From: Phallusia mammillata
Lineage: Eukaryota
Reading direction: 5' to 3'
NCBI GenBank assembly: GCA_965637545.1
Contig: OZ281495.1
Coordinates: forward strand, 20,708,001-20,772,000
DNA: 64,000 bases
In this document: positions 1-64,000 of the stretch, piece after piece
How positions within the stretch are numbered: position 1 is the stretch's first letter
Layout of the letters: each line of letters opens with the position of its first letter
Program-made: the position numbers and the translations under genes
The notes under the pieces: generated by a model
The model's database searches: none
Told to the model about the DNA's origin: nothing
The model's input: the letters and a program-made list of their open reading frames with translations, nothing else

Positions 1-33
1 TTTGTTTAAATATGAAAGCTCATTTTTGCAAAG

Positions 34-303
34 CACCTGTCCAGTCTGCAGAGTGTGGCAGCTGCCCGAGCGATTTTTTTTTGAAAAAAAATTTTTGCAC
101 GCCAAGATTTGGGTTTGCACGTGAAAATTTTGCACAAAGGGCATTTAATTGGGCTGTTTTGACCTCTTTTACTTGCTTTACGCCTGCTGAAGTTGGTCTT
201 GCACGCGAACTTACGGGTCGTGCACGCGCGCACGCGGGACATGTAGGTCCTGCATGCATGAGATCTCGTCGGGAACTGCCATGTTCTGCAGACTGGGCAC
301 CTG
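34..303. repeat. Imperfect inverted-repeat element (MITE-like remnant)
   Basis: 34-73 (cacctgtccagtctgcagagtgtggcagctgcccgagcga) is an imperfect reverse complement of 266-303, with a 12-bp perfect core ccagtctgcaga. The interior is rich in gcacgc motifs. No TSD identified. Confidence 0.4.
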
Positions 304-1375
304 TATCAGCTCAAAAGTTTTGTATGCTAATATTTTTTCAAATAAATTTTATATTCATAAACCCAACTTCCAAGCCATGAGCAATGTTTTATTCCAGTAT
401 ATGAGCAAAATCTATTGTTTGAGTACACATGTAAATTAAAACAAAAAACATCAATTTGTCTACACTGTACTGCACTATACAATGCATCAATCAACTGTGG
501 TTACTTACACTTGTATATTCTTTTGTATTCATGATGTATAAATTTCAAAAGTAACCAATTTTTTTTCACCAGGCACAGAACATCATCAAGCACATTATGC
601 TAATTATCGTTGTATCAGCTTATCAAAACAGCTGTGGAAATAAGCGATAAACGAAAAACAGCTTTCCTAACCACAAGCATCACAAACGCTTGAGGCGATA
701 AACAAGACGAAAAAGTAGGCCTTATATTAATCCGAATTTTCGCACAACAAGTCTCGCCAACCATGAAACATGTCGTAATATTGTAGTACAAATTATACAA
801 ACAACTGTTTATGCAAATAACTCTTATCATGGTTTCAGTTTTAGTGTAAAAAATATTCCATCTGCTTTTTTTCACACGAAATTGTTTTGTCAGCAGACTT
901 TCATTTGTTTGCTTTGTTGGCTGAGCCGGTGAAAACCCTTTTCTGAAAGTACATTTTTTTGTCACGGAAAAAACACTTCTACGATGATGATTGGAAATCG
1001 AAATAAATTTCTTTCCTGGAATAATTTGGTACTAAACAATAAATATTGTAAACACAATGCAAATTGCAAGACCCGCACCAGAAATATGAAAAAAGATACA
1101 GTCGCACAAGTGTCACAAATCTGAGCTTCGTTTGCGAAACAACTACTAGCCTACTGGTTTTCAGACTCTTCATAATTTATGCACTAAAATGTGGGGAACA
1201 ATCTAAAACTACCAGCCCTTTAAGCCTACATTTAGCTAACCTAGGCCGAGTATCAATACCAGATTGTAGAGGCAATTTAATTAAGCTACCTTACCCCAAC
1301 CACAATAAACCAAAAAACACTTTTAACGGACTAAGTTGACACAGCGGGCTGGGTAGGACTGATCGCGCTAAATCT

Positions 1376-1520
1376 CAATGATGGGGAGATTCGAGTCACC
1401 TTTTTTCCAGGACTTGACTCGAGTCTCAGCTTTGAAAAGACTTGACTTAATTCGAGTCTCAGCTGTTAAAAGACTTGACTTGGACTCGTAACACCATGAG
1501 AGTTGACCTTACTCGGACTC
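1376..1520 (+). mobile_element. Degenerate hAT-like MITE end with subterminal gacttgact repeats
   Basis: Starts caatgatggggagattcgagtc, followed by several gacttgact/cgagtctcagct repeats. No partner TIR found. Confidence 0.35.
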
Positions 1521-2078
1521 GGTAGGCCTATAGGCCTAATTTCTCGACAGATAACCTGTTCAGTTGGCTTTAAACAACTAAACAACAGCAGTTTACTGTG
1601 CTATGCGTAGTTATTTTTGCCTAATTTTCAGGTAACGAAGTCGCTGCAGCGCTGATAGAATGCTATCATGGAAAAAAAGCATTTTTTCGCTGGCATTAAG
1701 CGTTGCAGTTGCTGCATGCAGCAAAAACAGGATTTTTAGGTTTTCTAAAACTCCAAAGTATAGACGTTCTTGTCCACGCTGTTAAATGAGTATTAATTAA
1801 CGTACATTGTCACTATTACTTAAGTTAACTTTTATGTTTTAGGGTAAAAAATGTCGCGATGAACCGTTCCTAACCTTTAAGAACTTTCTTTCAAGAACTT
1901 TTTAGGAATTGAGGGTTTAATCTATTTTTATGTAACCTCTGTAGGCTACCTACTGTCATTATTAAAACAATAACCTACTAATATTAATGCCCACATTTCT
2001 TTTTTTGTAAACAGTTTTTTTTTTTTGTCACTGGAGGGCGGGAATGATGGAAATTGTTTTGCCTGGCAATAAAACCTA

Positions 2079-2283
2079 GGGCAGGAACTTGGCCGAATGG
2101 TCTGGCGCCTGGCCCATATACAGACATAAAAAACCTTGATCGGGATTCGTCCCCGGGAGTGTCCTGGGTTCAAACCCCGTGAAAAAAAACTCGCATTCAT
2201 GGGCAGCAGGAGCTTGACCGAAATGTCCGGGTCACCCTTCCACATACAGACATAAAACCTTAAATCGGGATTCAAGTGTCGCA
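2079..2283 (+). mobile_element. tRNA-derived SINE-like sequence, partial dimer
   Basis: A-box-like TGGCCGAATGG at 2090-2100, B-box-like GGTTCAAACC at about 2167-2176, then an A-run. A second diverged copy (gcaggagcttgaccgaa...catacagacataaaacctt...atcgggattc) lies at about 2206-2273. Confidence 0.45.
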
Positions 2284-2705
2284 AGTCTCATTGATCGCAT
2301 CATGTTTGCATGGGCCTTTATATGTAGATAGTCTACGATACCAATAGGTAGGATCGAATGAAGGGGCATTTTTGTACAATGGCGGTTTTGTGGGATAAAC
2401 AGTAGCCTATGCTTTTAGATTTTGTGGGTCAATTTTATTTTTTTAATGAGTTTTTTTATTTTTTATTTTGTTTTCATACTACCGTAGAATTGTTGTCTTA
2501 TAACGTCATTCAAAAATTTGTTGTTTGGTAGTTTTGCGCCACGTCACTTTATTTCTGGAATTGTGACGTTTTGCTTCAAACCGGGACTTATTTTGCAATT
2601 TACTTGTTTCGATTGAAAATAGACACATTGTGTAAAATCACAAAAAAAATAATAATTTAAAATATAACACATTTCCATTGAACTGGCTTCAAAGAAAGTT
2701 TTGAA

Positions 2706-5700
2706 TCAAGGCCTTTTTTCCGCAAACAAAGCAGCAACATCGAACTGAAAGAAAGCTCTAAAAATGCAGTAAAATGTCAGATAATCCATTTAACTAGTCG
2801 ATAAAATTTTTCTACCTGTCGTAGGCTGCAACTGGTCCAGTTTGCACGTCCGCTTTTGAAAAGGAATTGTACATCATCTCATGTTCGAAATCATAAATAG
2901 CAATATGGGTTGATCCGCTTTGCACAATTGACACAACATCCATGATTGTCAGTTCCGGGGTCAGTTTTCCGTGATATTTCGTCAACTGATTAGCTAGCAC
3001 TTGGGCATAACCAGGACAGAGCCAGTCCATACCTTAAAGCATTGCAATGTTAAGATGACTAAACAGATATTTTCGCTTTTAGTCTTTTGACATTGTGTTA
3101 ATACCGTAATAAACCACATCTGTTATTTTCGGGTGCCAAGGTGCCACAGGACGCATGTTTTGATCATCAAAGAAATTAGCAACTGAAGCGGAATACTGAA
3201 CGCCTCTGAAGCCACGTTTTTCCTATGAATGTGAATAAACTAAATGTAGCATGAAATAACAAAGCGAACAACGTACCTTTCCATCCCCAACCCCCAAAAT
3301 CAAGTCACAGGTGCGGTGGGCGTTTGCGATTCGGTTAATAGCGTCGTCAAGTGTGTAGTCAAACTGAAGTATATCCCGAAGAATATACTAAAAATAATAG
3401 AATTAATGATATGTTTGCTTTGGGTAAGGTGATAGATGAGTTGTAATTACCGTGAATGGAATTCCAAACCTCGATTCTTTACCAAAGCTGTCGTCTGGAT
3501 ACGACGCCCCTATTTCGGATATTGCAATCTTTGCTTCAGAAATTCCTGTTATGGAGCCAATCCAACCTGAACAGTGTGAATAGGATCGAAAATTTGCTTG
3601 AAATAAGCAAGGCACAGAATTTCGGCTTTAATTGCTAACCTGTCCATCCAACGTTTACAAAAGTTTTTGCAGATAGACCATTAATTCCAGTTTGATTTCC
3701 GTTTGGGTGATAGATGGTTAATTGTGGGAAATTCTTAAAAGGGCCTGAAAGAACGACAGGGTAATAATTTATTTACTTCACGAGGTTCGATCCCAGGATT
3801 ATGGTTTCAGTACTCTCAAGGAAGCATTGCAGTACGCTAGGGCATCCAATACATTCTTAAAACTACACATATTGAAGATGTTATTCGGAAATGTTTAAAT
3901 TACTGTGAAGTCTTGATGCCTCTGCCCAGCGGCAGGTAAAAAGTTAATGACACGTTTTACTCACCATCCATGTTCCAGTCGAGTGATCGTAGTTGCAAAA
4001 GGCCGTTTCCACTCGGCACCGCACTGTCCCACGCCCCAAACATAGAACAACTTCCCTTAGTTAATTCTCCAAGCATATGAATTCGCTGGATTTTCTACAT
4101 ATAGCAACTATGTGAGATTTTCGTTTGCTTTGGGCCGTACCTACACAGCAAGCTGATCGCTAACATACAGAAAAGTGCGTTATGTAGTACTGAATCACAA
4201 ACAACGTTAAAAGCAATGTAGCAAGATAAGTCTGACCTAGCAACAGCTTTTAGCTTTATCAGCTATTCAGTAAACCAGTGGTTGGCAACCGCCGGTCCGC
4301 GGCCCGGTACCGGTCCGCGACGAGTTGGTTACCGGGCCGTATAATTTTTCAGGTTAAATGCTATAAAACATTTTGCCCATGTATCCCGGGATGATAAACT
4401 AATTTAAGTGTTATTATTGCCAAATATTTGTAGTGTTTTAAAGACCGGTCCGCGATTAAATTTCACTTCATAAAGCGGTCCGCAGTGCAAAAAAGGTTGC
4501 CGACCCCTGCAGTAAACAATAAAAAGGTTATGATCAGTTACTTTAACATCTAGTCCACTGGCATCAGAAATTCCTTTCAGTTCTTCTAAAAAGTAGTTGC
4601 CGCTGTATTTGGAAGTCACCAAAATTTCCAGATCACAAGCTGCTTCGATTCTTAAACATTGGAAAACAATGAATTTGAAATTTTACATAGTGCTGACATC
4701 AATATTGCGCATCAATAATGATTGTTTTATTGTTTTGTTTTTTTCGGGGTTATACAGCTCAATAAAAAAGAGGTGTAATTTATCTCCATGTGACAATGAG
4801 TTTTAATAATATGCTCAAATGCTCTCACAGCCTTGTTTGCTTCGTTTGGGTAAGTGATTTCCAAACTGCGGTACAACTCGCACAAGTACTGCAAACGGTA
4901 CGTAAAAGCGTTGTTTGTGACTTTTCTTTTACACTGGAAAGTGTATTTGTAGTTATTTAGAAACTCTTATCGTTTTGGGTGTGGAAGGATTTTACACTAA
5001 TAGCGTAGCCTTTTGTTTTAAATTAATTTTTGTCAGTCTTTTTTGCTTGAAAAAAGGTGGATTTACAGTAAAGTATAATGACCATCAAATGACTCGCGAC
5101 CGAAACCCCTGTCTTGCGAGAACGCTCCGCAATTTTACGACAAATTTGTCTTAAGTTATATGTGCTATGACAAAAGTTATTTACCCTAAGTTTGCGACAT
5201 CTTCCAAAAACCAATCATGGAACTTGTGCTTCACCGAACCATTAATGGCTTCTATCTGAAAAATCAAAACATGAAAGCAATTTTAATATTTTTTATGTAA
5301 CTTATATAAAAGCAAAAAAAAAACATTCGGCGGGCCTTCGCAAAATGCTGTGGGCTGCACACGGATGTTTAGGCTACAGCACTATTTGCCCATTCTGAAA
5401 ACAAAACAATTATACCAACCACTTGCTCCTCGAGATAATCCCATACTTGATTCATAAAGTCAACTACTTGTTTCTTAAGCAAAGTACCGTGAGCAAATCC
5501 CATCTCGTAAGGGGTACCTGTGATAAATTGAGACGTATGGTAATTTTTCTGTAACTATATATGACAGAAATCTATAAAATTAAAATTACCCACCCCACAC
5601 ATGCAAAATGTGCAAAGCTGGGTTGTCGGCGCCAACTGTGTACAATTTTCCATTTTTTTCTGTTGATACCAGTTTCATTTGCGGTTTGATGATCGGATTT

Positions 5701-6022
5701 ACATTAGGCATCGCATTTGGGTCCGGCTAAACAAAGTTTATGTTAGTATTACAAAGAATTTTGCAAATGTTTTTTACTATAAGCTATGCATGGGTTAGTT
5801 GTATTGTATTATTTAAAAAAAATGATTTCAAAACGCAGTTTTCCATGAAAAATTAATATTTTCGACAAAAATGTATTGCAAAGCTTTTTGGTAAAGTTTA
5901 GCAAAATGTTGGACTACATGCATATATTTACGTCTGTTCTTTACCTTTCCGTGGCATTCTGCTTGAAACGAAAGTTTTACATTCGTGCCTGCAACAATTA
6001 GCAGAAAAAGTACAACTTTCAT
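2706..6022 (-). CDS. Secreted Ntn-hydrolase, Dictyostelium dcd1/acid-ceramidase-like, 12 exons, 445 aa
   Basis: Exons, all GT-AG and phase-consistent: 6022-5945, 5726-5594, 5517-5420, 5255-5185, 4650-4542, 4094-3965, 3744-3640, 3566-3451, 3387-3277, 3222-3105, 3032-2816, 2757-2706 (1338 nt). N-terminal signal peptide MKVVLFLLIVAG. Motifs include WGTPYEMGFAHG, GELTKGSCSMFGAW (candidate nucleophile Cys), LQLRSLDWNMDG, ILRDILQFDYTLDDAINRIANAHRTCDLILGVGDGK and GMDWLCPGY. Confidence 0.9.
4276..4509 (+). mobile_element. hAT (Buster/Charlie-type) MITE, family A, in intron 5 of the dcd1-like gene
   Basis: TIRs cagtggttggcaacc / ggttgccgacccctg with 8-bp TSD cagtaaac at 4268-4275 and 4510-4517. Homologous copies at 24485 and 57981. 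Confidence 0.9.
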
Positions 6023-7435
6023 TTTGAAGTCTGACAAAGAGTCTTTTCCGAAAAACCTTTTGATATGCTTGTCCGCGAAAACTTGGTTTCTGACTCAACT
6101 AACTAACTGCGTTTTGACGGGAGTGGAAATGTACAATGCATATATCACATGATGCTGCAATGCTTGGTCACACAAAAAATTAATCAACAACTAAGTTATT
6201 GACTGAATTGCAATGTTTGTTTGCACTGGTGGGTCAACACCACCTTCCTTACTGCAATGCGCAAGCATATTACCTAAAGTAAACAACAACCTGATGAAGA
6301 AATAAACCAAATCTACGTTGAGGCGTTAATTCTAAACTTAAAGTTACACCCATAGGCGCCGAGTTTTACAAAAATGCAAGGTGGCGGACGTAAAATATGA
6401 CGTCACCTATGCTTGCAGCAAGAACTCTAACTCAAAGCCCAACAAACTTCCCATAAAATGCAACATTCGTCAAAATCATAAGAAAAACGATATGTTTGAA
6501 ATAATATTTAGTTGGCAATTGCAACACGCTGCTGTAACGTTTATCATTGGTTTAGTAACGTTAAACATGTTTCGTCAAATTGTTGCTGCTTTATATCACC
6601 TTATAGATAACCATTTATTACAACACATTTACATTGTACACAACAATGGCCCAACATTTACTGGCAGACAATTGTGTTTTTTACATCATAAACAAGGCAC
6701 TAACCAAAACAAGTTGCAGTTTAGAGCCACGATACGTAACTGAATCGCCAGCACGCTTGTTAAAAGGCAAAATGTTCCTATCTTTTTTCAGATTTTACAT
6801 ATTTCATTCAATACCGCTATAAACTAACCAAAATTTCCACGGTGGCCGCCACCGTGCTTTACAAACCTACTCGGCGCCCATGGTTACACCTTGTGTCAAA
6901 GCTTGGCCAAGGTACGCTTTGTTCAGATTTTTAACTTAAAAATGTTTGTGGCTAAGTTCTGCAGCTAATTTCGTGTAATTTTTACCCATGGTAGGATAAC
7001 TATAGAAGTGAGTCGTTTCATTACGTTAATTCATGACTTTCGGTTTTAACAACTGCCAAATCTCCGGTTTACGTGGTTTCTGATCGGTTCTGAATGTATA
7101 TCCAAACTTACTTTGAACAACAATTATTATTATTATTATTATAGTTTCCCGCGCTCTTGGGCGCATTGGGCAGCAAGATTGTTCCACTTTTTTCTGTCTT
7201 TTGCAATTTCCTCTATCTCCTCCATGTATAGTTTTCCCTCTCATTTCCAGGTCTTTGCGGAAAGTCTCCCTCCAGGTAAGCTTTGGCCTACCTCTTTTTC
7301 TTTTCCCTTGCGGTGTCCAGCTCATAGCAATTTTTGGAGCCCGTTCGTCTGACATGCGTAACACATGTCCCGCAAAATCTCCGCGTCGACATGATGGTAC
7401 ATAAAGGCTTGGTACCACTAATATGGTACACCTCA

Positions 7436-8770
7436 TCATTTGTAATGTGGTCCATTGTATGTTATATTTAGGATCCTTCGAAGACAACGCTGATGGAAAG
7501 CGTTTATGTGCTTTTTCAGCTTGACTGTCATTTTCCAGGTTTCACTGGCATATAGAACGGTGGGCATTACAATTGACTGGTACAGTTTGATCTTTACCAG
7601 TTTCGAAACCTTCGAGCTTGACCAAACTGTTTTGAGCCTTCTGAAGGCCGAAGCAGCTTTTCCGATGCGGGCATTTATGTCGGCCTCCACATCAGCATCT
7701 GTTGTGAACACACTGCCAAGATAGGTAAAGCTTGTGATGTTGTTAATAGGCTCAATTCCATTGATGGTTAAATGTACGTTGGACTGAGTTTCCCCTCCAA
7801 CTCGAAGTAACTTTGTCTTGTCGCTGTTGATCGTCAGACCAGCTGTTGCTGCATTTTTGGCCAATGAGTTGGTCATTTCTTGAAGATCTGTCATCGACTC
7901 TGCGAGCAAGGCGATGTCATCTGCAAAGTCGAGATCCGTAAGACGCTTGTGGTTTGTCCATGAGATGCCGAACTTTGGATAATTCATTGCCTTACTCATC
8001 ACATAGTCGATAGTGGTAATGAACAGTAGGGGTGATAAGACACAGCCTTGGCGCACACCTGTGTTGATTCTGAAGAACTCTGTGTTTCCTGACTGAACTT
8101 TTACGCAGCAGCTTGATCCTTCGTAGATGTTTTTGAAGGTATCTATAAACCTGAGTGGAACACCATATTTTTGTAGCACCTGCCATACAGTGTTGCGGTG
8201 CACACTATCAAATGCCTTCCTGAAGTCAACGAAGTTGACAAACAGGGGTTTCTGAAATGCAAGGCACTGCTCCACAATGTTTCTGAGAACAAAGATCTGG
8301 TCACAGCACGACCTGTTGTATCGAAAGCCTGCCTCTTCTTCTCTCAACTTCTCATCTAAGGATGTCTTTAATCTGTGCAGAAGCACGCAGCAGAACACTT
8401 TCCCTGGAACAGAAAGCAGGGTGATTCCTCGCCAATTACCACAAATGCCTAGGTTTCCCTTTTTTGGAAGTTTCACAATTACTCCTTTTTTCCAATCAGA
8501 TGGTACAGTCTGCATTTTCCAACATAAGTTGCATAGCTTTGTCAACTGTGCAAGCAGTGCATTCCCTCCATTTTTTAGCATCTCAGCAGAAATTTGGTCG
8601 AGACCTGCAGCTTTGTTGTTTTTGAGTTTTTTCAGTGCACTTGAAATTTCTTCTGTTGTGATGTCACCCATATCTACTTCCATCGTTGGTCCATCTTCAT
8701 CTTCAAAAGTAGGCAGTTGGTAAGGTTTTGGTTGGTTCAGAATTTCCTTAAAGTGTTCGTACCATCGCAT
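7436..8770 (-). pseudogene. Reverse transcriptase domain of the RTE element
   Basis: Motifs KAAGLDQISAEMLK, NWRGITLLS, FVDFRKAFDS, GVRQGCVLSPLLF, DLDFADD, FTYLGS. Frameshifts at both ends (about 8845 and about 7445); the C-terminus continues in another frame (FAGHVLRM...GKRKRGRPKLTW). Confidence 0.95.
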
Positions 8771-8787
8771 GTTTTGTTCTTCCTCGG

Positions 8788-9600
8788 TTAGAAGAGTTTT
8801 TCCAGTTTTGTCCTTAATTGGTACACCGGAGCTTTTTCCTGCCTTTGCCTAATTATTCCAAATAGCGCTCTAGTGTCATTTCTGTTCATTGCTTTCTGGG
8901 CGTCCGCACATAGCGTTTCAGTCCAAAACTTTTTGTCGTCTCTACAACTCTTTTTAACAACTTTGTGTGCTTGTTCGTACTGTTTTTCTATCTTCCAGTA
9001 TTCATCAGAAGATTTGGCGCTTTCTCTTTGATGTTTAATCTTTCTTCTCTGATCAATCAGGGCCCAAGTTTGTGGTCGAATCCAGCTTTCTCTTCTCGTC
9101 CCGCGCCTTCTTCCGAGGGTTTGATCTGCAGCTGTTGTCACTATTTCTCGAAATTGTTTCCATTGCTCTTCAATATCATCTTTTACTTGTACAGCCTGGA
9201 ATCTTGTGCTCAGATCTTTGTGAAACATTTTTACTATTTTTTGATCTTTTAGTTTAATAAGGTCGTATGGTTTTGTTCCACTGTGTTTGATAATTTTTTT
9301 CAGTTTTAGTTTCAGTGACCTTTTGACGAGGTAGTGATCGGAGGCTACGTCTGCACCTCTGCAGCAACGTACATCCTGCAGTGCGCTTCGCCATCTTCTG
9401 CATATGCAAATATAGTCAATTTCACTTGTTGTTTTGCCGTTTGGGGATTTCCAGGTTTGCTTGTGTATGCGTTTGTGATTAAAAAAAGTGTTCCTTATAC
9501 ATAACTCGTTTGTACTGCAGATGGTAAGAAGTCTGTGCCCGTTATTGTTAGTTTTGCTTGCTACACCGAATGGTCCTAAGATGTCACTCCAACCAGTTCT
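8788..9600 (-). pseudogene. C-terminal part of AP endonuclease and linker of the RTE element
   Basis: NNNGHRLL...NTFF...TWKSP...EIDYI...SDHYLV is present. The N-terminal APE motifs and a start codon are absent, and the 5' UTR joins directly to TGWSDILGPFG. Confidence 0.85.
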
Positions 9601-9654
9601 TCTTGCTGTTTCTGTAGCGGTAACTTGTTTTACGGGGTCGGGTTGCTGGCCCGA

Positions 9655-9708
9655 CGCCCAACCCTCCTTCTTTTTCAGCCGGGCTTGAGACCGTCCTTGG
9701 CGAAGTTT
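9655..9708 (-). ncRNA. Twister ribozyme core at the 5' end of the RTE element
   Basis: Minus strand reads AA-CUUC-GCCAAG-GACGG-UCUCAAGC-CCGG-CUGAAAAA-GAAG-GAGGG-UUGGG. This aligns element by element to the canonical twister (as recalled) UAA-CACU-GCCAAU-GCCGG-UCCCAAGC-CCGG-AUAAA-AGUG-GAGGG, with compensatory P2 pairing CUUC/GAAG. The element 5' boundary coincides with the predicted cleavage site. Confidence 0.8.
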
Positions 9709-10637
9709 GAACAACAATCCCACGCTTTATTCACGTAAGTTAGTAGGAGTAACGGATGGCTCAACATACAATGCGCGATTAGAACAAACTTTACTGGGAG
9801 AGAAGAATGAGTTCTATAGTTTTGAAAAAAGGCTCTAAGTCTAGTGTGACATGATTTCATATCACCTAAGTGTTTGCTGATCAACAGCCCAATTGAGTTT
9901 AGCAGTGGTTTAAGTGACCACTCAGTGTAAAACACGCGACAAAGCAATAGAGACACAACTATTGCTTAATAGGTCGCGCATGCAAGTAACAGCAGTTCAT
10001 ACAACCAATTGATACAAACGCATTGGAGTGGTTGGAAGACCAGTTTACTAATATGTTTGGTGAACTGCTGGCACAAACGAATACGTTGTTTAGTCGGATA
10101 GACGGACAGTCAATTCGGCTTATCCACTTTCAGAAAACTGTATCCGGGACCCTCAATGAATCGCTTCCTTTGCGGAGTAGATTGGATCCAGCTACGTTTA
10201 ATTTACTGTGTATGAAGAGACGTGGCCGTTGGTGTGGGCAGTATAACGCTAGTGTTTGAATAGGTACAGCTGCAGGCTGTGAAACTTGATAGTGATTGAT
10301 GGTCATTAGTCTTACAGAAGGAAATAGAACCAACTTATTTTGAAATATTTTTTTTTAGTTCAGAGGATTTGTATGTTCTTTAATTCATTATTGGTGTATA
10401 TATGTTAAAGACCAACGCTTAAAAGTTCAGCTATGTTGAAAACAGCAGAATCTGCCATTGAAAACCAGCCACCATTGTTAAAAAAGGCTTCAGCCACGAA
10501 ATGTCACTAAACAATTGTATGCATGTATGCATTTCTGTAGAATATATGCACTTCATTTCTATGGATTCGATACAATCTTAAAATCTGGGTGTATATTAGT
10601 CTGCTGAGTATTGATCAGAGTTTAACCCGATTGATAT

Positions 10638-11574
10638 GCAGCGAATGCAAAGCTGACTCCGGTTAATAACTGAGCATAGCACAGACTTAGGTATCTACTT
10701 CACGAGTTTTATTACAAGCAACATAACAAACAGACGAACACAGATAACTTACTATGTTGTCAAGGACCTTAAACAGACGAACACAGATAACTTACTACGT
10801 TGTCAAGGACCTTGTATCGTTCTGCGGGTTTTGTAGAAATGATAAGATACATGGTTGCCTTGTTTAAAATACAGCGCCCGCAAGCTGTATACCTCAGTGA
10901 GTCGAGGATTTCTACGTTAAATCAGACTCGTAGATCATTCTACAATCGTATCAAACGTACCCTTTACATATTTCTTAGTAAAAGTTATAGTTAATGACAC
11001 GGTACAGTAGTTTTTCACCAGTAGATTAGCAAGTGCAAGGCAAGTGGCGTGAAATATATGCTGTTACATAACCCCATAGGTAAGTGATCCGGCGTTAAAC
11101 TTCAATGTAAAAACATAACGTATCGTTAGGCGTGGCTTAGTAACATAAAATGTACACAACAAAGTAAAACTTATGAATTAAACTTACCGAATTAGCCTTT
11201 GAATTTTGTACTTTTCTTTGGCCTTCAATCTTGAATAGAATAAGATGCAGCCTTGTTGGCTAAAACTCCTGAAAAACTTACTTGACATGAGTAATAGAGT
11301 TAGAACTATGCTTAGTTGATACGCTATTGTTAGAACTGTTTCTAAGTTCGCAGTTATTTTCTCAGAAGGTTACTTTTGAAAAATACTATGCGCAGTTATT
11401 TTTTCAGAAGGTTAAAAGTTGCGTGTTCGTTATCATCACCAAAAGGGTCACCACTTTTGCAGCGAATGCAAAGCTGACTCCGGTTAATAACTGAGCATAG
11501 CACAGACTTAGGTATCTACTTCACGAGTTTTATTACAAGCAACATAACAAACAGACGAACACAGATAACTTACT
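10638..11574 (+). repeat. 116-bp direct repeat pair (10638-10753 and 11459-11574)
   Basis: gcagcgaatgcaaagctgactccgg...cagataacttact occurs twice, 821 bp apart. A ~41-bp tandem duplication follows the first copy. Confidence 0.85.
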
Positions 11575-12142
11575 TATACGATTTCAGCGGACATCAAGTT
11601 CACGATCGACGCATACGTTGGCGAATAAAGACAGAATATAGTATTCGCACTTTGACCAGAATTTTAACGGTTAGAACTAGAATTTAGAACTAGCATGAAT
11701 TTCAGAGTTTGTGGCGTGGTATTTATAGGGCCAGCGCTTGAGTAAACAACGGTTAAAGAAACTCAGGGGAAAACAAATTTGACCCAAGGGAGTTAAACAA
11801 TGAACTCGATGAACCAAAGTCATTGCGCTTGATTAACTTGGGTTAATGAAACTAGACATGCGGGAATTTGAAAACAATCTACTTTATGAACCAAAGTCAT
11901 TGCGCTTGATTAGCTTAGGGTTAAAGGGTTCGACAAAATTACAAAAAAGCGATCACGAGAAATAAACTTGTTGTGGATGATTAATTCCGGGAGACTGAAC
12001 ACGTGATTGATGCAGATAAGATTTAGCCACTTAAACTCCATCACCTTAAAATTGCCCGTAAAATGAGAAAAGCTATTTTAACCAAGATTTATTTTTGCTT
12101 TTAGAATTAACTGTTAAGCAAGCGAGTATCGTTCGCTTTCAG

Positions 12143-15125
12143 ATGTTGCGCTTTCTAAAAAAGTCACAGAACTATTTCAAACGGAATGTGAAGATTGCCC
12201 TAATCATTCTGTTTCTCATTATTATTTTGTTGCTGGCTATGATGGTTAAAGATATATCACGCAAAAGCTTCCTTGAAGGTGAGTAGCAGTACATTACTTC
12301 AACCAAATATTTATGCCAATGATGGTTCGAAACAGGATTTTTCAAGCAGAGAGATATTCGGTTCTTTACGCACCAAAATGCATTTTAAATCAAATGTACG
12401 TGTAAAGAGCACAAAATCTACAGTTAATATTGGAAATATTTTTAGTGCAACGAAGGATTGAAACACGGGAAAATATTCTGCAAAAAATTGAGAAATACAA
12501 TGAAGAAAATATTAAGGTATCAATCAGTGACGTATCCAGGATCGTTTTTAGGGGGGGCCAACAATATAAAATATATTGCGCCATCTTGCGGTGGCAACTG
12601 CGCCATCTTGCGACGGCAAGTGCGCCATCTGGCGGTAGACTGTGTAGACCTCTCTGTAGCACCTGTTGTGCCGACTAAACTCGCAATATCAACTAAATGC
12701 TGGTTGGCCTAAGGCCCTGTGAAGCCCTTACTCTTGCTGTAAGTAACGAACGTTATAGTCACTATTCGATCGTATACATGTAACACTTTTCAACACTCGA
12801 CACAGTTGTTTTTAACAGTGGTTGCCTCTTAATCATATTGTGAGTTATTTTCACTTGTATGAGTGTGACGTAACAATGTATTATAAAATTCATTGTAACG
12901 TCATACGCGCAGTTCGACGCCAAGTGGCCTGGATTGGCATGCATTGTTTATTGAGATGTGTGACGAGCATAAATGCGTTACGCACATTAAACAAAATAGC
13001 GCACATTGCTATTCACAGTTTTGTCTGGAATTGCAAGATTCAATACTAAAACAGCTGGACAAAATTTCTTGAGGGGGGGGGGGGGGGCATGGCACCTTGT
13101 CCCCCCCCTAAATACGCTAGTGGTACCAATACAATTATTACATCAAAGTTCGATAGTTTAAAAACCGTGATTGCTTTTTCATGTGTGCACGCTGGTTTTT
13201 AATTGGACACTGTACTTTCAAGGTTTATTGCTGTTGTTGTATATATATATATAGGCCTACATATGTTACAGCAAAGAAGGAACTTAATTTAGTTAGCATT
13301 AATACATTAGTTTACGACATTTATAATTTTCAGATACTATTTTATTTGTTAGAAAAGCACGTTTTTTTTCAGTCCTAAAAGTTAATAATATCGGTCCCAA
13401 AAGGTTGTAGAGACTAAATGTAACTAACATATTAAAATGTTTCCAAAATACGAACAGAACGAAAAGCATCGTTTGCCAAAAGTTATTGGAATCGGAGTCA
13501 AAAAATGTGGAACTGACGGAGTGATCAGTTTTCTGAATCACCACCCTTTAGTTCGAATACTTGATGGAATAGAGAGTTTTTTCTTCTCTTCAAGAACCAG
13601 ACAAAATTTGGATGTTTACAGGTAGTAATTATTGCGGCCGGAAAACTTGCGCCTACAACGTGAAACCTTTGCTCTCCATGGGGTTAACACTTTGCGATGA
13701 ACAATTTATATACCGCACCAACAAATTCTTTAGTTCTATTGGCAGGTTCTTGTTTTTAACAAACATGACGACACATGACAATCTTTTTCAAAACAAAATA
13801 TGGTAGGACCCCTATTACAACCCCTTATTCAAGAATTTTTGTAGAAGTCGTATTAAAATTTTCGGGAGTTCTTATCCAAGTTTCAACCAATTTTACAAAT
13901 GTTGGTTGTAATGCAGAAACATGATGCCACTAACAAATGACAGACAAGTTGCAATGGAGAAAACGCCGATTTACTTCGCCTTTCCACCCATAAATACCCC
14001 AGAGTTAATCAAAACATCCATTCCTGATGTAAAACTTATTCTTATAGTTTGTGATCCAACTCTTAGAGCGTTTTCGGATTATGTGCATGAAGTAAGTATA
14101 AGTAACTTAGTTACGATAAAAAAAGGTTAATAGGTAATAATTCTGAGTAAGGTTGAATCGTAAAATATTTAATAGCATTTTTTTAAAATTTTGAAAACAA
14201 AAGAAGGCGGTTGATGACAATGGAAATGAATAATTTGCTTTCGTGATCCCCGTCTCACGCAAGATATTTCATATGTATTCTAATAAAAAAAAATGGGACA
14301 TACTCAAAACAAAGTTAGTTTCATGTAAAGTTCAATATCGCCAACATCTGTACTTCTTAGTATAGGCATTAAACTGAAGTTAAATGTGTTTAAATTAGAT
14401 AAGGTTTTGTGTTGTGAATGGAATCCAATGAACGGGTTGAGTTATGTGACAATGAGGAGAAAATGTTTTATTTTTTTCAGAGAATAAGATACGACCTCTA
14501 CGACGATCCAATGATTAGAAAATACAAAACATTTGAGGAGTATGTTGATGAATATCTTCCAAAACTGCAACGCAACATCAAAGAATGGCAAAAAATATCT
14601 TCAAAACTCTCTGACTTGAGAGAAAAAATCGTCAACTTAGTTCACACCGATGAAGCTTCAACACTTTTATCCAATGGAATTTACTCAGCTCACATTAAAC
14701 AATGGCAAAGTGTTTTTAACGCTTCAAACTTAAGAATTTTGGACGGCAACCGATTTATGCAAGATCCTGGTTCTATAATTGAGGAACTGCAGGATTTTAT
14801 TGGAATTCCAAAGGTTTTGTTGAAGGAAGACTTTGTTCGCCATCCACACACCGGATTTTTCTGCTACCGGCAATTTACAATGAAACAGTTTCAAAACCAA
14901 CTACCGATGACAGAAAACATGACGTGTTTAGGAGGTGGTAAAGGTCGAACCCGAAACGGCAGGCAGAAGGCTGACGAGGAAACACTAAAAAAGCTGCGAG
15001 CATTTTATCGTCCTTTTACTCAACAATTTTTTGAAGACATCGGAGAATCTTTTTCCTGGAATAAACCAACAACCCACAAAAAGCCGATTTCTAAAGAAAC
15101 GGAACTTTTTCAGCTAACAAAGTAA
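12143..15125 (+). CDS. Heparan sulfate 3-O-sulfotransferase-like Golgi sulfotransferase, copy 1, intact
   Basis: Exons 12143-12278, 12446-12516, 13458-13621, 13917-14091, 14481-15125 are phase-consistent; the exon 1/2 split is the least certain. Type II TM anchor; 5'-PSB LPKVIGIGVKKCGT; EKTPIYF; 3'-PB region LIVCDPTLRAFSDY; GIYSAHIKQW; GFFC...CLGGGKGRT. Confidence 0.88.
12525..13122 (+). mobile_element. Degenerate MITE (cagtgacgta...tacgctagtg) in an intron of sulfotransferase copy 1
   Basis: Imperfect TIRs with G/C-run subterminal blocks. Contains three 22-bp-spaced gcgccatct repeats at 12577-12638. Confidence 0.5.
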
Positions 15126-16060
15126 ACTGACAAGTAGTTCATCGACAAAAGGGTTTCGCGAGTTTGCAATAATGACTTTTATTGCTTTTGCTTACTACTT
15201 TTAGTAGTTACCATTTTTCTTTTCTAACGATAAAAGTAAAAAAATAATAGGAAGATCGAATGATAAAATAAACAAAATTTTGGAATGCGCTATAATTTTG
15301 GGCTGCTTGATTAATTTCTTCGGATTTTTTATATATTGGTATTTACCAATTTTGTCTGAAGTGAGTAATGTGATTGATGCATTTTCCCAATATTGGTGAA
15401 CATCTCCAGACAAGACGTTCAGGGAGACACGTTTTCGGCATCACGTTTAAAAACACAAAGCAAAATAACGCTCATATATATATGCCGTGAAATGTATGGT
15501 ATATCATACGTACACAAAAGCATCAATATTGAAACAAAGGGTTTTTTAATTTTTTTTCTATTTCTATCATATCAAGGACTCGCCACGTTTAAAGCTGATT
15601 GTGTGTTTTAGCAAAAAAAGCTTGAGTTAACTAATACCATAACACTTGATATTCCATGCTCCACAGCGAATCCAAAATTAATGCTACTTTTGCAGTATCA
15701 CGCACAACAAAGATCCAAAGGAAGTTTCTGACATTATAGACAACACAAATAGAACTATAAAAAGACTTTGCTGCCCCCACAATATGAGAACCGTTGCTTT
15801 ACATAGAAAAAGAAGAAATAAATTAGGTTTCAAAATAGCTATAGGCTTCGTGCATCAACATTTTGCGTGCTATGGTGCTTTGTGGCATCTGATTAAAATA
15901 TTAATGAGGAAGCACACCAATTAATGCGTGTAGACTAAGTTTTATGGGCAAATGCTTAATAAACTAAAAAAAACAGGCAATATAGTAGTTTGTAAATAGA
16001 AAAATGACCTTGCGTGCAAGGCGTTGCCGAATCCTTAATTGGAATATCGTTTCACGTTTT

Positions 16061-18183
16061 TTAATCCCACTTAAAATCTTCGCCAATATCGGTAAAAAAT
16101 TGATGGTTAAACGGGCGATAAAATGCTCGCAATTTGTGTAAAGTTTCATCTTTGGCTTTCTGCATTCCATTGCGAGTACGGCCTTTTCCACCTCCAAGGC
16201 ACTTGAGCATCTCCCCACTTTTGGTGCTTCTTGTAGTTGATTGATTTTGTAAATGCTGCATAGTAAATTTTCGGTAACAAAAAAATCCGGTGTCTGGATG
16301 TCGAACAAAATCCTCTCGCAACAAAACTTTTGGGATTCCAATAAAATCCTGCAGTTCCTCGATTACTGGTCCGGGATCTTGCATAAACCGTTTACCATCC
16401 ACAACTTTTAATGTCGAACTGTTGAAGAAACTTTGCCATTGTTTGATATGAGCTGAGTAAATTCCGTTGGAGAGTACGGTTGATGCTAGGTTTATGTTAG
16501 TCAAGTTGACTAGTTTTTCTCGTAGGTCCGAATGTAGTAAGGACACTTTTTGCCATTCTTTGATGTGACGCTGAAGTTGTGGAAGATATTCATCAACATA
16601 CTGCTCGAAAGTTTTGTAGTTTTTGATCATTGGGTCTCCATATAACTCGTGCCTTATCCGCTGTAAAACATGTTATCATTACTTTTACGTTGGTTCACTT
16701 TTTGGTTTTGCTTTTGGCCAAATTGTCATGTCTGCGAATTTTATGTTTTGTTGTTGGAGGAGGTGGGAGGGATAATTCTAACGTATTTAAAGTTATTAAA
16801 ACAGAAAACAATACAGATGCAGACAGTGTACACCAGTGGTTCTGGCCCGAAAATTTTAATGACAGGCCCAGACATTAAAGCCTCAGGAAAGACAAAGACA
16901 ACAAACACAATAGAAAATTGATCTTGAACAATGCGTTTTAGGGCTGTTTGACATTGGTTAGGTCCAGCAACAATTTACTTAGCTAGTTAAATTTATTCAA
17001 AAAAATAATGACACAGAGTGTAAAGTCAGGCCCGAATCAGGCCCGTTTGTTTTGAAGAAACCCAAGCCCGGACCTGGCCCGAACACGGCCCGAACCCATA
17101 CCCAAACCCAGCCCCAACTCTGCCACGAGCTGTATTCCAGGGGGGCCGGGTGTACCCTCACCAGAAACACCCACTAAAATCAGTGAGTCATTTTTGTTTT
17201 ATAATGCGCAGAATTGAGTGTGTGCTGCAAATATTTCAATGCCGTGAGTAAACAAAAAAGCAAACATTTGAGGTAGTATAAAAACCGCAGGTCATTATTG
17301 CAATTTTTTGAAAAACAAATGTGAGCAATAGACTTTTATTTCACTTTGGAGATTTTCAATGTATAAACTCACCTCATGCACATAATCGGAAAACGCTCTA
17401 GGAGTTGGATCACAGACGATTAGAATAAGCTTCACATGAGGAATAGATGTTTTGATTCTGTATGGAATGTTTGTCGGTGGAAAAGCAAAATATATTGGTG
17501 TCTTTTCCATTGCAACTTGTCTATCGTTTGTCGGTGGCATCCTTTTTCTGCAAATTTGGTAATCAGTCAGGCCGGATTGTTTACTTGTTATGGTAAAGAT
17601 TTACAAGAATTTAATTTTGTTTTAAATTTTCTGTATGTGTGTACACTTTAACGCTGTGTATATTTACCGATAAAAACTTATATCTGGCGATTTTGTTGAT
17701 GAGAAGAAAAACATTTCCATTTCTTCGGGAATTCGAATTAGTGGATGTTGGTCAAGAAAACCTATTATTCCATGGGTGCCACACTTTTTTACTCCAATGC
17801 CGATCACTTTTGGTAAACGCCGCTTCTCATTCTACGAAACACGGGTCTTTACATGCAATCGTAGTTGATAAAACGAATAATTTTTTTAACTCTTCCTCTT
17901 ACAAACCATTAAAAATATTTCAATATCAATCTTTCCATTTCAACCAGAGGTCAACCTTGATATTTTCCTTATTGTAGTGCTCAATCTCTTTTAATTGGAT
18001 TTCTCGCTTCTCCAATCTACTTCGGCGAGCTTCATTAGTTTCTTCCAGTCTCAATCTTGTATCGACAGTGTCATGGTACAATTTTAACTTTGTAATTGCC
18101 AGCAACAACAAGATACTTACAGATCCAAACACAACAATTGTCAATTTCGGATTAGTTTTACAGTTTCGAAAAGCAAACCTCAT
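16061..18183 (-). CDS. HS3ST-like sulfotransferase, copy 2, intact
   Basis: Exons 18183-17956, 17831-17668, 17547-17373, 16660-16061, GT-AG and in phase. Same motifs as copy 1 (PKVIGIGVKKCGTHG, CDPTPRAFSDY, CLGGGKGRT). Confidence 0.9.
16850..17125 (-). mobile_element. MITE with ggcccga subterminal repeats, homologous to 62605-62905
   Basis: The shared block agagtgtaaagtcagg(c/g)ccgaatcaggcccg is found reverse-complemented at about 62665-62700. Boundaries approximate. Confidence 0.55.
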
Positions 18184-19812
18184 GTTAATGAATTTTTTTA
18201 GTTTCTTATTGCCGCAGGATCTACGAAACAAAAAAGTTGGCTACAGCAAATAATAAGAGAAGAGAGCCAGGCTTTTACATTTTTTAAAAGTTTCGTTTAT
18301 CGTATTTATTGTTGTTTAATTTTCCTTGCCTATCTTAAAACCTGCATATTGCCAGATCAATAGTTTAAAAACTCAGTTGGGTAGTGATACACTAAATTCG
18401 CTTTTTTTGTCCGAATCTGGACAAACGTGAAAGCTGGTTTCCAAAATAACCTTATGTTGCTAACTTGAACAAAAACTCACTAATGGCATTTCAACACAAA
18501 ACAGCTTTTACATTATGCAAGCTGCACCGTTCACAAAGTATGAGACAATGTGAACCGGATTTTGTAGGAATATTGAATGAAGTTTGCACTATGGTTATTG
18601 GCTTGCCCTTATAGCCTAGTGTTTACCTCATTTCCCTTATAGCCTAGTGTTTACCTCATTTACAAGTTAACACTCAAGTATGAATAAAGACTCTCGACCC
18701 TGACATATTGGCCTCTCTCAAAACCTAATTTCGTCTTGTTGTTGTCCGCAAAGACAAACAAATTTGGATCTTGGTTGGTGGCTTCAAGCTGTTTACAATG
18801 GGCTTACTCACAATTACACAAGTGATGGGATTTAAATTTTTGTCAGCCTATTTTATCACGAGTCATATTTTTCAGCCGGTTTTGTTACTAAAAGTTTATT
18901 GACAGTAACCAGTAACGCTAACCGGTTCTCTGACCTCATAAAATTTGAACGGTTTTCTATAGAACCGGTGCGAACGGCTGAATCCCATCACTGATTAACA
19001 GTTAACACATAAACTTCAAGAAGGTGATGCTTTGTAATTTTATAAATGCAAAGCTTTTCAAAAAAACGAATAAAAATGGAATTTTTCAGCTTTTTTTGTA
19101 ATGCAATGTTATAACTCACCCACCCTTTAAAAACAGATGGAAAGCGTTAGCCTCATGCTGAATATAGTGGCGAAAAAATTAAAAAGGTCTTGTCGACGTA
19201 CTCTGCATGAATTAAGCAAGGACGAGCGGAAAATCTAAACATCGGGGTCATTAAACTGATGGATGTCATTTATAATTAAGTAATAAAATTAATCAAGTGT
19301 GTGTGGGCATCTGGATAAAACATTATTAAATTATTTTTTTTAGATTATTAACGAAATTTTCTAATCATGCTATGAATAGCTTATGTTGGTAAAAATCAAG
19401 CAACACTGCCTAATGCGAAAGGTAGCGCAGAGCACTGGAGCATCTATAAAAAGGAAAACCCTGTGAGAACGCTAACATTTGATTGTAAGCATGCAAGAGC
19501 TGACTGGTAAATTGAAATGACAATTATCTCGAGATGGTCCAATCAATTCAATCACAAGTGTATTGATTTTAGTATCTGACCCCCTGACAGGCAACATGAT
19601 CAGCGATCGCTGTTTTGCCAAACTGTAATGCTAAATATGGAAACACGAATTCTACATGTATAAAAAAAGTAAAAGTTTGTTTTTCAAGGGTGAATAATAA
19701 ACACGTTGCTAAGAACTGCAATAAACCAAAACAGGCCAACTACATTATTGTTGAAAAATATGATACAAAAACGTTAACCACAGATTTCGGCAAAAGGACA
19801 AAACCACGAACA

Positions 19813-21686
19813 TTAGTGACACAAATAAGACAACCAAAGAGCGATAGCGTCCGATGCAATTTTAGGCTTGGAATGAATATCCTTTTGTGGACGCACTGTT
19901 GTTAATCCCCACGTATCAATAAATGTCAAATATTTCAGGTCTGACAGCATACCGAGCATTATTTGATTAAAACGGTACAAATACCATTCTGTTGGACGAA
20001 ACGGACTGGGCACAGTGTATCTTATTCCTAAGCGAACGAAAACTTTAACACCAGCGTTTCGTCGCTTTAATCGAATTATAGCGTTTTTAATGGCCAAAAG
20101 ACGTTCTATAAAAATCGACGGGTCGTAATAATCAAAATGCGCACCGATATGAAAAACCACAACAACATTGCCTTGTTCAGTTATATTGTCCAAAGTGTTT
20201 ACAATGTAAGGTTTGACACGAGGAGGTCCCGGGTTTTGCAAAGGAAGTCCGTGTGCTCTGTACTTAATTGTGATGTTTTTAAATTTATCTTTACCATTTC
20301 GTGGTTGCGACCAAAGAGCACTGTCATCAACGTCATCAGTCAAATTAAGTCTTTCAAGCAATATCAGGTACCACTGGCGCATCGTCGAGTCCCCGATGAT
20401 ATAAACAACTTTATTAACCAAACACTTGTCAGCAAGGGTCAAATCACGATGCGTGTTTTTGCATTCTAATGAATTCCATTTCCCGTCGAGGTAATATCCA
20501 CTTGGACGTGAGAAATTCATCGCTTTCTTTAAACTGAAATTTTTACATTGTGGCAGGTGATCAGGAGGAAATTGGTCACTAAACTGGCTTTGAAGCCAAA
20601 CTTCGTTTTTGATCGCAATTTCACGATTAACCGTTGTGTTGAACAGTTCCTTGTGATCGGGATGTTTCAACCTTAATCGGGTTCTTTGGTACCAGAGCAT
20701 ATCTTTGGGGCATGTTTCATTGGCAGGGCGATAACAAAACCACGTTGTTCCAAACTTTGGGTTTGAAAAATCACAGAGCAGTTTACCATTTTCCCTGAAA
20801 AAAGCAAGTGAATTTTAGGGCCAAAATAAGAATGCAATATCTGACTTACATTAGTTTTACGTCGCACTCTTCCTTGGTACCAGACGGATACGTTCCAATA
20901 AACAACAAGGGGTTTATTAAACTTGCTTGCATGATCAGGTCGATGACAGCTTCACTGGAATGTACAAGCTCCACTTCTAATTTGCTTAAACCGGGCCATG
21001 GTATCACGGTACGCCAAGTGTATCTTCCGTTTCCATGATCATAAATGGACACAGGCACTCCGTCATTTGTATTTGACTTAACCGGTCTCCATCGTATTAT
21101 TCTGTAAAATAAGAACAGTTTTCACGCAACAAGCCATGCTGTGATATATCATAGTTTGTGGTTGGGATAAAATGCGCTTTTTATGACTTTTTTATTCTTA
21201 AATGTTAAATCACATTTTCACGCCTTCTTGTTTTGGATATCTAAACATACACCTGCTTTATTTATTCACGGAATCATTCTTTGTAACCAACCACGGAATT
21301 ACATTTCTAAAATAATATCCACACCTTGCTCTAAAATAATCCCCGCCATATGTTTTGTTCGTTCCATAAAAATTTATAGACTGAATCTGTCCGAAAACCT
21401 CTTCTCCAGCGGCGTATTTGTTTTTGGCACTTGAGACCAAAACTTTACTAGGATCAGTAGAACATTTAAGATTAGTTTGTTTAATGCGTCCCGATTCTAC
21501 GTCAGTAAGAAGTTTTTCTAATTCAGGCAAATATTTTCTCCACTGTCGACTTCCAAAACTTGTCTTGACTTTTCGTTCATGATTAGTCAAAAACGTTGGA
21601 TGTGGTATGTTTGGGTATTTGTAAACTGACAGAGTCAACAACAAACTTAAAGCAATGAAAATAATACATTTCTTTGGTGATATCAT
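19813..21686 (-). CDS. NXPE-family (neurexophilin/PC-esterase, SGNH-like) protein, copy 1, intact, 531 aa
   Basis: Exons 21686-21325, 21101-20850, 20794-19813 (1596 nt, in phase). N-terminal TM anchor; KTYGGDYFRAR; DHGNGRY; TTWFCYRP; catalytic-type GDS (IIGDSTMRQW); DTW and KDIH near the C-terminus. Confidence 0.9.
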
Positions 21687-23056
21687 ATCATAAACAGTCC
21701 TACATAAAATCCAGAACGGTTTTCACTCTGTGCAAATCATTTTAAATCATTCAAGGGAAGAACAACTAGTTAATGAAAGTTTATTGATGTACTGGAAAAA
21801 CTTAACTTACACAAGGGATATATAAAAATATATAAATCGCTTTAAAACAAAACAACCAAATTTTAAGATACCAGTTTTTCAAAATAGATATTTTGGAGCT
21901 TGTATATACACCTAACAGCAGATCGCCAACTTGAACCTATTTCATTTGCAGTCGGTAATTTAGTCTCCGGTTATTCAATATTTTAAACAGTCTATGAACA
22001 CTTACAAACCTCGTAAGTAAAAGCTAAACTATTTGTGCTAGTCATTCGCTACACAGCTAAAATATAAACTACGCTAGCACTTAACTCCACTGACTACGCT
22101 ACGAGCTTGTACCACTGTACGCTGTGTCTTCACCAGAGAACAATGCCTATTGTTATTTCAAAAGTAATAAAACCCATTGTGGTAAACCGATATCAATAAA
22201 TAAATGTACATACTTGGCCCTGGTTGTGAACCACTGAGCTAGACGATGCTCTAGCCTCCAGCGGTACCTGATATTATTTGAATAAAACCGCGCAAAGCCA
22301 AAAATAAATTAAAGACATCCCGATTAATACATTGTTAACACTTCGAAAGACAGACGGTGAAAAATACCTTCGGTGGAAAAAATACAGGAAGATGTTTGCA
22401 ACATTTATGCAAATGGATCCTTTGTATGAAAGGGACAGGAATGTGCGCACATTTTAGCGCTCATTATGCAAATATTCGTAAACCCTGTTGCAGATGTTCG
22501 TGTCAATTAATCTTATATCGGACTATGTTGTCCTTGGTTATTTGTGTTAACTAACGTTTGGGGCTTTTTTTTACAATTTTTAGATAAATTTTCATCTCAC
22601 GCCCGTCACATAATGTGAAACCACTGCGACCAATGAAAAGTTTCAAGAGTCTTCAAAAATGTCAAGAGCAAATGATTAAAATTTTAATCGTACTTAAACG
22701 TGGAGTTGAGGTAAAGGGTCAACACACTTCATGCTATTTATACTAATTTCTGAGAGGTGGGCAAATATATATTGATCCAATATTGGAATGCTAAAAATCA
22801 TATGCTAGGTATTTACAAACAGGAAAACTTAACTAGAAAAGTGTTTTTGGCTTGACAGAGGTGACCAGTGAAAAACCTTTTTCAATGTAAAAAAATATTG
22901 GTATAAGTTAAGTGCCTTGCTGCACCCCTTTCAAATCACCAACCAATTTTCGCACCCCCTTCTGTAATTGCTTAAATAACAAAAGCATTGAATTTAATTT
23001 TTATGCGAGTTATCCCCGCACCCCCTAGGAACAGTTCTCGCACCCCTGGTCTAGAC

Positions 23057-23487
23057 CAGGGTTTCCCAACCTTTTTATGATCTCGTACCACTTGGACGCT
23101 CTGTACCGGAACGCGTACCACTTCTTGTAGAACAAATAATTCGATCAAATCATATTTTATTCAGAAGAAGAACCAAAATAACACTAAAGCACCACAACCA
23201 AATTTGATGAGATTTTTGCTTACGGTCCACCATAGTAGCCAAACCTACAAATGTGATAGTCTAAAGTTGGTAACAAAATGTTAGTTACAACTTTTTGTAG
23301 TTTCTTGCATTTTTGCTGCTCACGTTCCTACATTATCACATTACCACCAGTATCGCCAGTAAAGTATAAAAGAAAATATAAAGTTCTGAATACAGGCTTT
23401 TATGAAAAAACGGAAGCTACTCGCGTACCACCTGAAAAACCTTCACGTACCACTAGTGGTACGCGTACCACAGGTTGGGAACTCCTG
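23057..23487 (+). mobile_element. hAT MITE with gtaccac subterminal repeats
   Basis: TIRs cagggtttcccaacc / ggttgggaactcctg with 8-bp TSD gtctagac on both sides. The end of another MITE-like element abuts it immediately (caatggttctcaacc at 23496). Confidence 0.85.
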
Positions 23488-24484
23488 GTCTAGACCAATG
23501 GTTCTCAACCGGGACCCTCGCCCCCTGGGTCAGGAATCTGCGCGCCTAGTTCCGCGGTGGCGTCACACTACATCAGAAGTGCAATTTCTGGAAACGCGTG
23601 AATTTTATTTGAGCACATCAATACGTTCAACCACACACGTCACGGTTTTCTGCAAAAACATTCGTTCAAAAATGGGAAACAGAAATTAATTTTATGCCGA
23701 CAGAAATCAAGCTTACCAGAGTTTTGGACCAGGGTATCAAAGATATAAATATCTTGACATCATCAGAAAGTATCCTTGCAAAGGCAACATTATTCCTTTG
23801 CCTCAGAATTATAAAGTTAGCATTACCATCTATTAATGAAGAACAAATTATATTTAGTCACTTCCATTACTTTCAGTGTTGCCAGGTCAAATTGTGGAAA
23901 GGCGCAACTTTACCCGTTAAAAGCAGCCCAATTTTACAAACGCCTGAAATACAAATGATTTTTACTACTTTCACCTATTTGTGTGACAATTATTCAGGTT
24001 TATTCGTTTCAGATTCAATTTTTGTGCATTTTAAAATTGAATTTGAGCTGTTTCCGGTAACACTGTATTAAACACTTTGTTTACCCACTTTTTATGCTGT
24101 TTTTTTATTATTTTGTAATCTCTACTTTAAAACAAATATGTTTCGCATTAATAACAAAGTAAGATGACCCTTAAAACAATGACGAACGCGTTTATTAAAT
24201 TTCATTGTTTGAAAAATGAACGTTGCATTGCGTGGACTGAAAGCATTCTTTTGCTCAGCTGGATGTAAATCTCCGACGCCCTGAGCAGTTTCATTAGTTC
24301 TTTTGTCAAAATTGAACTTACAACGGTTTTAAAGTCACAATAATAATGCAATCATTACTCGTCATACAGTAGAAATGTCATTTACAAACCCGCCCAAAAA
24401 GGCGCAACCCGCAACTCGATGTCAAAAGTAGCCCAATTCGGCGACAAAAGCGCAACCTGGCAACACTGATTACTTTATCTAAAG

Positions 24485-24712
24485 CAGTGGTCGGCAACCG
24501 CCGGTCCGCGGCCCGGTACCGAGGAGTTCATTACCGGGCCGTGTAATTTTTCAGGTTAAGTGCTATGAAACATTTTGCCCATGTTTCCCTGTAATGATAA
24601 ACTAATTTAGGCGATTTTATTGCTAAATATTTGTAGTTTTTTGAAGACCGGTCCGCGATAAAGTTTTAGTTTCAAAAACGGTCCGCAGTGCAAAAAAGGT
24701 TGCCGACCCCTG
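24485..24712 (+). mobile_element. hAT MITE family A, copy 2
   Basis: TIRs cagtggtcggcaacc / ggttgccgacccctg; TSD atctaaag; homologous to 4276-4509. Confidence 0.9.
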
Positions 24713-24980
24713 ATCTAAAGTATGCAAATTCAAGCGAGCAACTGACGAACTACACGTGGTCCAAACTAAACTTAATACTAAATGGCCAAAAGCACAGCAT
24801 AGAGAACGAAACTACAAGGGTATTGTTACGTCATAGGGGATTCTGGCATTGTAGTGCAATCACACCATATAAGATGTGACGTAGGTATACAGTTGAGTGA
24901 TTTACGATGTTACAACTCTCTTTATCAGGGTTGCCAATTTGGCGGATTTGTCGCCAAATTCAACACGTTGGCACCAAAAA

Positions 24981-27900
24981 TTGCAACTGGCGGTTTGGAG
25001 GATAATTTTGTAAAATCTGGCGGTTTATAGAGCTGGTTGACACCCAAGTCATTTCTTTGGCGTTTTTGTTTTTTTTAATGAACGTTTGGGCATCGTTTGT
25101 CAAAGGGTTATCTTTTTGACCCAACAAAATCTAGGTTAGATTCATTAGCTGCGCTTTTACAATGCAGGTCAAGGTTATCTTTCTTTTAATGACTGCTTAC
25201 GTCATGAATGCCCGTGTTTAGCCAACCAATACAATAGTAGTCTCTACTCTCTGATTAGACATTAGAAAATAAGATGGGAATCCAAGTGTGTGTTTCAGGA
25301 GTGACATACAGCAAGTGCACCATTGGAGTAGTTTTAAATGTTTAATATTGTTATTTGAAAAGTGGAAACCAGTTTACGACAGTAAGGGAAAGTGCATGAA
25401 AGTGGAAAAACGCTTCTAAGCTATTGTAAGAATCCAAGTCAAACTAATGTTGTCTGGTAAATTGCATCGCCAATGCTGTTGGAGGACTTCACTTTTAACT
25501 ATTTGTATTTCGCTTAATATGTTAGTAATAATCCTAATCTTGAAACCTTAATAACTACGTTATGAAAAATCAGGACAATGTCCAATTCTGTTAGTTTGTG
25601 GCAAAACAGCCCCTGTTCAGTAAATAAGTGGATTTTTATTCGCCAAGTAAATGTTCGAGTGAAAATAGAAAACCCTGAATAGGCAATAGGTGCGTATGTT
25701 TACGGCAAACAACACAAATCGCCAGTAGTATTTTGATTTCATGGGACACCATATAAAACTTTGGTAAATATTGGTTAATGAAATTAAACAACACATCGTT
25801 TTACAGCAGCGGTTCCCAAACTGGGGTCCGCGGTCCTTTAGGGGTCCGTGAGGCAATTTTGGGGGGGACCGCGAAGCGGTTGAAGTAATTCTATAATCTT
25901 ATTTGGCGTCAGTTTGTGCCACTAAATAAGTTTAAATCAAAGTAGAATTGAGAATCGACTGTCTCGATTGCTAAACAATGGCCTTTATTGAATGACAACT
26001 AAAAAAATGCAATTGTTCGCGCACAATCGTAATGTTTTTGTCCTGTTTGTGATGTCACATGCTGTCTTTGGATGATTATTATGCGCAATTTTGCACAACT
26101 AGCTAAAATCCTGCAATAAACTTTCGTTTTTATGAAATACACATTTAGGCTTAAGGACCGCGAGCCCTTGAAATAATGGCAAGGGGACCGTTTAGAAAAA
26201 AATATGAAAAAGTTTGGGAACCACTGTTTTACAGCCAGGTAATGTTGATTTTGGAACTTACTTCTTTTCGGGTACTGGACGGGAAATGAAGTTTCCAGTT
26301 ATTTGTTACGGTACACAAACAAACGGTCCTGCACGGCCATTCAAATATTCTACTTACCAAATTAATGCAGTTCGGCTAATAAAGTGACTTATACAGCTGT
26401 ATAATATACGTTCTCCTGCTAGTTTTGTAAAAAAAATGTTTGACGGGATTTTTGGCGTTAAACAATTTTTGTTTGGCGCTTTTTTGTTGTGGTTGGCGCT
26501 TTTTTGGGAGTTGTTGGCACTTTTCAGCAATTTTTTTTGCAACTGGCGGTTTGGAGGATAATTTTGTAAAATCTGGCGGTTTATAGAGCTGGTTGACACC
26601 CAAGTCATTTCTTTGGCGTTTTTGTTTTTTTTAATGAACGTTTGGGCATCGTTTGTCAAAGGGTTATCTTTTTGACCCAACAAAATCTAGGTTAGATTCA
26701 TTAGCTGCGCTTTTACAATGCAGGTCAAGGTTATCTTTCTTTTAATGACTGCTTACGTCATGAATGCCCGTGTTTAGCCAACCAATACAATAGTAGTCTC
26801 TACTCTCTGATTAGACATTAGAAAATAAGATGGGAATCCAAGTGTGTGTTTCAGGAGTGACATACAGCAAGTGCACCATTGGAGTAGTTTTAAATGTTTA
26901 ATATTGTTATTTGAAAAGTGGAAACCAGTTTACGACAGTAAGGGAAAGTGCATGAAAGTGGAAAAACGCTTCTAAGCTATTGTAAGAATCCAAGTCAAAC
27001 TAATGTTGTCTGGTAAATTGCATCGCCAATGCTGTTGGAGGACTTCACTTTTAACTATTTGTATTTCGCTTAATATGTTAGTAATAATCCTAATCTTGAA
27101 ACCTTAATAACTACGTTATGAAAAATCAGGACAATGTCCAATTCTGTTAGTTTGTGGCAAAACAGCCCCTGTTCAGTAAATAAGTGGATTTTTATTCGCC
27201 AAGTAAATGTTCGAGTGAAAATAGAAAACCCTGAATAGGCAATAGGTGCGTATGTTTACGGCAAACAACACAAATCGCCAGTAGTATTTTGATTTCATGG
27301 GACACCATATAAAACTTTGGTAAATATTGGTTAATGAAATTAAACAACACATCGTTTTACAGCAGCGGTTCCCAAACTGGGGTCCGCGGTCCTTTAGGGG
27401 TCCGTGAGGCAATTTTGGGGGGGACCGCGAAGCGGTTGAAGTAATTCTATAATCTTATTTGGCGTCAGTTTGTGCCACTAAATAAGTTTAAATCAAAGTA
27501 GAATTGAGAATCGACTGTCTCGATTGCTAAACAATGGCCTTTATTGAATGACAACTAAAAAAATGCAATTGTTCGCGCACAATCGTAATGTTTTTGTCCT
27601 GTTTGTGATGTCACATGCTGTCTTTGGATGATTATTATGCGCAATTTTGCACAACTAGCTAAAATCCTGCAATAAACTTTCGTTTTTATGAAATACACAT
27701 TTAGGCTTAAGGACCGCGAGCCCTTGAAATAATGGCAAGGGGACCGTTTAGAAAAAAATATGAAAAAGTTTGGGAACCACTGTTTTACAGCCAGGTAATG
27801 TTGATTTTGGAACTTACTTCTTTTCGGGTACTGGACAGGAAATGAAGTTTCCAGTTATTTGTTACGGTACACAAACAAACGGTCCTGCACGGCCATTCAA

Positions 27901-28091
27901 ATATTCTACTTACCAAATTAATGCAGTTCGGCTAATAAAGTGACTTATACAGCTGTATAATATACGTTCTCCTGCTAGTTTTGTAAAAAAAATGTTTGAC
28001 GGGATTTTTGGCGTTAAACAATTTTTGTTTGGCGCTTTTTTGTTGTGGTTGGCGCTTTTTTGGGAGTTGTTGGCACTTTTCAGCAATTTTT
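24981..28091. repeat. 1556-bp tandem repeat, 2 units
   Basis: Identical ORF-track entries at 25617 and 27173 (offset 1556). The only difference noticed is g versus a at 26281. Confidence 0.95.
25807..26226 (+). mobile_element. hAT MITE nested in the 1556-bp unit (copies also start at 27363, 33810, 35366, 36922)
   Basis: TIRs cagcggttcccaaac / gtttgggaaccactg; TSD ttttacag. Confidence 0.9.
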
Positions 28092-29723
28092 ATCTGGCAA
28101 CCCTGCTCTTTATCCATATTGAGGTTTGTCACGATTACAGTTTGTTGTTTACTCTATTTGACATGTTTAAAGCCGAAATTAATACCGAACTTCAACACGA
28201 GTTTGCCATTTATATTTTTTTGCAGGAGGGTCACAGATCTTATACACTGTTATTCAAAGGGGCCATGAGGCCAAAAATATACTTTAAGGGGGCCACGGTC
28301 CATGAAAGGTTGAGAACCACTGTGCTAGTTTGTTGTCTCTGTTTTCTGTATTTTACCAATGCTTTTGGTGCTTTATAAGAACTTTATGTTTCGAGATATG
28401 TCATTATCCTGATGAAGGCATTTTGTACGTGACGTCGAAGCGTCGGTTGTTTACATTTAAACTGCTTGAAGAGCAATACTTGTTTGTATACATTATGGTA
28501 ATTAGCATCAGCTTATTTACTTAATCTGTGTGATGGCAACAGTACAGCGCGGCTATATAGCACAATACACGTGTTGGACAGCTCACTAAAGACTAGTCCA
28601 ATAATTTAATTAAAGCACATATTGGCTTACTCGCACCACTGTACATAAAATGTTTTTGTTGCTGTTCTGCGTATACCGTAAAAGTTTTTTCCGTATTCAA
28701 GCTAATAAAAAACTTCCCTTCTGCCAACTCTGGTGAAAGTGTGTATAGCAGTGGTTCTCAAACTTTTATAATGTCGGTGCCAAATGGCAGTTTTTAAAGC
28801 TAAAATAGCAATCTTTAGTGGTTTGCTGAGGTCTGTTGCGACTTGTGAGCCGCAAAATAAGTTGTTGGGAGCCTCATGCGGCCCTGAGAGCCGCGTTTTG
28901 GTTTTTATTCCGCTGATTTTATCAAAGTTAAACTGCCTGTAACTAACATATATGCTACCTGAAATATTCAGTAGAATAAAAAGACATTCATAAAAATTTG
29001 AGGGGCGACATACATTTTACTGACATCGTAAATTAGAAACCGAAAGGAAACTCGCTGCGTGGCACAAGTGACGTGATTTTAGAGTGCGTGAAAAAGTTTG
29101 CTGGTTTCTATTGCGATCCGATATCAGCCTATAACATTTTCTACATGGAGCGCTTACAGATTACGCAGTTTGAAACTCTGAAATTAGGTACAATACAGGG
29201 TCAGTTAACGGTGTTTGTCAGTGAAATGCGTTGTTCAAATGGCTCTAATTTTTGTTACACTTCTAATTGCCACATGGAGTTTAACCAATGTAAATGCATG
29301 GAGTTTTTTTCATTTCGTTTTGACTTTCAGTCTTGTGACGTAATAAAAATTTACCGTTGCTGCTCAAACACGAACGTCTGTTTTAACGTATGTCTTTAAA
29401 AATGATTTCTTAGTTTATGAAAAAAAGTCCACAACATTACAGTTTCAATAAACGTTAAATTCATTGCTTTTGTTACTAAAGTCACAACAGGAATTTTAAG
29501 ACTGTCATCTTACCAGAGACATTTAACTTTCGACTATTAATGACGACGAAATTCAACTCACGAATACAGTAGCTTTTTGAATAACAAAAAATGACAAGCA
29601 GCACTCATGGTTCCAATGCTGTTGTCGCATTTCGTGGATAAAGACATATGTACTTGAACATGCTTACACGCCACTCGGTTTTTAAGATTGGTCTTTTCAA
29701 TGTAAGTAAGATTCACAGAGTTG

Positions 29724-31543
29724 TTACTCATCATCCCAACCAAAATTTTTTCCAATATTCTCGAAAAATTCTTCATTAAACGGGCGATAAAACGCCGGCA
29801 ATTTTTTTTAAAGTTACCCAGTTGGCTTTCTGCTTTCCGTTGCGCGTGCGGCCTTTTGAACTTTTAAGACAATCCAACTGTTTAACATTTTCTATGCTGC
29901 TTTCATTTACTTTGTGCTCGAGATGCTGGGTGGTAAATTTTTGGTAACAAAAGAATCCGGTGTCTGGATGGCGAACAAAATCCTCTCGCAACAAGACTTT
30001 TGGAATTCCAATAAAATCCTTCAGTTCCTCAATTATTGGTCCTGGATCTTTAATGAATCGATCTCCATCTACAACTTTTAAACTTGAGCTGTTGAAGAAA
30101 CTTTGACATTGTTTAATATGAGCTGAGTATATTCCATTGGAGAGTAGAGTTGATGCAAGGCTTGTGTGAACTAAGTTGACAAATTTTTCTCGCAAGTCCG
30201 AATGTAGAAGGGATATTTTTTGCCACTTAGATATGCTGTGTTGCAGTTTTGGAAGATAATATCAACACGCTGTTCGAATGTTTCGTATTTACTGATCAAA
30301 TGATTATTGTAAAGCTCGTACCTTACACGCTGTGAACAAAAAAGTGGTTTAAATTATGATGCTATTTTCCGCGTATTAGTATTACATTTGCTGCTACTGA
30401 TTTGTAACAAAAAAAGTATTATTTTAATCTATGTGCTACTGGTTGTACGAATAAGATATTTGTAATGATAAAACCCAAAATTGTTTTACCTCTTGGTTTT
30501 TATTTCTTCCATTATAATAATGCGACACATTACAGCAGCTTATTTTACTTGTTATGTTTTTATAAACTCACCTCGTGCACATAATCTGAAAACGCTCTCA
30601 GGGTTGGATCACAGACGATTAAAATAAGCTTTACACCAGGAATTGATGTTTTGATTCTGTATGGAATGTTTGTGGGTGGAAAAGCAAAATATATTGGTGT
30701 CTTTTCCATTGCAACTTGTCTATCGTTTGTCGGTGGCATCCCTTTTCTGCAAAACACAAATTCATTATTTACCACAATCAAAAAACAACAAATATTAAGA
30801 AGACATTGCAGTCAATAGTAGAAAAAACCACCTTTGATTTTATTTATTAGTGCCACGAAAAGTTTTTTGAAAGGCTATATAGAAGGCGTATATAAACACT
30901 TTACGGGTAAGCATTTAAGTCTCCCATTTTCGCTAATGTGAAGAAGAACATTTCCTTTTCTTTGGGAACTCGAATTAGTGGATTTTGGTCAGGAAAGCCC
31001 AGTTTACCCTGGTACCACACTTTTTTACTCCAATGCCGATCACTTTTGGTAAGCGCCGCGTTTCATTCTGCAAAACTTGGAAAATTTAATTCAACATGTC
31101 TTTAAAAAAATGCTTTTTAAACTGAATGCATCCGTTTACACTTTGTAGCTACAAAAAAACGTAAAGTTCCCAACAAAAACATTGATTTTACAATTTGTTG
31201 AATGGTAGCAATTACAGCGGTGAGTAATTTCAATACACGCAAAACGCTTTGGTTACGCATAAATATCGGAAAATAACTTAATACGAATGAAAGCAACATA
31301 AAGGAGTACCTTAATATTTTCTGCGTTGAATCGTTTGATCTCCGTAAGTTGTTTTTCACGATTCATCAATTTGGTTCGCAAAGCTATGGCATTTCTAGCA
31401 CCAAAAACAATTTTTCGGCTTACGCGATCTTCAAAAAAACTCTTTTTTGTGAATGCAATCAACAGCAAAATACACAAGATTCAGATGACGATATTTGTCA
31501 ATCTTGAATGGAGTTTGCATCTTCTGATTTTTGAAGGGATCAT
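29724..31543 (-). pseudogene. HS3ST-like sulfotransferase copy 3 (pseudogene)
   Basis: Same exon set as copy 2, but with a TGA in the TM-coding exon (ATC GTC ATC TGA), a frameshift just after KKCGT, and frameshifts at the start and end of the last exon. Confidence 0.85.
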
Positions 31544-31695
31544 ATTTGCATTGAAATTTGTGCAAATTGTGCAATGTTTCTATGAACCGATATTCCTTAA
31601 ATGTTTAGTGTAAACCTGTAAAACCAAATAAAACAATGTCCGTGGTAGTATTTTTGTTTTTTCATGCGATGGTCAAATAAGTTAGCTGACCAATT

Positions 31696-32991
31696 TCAAT
31701 CGCACAAATAAGACAACCAAAGAGCCACGGCGTCTGATATTAGATTAGGATTGGCATGAATATCCTTTTGTGGATGCACTGTTGTTAATCCCCACGTATC
31801 AATAAATGTCAAATATTTTAGGTCTGACAGCATACCGAGCATTATTTGATTAAATCGGTACAAATGCCATTCTGTTGGACGAAACGGACTGGGCACCGTG
31901 TATCTTATTCCTAAGCGAACGAAAACTTTGACGTTATGGTTTCGTCGCTTCAAACGATGCAGGGCATCTTTAATGATGGCCGAAAGACGTTCTACAAAAA
32001 TCAAAGGGTCGTAATAATCAAAATGGGCACCGATATGAAACACCACAACAACATTGCCTTGTTCAGTTATATTGTCTAAAGTTTTCACAATGTACGGTTT
32101 GACACGGGGTGGTCCCGGGTTTTGCAAAGGAAGTCCGTGTGCTCTGTACTTGATTGTGATGTTTCTCAGTCGATTTTTCCCGTTTCGTGGTTGTGACCAA
32201 AGATCACTTCTGTCTGCATCATCTGTCAATTTAAGTTTTTCGAATAATATCATGTACCACTGGCGCATTGTAGAGTCCCCGATGATGTAAATCTGCTTAT
32301 TAGGGAGGCACTTATCAGCAAGGGTCAAATCACGATGCGTGTTTTTGCATTCCAATGAATTCCACTTTTCATTGCGATAAAATCCACTGGGTACCAACAA
32401 TTCATTTACTTGCTTTCGGTTGATCGTCTTACATTGTTGCAAGTTTTGAGCAAATGACGTTTTGTTTACCTCAGTTTTGAGCAAAACTTTATTTTTGATC
32501 GCAATTTCTCTGTTGAGTTTTGTGTTAAACAGCTCCTTGCACTCTGGGTGTTGCAGTTTTGCCTCAGTTCTTTGGTACCATTGCATTTCTTTGGGGCATG
32601 TTTCGTTAGTCGGGCGATAGCAAAACCATGTTGTTCCAAACGATTGGTTTGAAAAATCACAGAGCAGTTTATCATTTTCCCTAACAAAAAAAACAAGTAA
32701 ATATTAGTTGTCAAAATCAAAATGCAATATCTGACTTACATTAGTTTTACGTCGCACTCTTCCTTGGTACCAGACGGATACGTTCCAATACACAACAAGG
32801 GGTCTATTGTACTTGCTTGCATGATCAGGTCGATGACAGCTTCACTGGAATGTACAAGCTCCACTTCTAATTTGCTTAAACCGGGCCATGTTATCACGGT
32901 TCGCCAAGTATATCTTCCATTTCCATGATCGTGAATGGATACAGGCACTCCGTCGCCCGTTTTTAATCCTTGCGAATTCAAACAAGCAAGT
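31696..32991 (-). pseudogene. NXPE-family copy 2: exons 2-3 open, exon 1 missing
   Basis: Exons 32991-32740 and 32680-31696 are in frame with GDS and KDIH intact. Upstream is cut by the duplication junction at 33155, and no TM exon was found. Confidence 0.8.
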
Positions 32992-33154
32992 CTGTTTTGG
33001 AAGCAAAATGTCGTTAAATATTATCTTTGCAGCAATAGTACCTGACAGAAATCTTTTTTAGTGCACGTGTCTCTAAATCACAATCAACAACCATGATCGC
33101 CTTAAAATGGCACCAATGTGGTAAAACTACTAACACTGAGCATTGGCTTACGCC

Positions 33155-36100
33155 CGCTTTTACAATGCAGGTCAAGGTTATCTTTCTTTTAATGACTGCT
33201 TACGTCATGAATGCCCGTGTTTAGCCAACCAATACAATAGTAGTCTCTACTCTCTGATTAGACATTAGAAAATAAGATGGGAATCCAAGTGTGTGTTTCA
33301 GGAGTGACATACAGCAAGTGCACCATTGGAGTAGTTTTAAATGTTTAATATTGTTATTTGAAAAGTGGAAACCAGTTTACGACAGTAAGGGAAAGTGCAT
33401 GAAAGTGGAAAAACGCTTCTAAGCTATTGTAAGAATCCAAGTCAAACTAATGTTGTCTGGTAAATTGCATCGCCAATGCTGTTGGAGGACTTCACTTTTA
33501 ACTATTTGTATTTCGCTTAATATGTTAGTAATAATCCTAATCTTGAAACCTTAATAACTACGTTATGAAAAATCAGGACAATGTCCAATTCTGTTAGTTT
33601 GTGGCAAAACAGCCCCTGTTCAGTAAATAAGTGGATTTTTATTCGCCAAGTAAATGTTCGAGTGAAAATAGAAAACCCTGAATAGGCAATAGGTGCGTAT
33701 GTTTACGGCAAACAACACAAATCGCCAGTAGTATTTTGATTTCATGGGACACCATATAAAACTTTGGTAAATATTGGTTAATGAAATTAAACAACACATC
33801 GTTTTACAGCAGCGGTTCCCAAACTGGGGTCCGCGGTCCTTTAGGGGTCCGTGAGGCAATTTTGGGGGGGACCGCGAAGCGGTTGAAGTAATTCTATAAT
33901 CTTATTTGGCGTCAGTTTGTGCCACTAAATAAGTTTAAATCAAAGTAGAATTGAGAATCGACTGTCTCGATTGCTAAACAATGGCCTTTATTGAATGACA
34001 ACTAAAAAAATGCAATTGTTCGCGCACAATCGTAATGTTTTTGTCCTGTTTGTGATGTCACATGCTGTCTTTGGATGATTATTATGCGCAATTTTGCACA
34101 ACTAGCTAAAATCCTGCAATAAACTTTCGTTTTTATGAAATACACATTTAGGCTTAAGGACCGCGAGCCCTTGAAATAATGGCAAGGGGACCGTTTAGAA
34201 AAAAATATGAAAAAGTTTGGGAACCACTGTTTTACAGCCAGGTAATGTTGATTTTGGAACTTACTTCTTTTCGGGTACTGGACAGGAAATGAAGTTTCCA
34301 GTTATTTGTTACGGTACACAAACAAACGGTCCTGCACGGCCATTCAAATATTCTACTTACCAAATTAATGCAGTTCGGCTAATAAAGTGACTTATACAGC
34401 TGTATAATATACGTTCTCCTGCTAGTTTTGTAAAAAAAATGTTTGACGGGATTTTTGGCGTTAAACAATTTTTGTTTGGCGCTTTTTTGTTGTGGTTGGC
34501 GCTTTTTTGGGAGTTGTTGGCACTTTTCAGCAATTTTTTTTGCAACTGGCGGTTTGGAGGATAATTTTGTAAAATCTGGCGGTTTATAGAGCTGGTTGAC
34601 ACCCAAGTCATTTCTTTGGCGTTTTTGTTTTTTTTAATGAACGTTTGGGCATCGTTTGTCAAAGGGTTATCTTTTTGACCCAACAAAATCTAGGTTAGAT
34701 TCATTAGCTGCGCTTTTACAATGCAGGTCAAGGTTATCTTTCTTTTAATGACTGCTTACGTCATGAATGCCCGTGTTTAGCCAACCAATACAATAGTAGT
34801 CTCTACTCTCTGATTAGACATTAGAAAATAAGATGGGAATCCAAGTGTGTGTTTCAGGAGTGACATACAGCAAGTGCACCATTGGAGTAGTTTTAAATGT
34901 TTAATATTGTTATTTGAAAAGTGGAAACCAGTTTACGACAGTAAGGGAAAGTGCATGAAAGTGGAAAAACGCTTCTAAGCTATTGTAAGAATCCAAGTCA
35001 AACTAATGTTGTCTGGTAAATTGCATCGCCAATGCTGTTGGAGGACTTCACTTTTAACTATTTGTATTTCGCTTAATATGTTAGTAATAATCCTAATCTT
35101 GAAACCTTAATAACTACGTTATGAAAAATCAGGACAATGTCCAATTCTGTTAGTTTGTGGCAAAACAGCCCCTGTTCAGTAAATAAGTGGATTTTTATTC
35201 GCCAAGTAAATGTTCGAGTGAAAATAGAAAACCCTGAATAGGCAATAGGTGCGTATGTTTACGGCAAACAACACAAATCGCCAGTAGTATTTTGATTTCA
35301 TGGGACACCATATAAAACTTTGGTAAATATTGGTTAATGAAATTAAACAACACATCGTTTTACAGCAGCGGTTCCCAAACTGGGGTCCGCGGTCCTTTAG
35401 GGGTCCGTGAGGCAATTTTGGGGGGGACCGCGAAGCGGTTGAAGTAATTCTATAATCTTATTTGGCGTCAGTTTGTGCCACTAAATAAGTTTAAATCAAA
35501 GTAGAATTGAGAATCGACTGTCTCGATTGCTAAACAATGGCCTTTATTGAATGACAACTAAAAAAATGCAATTGTTCGCGCACAATCGTAATGTTTTTGT
35601 CCTGTTTGTGATGTCACATGCTGTCTTTGGATGATTATTATGCGCAATTTTGCACAACTAGCTAAAATCCTGCAATAAACTTTCGTTTTTATGAAATACA
35701 CATTTAGGCTTAAGGACCGCGAGCCCTTGAAATAATGGCAAGGGGACCGTTTAGAAAAAAATATGAAAAAGTTTGGGAACCACTGTTTTACAGCCAGGTA
35801 ATGTTGATTTTGGAACTTACTTCTTTTCGGGTACTGGACAGGAAATGAAGTTTCCAGTTATTTGTTACGGTACACAAACAAACGGTCCTGCACGGCCATT
35901 CAAATATTCTACTTACCAAATTAATGCAGTTCGGCTAATAAAGTGACTTATACAGCTGTATAATATACGTTCTCCTGCTAGTTTTGTAAAAAAAATGTTT
36001 GACGGGATTTTTGGCGTTAAACAATTTTTGTTTGGCGCTTTTTTGTTGTGGTTGGCGCTTTTTTGGGAGTTGTTGGCACTTTTCAGCAATTTTTTTTGCA

Positions 36101-37650
36101 ACTGGCGGTTTGGAGGATAATTTTGTAAAATCTGGCGGTTTATAGAGCTGGTTGACACCCAAGTCATTTCTTTGGCGTTTTTGTTTTTTTTAATGAACGT
36201 TTGGGCATCGTTTGTCAAAGGGTTATCTTTTTGACCCAACAAAATCTAGGTTAGATTCATTAGCTGCGCTTTTACAATGCAGGTCAAGGTTATCTTTCTT
36301 TTAATGACTGCTTACGTCATGAATGCCCGTGTTTAGCCAACCAATACAATAGTAGTCTCTACTCTCTGATTAGACATTAGAAAATAAGATGGGAATCCAA
36401 GTGTGTGTTTCAGGAGTGACATACAGCAAGTGCACCATTGGAGTAGTTTTAAATGTTTAATATTGTTATTTGAAAAGTGGAAACCAGTTTACGACAGTAA
36501 GGGAAAGTGCATGAAAGTGGAAAAACGCTTCTAAGCTATTGTAAGAATCCAAGTCAAACTAATGTTGTCTGGTAAATTGCATCGCCAATGCTGTTGGAGG
36601 ACTTCACTTTTAACTATTTGTATTTCGCTTAATATGTTAGTAATAATCCTAATCTTGAAACCTTAATAACTACGTTATGAAAAATCAGGACAATGTCCAA
36701 TTCTGTTAGTTTGTGGCAAAACAGCCCCTGTTCAGTAAATAAGTGGATTTTTATTCGCCAAGTAAATGTTCGAGTGAAAATAGAAAACCCTGAATAGGCA
36801 ATAGGTGCGTATGTTTACGGCAAACAACACAAATCGCCAGTAGTATTTTGATTTCATGGGACACCATATAAAACTTTGGTAAATATTGGTTAATGAAATT
36901 AAACAACACATCGTTTTACAGCAGCGGTTCCCAAACTGGGGTCCGCGGTCCTTTAGGGGTCCGTGAGGCAATTTTGGGGGGGACCGCGAAGCGGTTGAAG
37001 TAATTCTATAATCTTATTTGGCGTCAGTTTGTGCCACTAAATAAGTTTAAATCAAAGTAGAATTGAGAATCGACTGTCTCGATTGCTAAACAATGGCCTT
37101 TATTGAATGACAACTAAAAAAATGCAATTGTTCGCGCACAATCGTAATGTTTTTGTCCTGTTTGTGATGTCACATGCTGTCTTTGGATGATTATTATGCG
37201 CAATTTTGCACAACTAGCTAAAATCCTGCAATAAACTTTCGTTTTTATGAAATACACATTTAGGCTTAAGGACCGCGAGCCCTTGAAATAATGGCAAGGG
37301 GACCGTTTAGAAAAAAATATGAAAAAGTTTGGGAACCACTGTTTTACAGCCAGGTAATGTTGATTTTGGAACTTACTTCTTTTCGGGTACTGGACAGGAA
37401 ATGAAGTTTCCAGTTATTTGTTACGGTACACAAACAAACGGTCCTGCACGGCCATTCAAATATTCTACTTACCAAATTAATGCAGTTCGGCTAATAAAGT
37501 GACTTATACAGCTGTATAATATACGTTCTCCTGCTAGTTTTGTAAAAAAAATGTTTGACGGGATTTTTGGCGTTAAACAATTTTTGTTTGGCGCTTTTTT
37601 GTTGTGGTTGGCGCTTTTTTGGGAGTTGTTGGCACTTTTCAGCAATTTTT
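33155..37650. repeat. 1556-bp tandem repeat, about 2.9 units, ending at the right hAT TIR (37654-37664)
   Basis: Identical ORFs at 33620, 35176 and 36732. The left TIR is absent because the array starts at the duplication breakpoint. Confidence 0.95.
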
Positions 37651-39282
37651 ATCTGGCAACCCTGCTCTTTATCCATATTGAGGTTTGTCACGATTACAGT
37701 TTGTTGTTTACTCTATTTGACATGTTTAAAGCCGAAATTAATACCGAACTTCAACACGAGTTTGCCATTTATATTTTTTTGCAGGAGGGTCACAGATCTT
37801 ATACACTGTTATTCAAAGGGGCCATGAGGCCAAAAATATACTTTAAGGGGGCCACGGTCCATGAAAGGTTGAGAACCACTGTGCTAGTTTGTTGTCTCTG
37901 TTTTCTGTATTTTACCAATGCTTTTGGTGCTTTATAAGAACTTTATGTTTCGAGATATGTCATTATCCTGATGAAGGCATTTTGTACGTGACGTCGAAGC
38001 GTCGGTTGTTTACATTTAAACTGCTTGAAGAGCAATACTTGTTTGTATACATTATGGTAATTAGCATCAGCTTATTTACTTAATCTGTGTGATGGCAACA
38101 GTACAGCGCGGCTATATAGCACAATACACGTGTTGGACAGCTCACTAAAGACTAGTCCAATAATTTAATTAAAGCACATATTGGCTTACTCGCACCACTG
38201 TACATAAAATGTTTTTGTTGCTGTTCTGCGTATACCGTAAAAGTTTTTTCCGTATTCAAGCTAATAAAAAACTTCCCTTCTGCCAACTCTGGTGAAAGTG
38301 TGTATAGCAGTGGTTCTCAAACTTTTATAATGTCGGTGCCAAATGGCAGTTTTTAAAGCTAAAATAGCAATCTTTAGTGGTTTGCTGAGGTCTGTTGCGA
38401 CTTGTGAGCCGCAAAATAAGTTGTTGGGAGCCTCATGCGGCCCTGAGAGCCGCGTTTTGGTTTTTATTCCGCTGATTTTATCAAAGTTAAACTGCCTGTA
38501 ACTAACATATATGCTACCTGAAATATTCAGTAGAATAAAAAGACATTCATAAAAATTTGAGGGGCGACATACATTTTACTGACATCGTAAATTAGAAACC
38601 GAAAGGAAACTCGCTGCGTGGCACAAGTGACGTGATTTTAGAGTGCGTGAAAAAGTTTGCTGGTTTCTATTGCGATCCGATATCAGCCTATAACATTTTC
38701 TACATGGAGCGCTTACAGATTACGCAGTTTGAAACTCTGAAATTAGGTACAATACAGGGTCAGTTAACGGTGTTTGTCAGTGAAATGCGTTGTTCAAATG
38801 GCTCTAATTTTTGTTACACTTCTAATTGCCACATGGAGTTTAACCAATGTAAATGCATGGAGTTTTTTTCATTTCGTTTTGACTTTCAGTCTTGTGACGT
38901 AATAAAAATTTACCGTTGCTGCTCAAACACGAACGTCTGTTTTAACGTATGTCTTTAAAAATGATTTCTTAGTTTATGAAAAAAAGTCCACAACATTACA
39001 GTTTCAATAAACGTTAAATTCATTGCTTTTGTTACTAAAGTCACAACAGGAATTTTAAGACTGTCATCTTACCAGAGACATTTAACTTTCGACTATTAAT
39101 GACGACGAAATTCAACTCACGAATACAGTAGCTTTTTGAATAACAAAAAATGACAAGCAGCACTCATGGTTCCAATGCTGTTGTCGCATTTCGTGGATAA
39201 AGACATATGTACTTGAACATGCTTACACGCCACTCGGTTTTTAAGATTGGTCTTTTCAATGTAAGTAAGATTCACAGAGTTG

Positions 39283-41102
39283 TTACTCATCATCCCAACC
39301 AAAATTTTTTCCAATATTCTCGAAAAATTCTTCATTAAACGGGCGATAAAACGCCGGCAATTTTTTTTAAAGTTACCCAGTTGGCTTTCTGCTTTCCGTT
39401 GCGCGTGCGGCCTTTTGAACTTTTAAGACAATCCAACTGTTTAACATTTTCTATGCTGCTTTCATTTACTTTGTGCTCGAGATGCTGGGTGGTAAATTTT
39501 TGGTAACAAAAGAATCCGGTGTCTGGATGGCGAACAAAATCCTCTCGCAACAAGACTTTTGGAATTCCAATAAAATCCTTCAGTTCCTCAATTATTGGTC
39601 CTGGATCTTTAATGAATCGATCTCCATCTACAACTTTTAAACTTGAGCTGTTGAAGAAACTTTGACATTGTTTAATATGAGCTGAGTATATTCCATTGGA
39701 GAGTAGAGTTGATGCAAGGCTTGTGTGAACTAAGTTGACAAATTTTTCTCGCAAGTCCGAATGTAGAAGGGATATTTTTTGCCACTTAGATATGCTGTGT
39801 TGCAGTTTTGGAAGATAATATCAACACGCTGTTCGAATGTTTCGTATTTACTGATCAAATGATTATTGTAAAGCTCGTACCTTACACGCTGTGAACAAAA
39901 AAGTGGTTTAAATTATGATGCTATTTTCCGCGTATTAGTATTACATTTGCTGCTACTGATTTGTAACAAAAAAAGTATTATTTTAATCTATGTGCTACTG
40001 GTTGTACGAATAAGATATTTGTAATGATAAAACCCAAAATTGTTTTACCTCTTGGTTTTTATTTCTTCCATTATAATAATGCGACACATTACAGCAGCTT
40101 ATTTTACTTGTTATGTTTTTATAAACTCACCTCGTGCACATAATCTGAAAACGCTCTCAGGGTTGGATCACAGACGATTAAAATAAGCTTTACACCAGGA
40201 ATTGATGTTTTGATTCTGTATGGAATGTTTGTGGGTGGAAAAGCAAAATATATTGGTGTCTTTTCCATTGCAACTTGTCTATCGTTTGTCGGTGGCATCC
40301 CTTTTCTGCAAAACACAAATTCATTATTTACCACAATCAAAAAACAACAAATATTAAGAAGACATTGCAGTCAATAGTAGAAAAAACCACCTTTGATTTT
40401 ATTTATTAGTGCCACGAAAAGTTTTTTGAAAGGCTATATAGAAGGCGTATATAAACACTTTACGGGTAAGCATTTAAGTCTCCCATTTTCGCTAATGTGA
40501 AGAAGAACATTTCCTTTTCTTTGGGAACTCGAATTAGTGGATTTTGGTCAGGAAAGCCCAGTTTACCCTGGTACCACACTTTTTTACTCCAATGCCGATC
40601 ACTTTTGGTAAGCGCCGCGTTTCATTCTGCAAAACTTGGAAAATTTAATTCAACATGTCTTTAAAAAAATGCTTTTTAAACTGAATGCATCCGTTTACAC
40701 TTTGTAGCTACAAAAAAACGTAAAGTTCCCAACAAAAACATTGATTTTACAATTTGTTGAATGGTAGCAATTACAGCGGTGAGTAATTTCAATACACGCA
40801 AAACGCTTTGGTTACGCATAAATATCGGAAAATAACTTAATACGAATGAAAGCAACATAAAGGAGTACCTTAATATTTTCTGCGTTGAATCGTTTGATCT
40901 CCGTAAGTTGTTTTTCACGATTCATCAATTTGGTTCGCAAAGCTATGGCATTTCTAGCACCAAAAACAATTTTTCGGCTTACGCGATCTTCAAAAAAACT
41001 CTTTTTTGTGAATGCAATCAACAGCAAAATACACAAGATTCAGATGACGATATTTGTCAATCTTGAATGGAGTTTGCATCTTCTGATTTTTGAAGGGATC
41101 AT
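39283..41102 (-). pseudogene. HS3ST-like copy 4 (duplicate of copy 3, pseudogene)
   Basis: Matches 29724-31543 at offset 9559, including the same lesions. Confidence 0.85.
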
Positions 41103-41254
41103 ATTTGCATTGAAATTTGTGCAAATTGTGCAATGTTTCTATGAACCGATATTCCTTAAATGTTTAGTGTAAACCTGTAAAACCAAATAAAACAATGTCC
41201 GTGGTAGTATTTTTGTTTTTTCATGCGATGGTCAAATAAGTTAGCTGACCAATT

Positions 41255-42550
41255 TCAATCGCACAAATAAGACAACCAAAGAGCCACGGCGTCTGATATT
41301 AGATTAGGATTGGCATGAATATCCTTTTGTGGATGCACTGTTGTTAATCCCCACGTATCAATAAATGTCAAATATTTTAGGTCTGACAGCATACCGAGCA
41401 TTATTTGATTAAATCGGTACAAATGCCATTCTGTTGGACGAAACGGACTGGGCACCGTGTATCTTATTCCTAAGCGAACGAAAACTTTGACGTTATGGTT
41501 TCGTCGCTTCAAACGATGCAGGGCATCTTTAATGATGGCCGAAAGACGTTCTACAAAAATCAAAGGGTCGTAATAATCAAAATGGGCACCGATATGAAAC
41601 ACCACAACAACATTGCCTTGTTCAGTTATATTGTCTAAAGTTTTCACAATGTACGGTTTGACACGGGGTGGTCCCGGGTTTTGCAAAGGAAGTCCGTGTG
41701 CTCTGTACTTGATTGTGATGTTTCTCAGTCGATTTTTCCCGTTTCGTGGTTGTGACCAAAGATCACTTCTGTCTGCATCATCTGTCAATTTAAGTTTTTC
41801 GAATAATATCATGTACCACTGGCGCATTGTAGAGTCCCCGATGATGTAAATCTGCTTATTAGGGAGGCACTTATCAGCAAGGGTCAAATCACGATGCGTG
41901 TTTTTGCATTCCAATGAATTCCACTTTTCATTGCGATAAAATCCACTGGGTACCAACAATTCATTTACTTGCTTTCGGTTGATCGTCTTACATTGTTGCA
42001 AGTTTTGAGCAAATGACGTTTTGTTTACCTCAGTTTTGAGCAAAACTTTATTTTTGATCGCAATTTCTCTGTTGAGTTTTGTGTTAAACAGCTCCTTGCA
42101 CTCTGGGTGTTGCAGTTTTGCCTCAGTTCTTTGGTACCATTGCATTTCTTTGGGGCATGTTTCGTTAGTCGGGCGATAGCAAAACCATGTTGTTCCAAAC
42201 GATTGGTTTGAAAAATCACAGAGCAGTTTATCATTTTCCCTAACAAAAAAAACAAGTAAATATTAGTTGTCAAAATCAAAATGCAATATCTGACTTACAT
42301 TAGTTTTACGTCGCACTCTTCCTTGGTACCAGACGGATACGTTCCAATACACAACAAGGGGTCTATTGTACTTGCTTGCATGATCAGGTCGATGACAGCT
42401 TCACTGGAATGTACAAGCTCCACTTCTAATTTGCTTAAACCGGGCCATGTTATCACGGTTCGCCAAGTATATCTTCCATTTCCATGATCGTGAATGGATA
42501 CAGGCACTCCGTCGCCCGTTTTTAATCCTTGCGAATTCAAACAAGCAAGT
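41255..42550 (-). pseudogene. NXPE-family copy 3 (duplicate of copy 2), exon 1 missing
   Basis: Matches 31696-32991 at offset 9559. Upstream lie a palindromic MITE and the 3' end of the YR gene. Confidence 0.8.
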
Positions 42551-42690
42551 CTGTTTTGGAAGCAAAATGTCGTTAAATATTATCTTTGCAGCAATAGTAC
42601 CTGACAGAAATCTTTTTTAGTGCACGTGTCTCTAAATCACAATCAACAACCATGATCGCCTTAAAATGGCACCAATGTGGTAAAACTACT

Positions 42691-42885
42691 AACACTGAGC
42701 ATTGGCTTACGCCCGGTCTGAGAACTTCTGGTAGGTGGCGCAACAGAACATAGGCGTTTATGGTGCTGACTCATCAATTATTCTTACCATAAACCAAAAT
42801 TGCTGTAACAGCACCATAAACGCATATGCTCTGTTGCGCCACCTACCAGAAGTTCTCAGACCGGGCGTAAGCCAATGCTCAGTGT
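42691..42885. mobile_element. Palindromic (hairpin) MITE, probable TA TSD (Tc1/mariner-type)
   Basis: About 80-bp near-perfect inverted arms (acactgagcattggcttacgcccggtctgagaacttctggtaggtggcgcaacag... and its reverse complement), flanked by TA on both sides. Confidence 0.8.
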
Positions 42886-42985
42886 TAGTTGCTCTACCTA
42901 GGTTTTTCCTTTCTTTCAATCAGATCCTAAAAAAAAACATTTCATAATGACGTAATGTGCAACAATTGCCCATAGTAACACTAAT

Positions 42986-45900
42986 TTAAACAAGGCCAAA
43001 GTCTATTACAAACATTTGTGTAATTTTGTTTACTGCATGTATCTACTTTTTACAAATCTACATGACAATGACAAAGACTAATCTTGATATACCTTGTAAT
43101 TTCTTTCTTGGTGTGGCAGGTAAGGAAGAACTAGAGTTTCTGCGTGTTCTTTTGACTGGAGATTCTGAAACAAATAACAAACCGTTGATTTTTAAGTATA
43201 CTAGACTATTGAACGTTGGGTATAATTTTGAATCTGTTTGTGTTGTTTGTCCATTTTTACAGTGCAAAACATGTTGGTTAGAACTGGTTCATGTTTTATT
43301 TTTAAAAAACCCTCAGAACAGATATTTTTTATATGTAATATATAAGAGTGACAAACAGAAATATTATTTGTGAAAAATGTAATCTTTTATTAAAATAATG
43401 GTTGTTTATAAAGTTCGTCAATTCGAAATTGCAGCGTTAAGAACTTGTGATCAAAACACAACAAATTTTAGTGAAAAATTTCAACCTTGGAATTATAATG
43501 TCAAGCTGTAATATACCTAGTAATTTCTTGCTTGGTGTTGCAGCTGAAGCAGAATCTGAGTTTCTGCGTACTCGCTTGTTTGGAGATACTGGAACAAACA
43601 ACAGTTTTATTAAGTATGTTTCAGACACAAATAGACACCAGGTTTTCTCTATACAATTTACCTTCATAAGGGTTGACAACTTTTGCCTCATAAAAAAGGT
43701 GGTTCTGTGGCCATCTAGCATAAACAATGTCTCCAGGTTTAAGGTCATTGAGTGCTTTTACTTTTTTCCGATTTGACATTTTTATGTCCTTGGGGTGATA
43801 AATATAACATGTTAAATTGTCATCAACAAAGTCAACTTTGATGAATTCACGTTCTGCAAAGCATTGAAAAAAAGATACATCTTCAGTATTTTGTACTAAA
43901 ATGTTTAGTTTTAAAAGTAGAAACTGGTTGAATTTGACGATAGACTTACTTCTTATCATGCTACTAGCAGCAGACCATAAGCTATGAAAATCACAAATAA
44001 AACAAATCAAAAAATTACCCACCCATTTGTACTTGAGTGGTGTTGATAGATTCCGGTTCAACTTCGACGTCTACACCACCTGATGATTTATCAGTCACAG
44101 CACCATGTTTTCTTTGGCTGCTGGTCTCAGAACCTGAATAACATGTACATCTAAACCACATGTTACTAAATCACAATTAAAAAAAAAATTACCCACCCAT
44201 TTGTACTCGAGTGGTGTTGATAGATTCCGGTTCAACTTCGACGTCTACACCACCTGATGATTTATCAGTCACAGCACCATGTTTTCTTTGGCTGCTGGTC
44301 TCAGAACCTGAATAACATGTACATGAAAACCACATATTACTTACCTTGTCAAATCCCCCAATACCTTTTGGTCCACTTAATGTAGTTGCAATGTTCTGGG
44401 TAGCCTCTATTCAACAAAATACACAAGGTGATTACTGGAAAGGTTATTGCAACATTTGACTACTTTTTAACAGTGCACATAGTTACCATTTACCAAGTTC
44501 TAACGAATGCGCTTTTCTGTTTGTGTGACAAAATTATATGCAAAATTTGCCACAAAACATAACAGTCACAATGCTGGGAAGCATGTTGTCTACCACACCA
44601 AAAAAAGAAACAAGACTTTCTAAAACCAGTCCAAAATTTTGTTTCAAGACACACAAGACATAACCACCTGATGCTAATCCACCCAATACAATCCGTGCTG
44701 ATTCCACTATTTTCGCTGGGTTGGTAATGTCGTAAAATTTATCCTGAACTTCAACTGAATGGCCTTCAGCCCTTGCCACAGCTCTTTGTATATCTCTCGG
44801 TTTGTCACTAATTTCCCTAGCTATCAGTTTCCTAGTTTCAGTAACTGTGACCGGTCTTTCAAAGCATCTTGCAGTTACTTCCTTGTATATGTGGTTAAAT
44901 TGAGAGGGTGTCATTTTTACTCCAACTTTATTTCCAAAAAATGATGGAAACATCCTTTCTTCAATATTCACCCCCAACTTTTGCAAATATGTCCAGATAG
45001 TTGCAAAGCATCATCGTATTCGGATTTTGAAAATACAATACAACCATGCCGCCTCTTCTCTTTCTGTTCACTGACTAAAACTGAAAAGTATCCACCAGAT
45101 GTAATTTCTCGATTTTTGAATTCAGTTTTCAGCATACCAGTGAGAAGAGATGATCTGCACCCTTGGTGACAGATCAGTCTGGCAAACAAATCACCAGAGA
45201 GTAATTTTAGTTCAGCACATGAAAGTGAACCAGTTTTTTTCTGTCGCATGGCCTCCATCTTTTTAGCATTTTTCTGTGTGTATTCAAGAATCACTTTTCC
45301 AGGAAAGCTGCATCCCGAAAGTAATCTCCTTGATTTATCCTTCATAAACACTTCTCTTTTTTCTTTTTTCGTTCTCTGTCGTTGCATCCATTCTTTCACA
45401 TACTTTTTCAGTCTTTCAATTTTATATTCCTCATAAACATTCTCAAATTGCAAGTGCAAAAATTGCAGAAAGTTGTTAATAGTTGCCAAATAGGCATACA
45501 ATGTTGATGCACTTCCATCTTTACAAACTTTTTTGGATAAATTTGAATATATAGTTTTTGGATACTTGAAGTCGTCTAAACATGTGATCACAGATTTTAT
45601 TTGATTTACATATGTTTGTGCCTGGGTAGTTGTTGTTTTATTCCGGTTTCCACTTCCCATAGTTACCAAAGCATTTTGATATGTATCCAATATGTCATTT
45701 AGGACATAACTGATTTTACTTCTATTTATGATATCGTTGAACGTTTTGGAGCCTTTTTGTATCTCTTTGTGTTTGTGAGCAATGTGGCTTTTTATGCCCA
45801 AAACTATTAACTTGCAAATACAGCATTGGTAGCCAGAAAAGTTTTTGTAACTACCCAACCTTCTGCGTTTCGCAAAACTATCATAATAAAAATCTTCCTT

Positions 45901-48900
45901 TGGAATATCCATATGTTTTTTTCCTATGGTGCGTCACATTTGTGTATGTTTCATGGCAGAATGGACATACTCTTCTTTTTCTGGATGAACCAGACCTAAA
46001 AGTGAAAATATGTATGTTGCACTAACCATTTACTTTCTTTAATACTAAAGTGATATTTGTAACACATCTAAAAGCACACAAAGTACAAGATTGGTTCAAA
46101 ACAATAAATATTAACCCTACAGAAGAAAGCTGGAGGTTGGAAGAGGGCAATTGCTAATATGCACTTAAAAAAAAGTTACTTTGTTTTTAAAATTTTAAAA
46201 TAAGTCCACAAAAACATAGTTAAACATTTCACAACTTACTTTTGGGTTGATGGCGATCGACTTGCAGGGGTTGAGACTCTGCTTTGCACAGCTCTGCGAC
46301 TGTATGACTTTTTCCTTTTAAAAAAGTAAAATTATTATTAATTTAGTTATTGTTTGTCATTAGTTAGGTTTATCTAAACAGTATTACCTATGGGTTGATG
46401 GTGATCGACTTGCAGAGGTTGAGACTCTGCTATGCACAGCTCTGCCGCTGTAGTGTGACTTTTTCCTTTAAAAAAAGTAAAATTATTATTAACTTAGTTA
46501 TTGTTTGTCATTAGTTAGGTTTATCTAAACAGTATTACCTATGGGTTGATGGTGATCGACTTGCAGAGGTTGAGACTCTGCTATGCACAGCTCTGCCGCT
46601 GTAGTGTGACTTTTTCCTTTAAAAAAAGTAAAATTATTATTAACTTAGTTATTGTTTGTCATTAGTTAGGTTTATCTAAACAGTATTACCTATGGGTTGA
46701 TGGTGATCGACTTGCAGAGGTTGAGACTCTGCTATGCACAGCTCTGCCGCTGTAGTGTGACTTTTTCCTTTAAAAAAAGTAAAATTATTATTAACTTAGT
46801 TATTGTTTGTCATTAGTTAGGTTTATCTAAACAGTATTACCTATGGGTTGATGGTGATCGACTTGCAGAGGTTGAGACTCTGCTATGCACAGCTCTGCCG
46901 CTGTAGTGTGACTTTTTCCTTTAAAAAAAGTAAAATTATTATTAACTTAGTTATTGTTTGTCATTAGTTAGGTTTATCTAAACAGTATTACCTATGGGTT
47001 GATGGTGATCGACTTGCAGAGGTTGAGACTCTGCTATGCACAGCTCTGCCGCTGTAGTGTGACTTTTTCCATTTAAAAAAGTAAAATTATTATTAATTTA
47101 GCTATTCTTTGTCATTAGTTAGGTTTATCTAAACCAGTGGTTCTCAAAGTATGGGTCGCGACCCAAACATGGGTCGCGCAGGGTCCAAAAATGGGTCGTG
47201 CTATGTGTGATTCAGTTCTGCCCAAACAAACTATTACTGCATTCAGTAAACACAAACGAATTTACTTAATGCAGAAATAAAGTCGCCTCACTCTAATAAG
47301 TTGTACAGTAAAATGAACCAATTATTACAACATACAGACAATAGCTTTCTAATTTTATTGTTACGCACATGGCGATTGTAACGTCATAGCACGGGAAATA
47401 ATAGGACAAGTTAATCTTGCATAACTGAACGGGAGATGTAACAGTTAGTGTTAAAGGATGTGTAAGTATTCCTACAAGTAAACATTTTTAGATTTGGGAT
47501 TCACTTCTATCAGTGATCATGGCGCTGCAAACCCACAATGTGTGTTATGCAATTGTCGAACGAATCGGCTTCGACCTCATTAGGCCTGCCGCCAATTTGA
47601 CATGCTGGGCAGACTCCTATGCGGCGGCGAAAATTGCAGTCCGTCTCGTTAATACATTTTTTGATGTTTGAGGCTTGGGTCGTGAGATGTTCATAAAACC
47701 CAGATTTGGGTCGCGGTTAAAAAAGTTTGAGAACCACTGATCTAAACAGTATTACCTATGGGTTGATGGTGATCGACTTGCAGAGGTTGAGACTCTGCTA
47801 TGCACAGCTCTGCCGCTGTAGTGTGACTTTTTCCTTTTAAAAAAGTAAAATTATTATTAATTTAGCTATTCTTTGTCATTAGTTAGGTTTATCTAAACAG
47901 TATTACCTATGGGTTGATGGTGATCGACTTGCAGAGGTTGAGACTCTGCTATGCACAGCTCTGCCGCTGTAGTGTGACTTTTTCCTTTTAAAAAAGTAAA
48001 ATTATTATTAATTTAGTTATTCTTTGTCATTAGTTAGGTTTATCTAAACAGTATTACCTATGGGTTGATGGTGATCGACTTGCAGAGGTTGAGACTCTGC
48101 TATGCACAGCTCTGCCGCTGTAGTGTGACTTTTTCCTTTTAAAAAATCAAAATTATTATTAATTTAGTTGTTGTTTGTCATTAGTTAGTTATTTCTTAAC
48201 AGTATTACCGGTAAGTTGATGGCGATCGACTTGCAGAGGTTGAGACTCTGCTTTGCACAGCTCTGCGACTGCAGTGTGACTTTTTTCTTTAAAAAAATTA
48301 AAATTGTTATTAATTTAGTTATTGTTTGTCATTAGTTTATTATTTCTGTACAGTATTACCTAAGATGGGTTGATGGCGATCGATTTGCAGAGGTTGAGAC
48401 TCTGCTTTGCACAGCTCTGCGACTGTAGTGTGACTTTTTTCTTTTAAAAATTTAAAATTGTTATTAATTTAGTTATTGTTTGTCATTAGTTGATTATTTC
48501 TAAACAGTATTACCTACGATGGGTTGATGGTGATCGACTTGCAGAGGTTGAGACTCTGCTTTGCATAGCTCTGCCGCTGTAGTGTGACTTTTTCCTTTTA
48601 AAAAATCAAAATTATTATTAATTTAGTTGTTGTTTGTCATTAGTTAGTTATTTCTAAACAGTATTACCTAAGACTGGTTGATGGCGATCGACTTGCAGAG
48701 GTTGAGACTCTGCCTTGCACAGCTCTGCGGCTGTAGTGTGACTTTTTGCTTAAAAAAATCAAAATTATTATGAATTTAATTGTTGTTTGTCATTAGTTAG
48801 TTATTTCTTAACAGTATTACCAGTAAGAGGATGGCGATCGACTTGCAGAGGTTGAGACTCTGCGGCTGTAGTGTGACTTTTTTCTTTTAAAAAAGTAAAA

Positions 48901-50111
48901 TTGTTATTAATTTAGTTATTGTTTTTCATTAGTTAGTTATTTCTTAACAGTATTACCTAAGACGGGTTGATGGCAATCAACTTGCAGAGGTTGAGACTCT
49001 GCTTAGCACAGCTCTGCGGCTGTAGTGTGACTTTTTTCTTTTAAAAAAATTAAAATTGTTATTAATTTAGTTATTGTTTGTCATTAGTTTATTATTTCTG
49101 TACAGTATTACCTATGGGTTGATGGCGATCGACTTGCAGAGGTTGAGACTCTGCTTTGCACAGCTCTGCGGCTGTAGTGTGACTTTTTGCTTCAAAAAAT
49201 CAAAATTATTATTAATTTAGTTATTGTTTGTCATTAGTTAGTTATTTCTAAACAGTATTACCTAAGACTGGTTGATGGCGATCGACTTGCAGAGGTTGAG
49301 ACTCTGCCTTGCACAGCTCTGCGGCTGTAGTGTGACTTTTTGCTTAAAAAAATCAAAATTATTATGAATTTAATTGTTGTTTGTCATTAGTTAGTTATTT
49401 CTTAACAGTATTACCTAAGATGGGTTGATGGCGATCGACTTGCAGAGGTTGAGACTCTGCTTTGCACAGCTCTGTGGCTGTAGTGTGACTTTTTGCTTCA
49501 AAAAATCAAAATTGTTATATATTAATTTAGTTGTTGTTTGTCATTAGTTAGTGATTTCTTAACAGTATTACCTAAGATGGGTTGATGGCGATCGACTTGC
49601 AGAGGTTGAGACTCTGCTTTGCACAGCTCTGCCGCTGTAGTGTGACTTTTTCCTTTTTTGCAAATGAGAAGGATGTTTGTCCGAAGAGATTGGTTTGACA
49701 CCACTTATCCCTTCGCAATCCTTCTGTGATCTTTTTCATTGAAGTGCAAATGTTGGAAACAAACAAAACAAAACTAATGATGTTGAATCCATTAAAATTA
49801 AATTATAATGAATGCATTTGTGATTATCTTTTAATAACACTAGTTGTCAAAAATATCTAACATGCCTTACCCCAAGCATGAATCATTTTCAGAGGAATCA
49901 AAGTTAATGCATCGTTTGCTTTGACTGAATCTACAAAACACATTAACTGATATATAAAACAGTAATATCGTGCAAAGAGCAAAACAAAGTTGGACGCCAT
50001 ATTGTTTGTTGGTCATGCTGTAAGGCATATGACTACATGTTTAATGTGGCTTTAATTGAATTCTTTTCTGTAAAATTCTTACCCAGAAGCCAAATCTTCA
50101 TTCGCTTCCAT
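42986..50111 (-). CDS. Multi-exon gene: Ser/Arg-rich exon-repeat array + 2 C2H2-like zinc fingers + tyrosine recombinase + Tudor-like domain; frameshifted, possibly a dead Crypton-like or unclassified YR element
   Basis: The model starts ATG 50111 (exons 50111-50083, 49930-49871, 49730-49572), passes through 18 further repeat exons, then 45995-44665 (ZnF+YR), a small exon near 44345-44406, 44307-44197, 44133-44023, 43853-43662 (Tudor), 43588-43517, 43164-43093, and a tentative last exon 43032-42986. Two frameshifts: an A7 run at 45916-45922, and about 45000. Confidence 0.7.
43662..43853 (-). CDS. Tudor-like exon of the YR gene
   Basis: FIKVDFVDDNLTCYIYHPKDIK...LKPGDIVYARWPQNHLFYEAKVV resembles the Tudor consensus (G-D-x-V-x-A-R-W...F-Y-x-A-x-V). 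Phase 1-1 exon with ttgcag/gtaaat splice sites. Confidence 0.65.
44665..45995 (-). CDS. Zinc-finger + tyrosine recombinase exon (two frameshifts)
   Basis: CPFCHETYTNVTHH..H and CCICKLIVLGIKSHIAHKH zinc fingers. YR catalytic pattern: R in ICHQGCRSS (45154-45156), K in VSEQK, TETRK in place of HxxR, GHS, and Tyr in QDKFYD (44732-44734). Confidence 0.75.
46240..49730 (-). repeat. Tandem array of 19 exon+intron units (~151 bp)
   Basis: Each unit is an exon of 63, 75, 78 or 81 nt plus an intron of 72-76 nt (gtaata...ctaac/ctaat...ttttaaag), except the MITE-bearing intron. Phase 2-2 translation is RKKSHYSGRAV(H/Q)SRVSTSASRSPSTH. Confidence 0.9.
47135..47739 (+). mobile_element. hAT MITE (family B) inserted in an intron of the exon array
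   Basis: TIRs cagtggttctcaaa / tttgagaaccactg; TSD atctaaac; homologous to 55427-55907 in the opposite orientation. Confidence 0.92.
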
Positions 50112-50736
50112 ATTACCAAAATAAGCACAAATAAGACAATGATATAAAATCAGTAATGAATAACACTAAAAATTCCTATTTCAAAAGCAGACAGTTTGCA
50201 TACACTGATGGTTGCACACAAGTATCTATTGAATAAAATAAAACATTTCAAGCTATTTACAATTTTACAAAACAAACGATGTGACTTTGTCTGTACTTGC
50301 GATGACTTTAATCAGAGAATAAAGTGCTTTTGGATTTGCTGAAGCAAACCTTTATAATACCTCTACTAAGCTTTACAGAAATGTGCAACTATTTTAAAAT
50401 AACCTACTAAATGGGGCACTTTCTTATTTGACTATAAACGCACCAAAGACAAAGAACCGTTCTTTGTTCTGAACTTGTCTTCATCAACAACATACAACAC
50501 ATTTTTTACAGTACAGTATAATCCTTTACCGCCACCTTGTGTTAGTATTCAAAAAAATAGGTTTTATGTTTATTTTATAGAAAAGCCCGTAAAAAACATG
50601 TATACACAAACAGACAAGTATATCAACCACTGCAAAAATTTTATATTTTTCTCGAAACAAATTTTCTTGAAACATATTTTTCTTGAAACGTTTTTAGTTT
50701 TTTTCGCGCCGAAAATTTGTTTCCTGCCGTGTAGGG

Positions 50737-52053
50737 GGGCGACGGAGTGCCAGTGTCGATTTACGATCATGGAAATGGAAGATATACTTGGCGAACCGTG
50801 ATACCATGGCCCGGTTTAAGCAAATTAGAAGTGGAGCTTGTACATTCCAGTGAAGCTGTCATGGACCTGATCATGCAAGCAAGTACAATAAACCCCTTGT
50901 TGTTTATTGGAACGTATCCGTCTGGTACCAAGGAAGAGTGCGACATGAACTAATGTAAGTCTGATGTACACCGTTCACTTTAATTGTTAAAAATACTAAA
51001 AATCGATTGTTATCTTGGAAAGGCCAAATGTTGCTTTTATGTTTGACGAGTAAAAATCAATTGATTTTTTAGTAACAAAGATAAAATGCTCTGTGACTTT
51101 TCAAACAAGACGCTTGGAACGACATGGTTTTGCTATCGCTCGAACAACCAAACATGTCCGAAAGAAATGCTTTGGTACCAGAGAACTGAGGAAAAATTAG
51201 AACACAATGAGCGCAATGAGCTGTTTGACACAACTCTGAACAGAGAAATTGTCATACCAAATCAAGTTCGACTCAAAACCGAGTTCAGCAAAGGATTTTA
51301 CACTCAAAGTTTGCAACAACATGAGACGGTTTACCCAAAGCAAATAAAACTTCTGTCGCTTCCTAGTGGTTTTTATCTCAACGGAAAATGGAATTCTTTT
51401 CAAATCAAAAACACGCATCGTGACTTAACCCGTGCTGATAAGTGCCTGGCTAACAAACGTATTTACCTCATCGGGGACTCGACGATGCGTCAGTGGTACC
51501 TAATATTATTCGAAAAACTCCAATTGACTGATGACGTAGACGGAAGTGATCTTTGGTCACAACCACGAAATGGTAACAATCGAATGAAAAACATCACAAT
51601 AAATTACAGAGCACACGGACTTCCTTTGCAAAACCCGGGACCTCCTCGTGTCAAACCTTACATTGTAAACACTTTGGACGAAATAACTGAACAAGGCAAT
51701 GTTGTTGTGGTGTTTCATATCGGTGCACATTTTGATTATTACGACCCTTCAATTTTTATTAAACGTCTTTCGGCCATTAAAATTGCCCTAAATCGATTAA
51801 AGCGACGAAACCATGACGTCAAAGTTTTCGTTCGCTTAGGAATAAGATACACGGTGCCCAGTCCGTTTCGTCCAACAGAATGGTATTTGTACCGATTTAA
51901 TCAAATAATTCTCGGTATGCTGTCAGACATGAAGTATTTGACATTTATTGATACGTGGGGATTAACAAAGTGCATCCACAAAAGGATATTCATGCCAAGC
52001 CTGATCTTTTATCGGACGCTGTCGCTCTTTGGTTGTCTTATCTCTGCAATTAA
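50737..52053 (+). pseudogene. NXPE-family copy 4 (5'-truncated, frameshifted)
   Basis: Begins abruptly inside exon 2 (gggcgacggagtg). There is a 1-bp deletion at the end of exon 2 and another just before KDIH. Exon 3 starts at 51073 and the original-frame stop is at 52051-52053. Confidence 0.85.
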
Positions 52054-52110
52054 CTTTGTGCCTTGTTTAGGGAAGGGCTTTTATTTATACTGTTTTTTGA
52101 TGTCTTAAAC

Positions 52111-52569
52111 CAGGGGCCACCAAACTTTGTTCACTGTGGGCGGAATAAGTTTAGTAATGATTCGCGCGGGCCGCATAGTTTCCATGCCCCAGCACTGTAT
52201 TTTCAAACTTGGCCCGCGAGGCGATTTTTCCAGATGCGCCATTATATGGTCTTTCTACAATCCAATTCGAATTGTGGTAGCGCAACTGTTAAATTGTACA
52301 GTTTACGAGCAATGCCTGTATATTACGTCACAAGTAACAATATAAGGAAATTGTTTGCGCACAATTAACACTTGTAGTTTTGTTTGTGACGTAACAAGCC
52401 GGCTTTGGATCAATCCTGGGCGTTGTAATCCTATGAAACTGGGTAATATTCATTCTACATATCGCGACAGGAAAACTTTCGTAAGGAGTAGATTAATTTT
52501 TAAATGTTACAAAGTTATCAAAACGAATTGGCAAACCAAAAAGTGTAGTCCGTTGTTTGGTGACCCCTG
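52111..52569 (+). mobile_element. hAT MITE between NXPE copy 4 and sulfotransferase copy 5
   Basis: TIRs caggggccaccaaac / gtttggtgacccctg; imperfect TSD tcttaaac/cgttaaac. Confidence 0.75.
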
Positions 52570-52958
52570 CGTTAAACGATAAATGTTTTACATTATTTTT
52601 TATGGCAAAAAACTAGTTTACAATTTGCATTTGGTTTTGACTGGTTTGGCAACTATGTAACAAGTAAAAATATTATACACAGCTTGTTTTTTACGACCAT
52701 TGATGTTTGTTTGTATTTAGTCCTCGCTTATTTCTAATAATTACCTTGAAGAACGATGAAACTGATCACTTCGTTGATCCACCATCAGCTATGAATAATT
52801 TTATATTTAAGTTCAAAAAATCTGTTTTAGTAAACAAAAAACAAATTTACTCACCAATAATACATGGTTGTTGTTGCTTTTTCGCAGACCCATAACATAC
52901 CATAAAAAACGTAGATTTTGTTTAATCTTAATAAGATTTGCATTATTTTAATGCAAAT

Positions 52959-54946
52959 ATGCGTTCTTTAAATTTGCGAAGATTTAGAAGGATGCTAAGA
53001 CTGACAAACATCATAATCGGCATCTTCTGCATTTTTTTGCTGGTTGCATTTACAAAATGGAGTTTGTTTCAAAATTATGTAGAGCGAAAAACTCTTTTTG
53101 GCACAAATAAGTTTGCAGCAAACCAACGTAAATTGTTACATCGGGAAAACCAACTCAAGAAATTGAACAATACAACGCAGAAAATAGTCAGGTATTTTTA
53201 TTCCCACACTGTTTTTGTACCTGAAATATAGCGCACTTGTTTCTGTTTAGTGCTCTTGAATTATCTAGCACTTGCATCTTTGCAATGCAAAGTTCAACTT
53301 TTTTTCTTTAGCGCTTTATTCTTTCGTTGCTAACGGACTTTCAACTAATTAAAATTCCCTTTGTAGAATGAAACACAACGCTTGCCGAAAGTGATCGGAA
53401 TAAAAAAATGTGGGACACATGGAATAATAGGTTTTCTTAATCAGCATCCACTAATTCGAATCCCTAAACCAATGGAGAGCTTCTTTTTCTCATTACCGAA
53501 ATTGCCAAATTTGGATGCATATCGGTAAACAACTTTTGAGTTACATTACAGATTTAGGTTAACAGAAATCTACATTATTCCTCGTGGCAATAACCCGTGT
53601 TTGCAGACTTTAAATTATAGTGATTTGTGTAATTTTTAGGAACAAAATGCCGTTGACAAACGATAGACAAGTTGCAATGGAAAAGACACCAATATATTTC
53701 GCTTTTCCACCAGTAAATATTCCATACAGAATCAAAACATCTATTCCTGATGTAAAGCTTATTCTAATCGTCTGTGATCCAACTCCGAGAGCGTTTTCGG
53801 ATTATGTGCATGAGGTGAGTTTATGATCAGATGCTTGAAGTAAAACTCCAATGTTTTAATTTAACAAATTTCTTTAAAAGTGTTTTAATTTAACAAATTT
53901 CTTTAAAAGCAACTGAATATGTTTATGTAGTTCATTGACAAAAGCGTTTCAGCTTTGAATTGAGTTTAAATTGGAAAATCTAATAGAAAGAACAAAAAAG
54001 CTACTTTGGAAAAGTTGGAAAAACCACCTGGCAAAAATCCACGAATCAAGCTCAATGTTGAGAAATATTGCAATTAGGTGCAATTTCCGTTTTGGGATAA
54101 CGTATATAGGTTGCACATTTGCTAATATACGAATAGTAGTATTAATTTTCACAAAACATTTGACTATTGGTTTGGTTTTCAATATGACAGAATTTAAAGC
54201 AGAAAGTCTATATTTTGTTCACGAAGCTTTTGGACATTTTTTGCTCAGCTACTTTTTAAGTCCGTGTATATAGTTTTCCCAAACTAATTTTTAAAAAAAT
54301 ACATCAATAAAAAAGTATAAACATACTGCGGAAATACGTGTAAAAAATACTATTTCGGCTTATCAGGTCTCATCTGCGCATCTGGTGGCAAGACCTAAAC
54401 TGTGCAGGCTTATAGCCAACACAAATTCTGTAGAACGAGCAAATAGGTACATGTCCGAAAATATTTAACCCTTAACCGCTTTGTTTACAGCGAATAAGAT
54501 ACGAGCTCTACGATGATCGAATGATCAGCAAATACGAAACATTCGAACAGCATGTTGATGAATATCTTTCAAAACTGCAACACAACATAACTGAGTGGCA
54601 AAAAGCATCTTTACTACATTCGGACTTACGAGAAAAATTTGTCAACTTAGTTCACACAGGCCATGCATCAACTCTTCTCTCCAATGGAATATACTCAGCT
54701 CATATCAAACAATGGCAAAGTTTCTTCAACAGTTCGAGTTTAAAAGTTGTAGATGGTAACCGGTTTATTAAAGATCCCGGACCAATAATCGAGGAACTGC
54801 AGGATTTTATTGGAATCCCAAAAGTTTTACTCGCAATGGAAAGCAGAAAGCCAACGTGGAAACTTTACAGAAATTGCGATCATTTTATCGCCCTTTTAAC
54901 CAGCAATTTTTTTACCGATATTGGAGAAAGTTTTGATTGGAATTAA
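52959..54946 (+). pseudogene. HS3ST-like copy 5 (pseudogene)
   Basis: Exons 52959-53191, 53367-53524, 53640-53814, 54491-54946. Exon 1 has a 1-bp deletion. An internal deletion after PKVLL removes the GFFC...CLG.GKGR region. Confidence 0.85.
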
Positions 54947-55426
54947 AAAAAGAGGGAGTTATAAGTTATAAGTAAATTTTTTAAGACCCTCATACTCTAA
55001 ACCAGTTGAAAAAAATGTACAAATACATTTTTCCGTTCTTGATTTCCCGTTATTTGTGATGTCACATTTCTATTTAACTAGTTACCACCCTAGACTAGCG
55101 GTCCCCGAAAGCCCAAGGCAAACCCCACAAAAGATGTAGTTGAAAGTTAGTAAGTGTGCGTATTTTGTATTGTTGTTTTGAAGCTAAAAAAATTGCAAAT
55201 TAAAAATGTCGATTTTTTCGCTTTTGTCAGTTACTAGTGCAACTCTAAGCTGGACGCCTTGTTGCGCAATGCAGAGATTTTATTTTTTATTTTTACGTCA
55301 AGTCATGCGCGAACTGTAGCGTTACTTTGCTTAACCTTGTGTCTAATGTTTAAAGCCAATTGGCTGTCAACTTGATATGGTGCATTGCTGTCTTGGTAAG
55401 CACTGCAAAATGTGCTTGCTGTATGC

Positions 55427-55907
55427 CAGTGGTTCTCAAACTTTTTTGACCGCGTCCCAAATCTAAGTTTTATGAACATCTCACGACCCACGCCTCAAAC
55501 ATCAAAAAATGTATTAACGAGACGGAGGGAAATTTCGAGGCCACGTCGTCGCCGCATGGGAGTCTGCCCATGTCAAAATGGCTGCAGACTTAACGAGGTC
55601 GATTCCTTCGATAACACTGCATAACACAACACACATTGTGGCTTTGCAGCACTATGATCATTGATAGAACTGAATCCCAATTCTAAAAATGTTTCAATCG
55701 CACTGTGCAGTAAAGTAACAGTTGGTTCTGTTTAATGTACAACGTGGTCGAGTGAGGTGACTTTACTACTACATTAAGTAAATTCGTTTGTGTTTCCTTA
55801 ATGCAGTAATAGTTCGTTTGGTCAGCATTGAATCAGCACAGCGCGACCCATTTTTTGACCCTGCGCGACCCATGTTTGGGTCGCGACCCATACTTTGAGA
55901 ACCACTG
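55427..55907 (-). mobile_element. hAT MITE family B, copy 2
   Basis: TIRs cagtggttctcaaa / tttgagaaccactg; TSD ctgtatgc. Confidence 0.9.
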
Positions 55908-57980
55908 CTGTATGCTGTATCGGTGTATCTGATTTTAATGTGAATTGCAGCTATGTAACAAGCACGTGACTGTAAAGTGTCTTGACAACAGATTGCTACT
56001 GAGTGTTTTTGGACGCTCTGTAAAGTTCGCATTGTATTTGTTTGAAGTGTTTGTAATTGGTTGTAGCTTTGCTACTAACCGAGTTACTCCTGTGTCTCTG
56101 TGGAACGTTTTAGCCGATTTATTCAGTGATCGCTTTTGCGTCACTAAACTAAGTTTTATCACCCAGTGTAACCGTACATGCTTCTTATCGCTAATATTGT
56201 GTGTTACCAACGTTATAGTTGCTCTTCAAAAACGTGTTTTAAGCTATTCCATTATCCTGAGACGCCGATACGTCAGTTGTTTATAATTAAACTCATGGAA
56301 GTGCAACATTTGTTCACAGATGAAATATTTGAAACAACACAAACTGTTAGCAAAAATTATTCGGGACGAAACAATAATATATTTTAATAAAGTTAATTTC
56401 TTTCTAGCGCAGTACAGAAAAAAGGTTCATGAAAGGTTCTGTTTTTGTATCAGATTCTTCTGCAAGAAGGTTTCGATGGTGACTGACTTTGGGATCTGTT
56501 AATAATCAATCGAACTCCAGGGAAGACAAGGATTTTGTTGCGCATTAGACTAGTCACTAGTGGGAAATAAAACATGCACAAGTTCACGCACAATCAAGCT
56601 TATTTCAAACACGGTTTTTTGTAAAACTGACCCACTTTCATGCCAAAATATACGCTAACCAGCCTATTGGACCAGAGTTAAATACAACCACAACGTTGTA
56701 TGACATTGGTGAAAAGAAATATTTACTAGTAATATGCGTAGGTTTAATTATACAGCAAATAATGCAACTTTAACGCAGAATAAAATGCAACTTTTTTTGT
56801 AAAACTATTGTTTGTAAACACTGAAGTCTTACTGGGCGCGTTCAAGCGGAACCAATCTTAATACTTGCAGAGAACATTTTTGTTTCAAAAACACAAACGT
56901 CTAATATTTATCGGATTAAAATACATAGAAATTAGATTAATTAAGTTAACCTTACATTCAAACTTTCAGTTCGATCCGTTGCTTATCGGCAAAGATATCG
57001 CCCCATTTATATTAATGTCGTTTAAGCGGGCAGTGTGCAGTCTTTGCTTAGTATTCCCTGATACCAGTAATGAAAAAAATTTAACCACTTTGCGTTATCA
57101 CAAAAACTGTCAGTTGATTGTTACGTCACGCAACGCAATAGATTGCAACACAAGTGGTAGTGAGGAAAAGCTGGAATCAATAGAAATCGGCATTACTGGC
57201 AAATAAGATAACAATAATCCTGGAATTACCGATCTCTAGTTTGGTAAAAAGCAAATATATACAAGAATGTGATGTTACGGAAGTATTTCTACAACTTTGG
57301 GAATTCGCTAAAATATCTTTCAAGTGGCGATGTTAAACCCAATCGCCTTATGCCCAATTATATATACCTTGAACCAGAACTGCCTCCATGATTCGGAAAC
57401 GGCCCGAACATGGCATTAACGGCTCACCACTAAGCCAAAGAGAGACCACAAACTGGTTTCACTAATGGGCGTTGTTTAAATAAAACGATAAAAGCCAAAT
57501 GCATAAACGAATCGCATTTTCGATTTCAACAAGTTGCGCTCAAATACAAGTAAACGCGAGTACAACACGACAGAAACCCACACGGTGTAACTCGCACGGC
57601 GACCAGAAGAAGACTGACCTTCCTTTCTTTTCTTACACGTGCAACGCATCCCAGTCCGTGGAAGAAACAATCACGTGACGACTAAAGGCACAACCGGGCA
57701 ACGATAAGAACAATCAAGCGCAAATTAATGACAGGAAAGAAGCGATCATAGAAACGAGGAAAAAGCAACTATTACATTGTAAAACAAAAAAGTGAACAGT
57801 GTGTGGTAAAACAAGGTATATAGCCAAAAAGTGAAAGTACAAGTGACAAAGAAATCAATTAAACTTAACAATAACGGAGTAATAAATGTCGTTGGTAAAG
57901 AAACCCAATACACATCATTGAAAACGGAACACAATACACATCATTAGTTGTGTGAAAATAAAGAAAGAAATCGAATAGGG

Positions 57981-58214
57981 CAGGGGTCGGCAACCTTTTT
58001 TGCACTGCGGACCGTTTTTGAAAGTGAAATTTTATCGCGGACCGGTCTTCAAAAAACTACAAATATTTAGCACTAAAAACGCCTAAAATAGTTTATCATC
58101 CCCGGGATACATAGGCAAATGTTTTATAGCATTTAACCTGAAAAATTATACGGCCCGGTAACGAACTCCTCGCAGACCGGTACCGGGCCGCAGACCGGCG
58201 GTTGCCGACCACTG
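57981..58214 (-). mobile_element. hAT MITE family A, copy 3
   Basis: caggggtcggcaacc...ggttgccgaccactg; TSD gaataggg. Confidence 0.9.
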
Positions 58215-60602
58215 GAATAGGGCATAGTTTAACAAACGGTGACGGTGCTAAAAAATTGCCACAATCTCATGATTAAAACCACCTAAACAAGAAAGAAATA
58301 CCTGGAATCCAAAACCGATCAAGTAAGCCGAAAGTCACGTAATATGGCACCGAATTATAACTGGCAAAGTTACTAACATAAGAACGCACAATAGAAAAGT
58401 TTGCTAAATAATAAATTAAAGCGTAAAGGTACACAGGTATTTAACTGAACAATAAGACTGGGATAGGATTAGGGACTAAATTTAACACAACAAACTAGGT
58501 TTTTGGTTTCATTTTTATGTTGCTACTATTACAAAACCTCAGCCAAACCCTAATAGACTTGCATTTCAAATATTTGCGTATCTTTGCGCTACCGAACAGT
58601 ATGTAGCAAACTTGTCTACTCTCCTGTGAGTTTTAACAACAACCGCGTTTTTGATCAAAAAGGTAAATTTACGTCAATTCGCACTCTACGCAATAAGTAT
58701 GGACGTAGATATACGTCAACCGCACTGAAACCTCATTTTTATGAGATAAACTGAGTTCAGCCACGAAACGGAAATATTCTGCGACGCCCTTGGAAAATTG
58801 AAACGACGCACCAGGGCGTCGCGACGCACAGTTTGAGAACCACTGATATAAGGTATAAGCTGTAAGGTGAGTTATGGACTTATTTTCAGCAGCTCTCAGG
58901 TATAATTTGTCTGTTCGTATGTTATTTTGTTAGTTGGTATACTTTGCAATGACGTAAATAGAATAGTTACATGAGGCTGTATCATATCTTACCATTACGG
59001 CAGTTGGTAGAAAAATAGTTTATTGTAAAGACAGAACACAAAAGTCTAAAAAACAGTCGTTGAACTCTTGAATACAAAAATGTTTGCACAAAGCAGCTGA
59101 ATATTTTTTTTTGAATGTAACAAAACTTTAAGTTTGTTTATACACTTAAATATACCGGAGTCTTTAACTACCAGTGTTGTCCATAATTTTGCGAAACCGA
59201 TATGAAAAATTGTTGCGTTAGTGCAGGCTTGACAACCTTTGGCATATAGCCTAGTCGGGTATATATTTTCTCCATCAAAAACTTCTAAATTTTGCATGAA
59301 GTTATCAATTACGTTTGGTCAAATATCCTGGATATGATGTATCGGAATATAAGAAACAAAGTTATCACAGCGGTTGAAACAACAAGAAATATAACAGCAA
59401 GTAGTTATTACGGCCATTAGCCCGTAAAAACAGAAAGTCAACAAGATAAAAATTTGCAGCTTTTTTGTTAAAAACAGCGTCTTTAAACATTTTGTTTGCA
59501 CCCAAATGTCATGGACGTGACAGTGTTTAGCCACTATAAAGGATTTTATGAACTGTTTTTATCATGTAAGAAGAGGCGTGGTACATTTAACTATATTTCG
59601 ACGCTGTTCTTGAGATATATGTTGATTGCAAAGATGCAAAGAGTTGTTGATTTAACTTACTTCGAACTACTATTTTGTAACAATTTAATATAGGTGTATA
59701 CTCAGCTTCCGTGTATTTTTTTAGCCACAAGTACAGAATTCCAATGTAAATCAGTGGTTTAATGACAACTTTACAACAAACAGTTTACCACCATATAATC
59801 TTATTGATATCAGTTGGCACATTAGACAAAATCAGTCCCAGAACGTTTCACGACCCCCAGGTACATGAAAACTAATTGTGTCCGCATTATTTGGACTGGT
59901 GAGAATTATAAGGTCCGTGTTCTCAGTTCAATAAAAAATCGCATTAAAATTACGTCAACCTAGACTTGCCAATTTCCCGCTTTGCTGTAATTGTAATAGT
60001 CATCATCCATACTAAAGTTCAACTGTGACGAAAACCAGAGTTACTGCACAGTTTTTAATTTTAAGGTGGAAACTTATTTTGATGCACTTTGAAGATTCGA
60101 TTACCGACAACTGAGTAATTGCTTGCTGTATAAATTTGACCAGTATTTACTTTAAAACGTTGTTGAAGAAAAGTGATATTAAAATGTAGCAAATGGCATA
60201 TGTATTTACGTGTGTTGTATTCAGGAAAAAGTTCCATATTTTTGGGTTACTTTATTTAATTATTAGCCTGATGTTGTTGTAAGCGGCAGTCTGAAATTGG
60301 TAAAAAGAAAATTACACACGACTTGCTCCGGGTGTGGCCCTTGTGTATGTTTCACTTAATGCATTTTGTCAGGCATATTCTGGGCAAACCTTAACAAGCA
60401 AGAATGTAATTTCAGGGTAAAAAAGAATTGGTAATTCTAAAAATTGATGTGTGTCTTGTTGCAAATGTCGGCAAACCTAACATATCAAATGTCTTACTCC
60501 ACACGAAATATATGTTAACTTGTTCAAGTGGGCTTTAAGGTTACGCATGTCATATTTCTTGACAACAAGTTTTTTTGCAGACAAATATTTTGTAAATACA
60601 AT

Positions 60603-63600
60603 ATGAATCTACACAACTACAATCGAAATCGTAAGGCAAAGGTCATCGTGGTTGGATTATTAGATTTGTTGCTTCTGATGGGAACAGGAAAATGGAAAGT
60701 TATCACCAACAAACTAGGATTTGGTGAAACTCTTACACACAGAATAAAGTTGCGGGAAATTCAACTCAAAGAGATAAAGCAATACAACAAGGAAAACATC
60801 AAGGTGATATCGCTCTCCATTTCGAACCGTAATATAATGGATGTGTTAAATACGCAAGTCAGATTTTTTTAGTGTAATGAGTGATTACAAATTTTGATTC
60901 GATGCAACTGACTCAGCAACTTGTAAGCTAATTCAAAATCGTTTTAGAAATAAAAATAAAAAACAGTTTCTGTGCAGAATGAAAGACATCGTCTGCCAAA
61001 AGTTATTGGAATTGGGATTAAAAAATGTGGGACGCACGGAATAATTAGCTTTCTAAATCAACATCCGCTTGTTCGAATTCCTGAGGCATTCGAGGGTTGG
61101 TTTTTCACAAGAGGAGAGTTACCAAACTTGGACATTTACCGGTAAACCGAATAGCATGGCTTCATAAGTTGACCAGTCGAAACAGCAGTGGAAACGCTTA
61201 AATGGGAATACATATTGCCTTCCTATTTATTGGTTAGATTATTCGCTAAGATTTGCTTAGATAAGATTTGCTTAGATTTGCTTATGAGCCTGACATATTG
61301 CTTAGTAAAAACATAAAAACCATATTGCCTTTCATAAAAAACCTATTGCCTTTCTATTTATTGGTTAGACTATTTGTCTGTCATTTTAACAAAGTTAGAT
61401 CTGTTAGAAGTATTTTTATTCATTTTAAACATTGGTCTTCCAAGTCATTCAGTTATAACCAAAAATCGTACTTTGTCGTATAGAGCAAACACAGCTCAAT
61501 CGTGAAAAATACCGCGTTTGAATAAGAATATGCACACAAAGCAAGCGTACACCGTAAGATGACATTGGAATTTTAATTCACCACGACTTTGCACGAGTTT
61601 CAAGTGTAGGAACGTTTTGTTAAGATGTCCGGCTTTCCATTCAAGTGACAAAAGCATATCGTCTAGAGTTGATTTTGGTTTGACAATTGGTTGCCAACAA
61701 ACGGTTTGCTGTATTGAGAATTGAGATGATATCAAGATATTTGGTCCAGTCCATATGAAGTATAATGCCACATAAATGTTTGCTGCTTGTGGTTTGTCTG
61801 TCGTCACGTGTTACCTTTGGATAAGTGTTTTTTTTTACTTAATCGCATTATTTTACCACAGGCAAAATGAAAATTTAACTTCGTGTGTAAAACTGAAACC
61901 TAACGCAATAGCAATGATGAAATATGATTCATCGAACGATCGGTAGACCTTGACCGCTAATACTTATGTACGCCAATATTACGCCAAAAAATGTGAGCAT
62001 GGAGTACGATTGAGTTATCCACGACAGCGATAGAACTATAGTAACTAAACATTGCAACAATGCATAAAGATGCCCATAAACAAAGCGTAAATTTTTAAAA
62101 TCTCACAAAAGGCACAGAATAAAAAAGTCACGGAAGAAACTGGCGCCGATGCAAAGTAGAAAAAAATGTCAAAGTTACGTTTATTTTAATGCTTTGGATT
62201 TAAGTTTAGAGTAGGGTTGCCTGTGTGAGTAAAATTCCTGACGGTTTAAATAAATACCTTTGGCGACACCAAACTTGCGTTGTATAGCAATGATGTTACA
62301 TGTCACCAACCCAAACAGTTCCATTTGCGGTAAATATACGGCTAGACAGTTTTTGCGCGATATGTTTCTTTAAAGGGATTTTGTTAGCTTTAAAGGCACA
62401 AAAAATCATCAAACAACCTTTAACTCAAGCTGATTAGTTGTTTCGCATATATGTAGGCTGCATTATGCATCAAAACTCCACATACAACATTTAAACCTCA
62501 AAATGGTCGAGCCGAAACCAAATATTCGACCATGAGGTCAAAATGATTCAGTAATATTAGGCCGGACTTATAGAATCCCCTATCTGGTGGACATTTTAAC
62601 TGAACTAGAGTTGCAAGTCGGGCCGGGCTTTTCGGGCCGGGTTCGGGCTTAGGTTTTTTCAAAAAACGGGCCTGATTCGGCCCTGACTTTACACTCTGTT
62701 TCAGCATTTTGTAATATAATTAGCTATAAGTAGCCAGTTGATGGTCCTGACCTAAAGTCAAACAGGCTTAAAACGCCCTTTTCACGACGAATTGTCTATT
62801 GTGTTTGTTTTCTTGGTCTTTCTTGGTGCTTCAATTTATAGGCCTGTCAATCAAACTTTCGGGCTTAAACGGGCTTCTTAAAAACGAATTGAGTTCGGGC
62901 CGATGGCTCAATATATTACTCTACAAGTGGGAAATTCCCCTTCACTTCCCCAATAGCTTGGGACAAAAAACATAACCAACATATTGTGAATATCTGTGAC
63001 AATTAAAAAAAATAACAGTCTTTATTGCAGGAACATGATGCCGCTCACAAATGATAGACAAGTTACAATGGAGAAAACACCAGTATATTTTGCTTTTCCA
63101 CCCTTAAATACCCCACAGTTAATAAAATCATCTATTCCCGATGTAAAACTGATTCTGATCGTCTGTGATCCAACCACAAGAGCGTTTTCCGATTTTATTC
63201 ACGAAGTATGTTGTTTTGAAAATACATAATTTACTTGTACTTAGGAATTGTGGCTAATAAAGATGGGTAATGTTTCGTCTTACCATATGTGTCACCATGA
63301 TGTAGGTTCACCAACCATTTTCTTGTCAAAGTTTGTAGACAATCACGGTTAGAATCGTTAGCCTTGTTCGATGTGATATGAATACCCTGCTTTATATTAT
63401 GACCGAAACAAAAAATGTTGAGTTTTTGATTCAAAACTACACAAGCTAGTTTTAAATTTTAAATTATCATAACCTAACAAAGTTACAGAACGTGTGCAAA
63501 ATTACTTCCTGATTATATTTGATTTTTTTAAATATCACTTTTGCTGCAGAGAATAAGACATGACCTCTACGATGACCCAATGATAAAAAAATACAAAACA

Positions 63601-64000
63601 TTTGAGGAATATGTTGATGAATATCTTCCAAAACTGCAACACAACATCGAAGAATGGCAAAAATATCTTCATTCGACATTCGGATTGGCGAGAAAAAATC
63701 GTCGACTTAGTCCGCACCGATCAAGCTTCGACACTGCTATCCAATGGAATCTATTCAGCTCACATTAAAGAGTGGCAGCGTTTGTTCAACCCTTCCAGTT
63801 TAAAAGTTGTAGACGGTAACCGATTCATAGATAACCCTGGTTTAATTATTGAAGACCTTCAAGATTTTATTGGAATCCCGAAAGTTTTATTGAGGGAGGA
63901 CTTTGTTCGCCATCCAGACACGGGGTTCTTTTGCTATCGTCAGATAACAGCGCAACATAAGTACACAAAGTCAGTGGGCGATGTCAAACAACTCAAGTGT
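60603..64000 (+). pseudogene. HS3ST-like copy 6, net +1 frameshift in the last exon, runs off the window
   Basis: Exons 60603-60803, 60978-61141 and 63031-63205 are open. The last exon starts at 63550 and shifts frame near 63660-63685 (cattcga cattcgga); the correct frame then continues LSNGIYSAHIKEW...GFFC to the window end. Confidence 0.75.
62605..62905 (+). mobile_element. MITE with gggcc subterminal repeats in intron 2 of copy 6
   Basis: Starts ctagagttgcaagtcgggccgggc; homologous to 16850-17125. Right boundary approximate. Confidence 0.55.

What the first reader, a model, noticed from the sequence alone, without database searches (positions are those of the whole stretch)
42986..50111. 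Intron-rich tyrosine-recombinase gene with zinc fingers, a Tudor domain and an N-terminal repeat array: candidate undescribed YR element or domesticated recombinase
Seen in sequence: a spliced minus-strand model links ATG 50111 through 19 Ser/Arg repeats to two C2H2-like fingers, a YR catalytic set (R..K..TxxR..H..Y) and a Tudor-like exon. Established: animal YR elements are mainly DIRS/Ngaro (with RT) and Cryptons (YR without RT, some with introns), and Tudor domains read methyl-Lys/Arg. Inference: I know of no described ZnF-YR-Tudor architecture. It could be a chromatin-targeted recombinase element, by analogy with chromodomain integrases. Two frameshifts mean this copy is dead or has assembly indels. 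No termini were identified.
Basis: partly seen in the sequence, partly recalled or inferred. Interest (0 to 1): 0.85.

Follow-up and report, generated by a model that had tools for sequence, protein, structure and literature searches.

The report
Broken ascidian zinc-finger/Tudor tyrosine recombinase gene
This is a real but broken copy of a 28-exon gene from an undescribed sea-squirt family that joins a Cre-like DNA recombinase to two zinc fingers, a Tudor-like domain and a Ser/Arg repeat array; whether the family is a transposon or a tamed host gene is still open.

Summary
A minus-strand model of 28 exons (50111 to 43058) has AG/GT at every junction but one and compatible phases throughout. 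It is open except for one in-frame stop in repeat unit 5 and two frameshifts in the 1328-nt main exon.

The 151-bp "satellite" is 19 exon-plus-intron units. Exon lengths are 81, 78, 75 or 63 nt, all multiples of three. Intron lengths are 72-76 nt.

Homologues with the same layout (Ser/Arg repeats, two fingers, recombinase, linker repeats, Tudor-like domain, basic tail) occur in Clavelina lepadiformis, Ciona intestinalis and C. savignyi. A search of 1.84 billion representatives gave only 27 hits. All hits with a recorded source organism are ascidian.

No Pfam, PHROG or PDB sequence profile recognises the recombinase. A predicted structure of the Ciona homologue matches Cre, Xer and lambda integrase at probability 1.0. 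The candidate catalytic residues R, K, T-x-x-R, H and Y are invariant in the family. The window's Tudor exon folds like the KDM4A and ARID4 Tudor domains.

There is no reverse transcriptase nearby, so it is Crypton-like rather than DIRS/Ngaro, but with domains that animal Cryptons lack. This copy is probably dead. Transposon versus domesticated gene is unresolved, because no termini or copy number could be obtained. The scan had separately noted the repeat array (s1-361522).

The parts
50083..50111 (-). Exon 1: ATG at 50111, 29 nt, donor GTAAGA
   Evidence: It reads MEANEDLASG and leaves 2 bases, in phase with exon 2.
49871..49930 (-). Exon 2: 60 nt, AG acceptor, GTAAGG donor, Ser-rich
46240..49652 (-). 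Array of 19 exon-plus-intron units (period 151-154 bp) encoding about 495 aa of Ser/Arg/His/Lys-rich 25-27-aa repeats. One unit has an in-frame stop (49037-48957). One unit has a mutated acceptor (at 47069).
   Evidence: All exon lengths are multiples of 3 and the intron lengths are not. The last donor (AAAA|GTAAGT at 46240) joins in phase to the finger exon.
47135..47739 (.). 605-bp hAT-like MITE inserted in one repeat intron. It has CAGTGGTTCTCAAA inverted ends and an 8-bp target duplication GTTTAGAT (47127-47134 and 47740-47747).
   Evidence: A related copy lies at 55427-55907.
44668..45995 (-). Main exon, 1328 nt. It encodes zinc finger 1 (CPFC...HH), zinc finger 2 (CCIC...H..H), the core-binding domain and the recombinase catalytic domain. 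Frameshift 1 is in the A7 run at 45916-45922. Frameshift 2 is within 44986-44998.
   Evidence: It is 37-53% identical to ascidian homologues, and R, K, T-x-x-R, H and Y are present.
44341..44406 (-). Linker exon, 66 nt. The GTAATA donor keeps the phase; the stronger GTAAGT donor 4 nt upstream would not.
44023..44307 (-). Two 111-nt exons within a 174-bp tandem repeat (44307-44197 and 44133-44023) encoding GAVTDKSSGGVDVEVEPESINTT-type linker repeats
   Evidence: The counterparts are the 293-bp exon-plus-intron repeats in Clavelina and the exon-internal 27-nt repeats in Ciona.
43662..43853 (-). Tudor-like domain exon
   Evidence: Pfam gives sub-threshold SGF29_Tudor (E 1.4e-4) and LBR_tudor (3e-4) hits. 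The AF2 model has pLDDT 81.5. Foldseek's best hits are the KDM4A/B/C hybrid Tudor and ARID4A/B double Tudor domains, with TM 0.60-0.63 and probability 1.0. The exon is 34-41% identical to the homologues' C-terminal domains.
43517..43588 (-). Basic, Ser-rich tail exon (SPNKRVRRNSDS...TPSKK)
   Evidence: It matches the tails of P0003, P0004 and P0047.
43058..43164 (-). Duplicated tail exon (80% identical to the previous one, 424 bp away), running to the TAG stop at 43058-43060
   Evidence: (family D5).

Best explanation
The locus is an inactivated copy of a gene from a previously undescribed family that so far appears confined to ascidians.

**Encoded protein (about 1,180 aa in concept)**
- It starts with a disordered Ser/Arg-rich N-terminus built from tandemly duplicated symmetric exons.
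- Next come two C2H2-like beta-beta-alpha fingers.
- A Cre/Xer-type two-domain tyrosine recombinase follows, carrying R, K, T-x-x-R, H and the tyrosine nucleophile.
- A repeated linker, a Tudor-like domain and a basic, probably nuclear-localising, tail complete the protein.

**Origin.** The family encodes a recombinase without a reverse transcriptase. It therefore most likely descends from, or still is, a Crypton-type DNA element.

**Inferred mechanism for intact members (not shown here)**
- The fingers and the core-binding domain recognise DNA sites.
- The recombinase cuts and rejoins DNA through a 3'-phosphotyrosine intermediate, as Cre does.
- The Tudor-like domain tethers the enzyme to modified chromatin.

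**This copy.** It cannot make that protein. Two frameshifts put the middle third of the main exon in another frame, separating the first Arg and the Lys from the T-x-x-R, His and Tyr. One repeat exon carries a stop.
For: **Gene model and homologues**
- The model is open and phase-consistent over 28 exons.
- The same architecture appears in P0004 (Clavelina, CAK8672443), P0003 and P0047 (Ciona intestinalis) and P0050 (C. savignyi).
- The Clavelina locus L001 has the same exon plan: small Ser/Arg exons, one large finger-recombinase exon, exon-plus-intron linker repeats, a Tudor exon and a tail exon.

**Recombinase**
- The AF2 model of P0047 has pLDDT 75.
- Its best Foldseek PDB matches are Cre, XerA, lambda integrase, Tn1549 integrase and XerH, at probability 1.0 and E about 2e-5.
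- Against Swiss-Prot models the best matches are XerC and XerD, at E about 3e-7.
- The candidate catalytic residues are invariant in every member that covers them.

**Other domains and context**
- The Tudor-like fold is supported.
- The only RT in the 64 kb belongs to an RTE about 35 kb away.

**Signs of a selfish or dispensable element**
- This copy is broken.
- The Clavelina copy has an in-frame stop at L001:17916-17918 that the annotation bridges with an intron.
- Ciona has at least three lineages less than 50% identical to one another.
- One ENA assembly (ERZ25067590) holds copies on four contigs, at least three of which look like distinct loci. The copies are 98-99.6% identical over more than 10 kb. 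Their ORFs are intact, with pN/pS of 0.17-0.58.
Against: **Against a mobile element**
- No termini, target-site signature or second copy were found in the window.
- At 90% clustering each Ciona lineage is a single sequence.
- The finger region is 87% identical between C. intestinalis and C. savignyi.
- Intron positions around the Tudor and tail exons are shared across three lineages.
- These four points look more like vertically inherited host genes.

**Weak links in the classification**
- There is no sequence-level link to Crypton, DUF3504, DUF3435 or Phage_integrase profiles.
- The multi-copy blocks in ERZ25067590 have no resolved boundaries, include other transposon fragments and may be segmental duplications.

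**Uncertain details**
- Frameshift 1 sits in a homopolymer and could be an assembly error.
- The His of the canonical H-x-x-R is Thr throughout the family. Catalytic competence is therefore unproven.
Confidence: 0.55

Rival explanations
1. The family is a domesticated host gene family: a chromatin-associated recombinase or DNA-binding factor retained by ascidians. The window holds a pseudogenised paralogue of it.
For: - Each Ciona lineage is a single sequence at 90% clustering.
- The C. intestinalis and C. savignyi counterparts are 87% identical over the fingers.
- The genes are intron-rich, with intron positions shared across lineages.
- NCBI models include isoforms.
- In Ciona the gene sits compactly next to ordinary host genes, a methyltransferase and a fucosyltransferase.
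- The accreted Ser/Arg, Tudor and basic-tail modules are typical of nuclear chromatin proteins.
- pN/pS is below 1 among near-identical copies.
Against: - The copies examined in two of the species are broken.
- No NXPE synteny was found between the window and the Clavelina locus.
- One genome assembly carries several near-identical copies.
- Known Crypton domestications (DUF3504) lost the catalytic residues, whereas here all are kept (PMC3212892).
Confidence: 0.33
2. The gene is intact and functional in the animal, and the frameshifts are assembly errors.
For: - Frameshift 1 is one extra base in an A7 run, a typical long-read error.
- The two shifts cancel, so the exon length has the correct residue modulo 3.
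- Every other exon is open.
- The stop-bearing repeat exon is symmetric and could be skipped.
Against: - Frameshift 2 (44986-44998) is not in a homopolymer. Compared with homologues it looks like a loss of several codons plus one base.
- There is also an in-frame stop and a mutated acceptor in the array.
- Two random shifts cancel about half the time.
Confidence: 0.15
3. The 151-bp array is a non-coding satellite that happens to lie upstream. The true gene starts at the finger exon or at ATG 45912.
For: - The exon-like and intron-like parts are equally diverged.
- Eight units are 100% identical, showing recent unequal crossing-over.
- Two frames are open.
- Several homologues (P0002, P0028, P0048, P0003) have no such N-terminal array in their models.
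Against: - All 19 exon lengths are multiples of 3, while the intron lengths are not.
- 18 of 19 units have AG and all 19 have GTAA.
- The Ser/Arg frame joins both exon 2 and the finger exon in phase.
- Clavelina and C. savignyi homologues carry analogous Ser/Arg-rich N-terminal repeats. In Clavelina they are encoded by about 72-nt exons.
Confidence: 0.12

Closest known systems
Crypton DNA transposons (CryptonA/CryptonI of animals; Goodwin 2003; Kojima and Jurka 2011, PMC3212892)
   Same: A eukaryotic tyrosine recombinase is the only enzyme, with no reverse transcriptase. There are no terminal inverted repeats. The family is low in copy number and hard to delimit. The 2011 paper lists Crypton 'molecular fossils' in Ciona, and these may or may not belong to this family.
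   Different: Animal Cryptons are stated to have no C-terminal domain. Here there are two fingers, a Ser/Arg exon array, linker repeats, a Tudor-like domain and a basic tail. No termini or mobility were shown. No profile-level similarity to the Crypton-derived Pfam families was found.
DUF3504 genes (ZMYM2/3/4, QRICH1, KCTD1, KIAA1958, WOC), which are domesticated Crypton recombinases
   Same: A recombinase-derived domain is fused to zinc fingers or other nuclear modules inside intron-containing host-like genes.
   Different: DUF3504 lacks most of the catalytic tetrad, whereas this family keeps R, K, R, H and Y. There is no PF12012 hit. The fingers are not MYM-type. This family has so far been found only in ascidians.
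DIRS, Ngaro, PAT and VIPER tyrosine-recombinase retrotransposons
   Same: They are eukaryotic recombinase-encoding mobile elements.
   Different: They need RT and RNase H (and a methyltransferase in DIRS) plus characteristic terminal repeats. None of these is present here.
Cre, XerC/D, XerA and lambda integrase (prokaryotic tyrosine recombinases)
   Same: They share the two-domain core-binding plus catalytic fold, with the Lys in the beta-hairpin, Arg at the start of a helix, and His nine residues before the Tyr.
   Different: Sequence identity is only 10-16% and no sequence profile matches. Thr replaces the first His. Large eukaryote-type accessory domains are present.
Chromodomain integrases of chromoviruses (Ty3/Gypsy)
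   Same: They are an analogy only. A Royal-family methyl-lysine reader fold sits at the C-terminus of a DNA-integrating enzyme and could steer target choice.
   Different: No binding data exist for this family.
KDM4A/B/C hybrid Tudor and ARID4A/B interdigitated double Tudor domains
   Same: These are the best structural matches to the window's 68-aa exon, at TM 0.60-0.63, rmsd 2.2-2.7 A and 24-28% identity. The G-x-x-x-x-A-x-W...[FY]-x-A motif is conserved.
   Different: Only about one Tudor-sized unit is present. Pfam scores are below threshold. An aromatic cage has not been verified.

Membership tests
Tyrosine recombinase superfamily | Two-domain core-binding plus catalytic fold | tested here: met
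   The AF2 model of homologue P0047 (33-35% identical to the window pieces) matches Cre, Xer and lambda integrase at Foldseek probability 1.0.
Tyrosine recombinase superfamily | Catalytic R-K-H-R-H/W-Y residues | tested here: inconclusive
   R, K, R, H and Y are invariant in the family and present in the window pieces, but the first His is Thr in all members. The three-dimensional clustering of these residues was not inspected.
Tyrosine recombinase superfamily | Match to the Phage_integrase sequence profile (PF00589) or to the sequence of a solved recombinase | tested here: not met
   There was no hit in Pfam, in PHROGs, or in the PDB by single sequence or by profile.
Crypton DNA transposon | The recombinase is the only enzyme, with no RT, RNase H or methyltransferase | tested here: met
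   No other enzymatic ORF lies between the flanking NXPE genes. The only RT in the window is an RTE at 7-9.7 kb.
Crypton DNA transposon | Multiple copies sharing precise ends, short direct repeats and evidence of mobility | tested here: inconclusive
   The window has a single copy and no termini. ERZ25067590 has 98-99.6% identical copies on four contigs, at least three of which look like distinct loci, but their boundaries are unresolved. A genome-wide search of this species was not possible.
Crypton DNA transposon | Phylogenetic placement among the CryptonA, I, F and S recombinases | not testable with these tools
   No Repbase Crypton sequences were available. AFDB cluster hits to metazoan finger-recombinase proteins and language-model neighbours carrying DUF3435 or DUF3504 are leads only.
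DUF3504 domesticated Crypton genes | PF12012 match together with loss of catalytic residues | tested here: not met
   There is no PF12012 hit at E up to 1, and the catalytic residues are retained.
DIRS/Ngaro retrotransposons | RT and RNase H adjacent to the recombinase, plus terminal repeats | tested here: not met
Tudor (Royal family) domain | Barrel-like beta fold resembling solved Tudor domains | tested here: met
   The model of the window exon has pLDDT 81.5. The top 18 PDB hits are all KDM4 or ARID4 Tudor domains, with TM 0.56-0.63. The alignment behind the model is shallow (5 rows).
Tudor (Royal family) domain | Pfam gathering threshold and a methyl-lysine aromatic cage | tested here: inconclusive
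   SGF29_Tudor scores 22.4 bits against a cut-off of 23.8, and LBR_tudor 20.9 against 22. The conserved W52 and F58 could form a cage, but this was not verified.
C2H2 zinc finger | C-x2-C...H-x3-5-H pattern with a beta-beta-alpha fold | tested here: inconclusive
   The pattern is present twice. The model shows beta-beta-alpha at residues 20-40 and 68-88 of P0047. Pfam zf-C2H2_4 reaches only E 0.06-0.26, and the Cys-to-His spacing is shorter than the classical one.

The most novel reading that the evidence does not exclude
Ascidians keep a domesticated, catalytically active site-specific recombinase. Its zinc fingers and histone-reading Tudor-like domain would direct it to particular chromatin, so it would be a host-controlled programmed DNA rearrangement or inversion enzyme in a chordate. 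The window copy would be a decayed paralogue lying between two inverted NXPE genes.
Probability: 0.1. Interest if true: 0.9.

Novelty: new variant of a known kind. Interest (0 to 1): 0.6.

Why it matters
Eukaryotic recombinase-only elements (Cryptons) are rare and poorly understood. In animals they were described as lacking accessory domains.

This family would give them, or their domesticated descendants, a new architecture. It couples a recombinase whose catalytic residues are all retained (apart from a family-wide His-to-Thr change) to DNA-reading fingers and a chromatin-reader fold.

That suggests chromatin-guided target choice by a tyrosine recombinase, parallel to the chromodomain integrases. 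It also offers intact candidates in Ciona, a tractable model, for testing recombinase activity in a chordate.

The work also shows two other things. A sequence-orphan recombinase can be recognised only at fold level. And an apparent satellite can in fact be a coding exon-plus-intron array.

Tried and rejected
**Profile and sequence searches**
- Pfam, PHROG and PDB searches on the window pieces and on intact homologues gave no recombinase, DUF3504 or DUF3435 hit.
- Two homologous-protein searches added little beyond C. savignyi H2YFX6 and one more ENA protein.

**Copy number and termini**
- A search for a second copy or termini in the window found none.
- I first took L003:13122 to be a shared right end of the ERZ25067590 copies. 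The junction sequences showed that only L003 diverges there, so I withdrew the claim.
- Walking upstream (L006) met a non-LTR fragment and gave no boundary.

**Other checks**
- No NXPE genes were found near the Clavelina locus, so there is no synteny signal.
- No Ser/Arg arrays were found upstream of the ENA or Ciona P0003 loci.
- Exon and intron parts of the array showed no difference in divergence.
- Literature searches for Crypton with tunicate, Tudor or C2H2 found no description of this family.
- The scan's own notes showed no other copy in this genome.
- I considered whether the NXPE inverted repeats flanking the gene are FLP- or DIRS-like recombination arms. I rejected this because the arms are host gene copies.


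Full report
**Setting**

The window is animal DNA with about 36% G+C. The finding lies between two head-to-head NXPE4-like genes. One is at 41255-42540 on the minus strand and the other at 50738-52108 on the plus strand. Their copies form inverted-repeat arms at 41250-42517 and 50737-52058. No assembly gaps are present.

**Checking the observation**

*The main exon.* On the minus strand, a 314-aa ORF (44968-45912) and a 150-aa ORF (44534-44986) overlap in different frames. A CPFC...HH finger upstream is in the same frame as the second ORF.

*The repeat array.* The 151/154-bp tandem array at 46236-49656 resolves into 19 units. Each unit has a G+C-richer segment bounded by AG and GTAA[TG], followed by an A+T-rich segment of 72-76 nt.
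- The bounded segments are 81, 78, 75 or 63 nt long. At least four independent indels are all multiples of three.
- The A+T-rich segments vary by 1 and 4 nt.
- Two frames are open. Only the Ser/Arg-rich frame connects in phase with the 60-nt exon 2 and the ATG exon at 50111, and also with the finger exon (acceptor at 45996-45997, first base 45995).

*Downstream exons.* All have AG/GT boundaries and compatible phases: a 66-nt linker exon, two 111-nt exons within the 174-bp repeat, the 192-nt Tudor exon, and two copies of a tail exon.

*Result of in-silico splicing.* The 5' part gives 549 codons with one stop, in repeat unit 5. The 3' part gives 326 codons with only the terminal stop.

*The two frameshifts.* The first is in the A7 run at 45916-45922 and the second within 44986-44998. 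They compensate, so the exon length modulo 3 is what an intact exon needs.

*Other features of the array.* A 605-bp MITE with an 8-bp target duplication sits in one repeat intron. Exon-like and intron-like parts are equally diverged. Constraint is therefore shown by indel lengths, splice signals and phase, not by substitution rate.

**Relatives**

An exhaustive phmmer search of 1.84 billion representatives with the 314-aa piece found only 27 proteins, the best at 38-49% identity.

The named hits are ascidian:
- Ciona intestinalis XP_078494979 (P0003), XP_018672075 (P0006) and XP_026695240 (P0005).
- Clavelina lepadiformis CAK8672443 (P0004).
- Ciona savignyi H2YFX6 (P0050) appeared later.

P0004 (840 aa), P0003 (812 aa) and P0047 (625 aa) show most or all of it, and the partial P0050 shows its N-terminal part. 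The order is Ser/Arg-rich N-terminal repeats (in P0004 and P0050), two fingers, recombinase, a repetitive linker, a Tudor-like domain and a basic tail.

The genomic loci agree with this:
- In Clavelina (L001) the N-terminus is built from roughly 72-nt exons. The finger-recombinase region is one large exon. The linker is a 293-bp exon-plus-intron repeat. The Tudor and tail parts are separate exons.
- In Ciona (L007) the linker repeats are exon-internal 27-nt units.

The layout is therefore conserved, while the repeats turn over in each lineage.

**Fold evidence**

No sequence profile recognises the recombinase. Pfam, PHROGs and the PDB, queried by single sequence and by family profile, are all blank.

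*Recombinase.* The AF2 model of P0047 was built on a 17-row family alignment that included the window pieces. Its mean pLDDT is 75, and above 90 over most of residues 140-420.
- In the PDB its best Foldseek matches are Cre, Tre, XerA, lambda integrase, Tn1549 integrase and XerH, at probability 1.0 and E about 2e-5.
- In Swiss-Prot models the best matches are XerC and XerD, at E about 3e-7.
- In AFDB clusters the best hits (E down to 6e-16) are uncharacterised eukaryotic proteins named "C2H2-type", "Core-binding domain" or "Tyr recombinase domain". Several alignments begin at the fingers. This suggests a wider metazoan finger-recombinase group.
- The ESM Atlas gives the same picture.
- Candidate catalytic R294, K325, T399-x-x-R402, H426 and Y435 (P0047 numbering) are invariant in all members covering them, including both window pieces. 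They sit where the model has the beta-hairpin and helices expected of Cre-type enzymes. I inferred this placement from secondary structure and did not inspect the coordinates.

*Tudor-like exon.* The window's own Tudor exon was modelled on a 5-row alignment and reached pLDDT 81.5. Its top 18 PDB matches are all KDM4A/B/C hybrid Tudor or ARID4A/B double Tudor domains, with TM 0.56-0.63 and 22-28% identity. This agrees with the sub-threshold Pfam SGF29_Tudor and LBR_tudor hits.

**What kind of thing is it**

There is no reverse transcriptase, RNase H or methyltransferase in or next to the gene. DIRS, Ngaro and PAT are therefore excluded, and the nearest known kind is a Crypton or a Crypton-derived gene.

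Kojima and Jurka (PMC3212892) state that animal Cryptons have no C-terminal domain and no terminal repeats. They list only "molecular fossils" in Ciona. DUF3504 genes have lost the catalytic residues, whereas this family keeps them and has no PF12012 match. I found no paper describing this architecture.

**Element or host gene**

*For a selfish or dispensable element:*
- The window copy is broken.
- The Clavelina copy has an in-frame stop that the annotation skips.
- Ciona carries at least three lineages less than 50% identical to one another.
- One ENA assembly (ERZ25067590) has copies on four contigs, at least three of which look like distinct loci. They are 98-99.6% identical over more than 10 kb. 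Their 436-aa ORFs are intact and the downstream 1.7-kb tandem array varies in length. pN/pS is 0.17-0.58, but on few substitutions.

*For a host gene:*
- Each Ciona lineage is a single sequence at 90% clustering.
- The finger region is 87% identical between the two Ciona species.
- Intron positions are shared across lineages.
- The Ciona locus sits compactly among ordinary genes.

Boundaries in ERZ25067590 could not be resolved, and my first reading of a shared right end was wrong. No synteny with Clavelina was seen. I could not search the rest of this species' genome. I therefore rate element-like at about 0.55, domesticated family at about 0.33, and other readings for the rest.

**State of this copy**

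Frameshift 1 could be a homopolymer error. Frameshift 2 is not in a homopolymer and, against the homologues, looks like a loss of a few codons plus one base. Together with the stop in unit 5 and one mutated acceptor, the copy is most likely a pseudogene (about 0.75-0.8).

**Mechanism**

*Shown:* the fold, the conserved residues and the domain order.

*Inferred:*
- Intact members bind DNA through the fingers and the core-binding domain.
- They recombine DNA through a phosphotyrosine intermediate.
- The Tudor-like domain and basic tail bring them to the nucleus and to modified chromatin.
- The Ser/Arg array is a disordered, probably phospho-regulated region.

**Verdict**

The locus itself is a dead copy. 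The interest lies in the family, which is a new variant of the Crypton-type recombinase theme.

Noticed in passing
window 24981-33156 and 34540-42715: An 8.2-kb tandem duplication at 99.99% identity, with a period of 9559 bp. It includes an NXPE4-like gene and internal 1556-bp tandem repeats (24981-28091 and 33155-37650). It is either a very recent duplication or an assembly artefact, and it ends at 42715, just short of the recombinase gene's 3' end.
   Followed up: partly
window 19813-21073 (-), 31696-32981 (-), 41255-42540 (-), 50738-52108 (+): A cluster of four NXPE4-like genes (Pfam NXPE4_C, E down to 1e-49). The last two are head-to-head and form inverted-repeat arms of 82-95% identity around the recombinase gene.
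   Followed up: partly
window 47135-47739; related copy at 55427-55907: A 605-bp hAT-like MITE with CAGTGGTTCTCAAA terminal inverted repeats and an 8-bp target-site duplication GTTTAGAT. It is inserted in an intron of the repeat array.
   Followed up: partly
window 42679-42898: A 220-bp near-palindrome with 101-nt arms (91% complementary) and an 18-nt loop. It lies between the NXPE upstream exon and the recombinase gene's 3' end. The breakpoint of the 9.6-kb duplication falls inside its left arm.
   Followed up: no
window 7026-9723 (-): Non-LTR (RTE-type) retrotransposon ORFs, with RVT_1 at E 1.6e-33.
   Followed up: no
window 14418-15125 (+) and 16061-16630 (-): Two sulfotransferase-domain ORF fragments in opposite orientation.
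   Followed up: no
L001 (Clavelina lepadiformis CAUIVY010000123.1) 17916-17918 and 14734-15903: The annotated protein CAK8672443 skips an in-frame stop in the recombinase exon by means of a modelled intron, which removes finger 2 and part of the core-binding domain. An intron of the gene also holds a non-LTR endonuclease fragment on the opposite strand.
   Followed up: partly
L002-L005 (ENA ERZ25067590), from about position 11819 onwards: A 1.7-kb tandem array lies directly downstream of the recombinase ORF. Its copy number varies from about 1 to at least 6 among otherwise 98-99.6% identical copies. Its function is unknown, and no Tudor exon was detected there.
   Followed up: partly

What the first reader, a model, noticed from the sequence alone, without database searches (positions are those of the whole stretch)
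46240..49730. Apparent 151-bp satellite is an array of 19 exon+intron units under reading-frame constraint
Seen in sequence: each unit has a gt donor, a ctaac/ctaat branch-like motif and an ag acceptor. Exon lengths change only in multiples of 3 (63, 75, 78, 81) while introns vary by single bases (72-76). Only the phase-2 frame (RKKSHYSGRAVQSRVSTSASRSPSTH) joins both the upstream ATG exons and the downstream zinc-finger exon (…PSTQK|SGSSRKRRVCPFC). Inference: symmetric exons allow copy-number change and exon skipping without frameshift, giving a tunable basic, phosphorylatable disordered tail of roughly 500 aa. Units at the 46388-48135 end are homogeneous and those toward 49572 are more diverged, consistent with ongoing unequal crossover.
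Basis: partly seen in the sequence, partly recalled or inferred. Interest (0 to 1): 0.8.

Follow-up and report, generated by a model that had tools for sequence, protein, structure and literature searches.

The report
Spliced exon-plus-intron tandem repeat array
The apparent 151-bp satellite is a real run of 19 small exon-plus-intron units that RNA data show being spliced into the front end of a sea-squirt-type zinc-finger/recombinase-like gene, a young example of a known way that genes grow repetitive protein tails.

Summary
On the minus strand, 46240-49730 is an array of 19 exon-like segments (159, then 81/78/63/75 nt, all multiples of 3). They are separated by 72-76-nt GT..AG introns. RNA-like contigs from three studies, but not a DNA run, carry the predicted joints. 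These are last unit to zinc-finger exon (intron 45996-46239), a 78-nt cyclic contig of identical spliced exons, and joins between diverged units.

The array frame runs into a zinc-finger exon and a tyrosine-recombinase-fold core. Homologues occur in ascidians. One has the same N-terminal repeats as single ~72-nt exons separated by long, dissimilar introns, plus its own 293-bp exon+intron array.

- Unit 4 has an in-frame TGA.
- Unit 13 has TG instead of the AG acceptor.
- One intron carries a 605-bp hAT-like MITE.
- The window allele has two frameshifts downstream (T7 run, 10 nt missing) that the RNA contigs lack.

Exon and intron halves are equally diverged, and there is no third-codon-position excess. 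So only frame and splice signals look constrained, not the peptide.

This is a young exon-intron "overlapping megasatellite", a new member of a known kind. Tunability by copy number or exon skipping is hinted at, not shown. The scan also noted this gene in another first-stage note (s1-361511).

The parts
46240..49730 (-). Array of 19 exon-like segments (E0-E18) and 18 short introns; 151-bp basic unit = 78-81-nt exon + 72-76-nt intron
   Evidence: TRF; unit parsing; RNA joints
49572..49730 (-). E0: first array exon (159 nt), unique 5' part fused to one repeat unit; predicted acceptor AG at 49732-49731
   Evidence: frame; X1 depth in bin 49624-49822 and joint 49572>49342. The acceptor itself is not shown by a listed joint
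48957..49037 (-). E4: 81-nt unit with in-frame TGA (two CpG>TpG changes at 48979 and 48975) and TAA in the other open frame
   Evidence: An E4-like exon is present in RNA-like contigs of X1 and X13 with 2 other letters, spliced to a following exon. Whether those contigs carry the stop is unresolved
46992..47069 (-). E13: 78-nt unit whose acceptor dinucleotide (47071-47070) reads TG instead of AG; probably skipped or cryptically spliced in this allele
   Evidence: intron alignment, I12 ends AAATG
47135..47739 (.). 605-bp hAT-like MITE inserted in intron 12; 8-bp target duplication (47127-47134 and 47740-47747), terminal inverted repeats CAGTGGTTCTCAAA
   Evidence: very high depth in DNA run X11
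46388..48135 (-). Homogeneous block: E10-E17 exons identical; four consecutive 151-bp units at 46388-46991 identical
45996..46239 (-). Intron between last array exon (E18, 46314-46240) and the zinc-finger exon
   Evidence: Joint 'skips 244, CT..AC (cut +2)' in X1, X5, X13 and absent from DNA run X11
44668..45995 (-). Large exon: two CxxC...H zinc fingers plus tyrosine-recombinase-fold core; broken in the window by a T7 run (45916-45922; T6 in RNA contigs) and by 10 nt missing near 44983-44993
   Evidence: Contigs of 1434-1524 nt in X1, X5, X13; frame check; homologues; fold
50083..50111 (-). Predicted first coding exon (ATG, 29 nt, ends in phase 2, GTAAGA donor)
   Evidence: Inference from sequence. 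It parallels the 35-nt phase-2 first exon annotated in homologue L001. Only a trace of RNA depth falls in its bin
49871..49930 (-). Predicted optional 60-nt phase-2 exon between the ATG exon and E0
   Evidence: Inference from sequence; no RNA contig depth in X1, X5, X13
44009..44341 (-). 174-bp duplication (1.9 copies, 97%) that also looks like an exon+intron unit, between the recombinase core and the Tudor-like part
   Evidence: TRF; translation; position matches the internal repeats of P0003 and P0004
43660..43860 (-). Tudor-like C-terminal exon
   Evidence: tblastn to P0004, P0003, P0006; Pfam SGF29_Tudor E 3.6e-4, below cut-off

Best explanation
The 151-bp 'satellite' is the N-terminal coding region of a minus-strand gene. 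Each unit is one phase-2 symmetric exon (78-81 nt, about 26 codons, consensus R-KKSHYS-x-RAVQSRVSTSASRSPSTH) plus one minimal intron of about 73 nt.

The array arose, and is still being homogenised, by unequal crossing-over or gene conversion of whole exon+intron units. This is inferred from eight identical exons, four identical 151-bp units and an identical 153-bp block in the diverged half.

The spliceosome removes the short introns (shown by RNA contigs). The exons are concatenated into a tail of up to about 520 aa. The tail is strongly basic and Ser/Arg/Lys/His-rich (S 30%, R 15%, D+E 0.6%, pI 12) and presumably disordered. It is fused to two zinc fingers, a tyrosine-recombinase-fold core, a second repeat region and a Tudor-like domain.

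Selection acts on exon length modulo 3 and on splice signals, not detectably on the amino-acid sequence. That is what one expects for a low-complexity, composition-defined tail. An RS-like role in nuclear, chromatin or nucleic-acid binding, or as a phospho-regulated region, is inferred and not shown.

The allele in the window is itself defective (TGA in unit 4, lost acceptor of unit 13, T7 frameshift, 10 nt missing). Intact versions of the large exon are expressed in other samples.
For: - Anatomy.
- Splicing: the GT..AG joint 46239/45996 is in three RNA-like runs of three studies and absent from DNA run X11. A cyclic 108-nt contig 'goes back 78'. There are joints 49572>49342 and 49415>49189. 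Contig pieces end at predicted exon edges.
- Frame: array frame A is continuous with CPFC...HH. With the RNA-contig variants (T6, +10 nt) the 1337-nt exon is one open 445-codon frame.
- Homology: an exhaustive search gives 27 relatives. P0004 (49% identity) has an N-terminal K/R/S/H-rich repeat region followed directly by the CPYC zinc finger and 'PDIPKENLLYDS'.
- In the P0004 locus L001 each N-terminal repeat is one 63-81-nt exon with phase-2 borders, separated by 0.3-2.4-kb introns.
- L001 also has a 293-bp x5 array of two exons and two introns per unit, annotated as coding.
- Fold: an AlphaFold model (pLDDT 73) has 49 tyrosine recombinases (XerA, Cre, XerH, Flp, integrases) and one type IB topoisomerase among its top 50 Foldseek PDB matches.
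- Indel contrast: exon indels are all 3n, intron indels none.
Against: - One unit has an in-frame stop and one lacks AG.
- Exon and intron halves are equally diverged and there is no third-position excess. So peptide-level selection is not detectable, and most 3n lengths are inherited from one or two founder units rather than independently maintained.
- The ATG exon and the E0 acceptor are predictions without a listed RNA joint.
- The RNA runs are only guessed to be RNA by the tool, although the intron-less joints absent from DNA argue for it.
- All read evidence is from assembled contigs. No single molecule spanning the array was seen.
- Several frame-breaking alleles exist (window: T7, -10 nt; X11: T7; X1: -5 nt), which suggests weak constraint on the gene in this species.
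Confidence: 0.8

Rival explanations
1. The array is transcribed and spliced but is no longer under coding selection in this species. The gene, or at least this allele, is a decaying recombinase-derived gene or pseudogene. The 3n exon lengths are a legacy of the founder unit.
For: - TGA in E4 and TG acceptor at E13.
- T7 frameshift in the window and in DNA run X11; 10 nt missing in the window; a further 5-nt deletion in X1 transcripts.
- Equal exon and intron divergence and an 8:7:7 codon-position spread.
- E4-specific words are absent from most other DNA runs.
Against: - X5- and X13-type transcripts keep a 445-codon open frame through the large exon, in frame with the array.
- All four or five independent exon indels are 3n while intron indels are not.
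- The same architecture, an N-terminal repeat tail encoded by symmetric exons, is kept in a 49%-identical homologue.
- The gene is expressed in three studies.
Confidence: 0.17
2. The array is a non-coding minisatellite lying inside one large intron or a UTR. The GT/AG motifs are chance features copied with the unit.
For: All units are copies, so motif recurrence alone proves nothing. Two of three frames are open by chance of composition.
Against: RNA-like contigs join exon halves precisely at the predicted GT..AG borders at several units and join the last unit to the zinc-finger exon. The DNA run lacks these joints.
Confidence: 0.02

Closest known systems
Exon-intron 'overlapping megasatellites' (OVERMEGA) and their aged multi-exon form, as described for vertebrates (bioRxiv 10.1101/2021.07.19.452908, read)
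   Same: It is a tandem repeat of at least 90 nt and at least 3 copies whose motif spans exon-intron junctions inside a gene. The proposed life cycle is: an exon-intron segment is amplified, then the intron parts diverge until only the exons repeat. That cycle is mirrored here by the window (young, introns still about 90-100% alike) versus homologue L001 (one repeat per exon, long dissimilar introns).
   Different: The unit here is far more compact (151 bp, 73-nt introns). There are 19 units, 8 of them with identical exons. The host is an ascidian-type recombinase-derived gene rather than a vertebrate gene. A transposon has landed in one intron.
Classical tandem exon amplification by unequal crossing-over (LPA kringle IV-2, NBPF/Olduvai, titin PEVK and nebulin exons, spider Flag silk gene). 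Recalled from general knowledge, not tested here
   Same: Symmetric exons are amplified together with their introns, giving length-variable repetitive protein regions. Introns are homogenised along with exons.
   Different: Those units are hundreds to thousands of bp or encode folded domains. Here the unit encodes a 26-aa low-complexity basic Ser-rich peptide with a near-minimal intron.
RS/SR-like low-complexity domains of splicing and chromatin proteins
   Same: The composition is similar (S 30%, R 15%, SR/RS/SP motifs, almost no acidic residues). It suggests a phosphorylatable disordered basic tail.
   Different: There is no RRM and there are no long RS dipeptide runs. The function is untested, so this is a resemblance only.
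Crypton-type tyrosine recombinases and their domesticated DUF3504 derivatives, including tunicate representatives (PMC3212892)
   Same: The gene attached to the array has a tyrosine-recombinase fold and occurs in ascidians (P0003 from Ciona intestinalis).
   Different: There is no Pfam hit to Phage_integrase or DUF3504 and no sequence hit to solved recombinases. The zinc fingers, Tudor-like domain and repeat arrays are not part of described Cryptons. No terminal structures or multiple copies were examined.

Membership tests
Exon-intron tandem array (overlapping megasatellite) | Contiguous direct repeat, motif at least 90 nt, at least 3 copies | tested here: met
   TRF: period 151, 22.6 copies at 46236-49656; 19 parsed units
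Exon-intron tandem array (overlapping megasatellite) | Motif spans exon-intron junctions of an expressed gene (units are spliced) | tested here: met
   Joints at predicted GT..AG borders in RNA-like contigs of 3 studies and absent from the DNA run; a cyclic 78-nt spliced unitig
Exon-intron tandem array (overlapping megasatellite) | Exons symmetric, so that unit gain or loss keeps the frame | tested here: met
   All 19 exon lengths are multiples of 3 with the same phase-2 borders
Protein-coding repeat under purifying selection on the peptide | Exon halves less diverged than intron halves; excess of third-position or synonymous change | tested here: not met
   Variable columns 28% vs 30%; pairwise identity 92% vs 90%; variable sites 8:7:7 by codon position; one in-frame stop
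Tyrosine recombinase superfamily (for the gene carrying the array) | Two-domain Cre/Xer-like fold | tested here: met
   AF2 model of homologue core (pLDDT 73, pTM 0.60). Of the top 50 Foldseek PDB matches, 49 are tyrosine recombinases and one is a type IB topoisomerase. Probability is about 1.0 for the top matches, E 1e-4 to 4e-2, TM 0.3-0.4
Tyrosine recombinase superfamily (for the gene carrying the array) | Significant sequence match to Phage_integrase, DUF3504 or solved recombinases | tested here: not met
   No Pfam hit above cut-off, only weak Phage_int_SAM_4 at E 0.0075 in P0004; PDB profile search found no recombinase
Tyrosine recombinase superfamily (for the gene carrying the array) | Catalytic R-H-R-Y residues | tested here: inconclusive
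   By eye in the alignment consensus: GCR...E, T-x-x-R-K, and GH-x(7-8)-Y are conserved, and the first His position reads T or D. No structure-based residue mapping was done
Tudor domain (C-terminal part of the gene) | Pfam Tudor-type match above gathering score | tested here: inconclusive
   SGF29_Tudor 21 bits vs cut-off 23.8; LBR_tudor 20 vs 22
SR/RS-domain proteins | RS dipeptide-rich domain together with RRM(s) | tested here: not met
   The composition is Ser/Arg-rich, but no RRM or other splicing-factor domain appeared in any Pfam scan

The most novel reading that the evidence does not exclude
The gene family has a standing propensity to build and turn over exon+intron arrays at two positions. 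Position one is the N-terminal tail: 151 bp x19 here, versus aged one-exon-per-repeat in L001. Position two is the linker before the Tudor domain: 174 bp x2 here, 293 bp x5 in L001, and an in-exon 27-bp x23 array in Ciona. On this reading, tail length is a rapidly evolving, individually variable and splice-adjustable property of a domesticated recombinase. The T7 (two DNA sources) versus T6 (three RNA sources) difference at 45916-45922 could then reflect allele-specific decay of frameshifted transcripts or, less likely, an RNA-level correction.
Probability: 0.2. Interest if true: 0.6.

Novelty: new member of a known kind. Interest (0 to 1): 0.45.

Why it matters
It is an unusually clean and compact snapshot of how repetitive protein tails are born. 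A minimal exon+intron module is caught while still being amplified and homogenised, there is RNA evidence that the copies are spliced, and a homologue shows the aged state.

It also warns annotators that a 'satellite' flagged by repeat masking can be coding. In addition, this reference allele carries several frame-breaking differences from expressed alleles.

For the poorly known ascidian zinc-finger/recombinase-fold/Tudor family, it shows that the variable parts are built from exon-intron arrays. It does not reveal a new mechanism.

Tried and rejected
- The word-index protein search with the 314-aa ORF found nothing. The exhaustive search was then needed.
- Pfam on the window ORFs gave no recombinase or zinc-finger family, only NXPE for the flanking genes and a sub-threshold Tudor.
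- A profile search of PDB sequences gave no recombinase. Only the fold search did.
- A findings search by words returned nothing.
- I tried to decide from k-mer holdings whether the RNA contigs of unit 4 carry the TGA. The 81-nt query had only 3 sampled words (RNA-like runs 1 of 3, X11 2 of 3), which is inconclusive.
- Table 3 lists exactly 40 rows and does not include the two 'other letters' of the E4-like contigs, so it appears to be truncated. Their positions are therefore unknown.
- I considered and rejected a plus-strand reading: all plus frames are closed, and the GT..AG borders are on the minus strand.
- I rejected the second open frame (KSHTTAAELC...): it stops 14 codons into the zinc-finger exon and has a stop 20 codons upstream of the array.
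- I rejected the ATG at 49738 as start: it is in the third frame, which stops at every unit end.
- The array unit does not occur elsewhere in the window.
Full report
**What is in the sequence**

Tandem Repeats Finder reports a 151-bp array at 46236-49656 (22.6 copies, 78% matches). The array reads as a gene on the minus strand.

It consists of 19 exon-like segments. E0 (49730-49572, 159 nt) fuses unique 5' sequence to one repeat unit. E1-E18 measure 81 nt (six units), 78 nt (ten), 63 nt (E5) and 75 nt (E18). Every length is a multiple of three.

Each exon is followed by GT: GTAATAC eighteen times, GTAAGT after E18. The intron halves measure 72, 73, 74 or 76 nt. They keep invariant GTAATACTGT and CTAATGA motifs and a T-run before the acceptor.

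The array unit occurs nowhere else in the window.

The exons of E10-E17 are identical, and four whole 151-bp units (46388-46991) are identical. E0-E9 are about 91% alike. They contain an identical 153-bp block at 49414-49262 and 48820-48668.

- (i) E4 (49037-48957) has an in-frame TGA created by two CpG>TpG changes. It also has a TAA in the only other open frame.
- (ii) The acceptor in front of E13 (exon 47069-46992) reads TG instead of AG.
- (iii) The intron in front of E13 carries a 605-bp hAT-like MITE (47135-47739). It has an 8-bp target duplication and CAGTGGTTCTCAAA inverted ends.
- (iv) Two of the three frames are open through the units. Only the flanking exons choose between them.

**Is it spliced?**

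I laid contigs of three RNA-like runs from three studies (X1, X5, X13) and of one DNA run (X11) on 44450-50400.

- All three RNA-like runs have a contig of 1.4-1.5 kb. It covers 44668-45993 and then skips 244 nt with CT..AC ends (GT..AG on the minus strand) to 46238-46298. So the last array exon is joined to the zinc-finger exon across intron 45996-46239. The DNA run has no such joint.
- X5 has a 108-nt contig that 'goes back 78' at 46464/46387. This is what a cyclic de Bruijn path of identical spliced 78-nt exons gives (78 + 30).
- X1 joins 49572 to 49342 (CT..AC ends). An X5 contig joins 49415 to 49189.
- An E4-like exon (48957-49035) is followed in X13 by the start of the next exon.
- The listed pieces of RNA contigs end within 0-5 nt of the predicted exon borders.
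- The tool only guesses that these runs are RNA. But intron-less joints that are absent from the DNA run are hard to explain otherwise.
- No single record spans the array. So the number of exons per transcript is unknown.
- The two joins between non-adjacent units may be exon skipping or allelic array differences.

**Reading frame and the gene**

The frame giving R-KKSHYS-x-RAVQSRVSTSASRSPSTH runs from E0 through E18 into ...STQK|SGSSRKRRVCPFCHETYTNVTHH.

A predicted 29-nt ATG exon (50111-50083) and an optional 60-nt exon (49930-49871) have the same phase-2 borders. They open the frame. These two exons are inference.

In the window the frame breaks after the first zinc finger at a T7 run (45916-45922). 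It breaks again near 44983-44993. All three RNA-like runs have T6, and all four runs have 10 extra nt there.

With those observed variants the whole 1337-nt exon is one open frame of 445 codons, in frame with the array. X1 transcripts carry a further 5-nt deletion. DNA run X11 has T7 like the window. The reference allele is therefore defective, and frame-breaking alleles seem to segregate.

**Relatives**

The word search was blank. An exhaustive phmmer search of 1.84 billion representatives gave only 27 hits.

P0004 (840 aa, 49% identity, NCBI assembly GCA_961645235.1) and P0003 (812 aa) share the architecture. P0003 is from assembly GCA_018327825, which PMC12865960 names as Ciona intestinalis type B. 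P0004 has the full architecture:
- an N-terminal K/R/S/H-rich repeat region;
- the CPxC zinc finger running straight into 'DIPKEN/DF-YDS';
- a conserved core;
- a second repeat region;
- a Tudor-like domain;
- a basic C-terminus.

P0003 shares the part from the zinc finger onward; its annotated N-terminus has no repeat region.

An AlphaFold model of the core (pLDDT 73) has 49 tyrosine recombinases (XerA, Cre, XerH, Flp, integrases) and one type IB topoisomerase among its 50 best Foldseek PDB matches. Pfam and PDB sequence searches do not reach them.

In the P0004 locus (L001) each N-terminal repeat is one 63-81-nt exon with the same phase. There the introns are 0.3-2.4 kb and unrelated to one another. 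L001 also contains a 293-bp x5 array (95% identical) in which each unit holds two exons and two introns of the central repeat region.

The window has a 174-bp x1.9 exon+intron duplication at the equivalent place (44009-44341). Ciona has an in-exon 27-bp x23 repeat there.

**Constraint**

Exon and intron halves are equally variable: 28% vs 30% variable columns, and mean pairwise identity 92% vs 90%. Variable exon sites fall 8:7:7 on codon positions 1:2:3. Most substitutions are non-synonymous. Peptide-level purifying selection is therefore not detectable.

Two things do differ between the halves.
- Indel length: exon indels are -3, -3, -15, -3 (all 3n), while intron indels are +-1 and +4. This gives Fisher p = 0.03 with minimal event counts and 0.008 with more liberal ones.
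- Conservation of splice signals.

Because the units are recent copies, most 3n lengths are inherited, not independently maintained. 'Reading-frame constraint' is supported only in this weak sense.

**Mechanism**

Shown:
- exon+intron modules;
- splicing;
- frame continuity into a zinc-finger/recombinase-fold protein;
- the same exon-per-repeat logic in a homologue.

Inferred:
- amplification and homogenisation by unequal crossing-over or conversion of whole units;
- a disordered, very basic Ser/Arg/Lys/His tail (up to about 520 aa; S 30%, R 15%, D+E 0.6%, pI 12) acting as an RS-like, phosphorylatable nucleic-acid, chromatin or localisation region;
- length change by unit gain, unit loss or exon skipping without frameshift.

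**Comparison with what is known**

This is the 'OVERMEGA' type of megasatellite, with the life cycle proposed in bioRxiv 10.1101/2021.07.19.452908. An exon-intron segment is amplified, and the intron parts then diverge until only the exons repeat. The window shows the young state and L001 the aged one.

Classical cases such as LPA KIV-2, NBPF, titin PEVK and spider Flag (from general knowledge) work the same way with larger units.

Crypton-derived genes, including tunicate ones, are described in PMC3212892. Membership of that family is not established here.

**Verdict**

The feature is real and expressed, and it is a tidy example. It is a new member of a known kind rather than a new mechanism. 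The interest is moderate. It lies in the compactness and youth of the array, its recurrence at two positions in a barely described gene family, and the unexplained DNA/RNA difference at the T-run.

Another first-stage note of this scan (s1-361511) had already flagged the gene as an intron-rich tyrosine-recombinase gene with an N-terminal repeat array. My fold and Pfam tests partly back that.

Noticed in passing
window 45916-45922: The T7 run breaks the frame after the first zinc finger in the window and in DNA run X11. Contigs of three RNA-like runs from three studies all have T6, which keeps the frame. This could be an allelic difference with decay of frameshifted mRNA, or an RNA-DNA difference. 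It is not resolvable without DNA and RNA of one individual.
   Followed up: partly
window 44983-44993 and 45032: All four runs, including DNA run X11, have 10 extra nt relative to the window. The extra nt join ORF 44968-45912 to ORF 44534-44986. X1 transcripts also lack 5 nt at 45032, which breaks the frame again.
   Followed up: partly
window 47135-47739 (other ends at 28749, 38308, 55427, 55894, 58832): A 605-bp hAT-like MITE with an 8-bp target duplication sits inside one array intron. The family is extremely abundant in DNA run X11 (word depth above 250,000) and is present in RNA contigs. Further terminal-repeat matches occur elsewhere in the window.
   Followed up: partly
window 44009-44341: A 174-bp duplication (97% identical) looks like a second exon+intron unit of the same gene. 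It lies at the position where homologues have their central repeats.
   Followed up: partly
window 41255-42145 (-) and 51086-52108 (+): Two paralogous NXPE-family ORFs (Pfam NXPE4_C, E 1e-49 and 1e-43) flank the recombinase-like gene in inverted orientation.
   Followed up: no
L001 12180-13690 and L001 1-1684: The homologue locus has a 293-bp x5 array with two exons and two introns per unit, annotated as coding. It also has an unrelated 204-bp satellite (8 copies) upstream of the gene.
   Followed up: partly
L002 4451-5181: The Ciona intestinalis homologue has 21-bp and 27-bp in-exon tandem repeats (23 copies) at the linker before the Tudor-like domain. Its annotated N-terminus starts inside the first zinc finger, so upstream exons may be missing from the annotation.
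   Followed up: no
window 46409-49617 (within each exon): A 22-nt core in the middle of the exon half (GCAGAGTCTCAACCTCTGCAAG on the minus strand) is identical in 17 of 19 units. It is much more uniform than the exon ends and could be an exonic splicing signal, or it could be chance.
   Followed up: no
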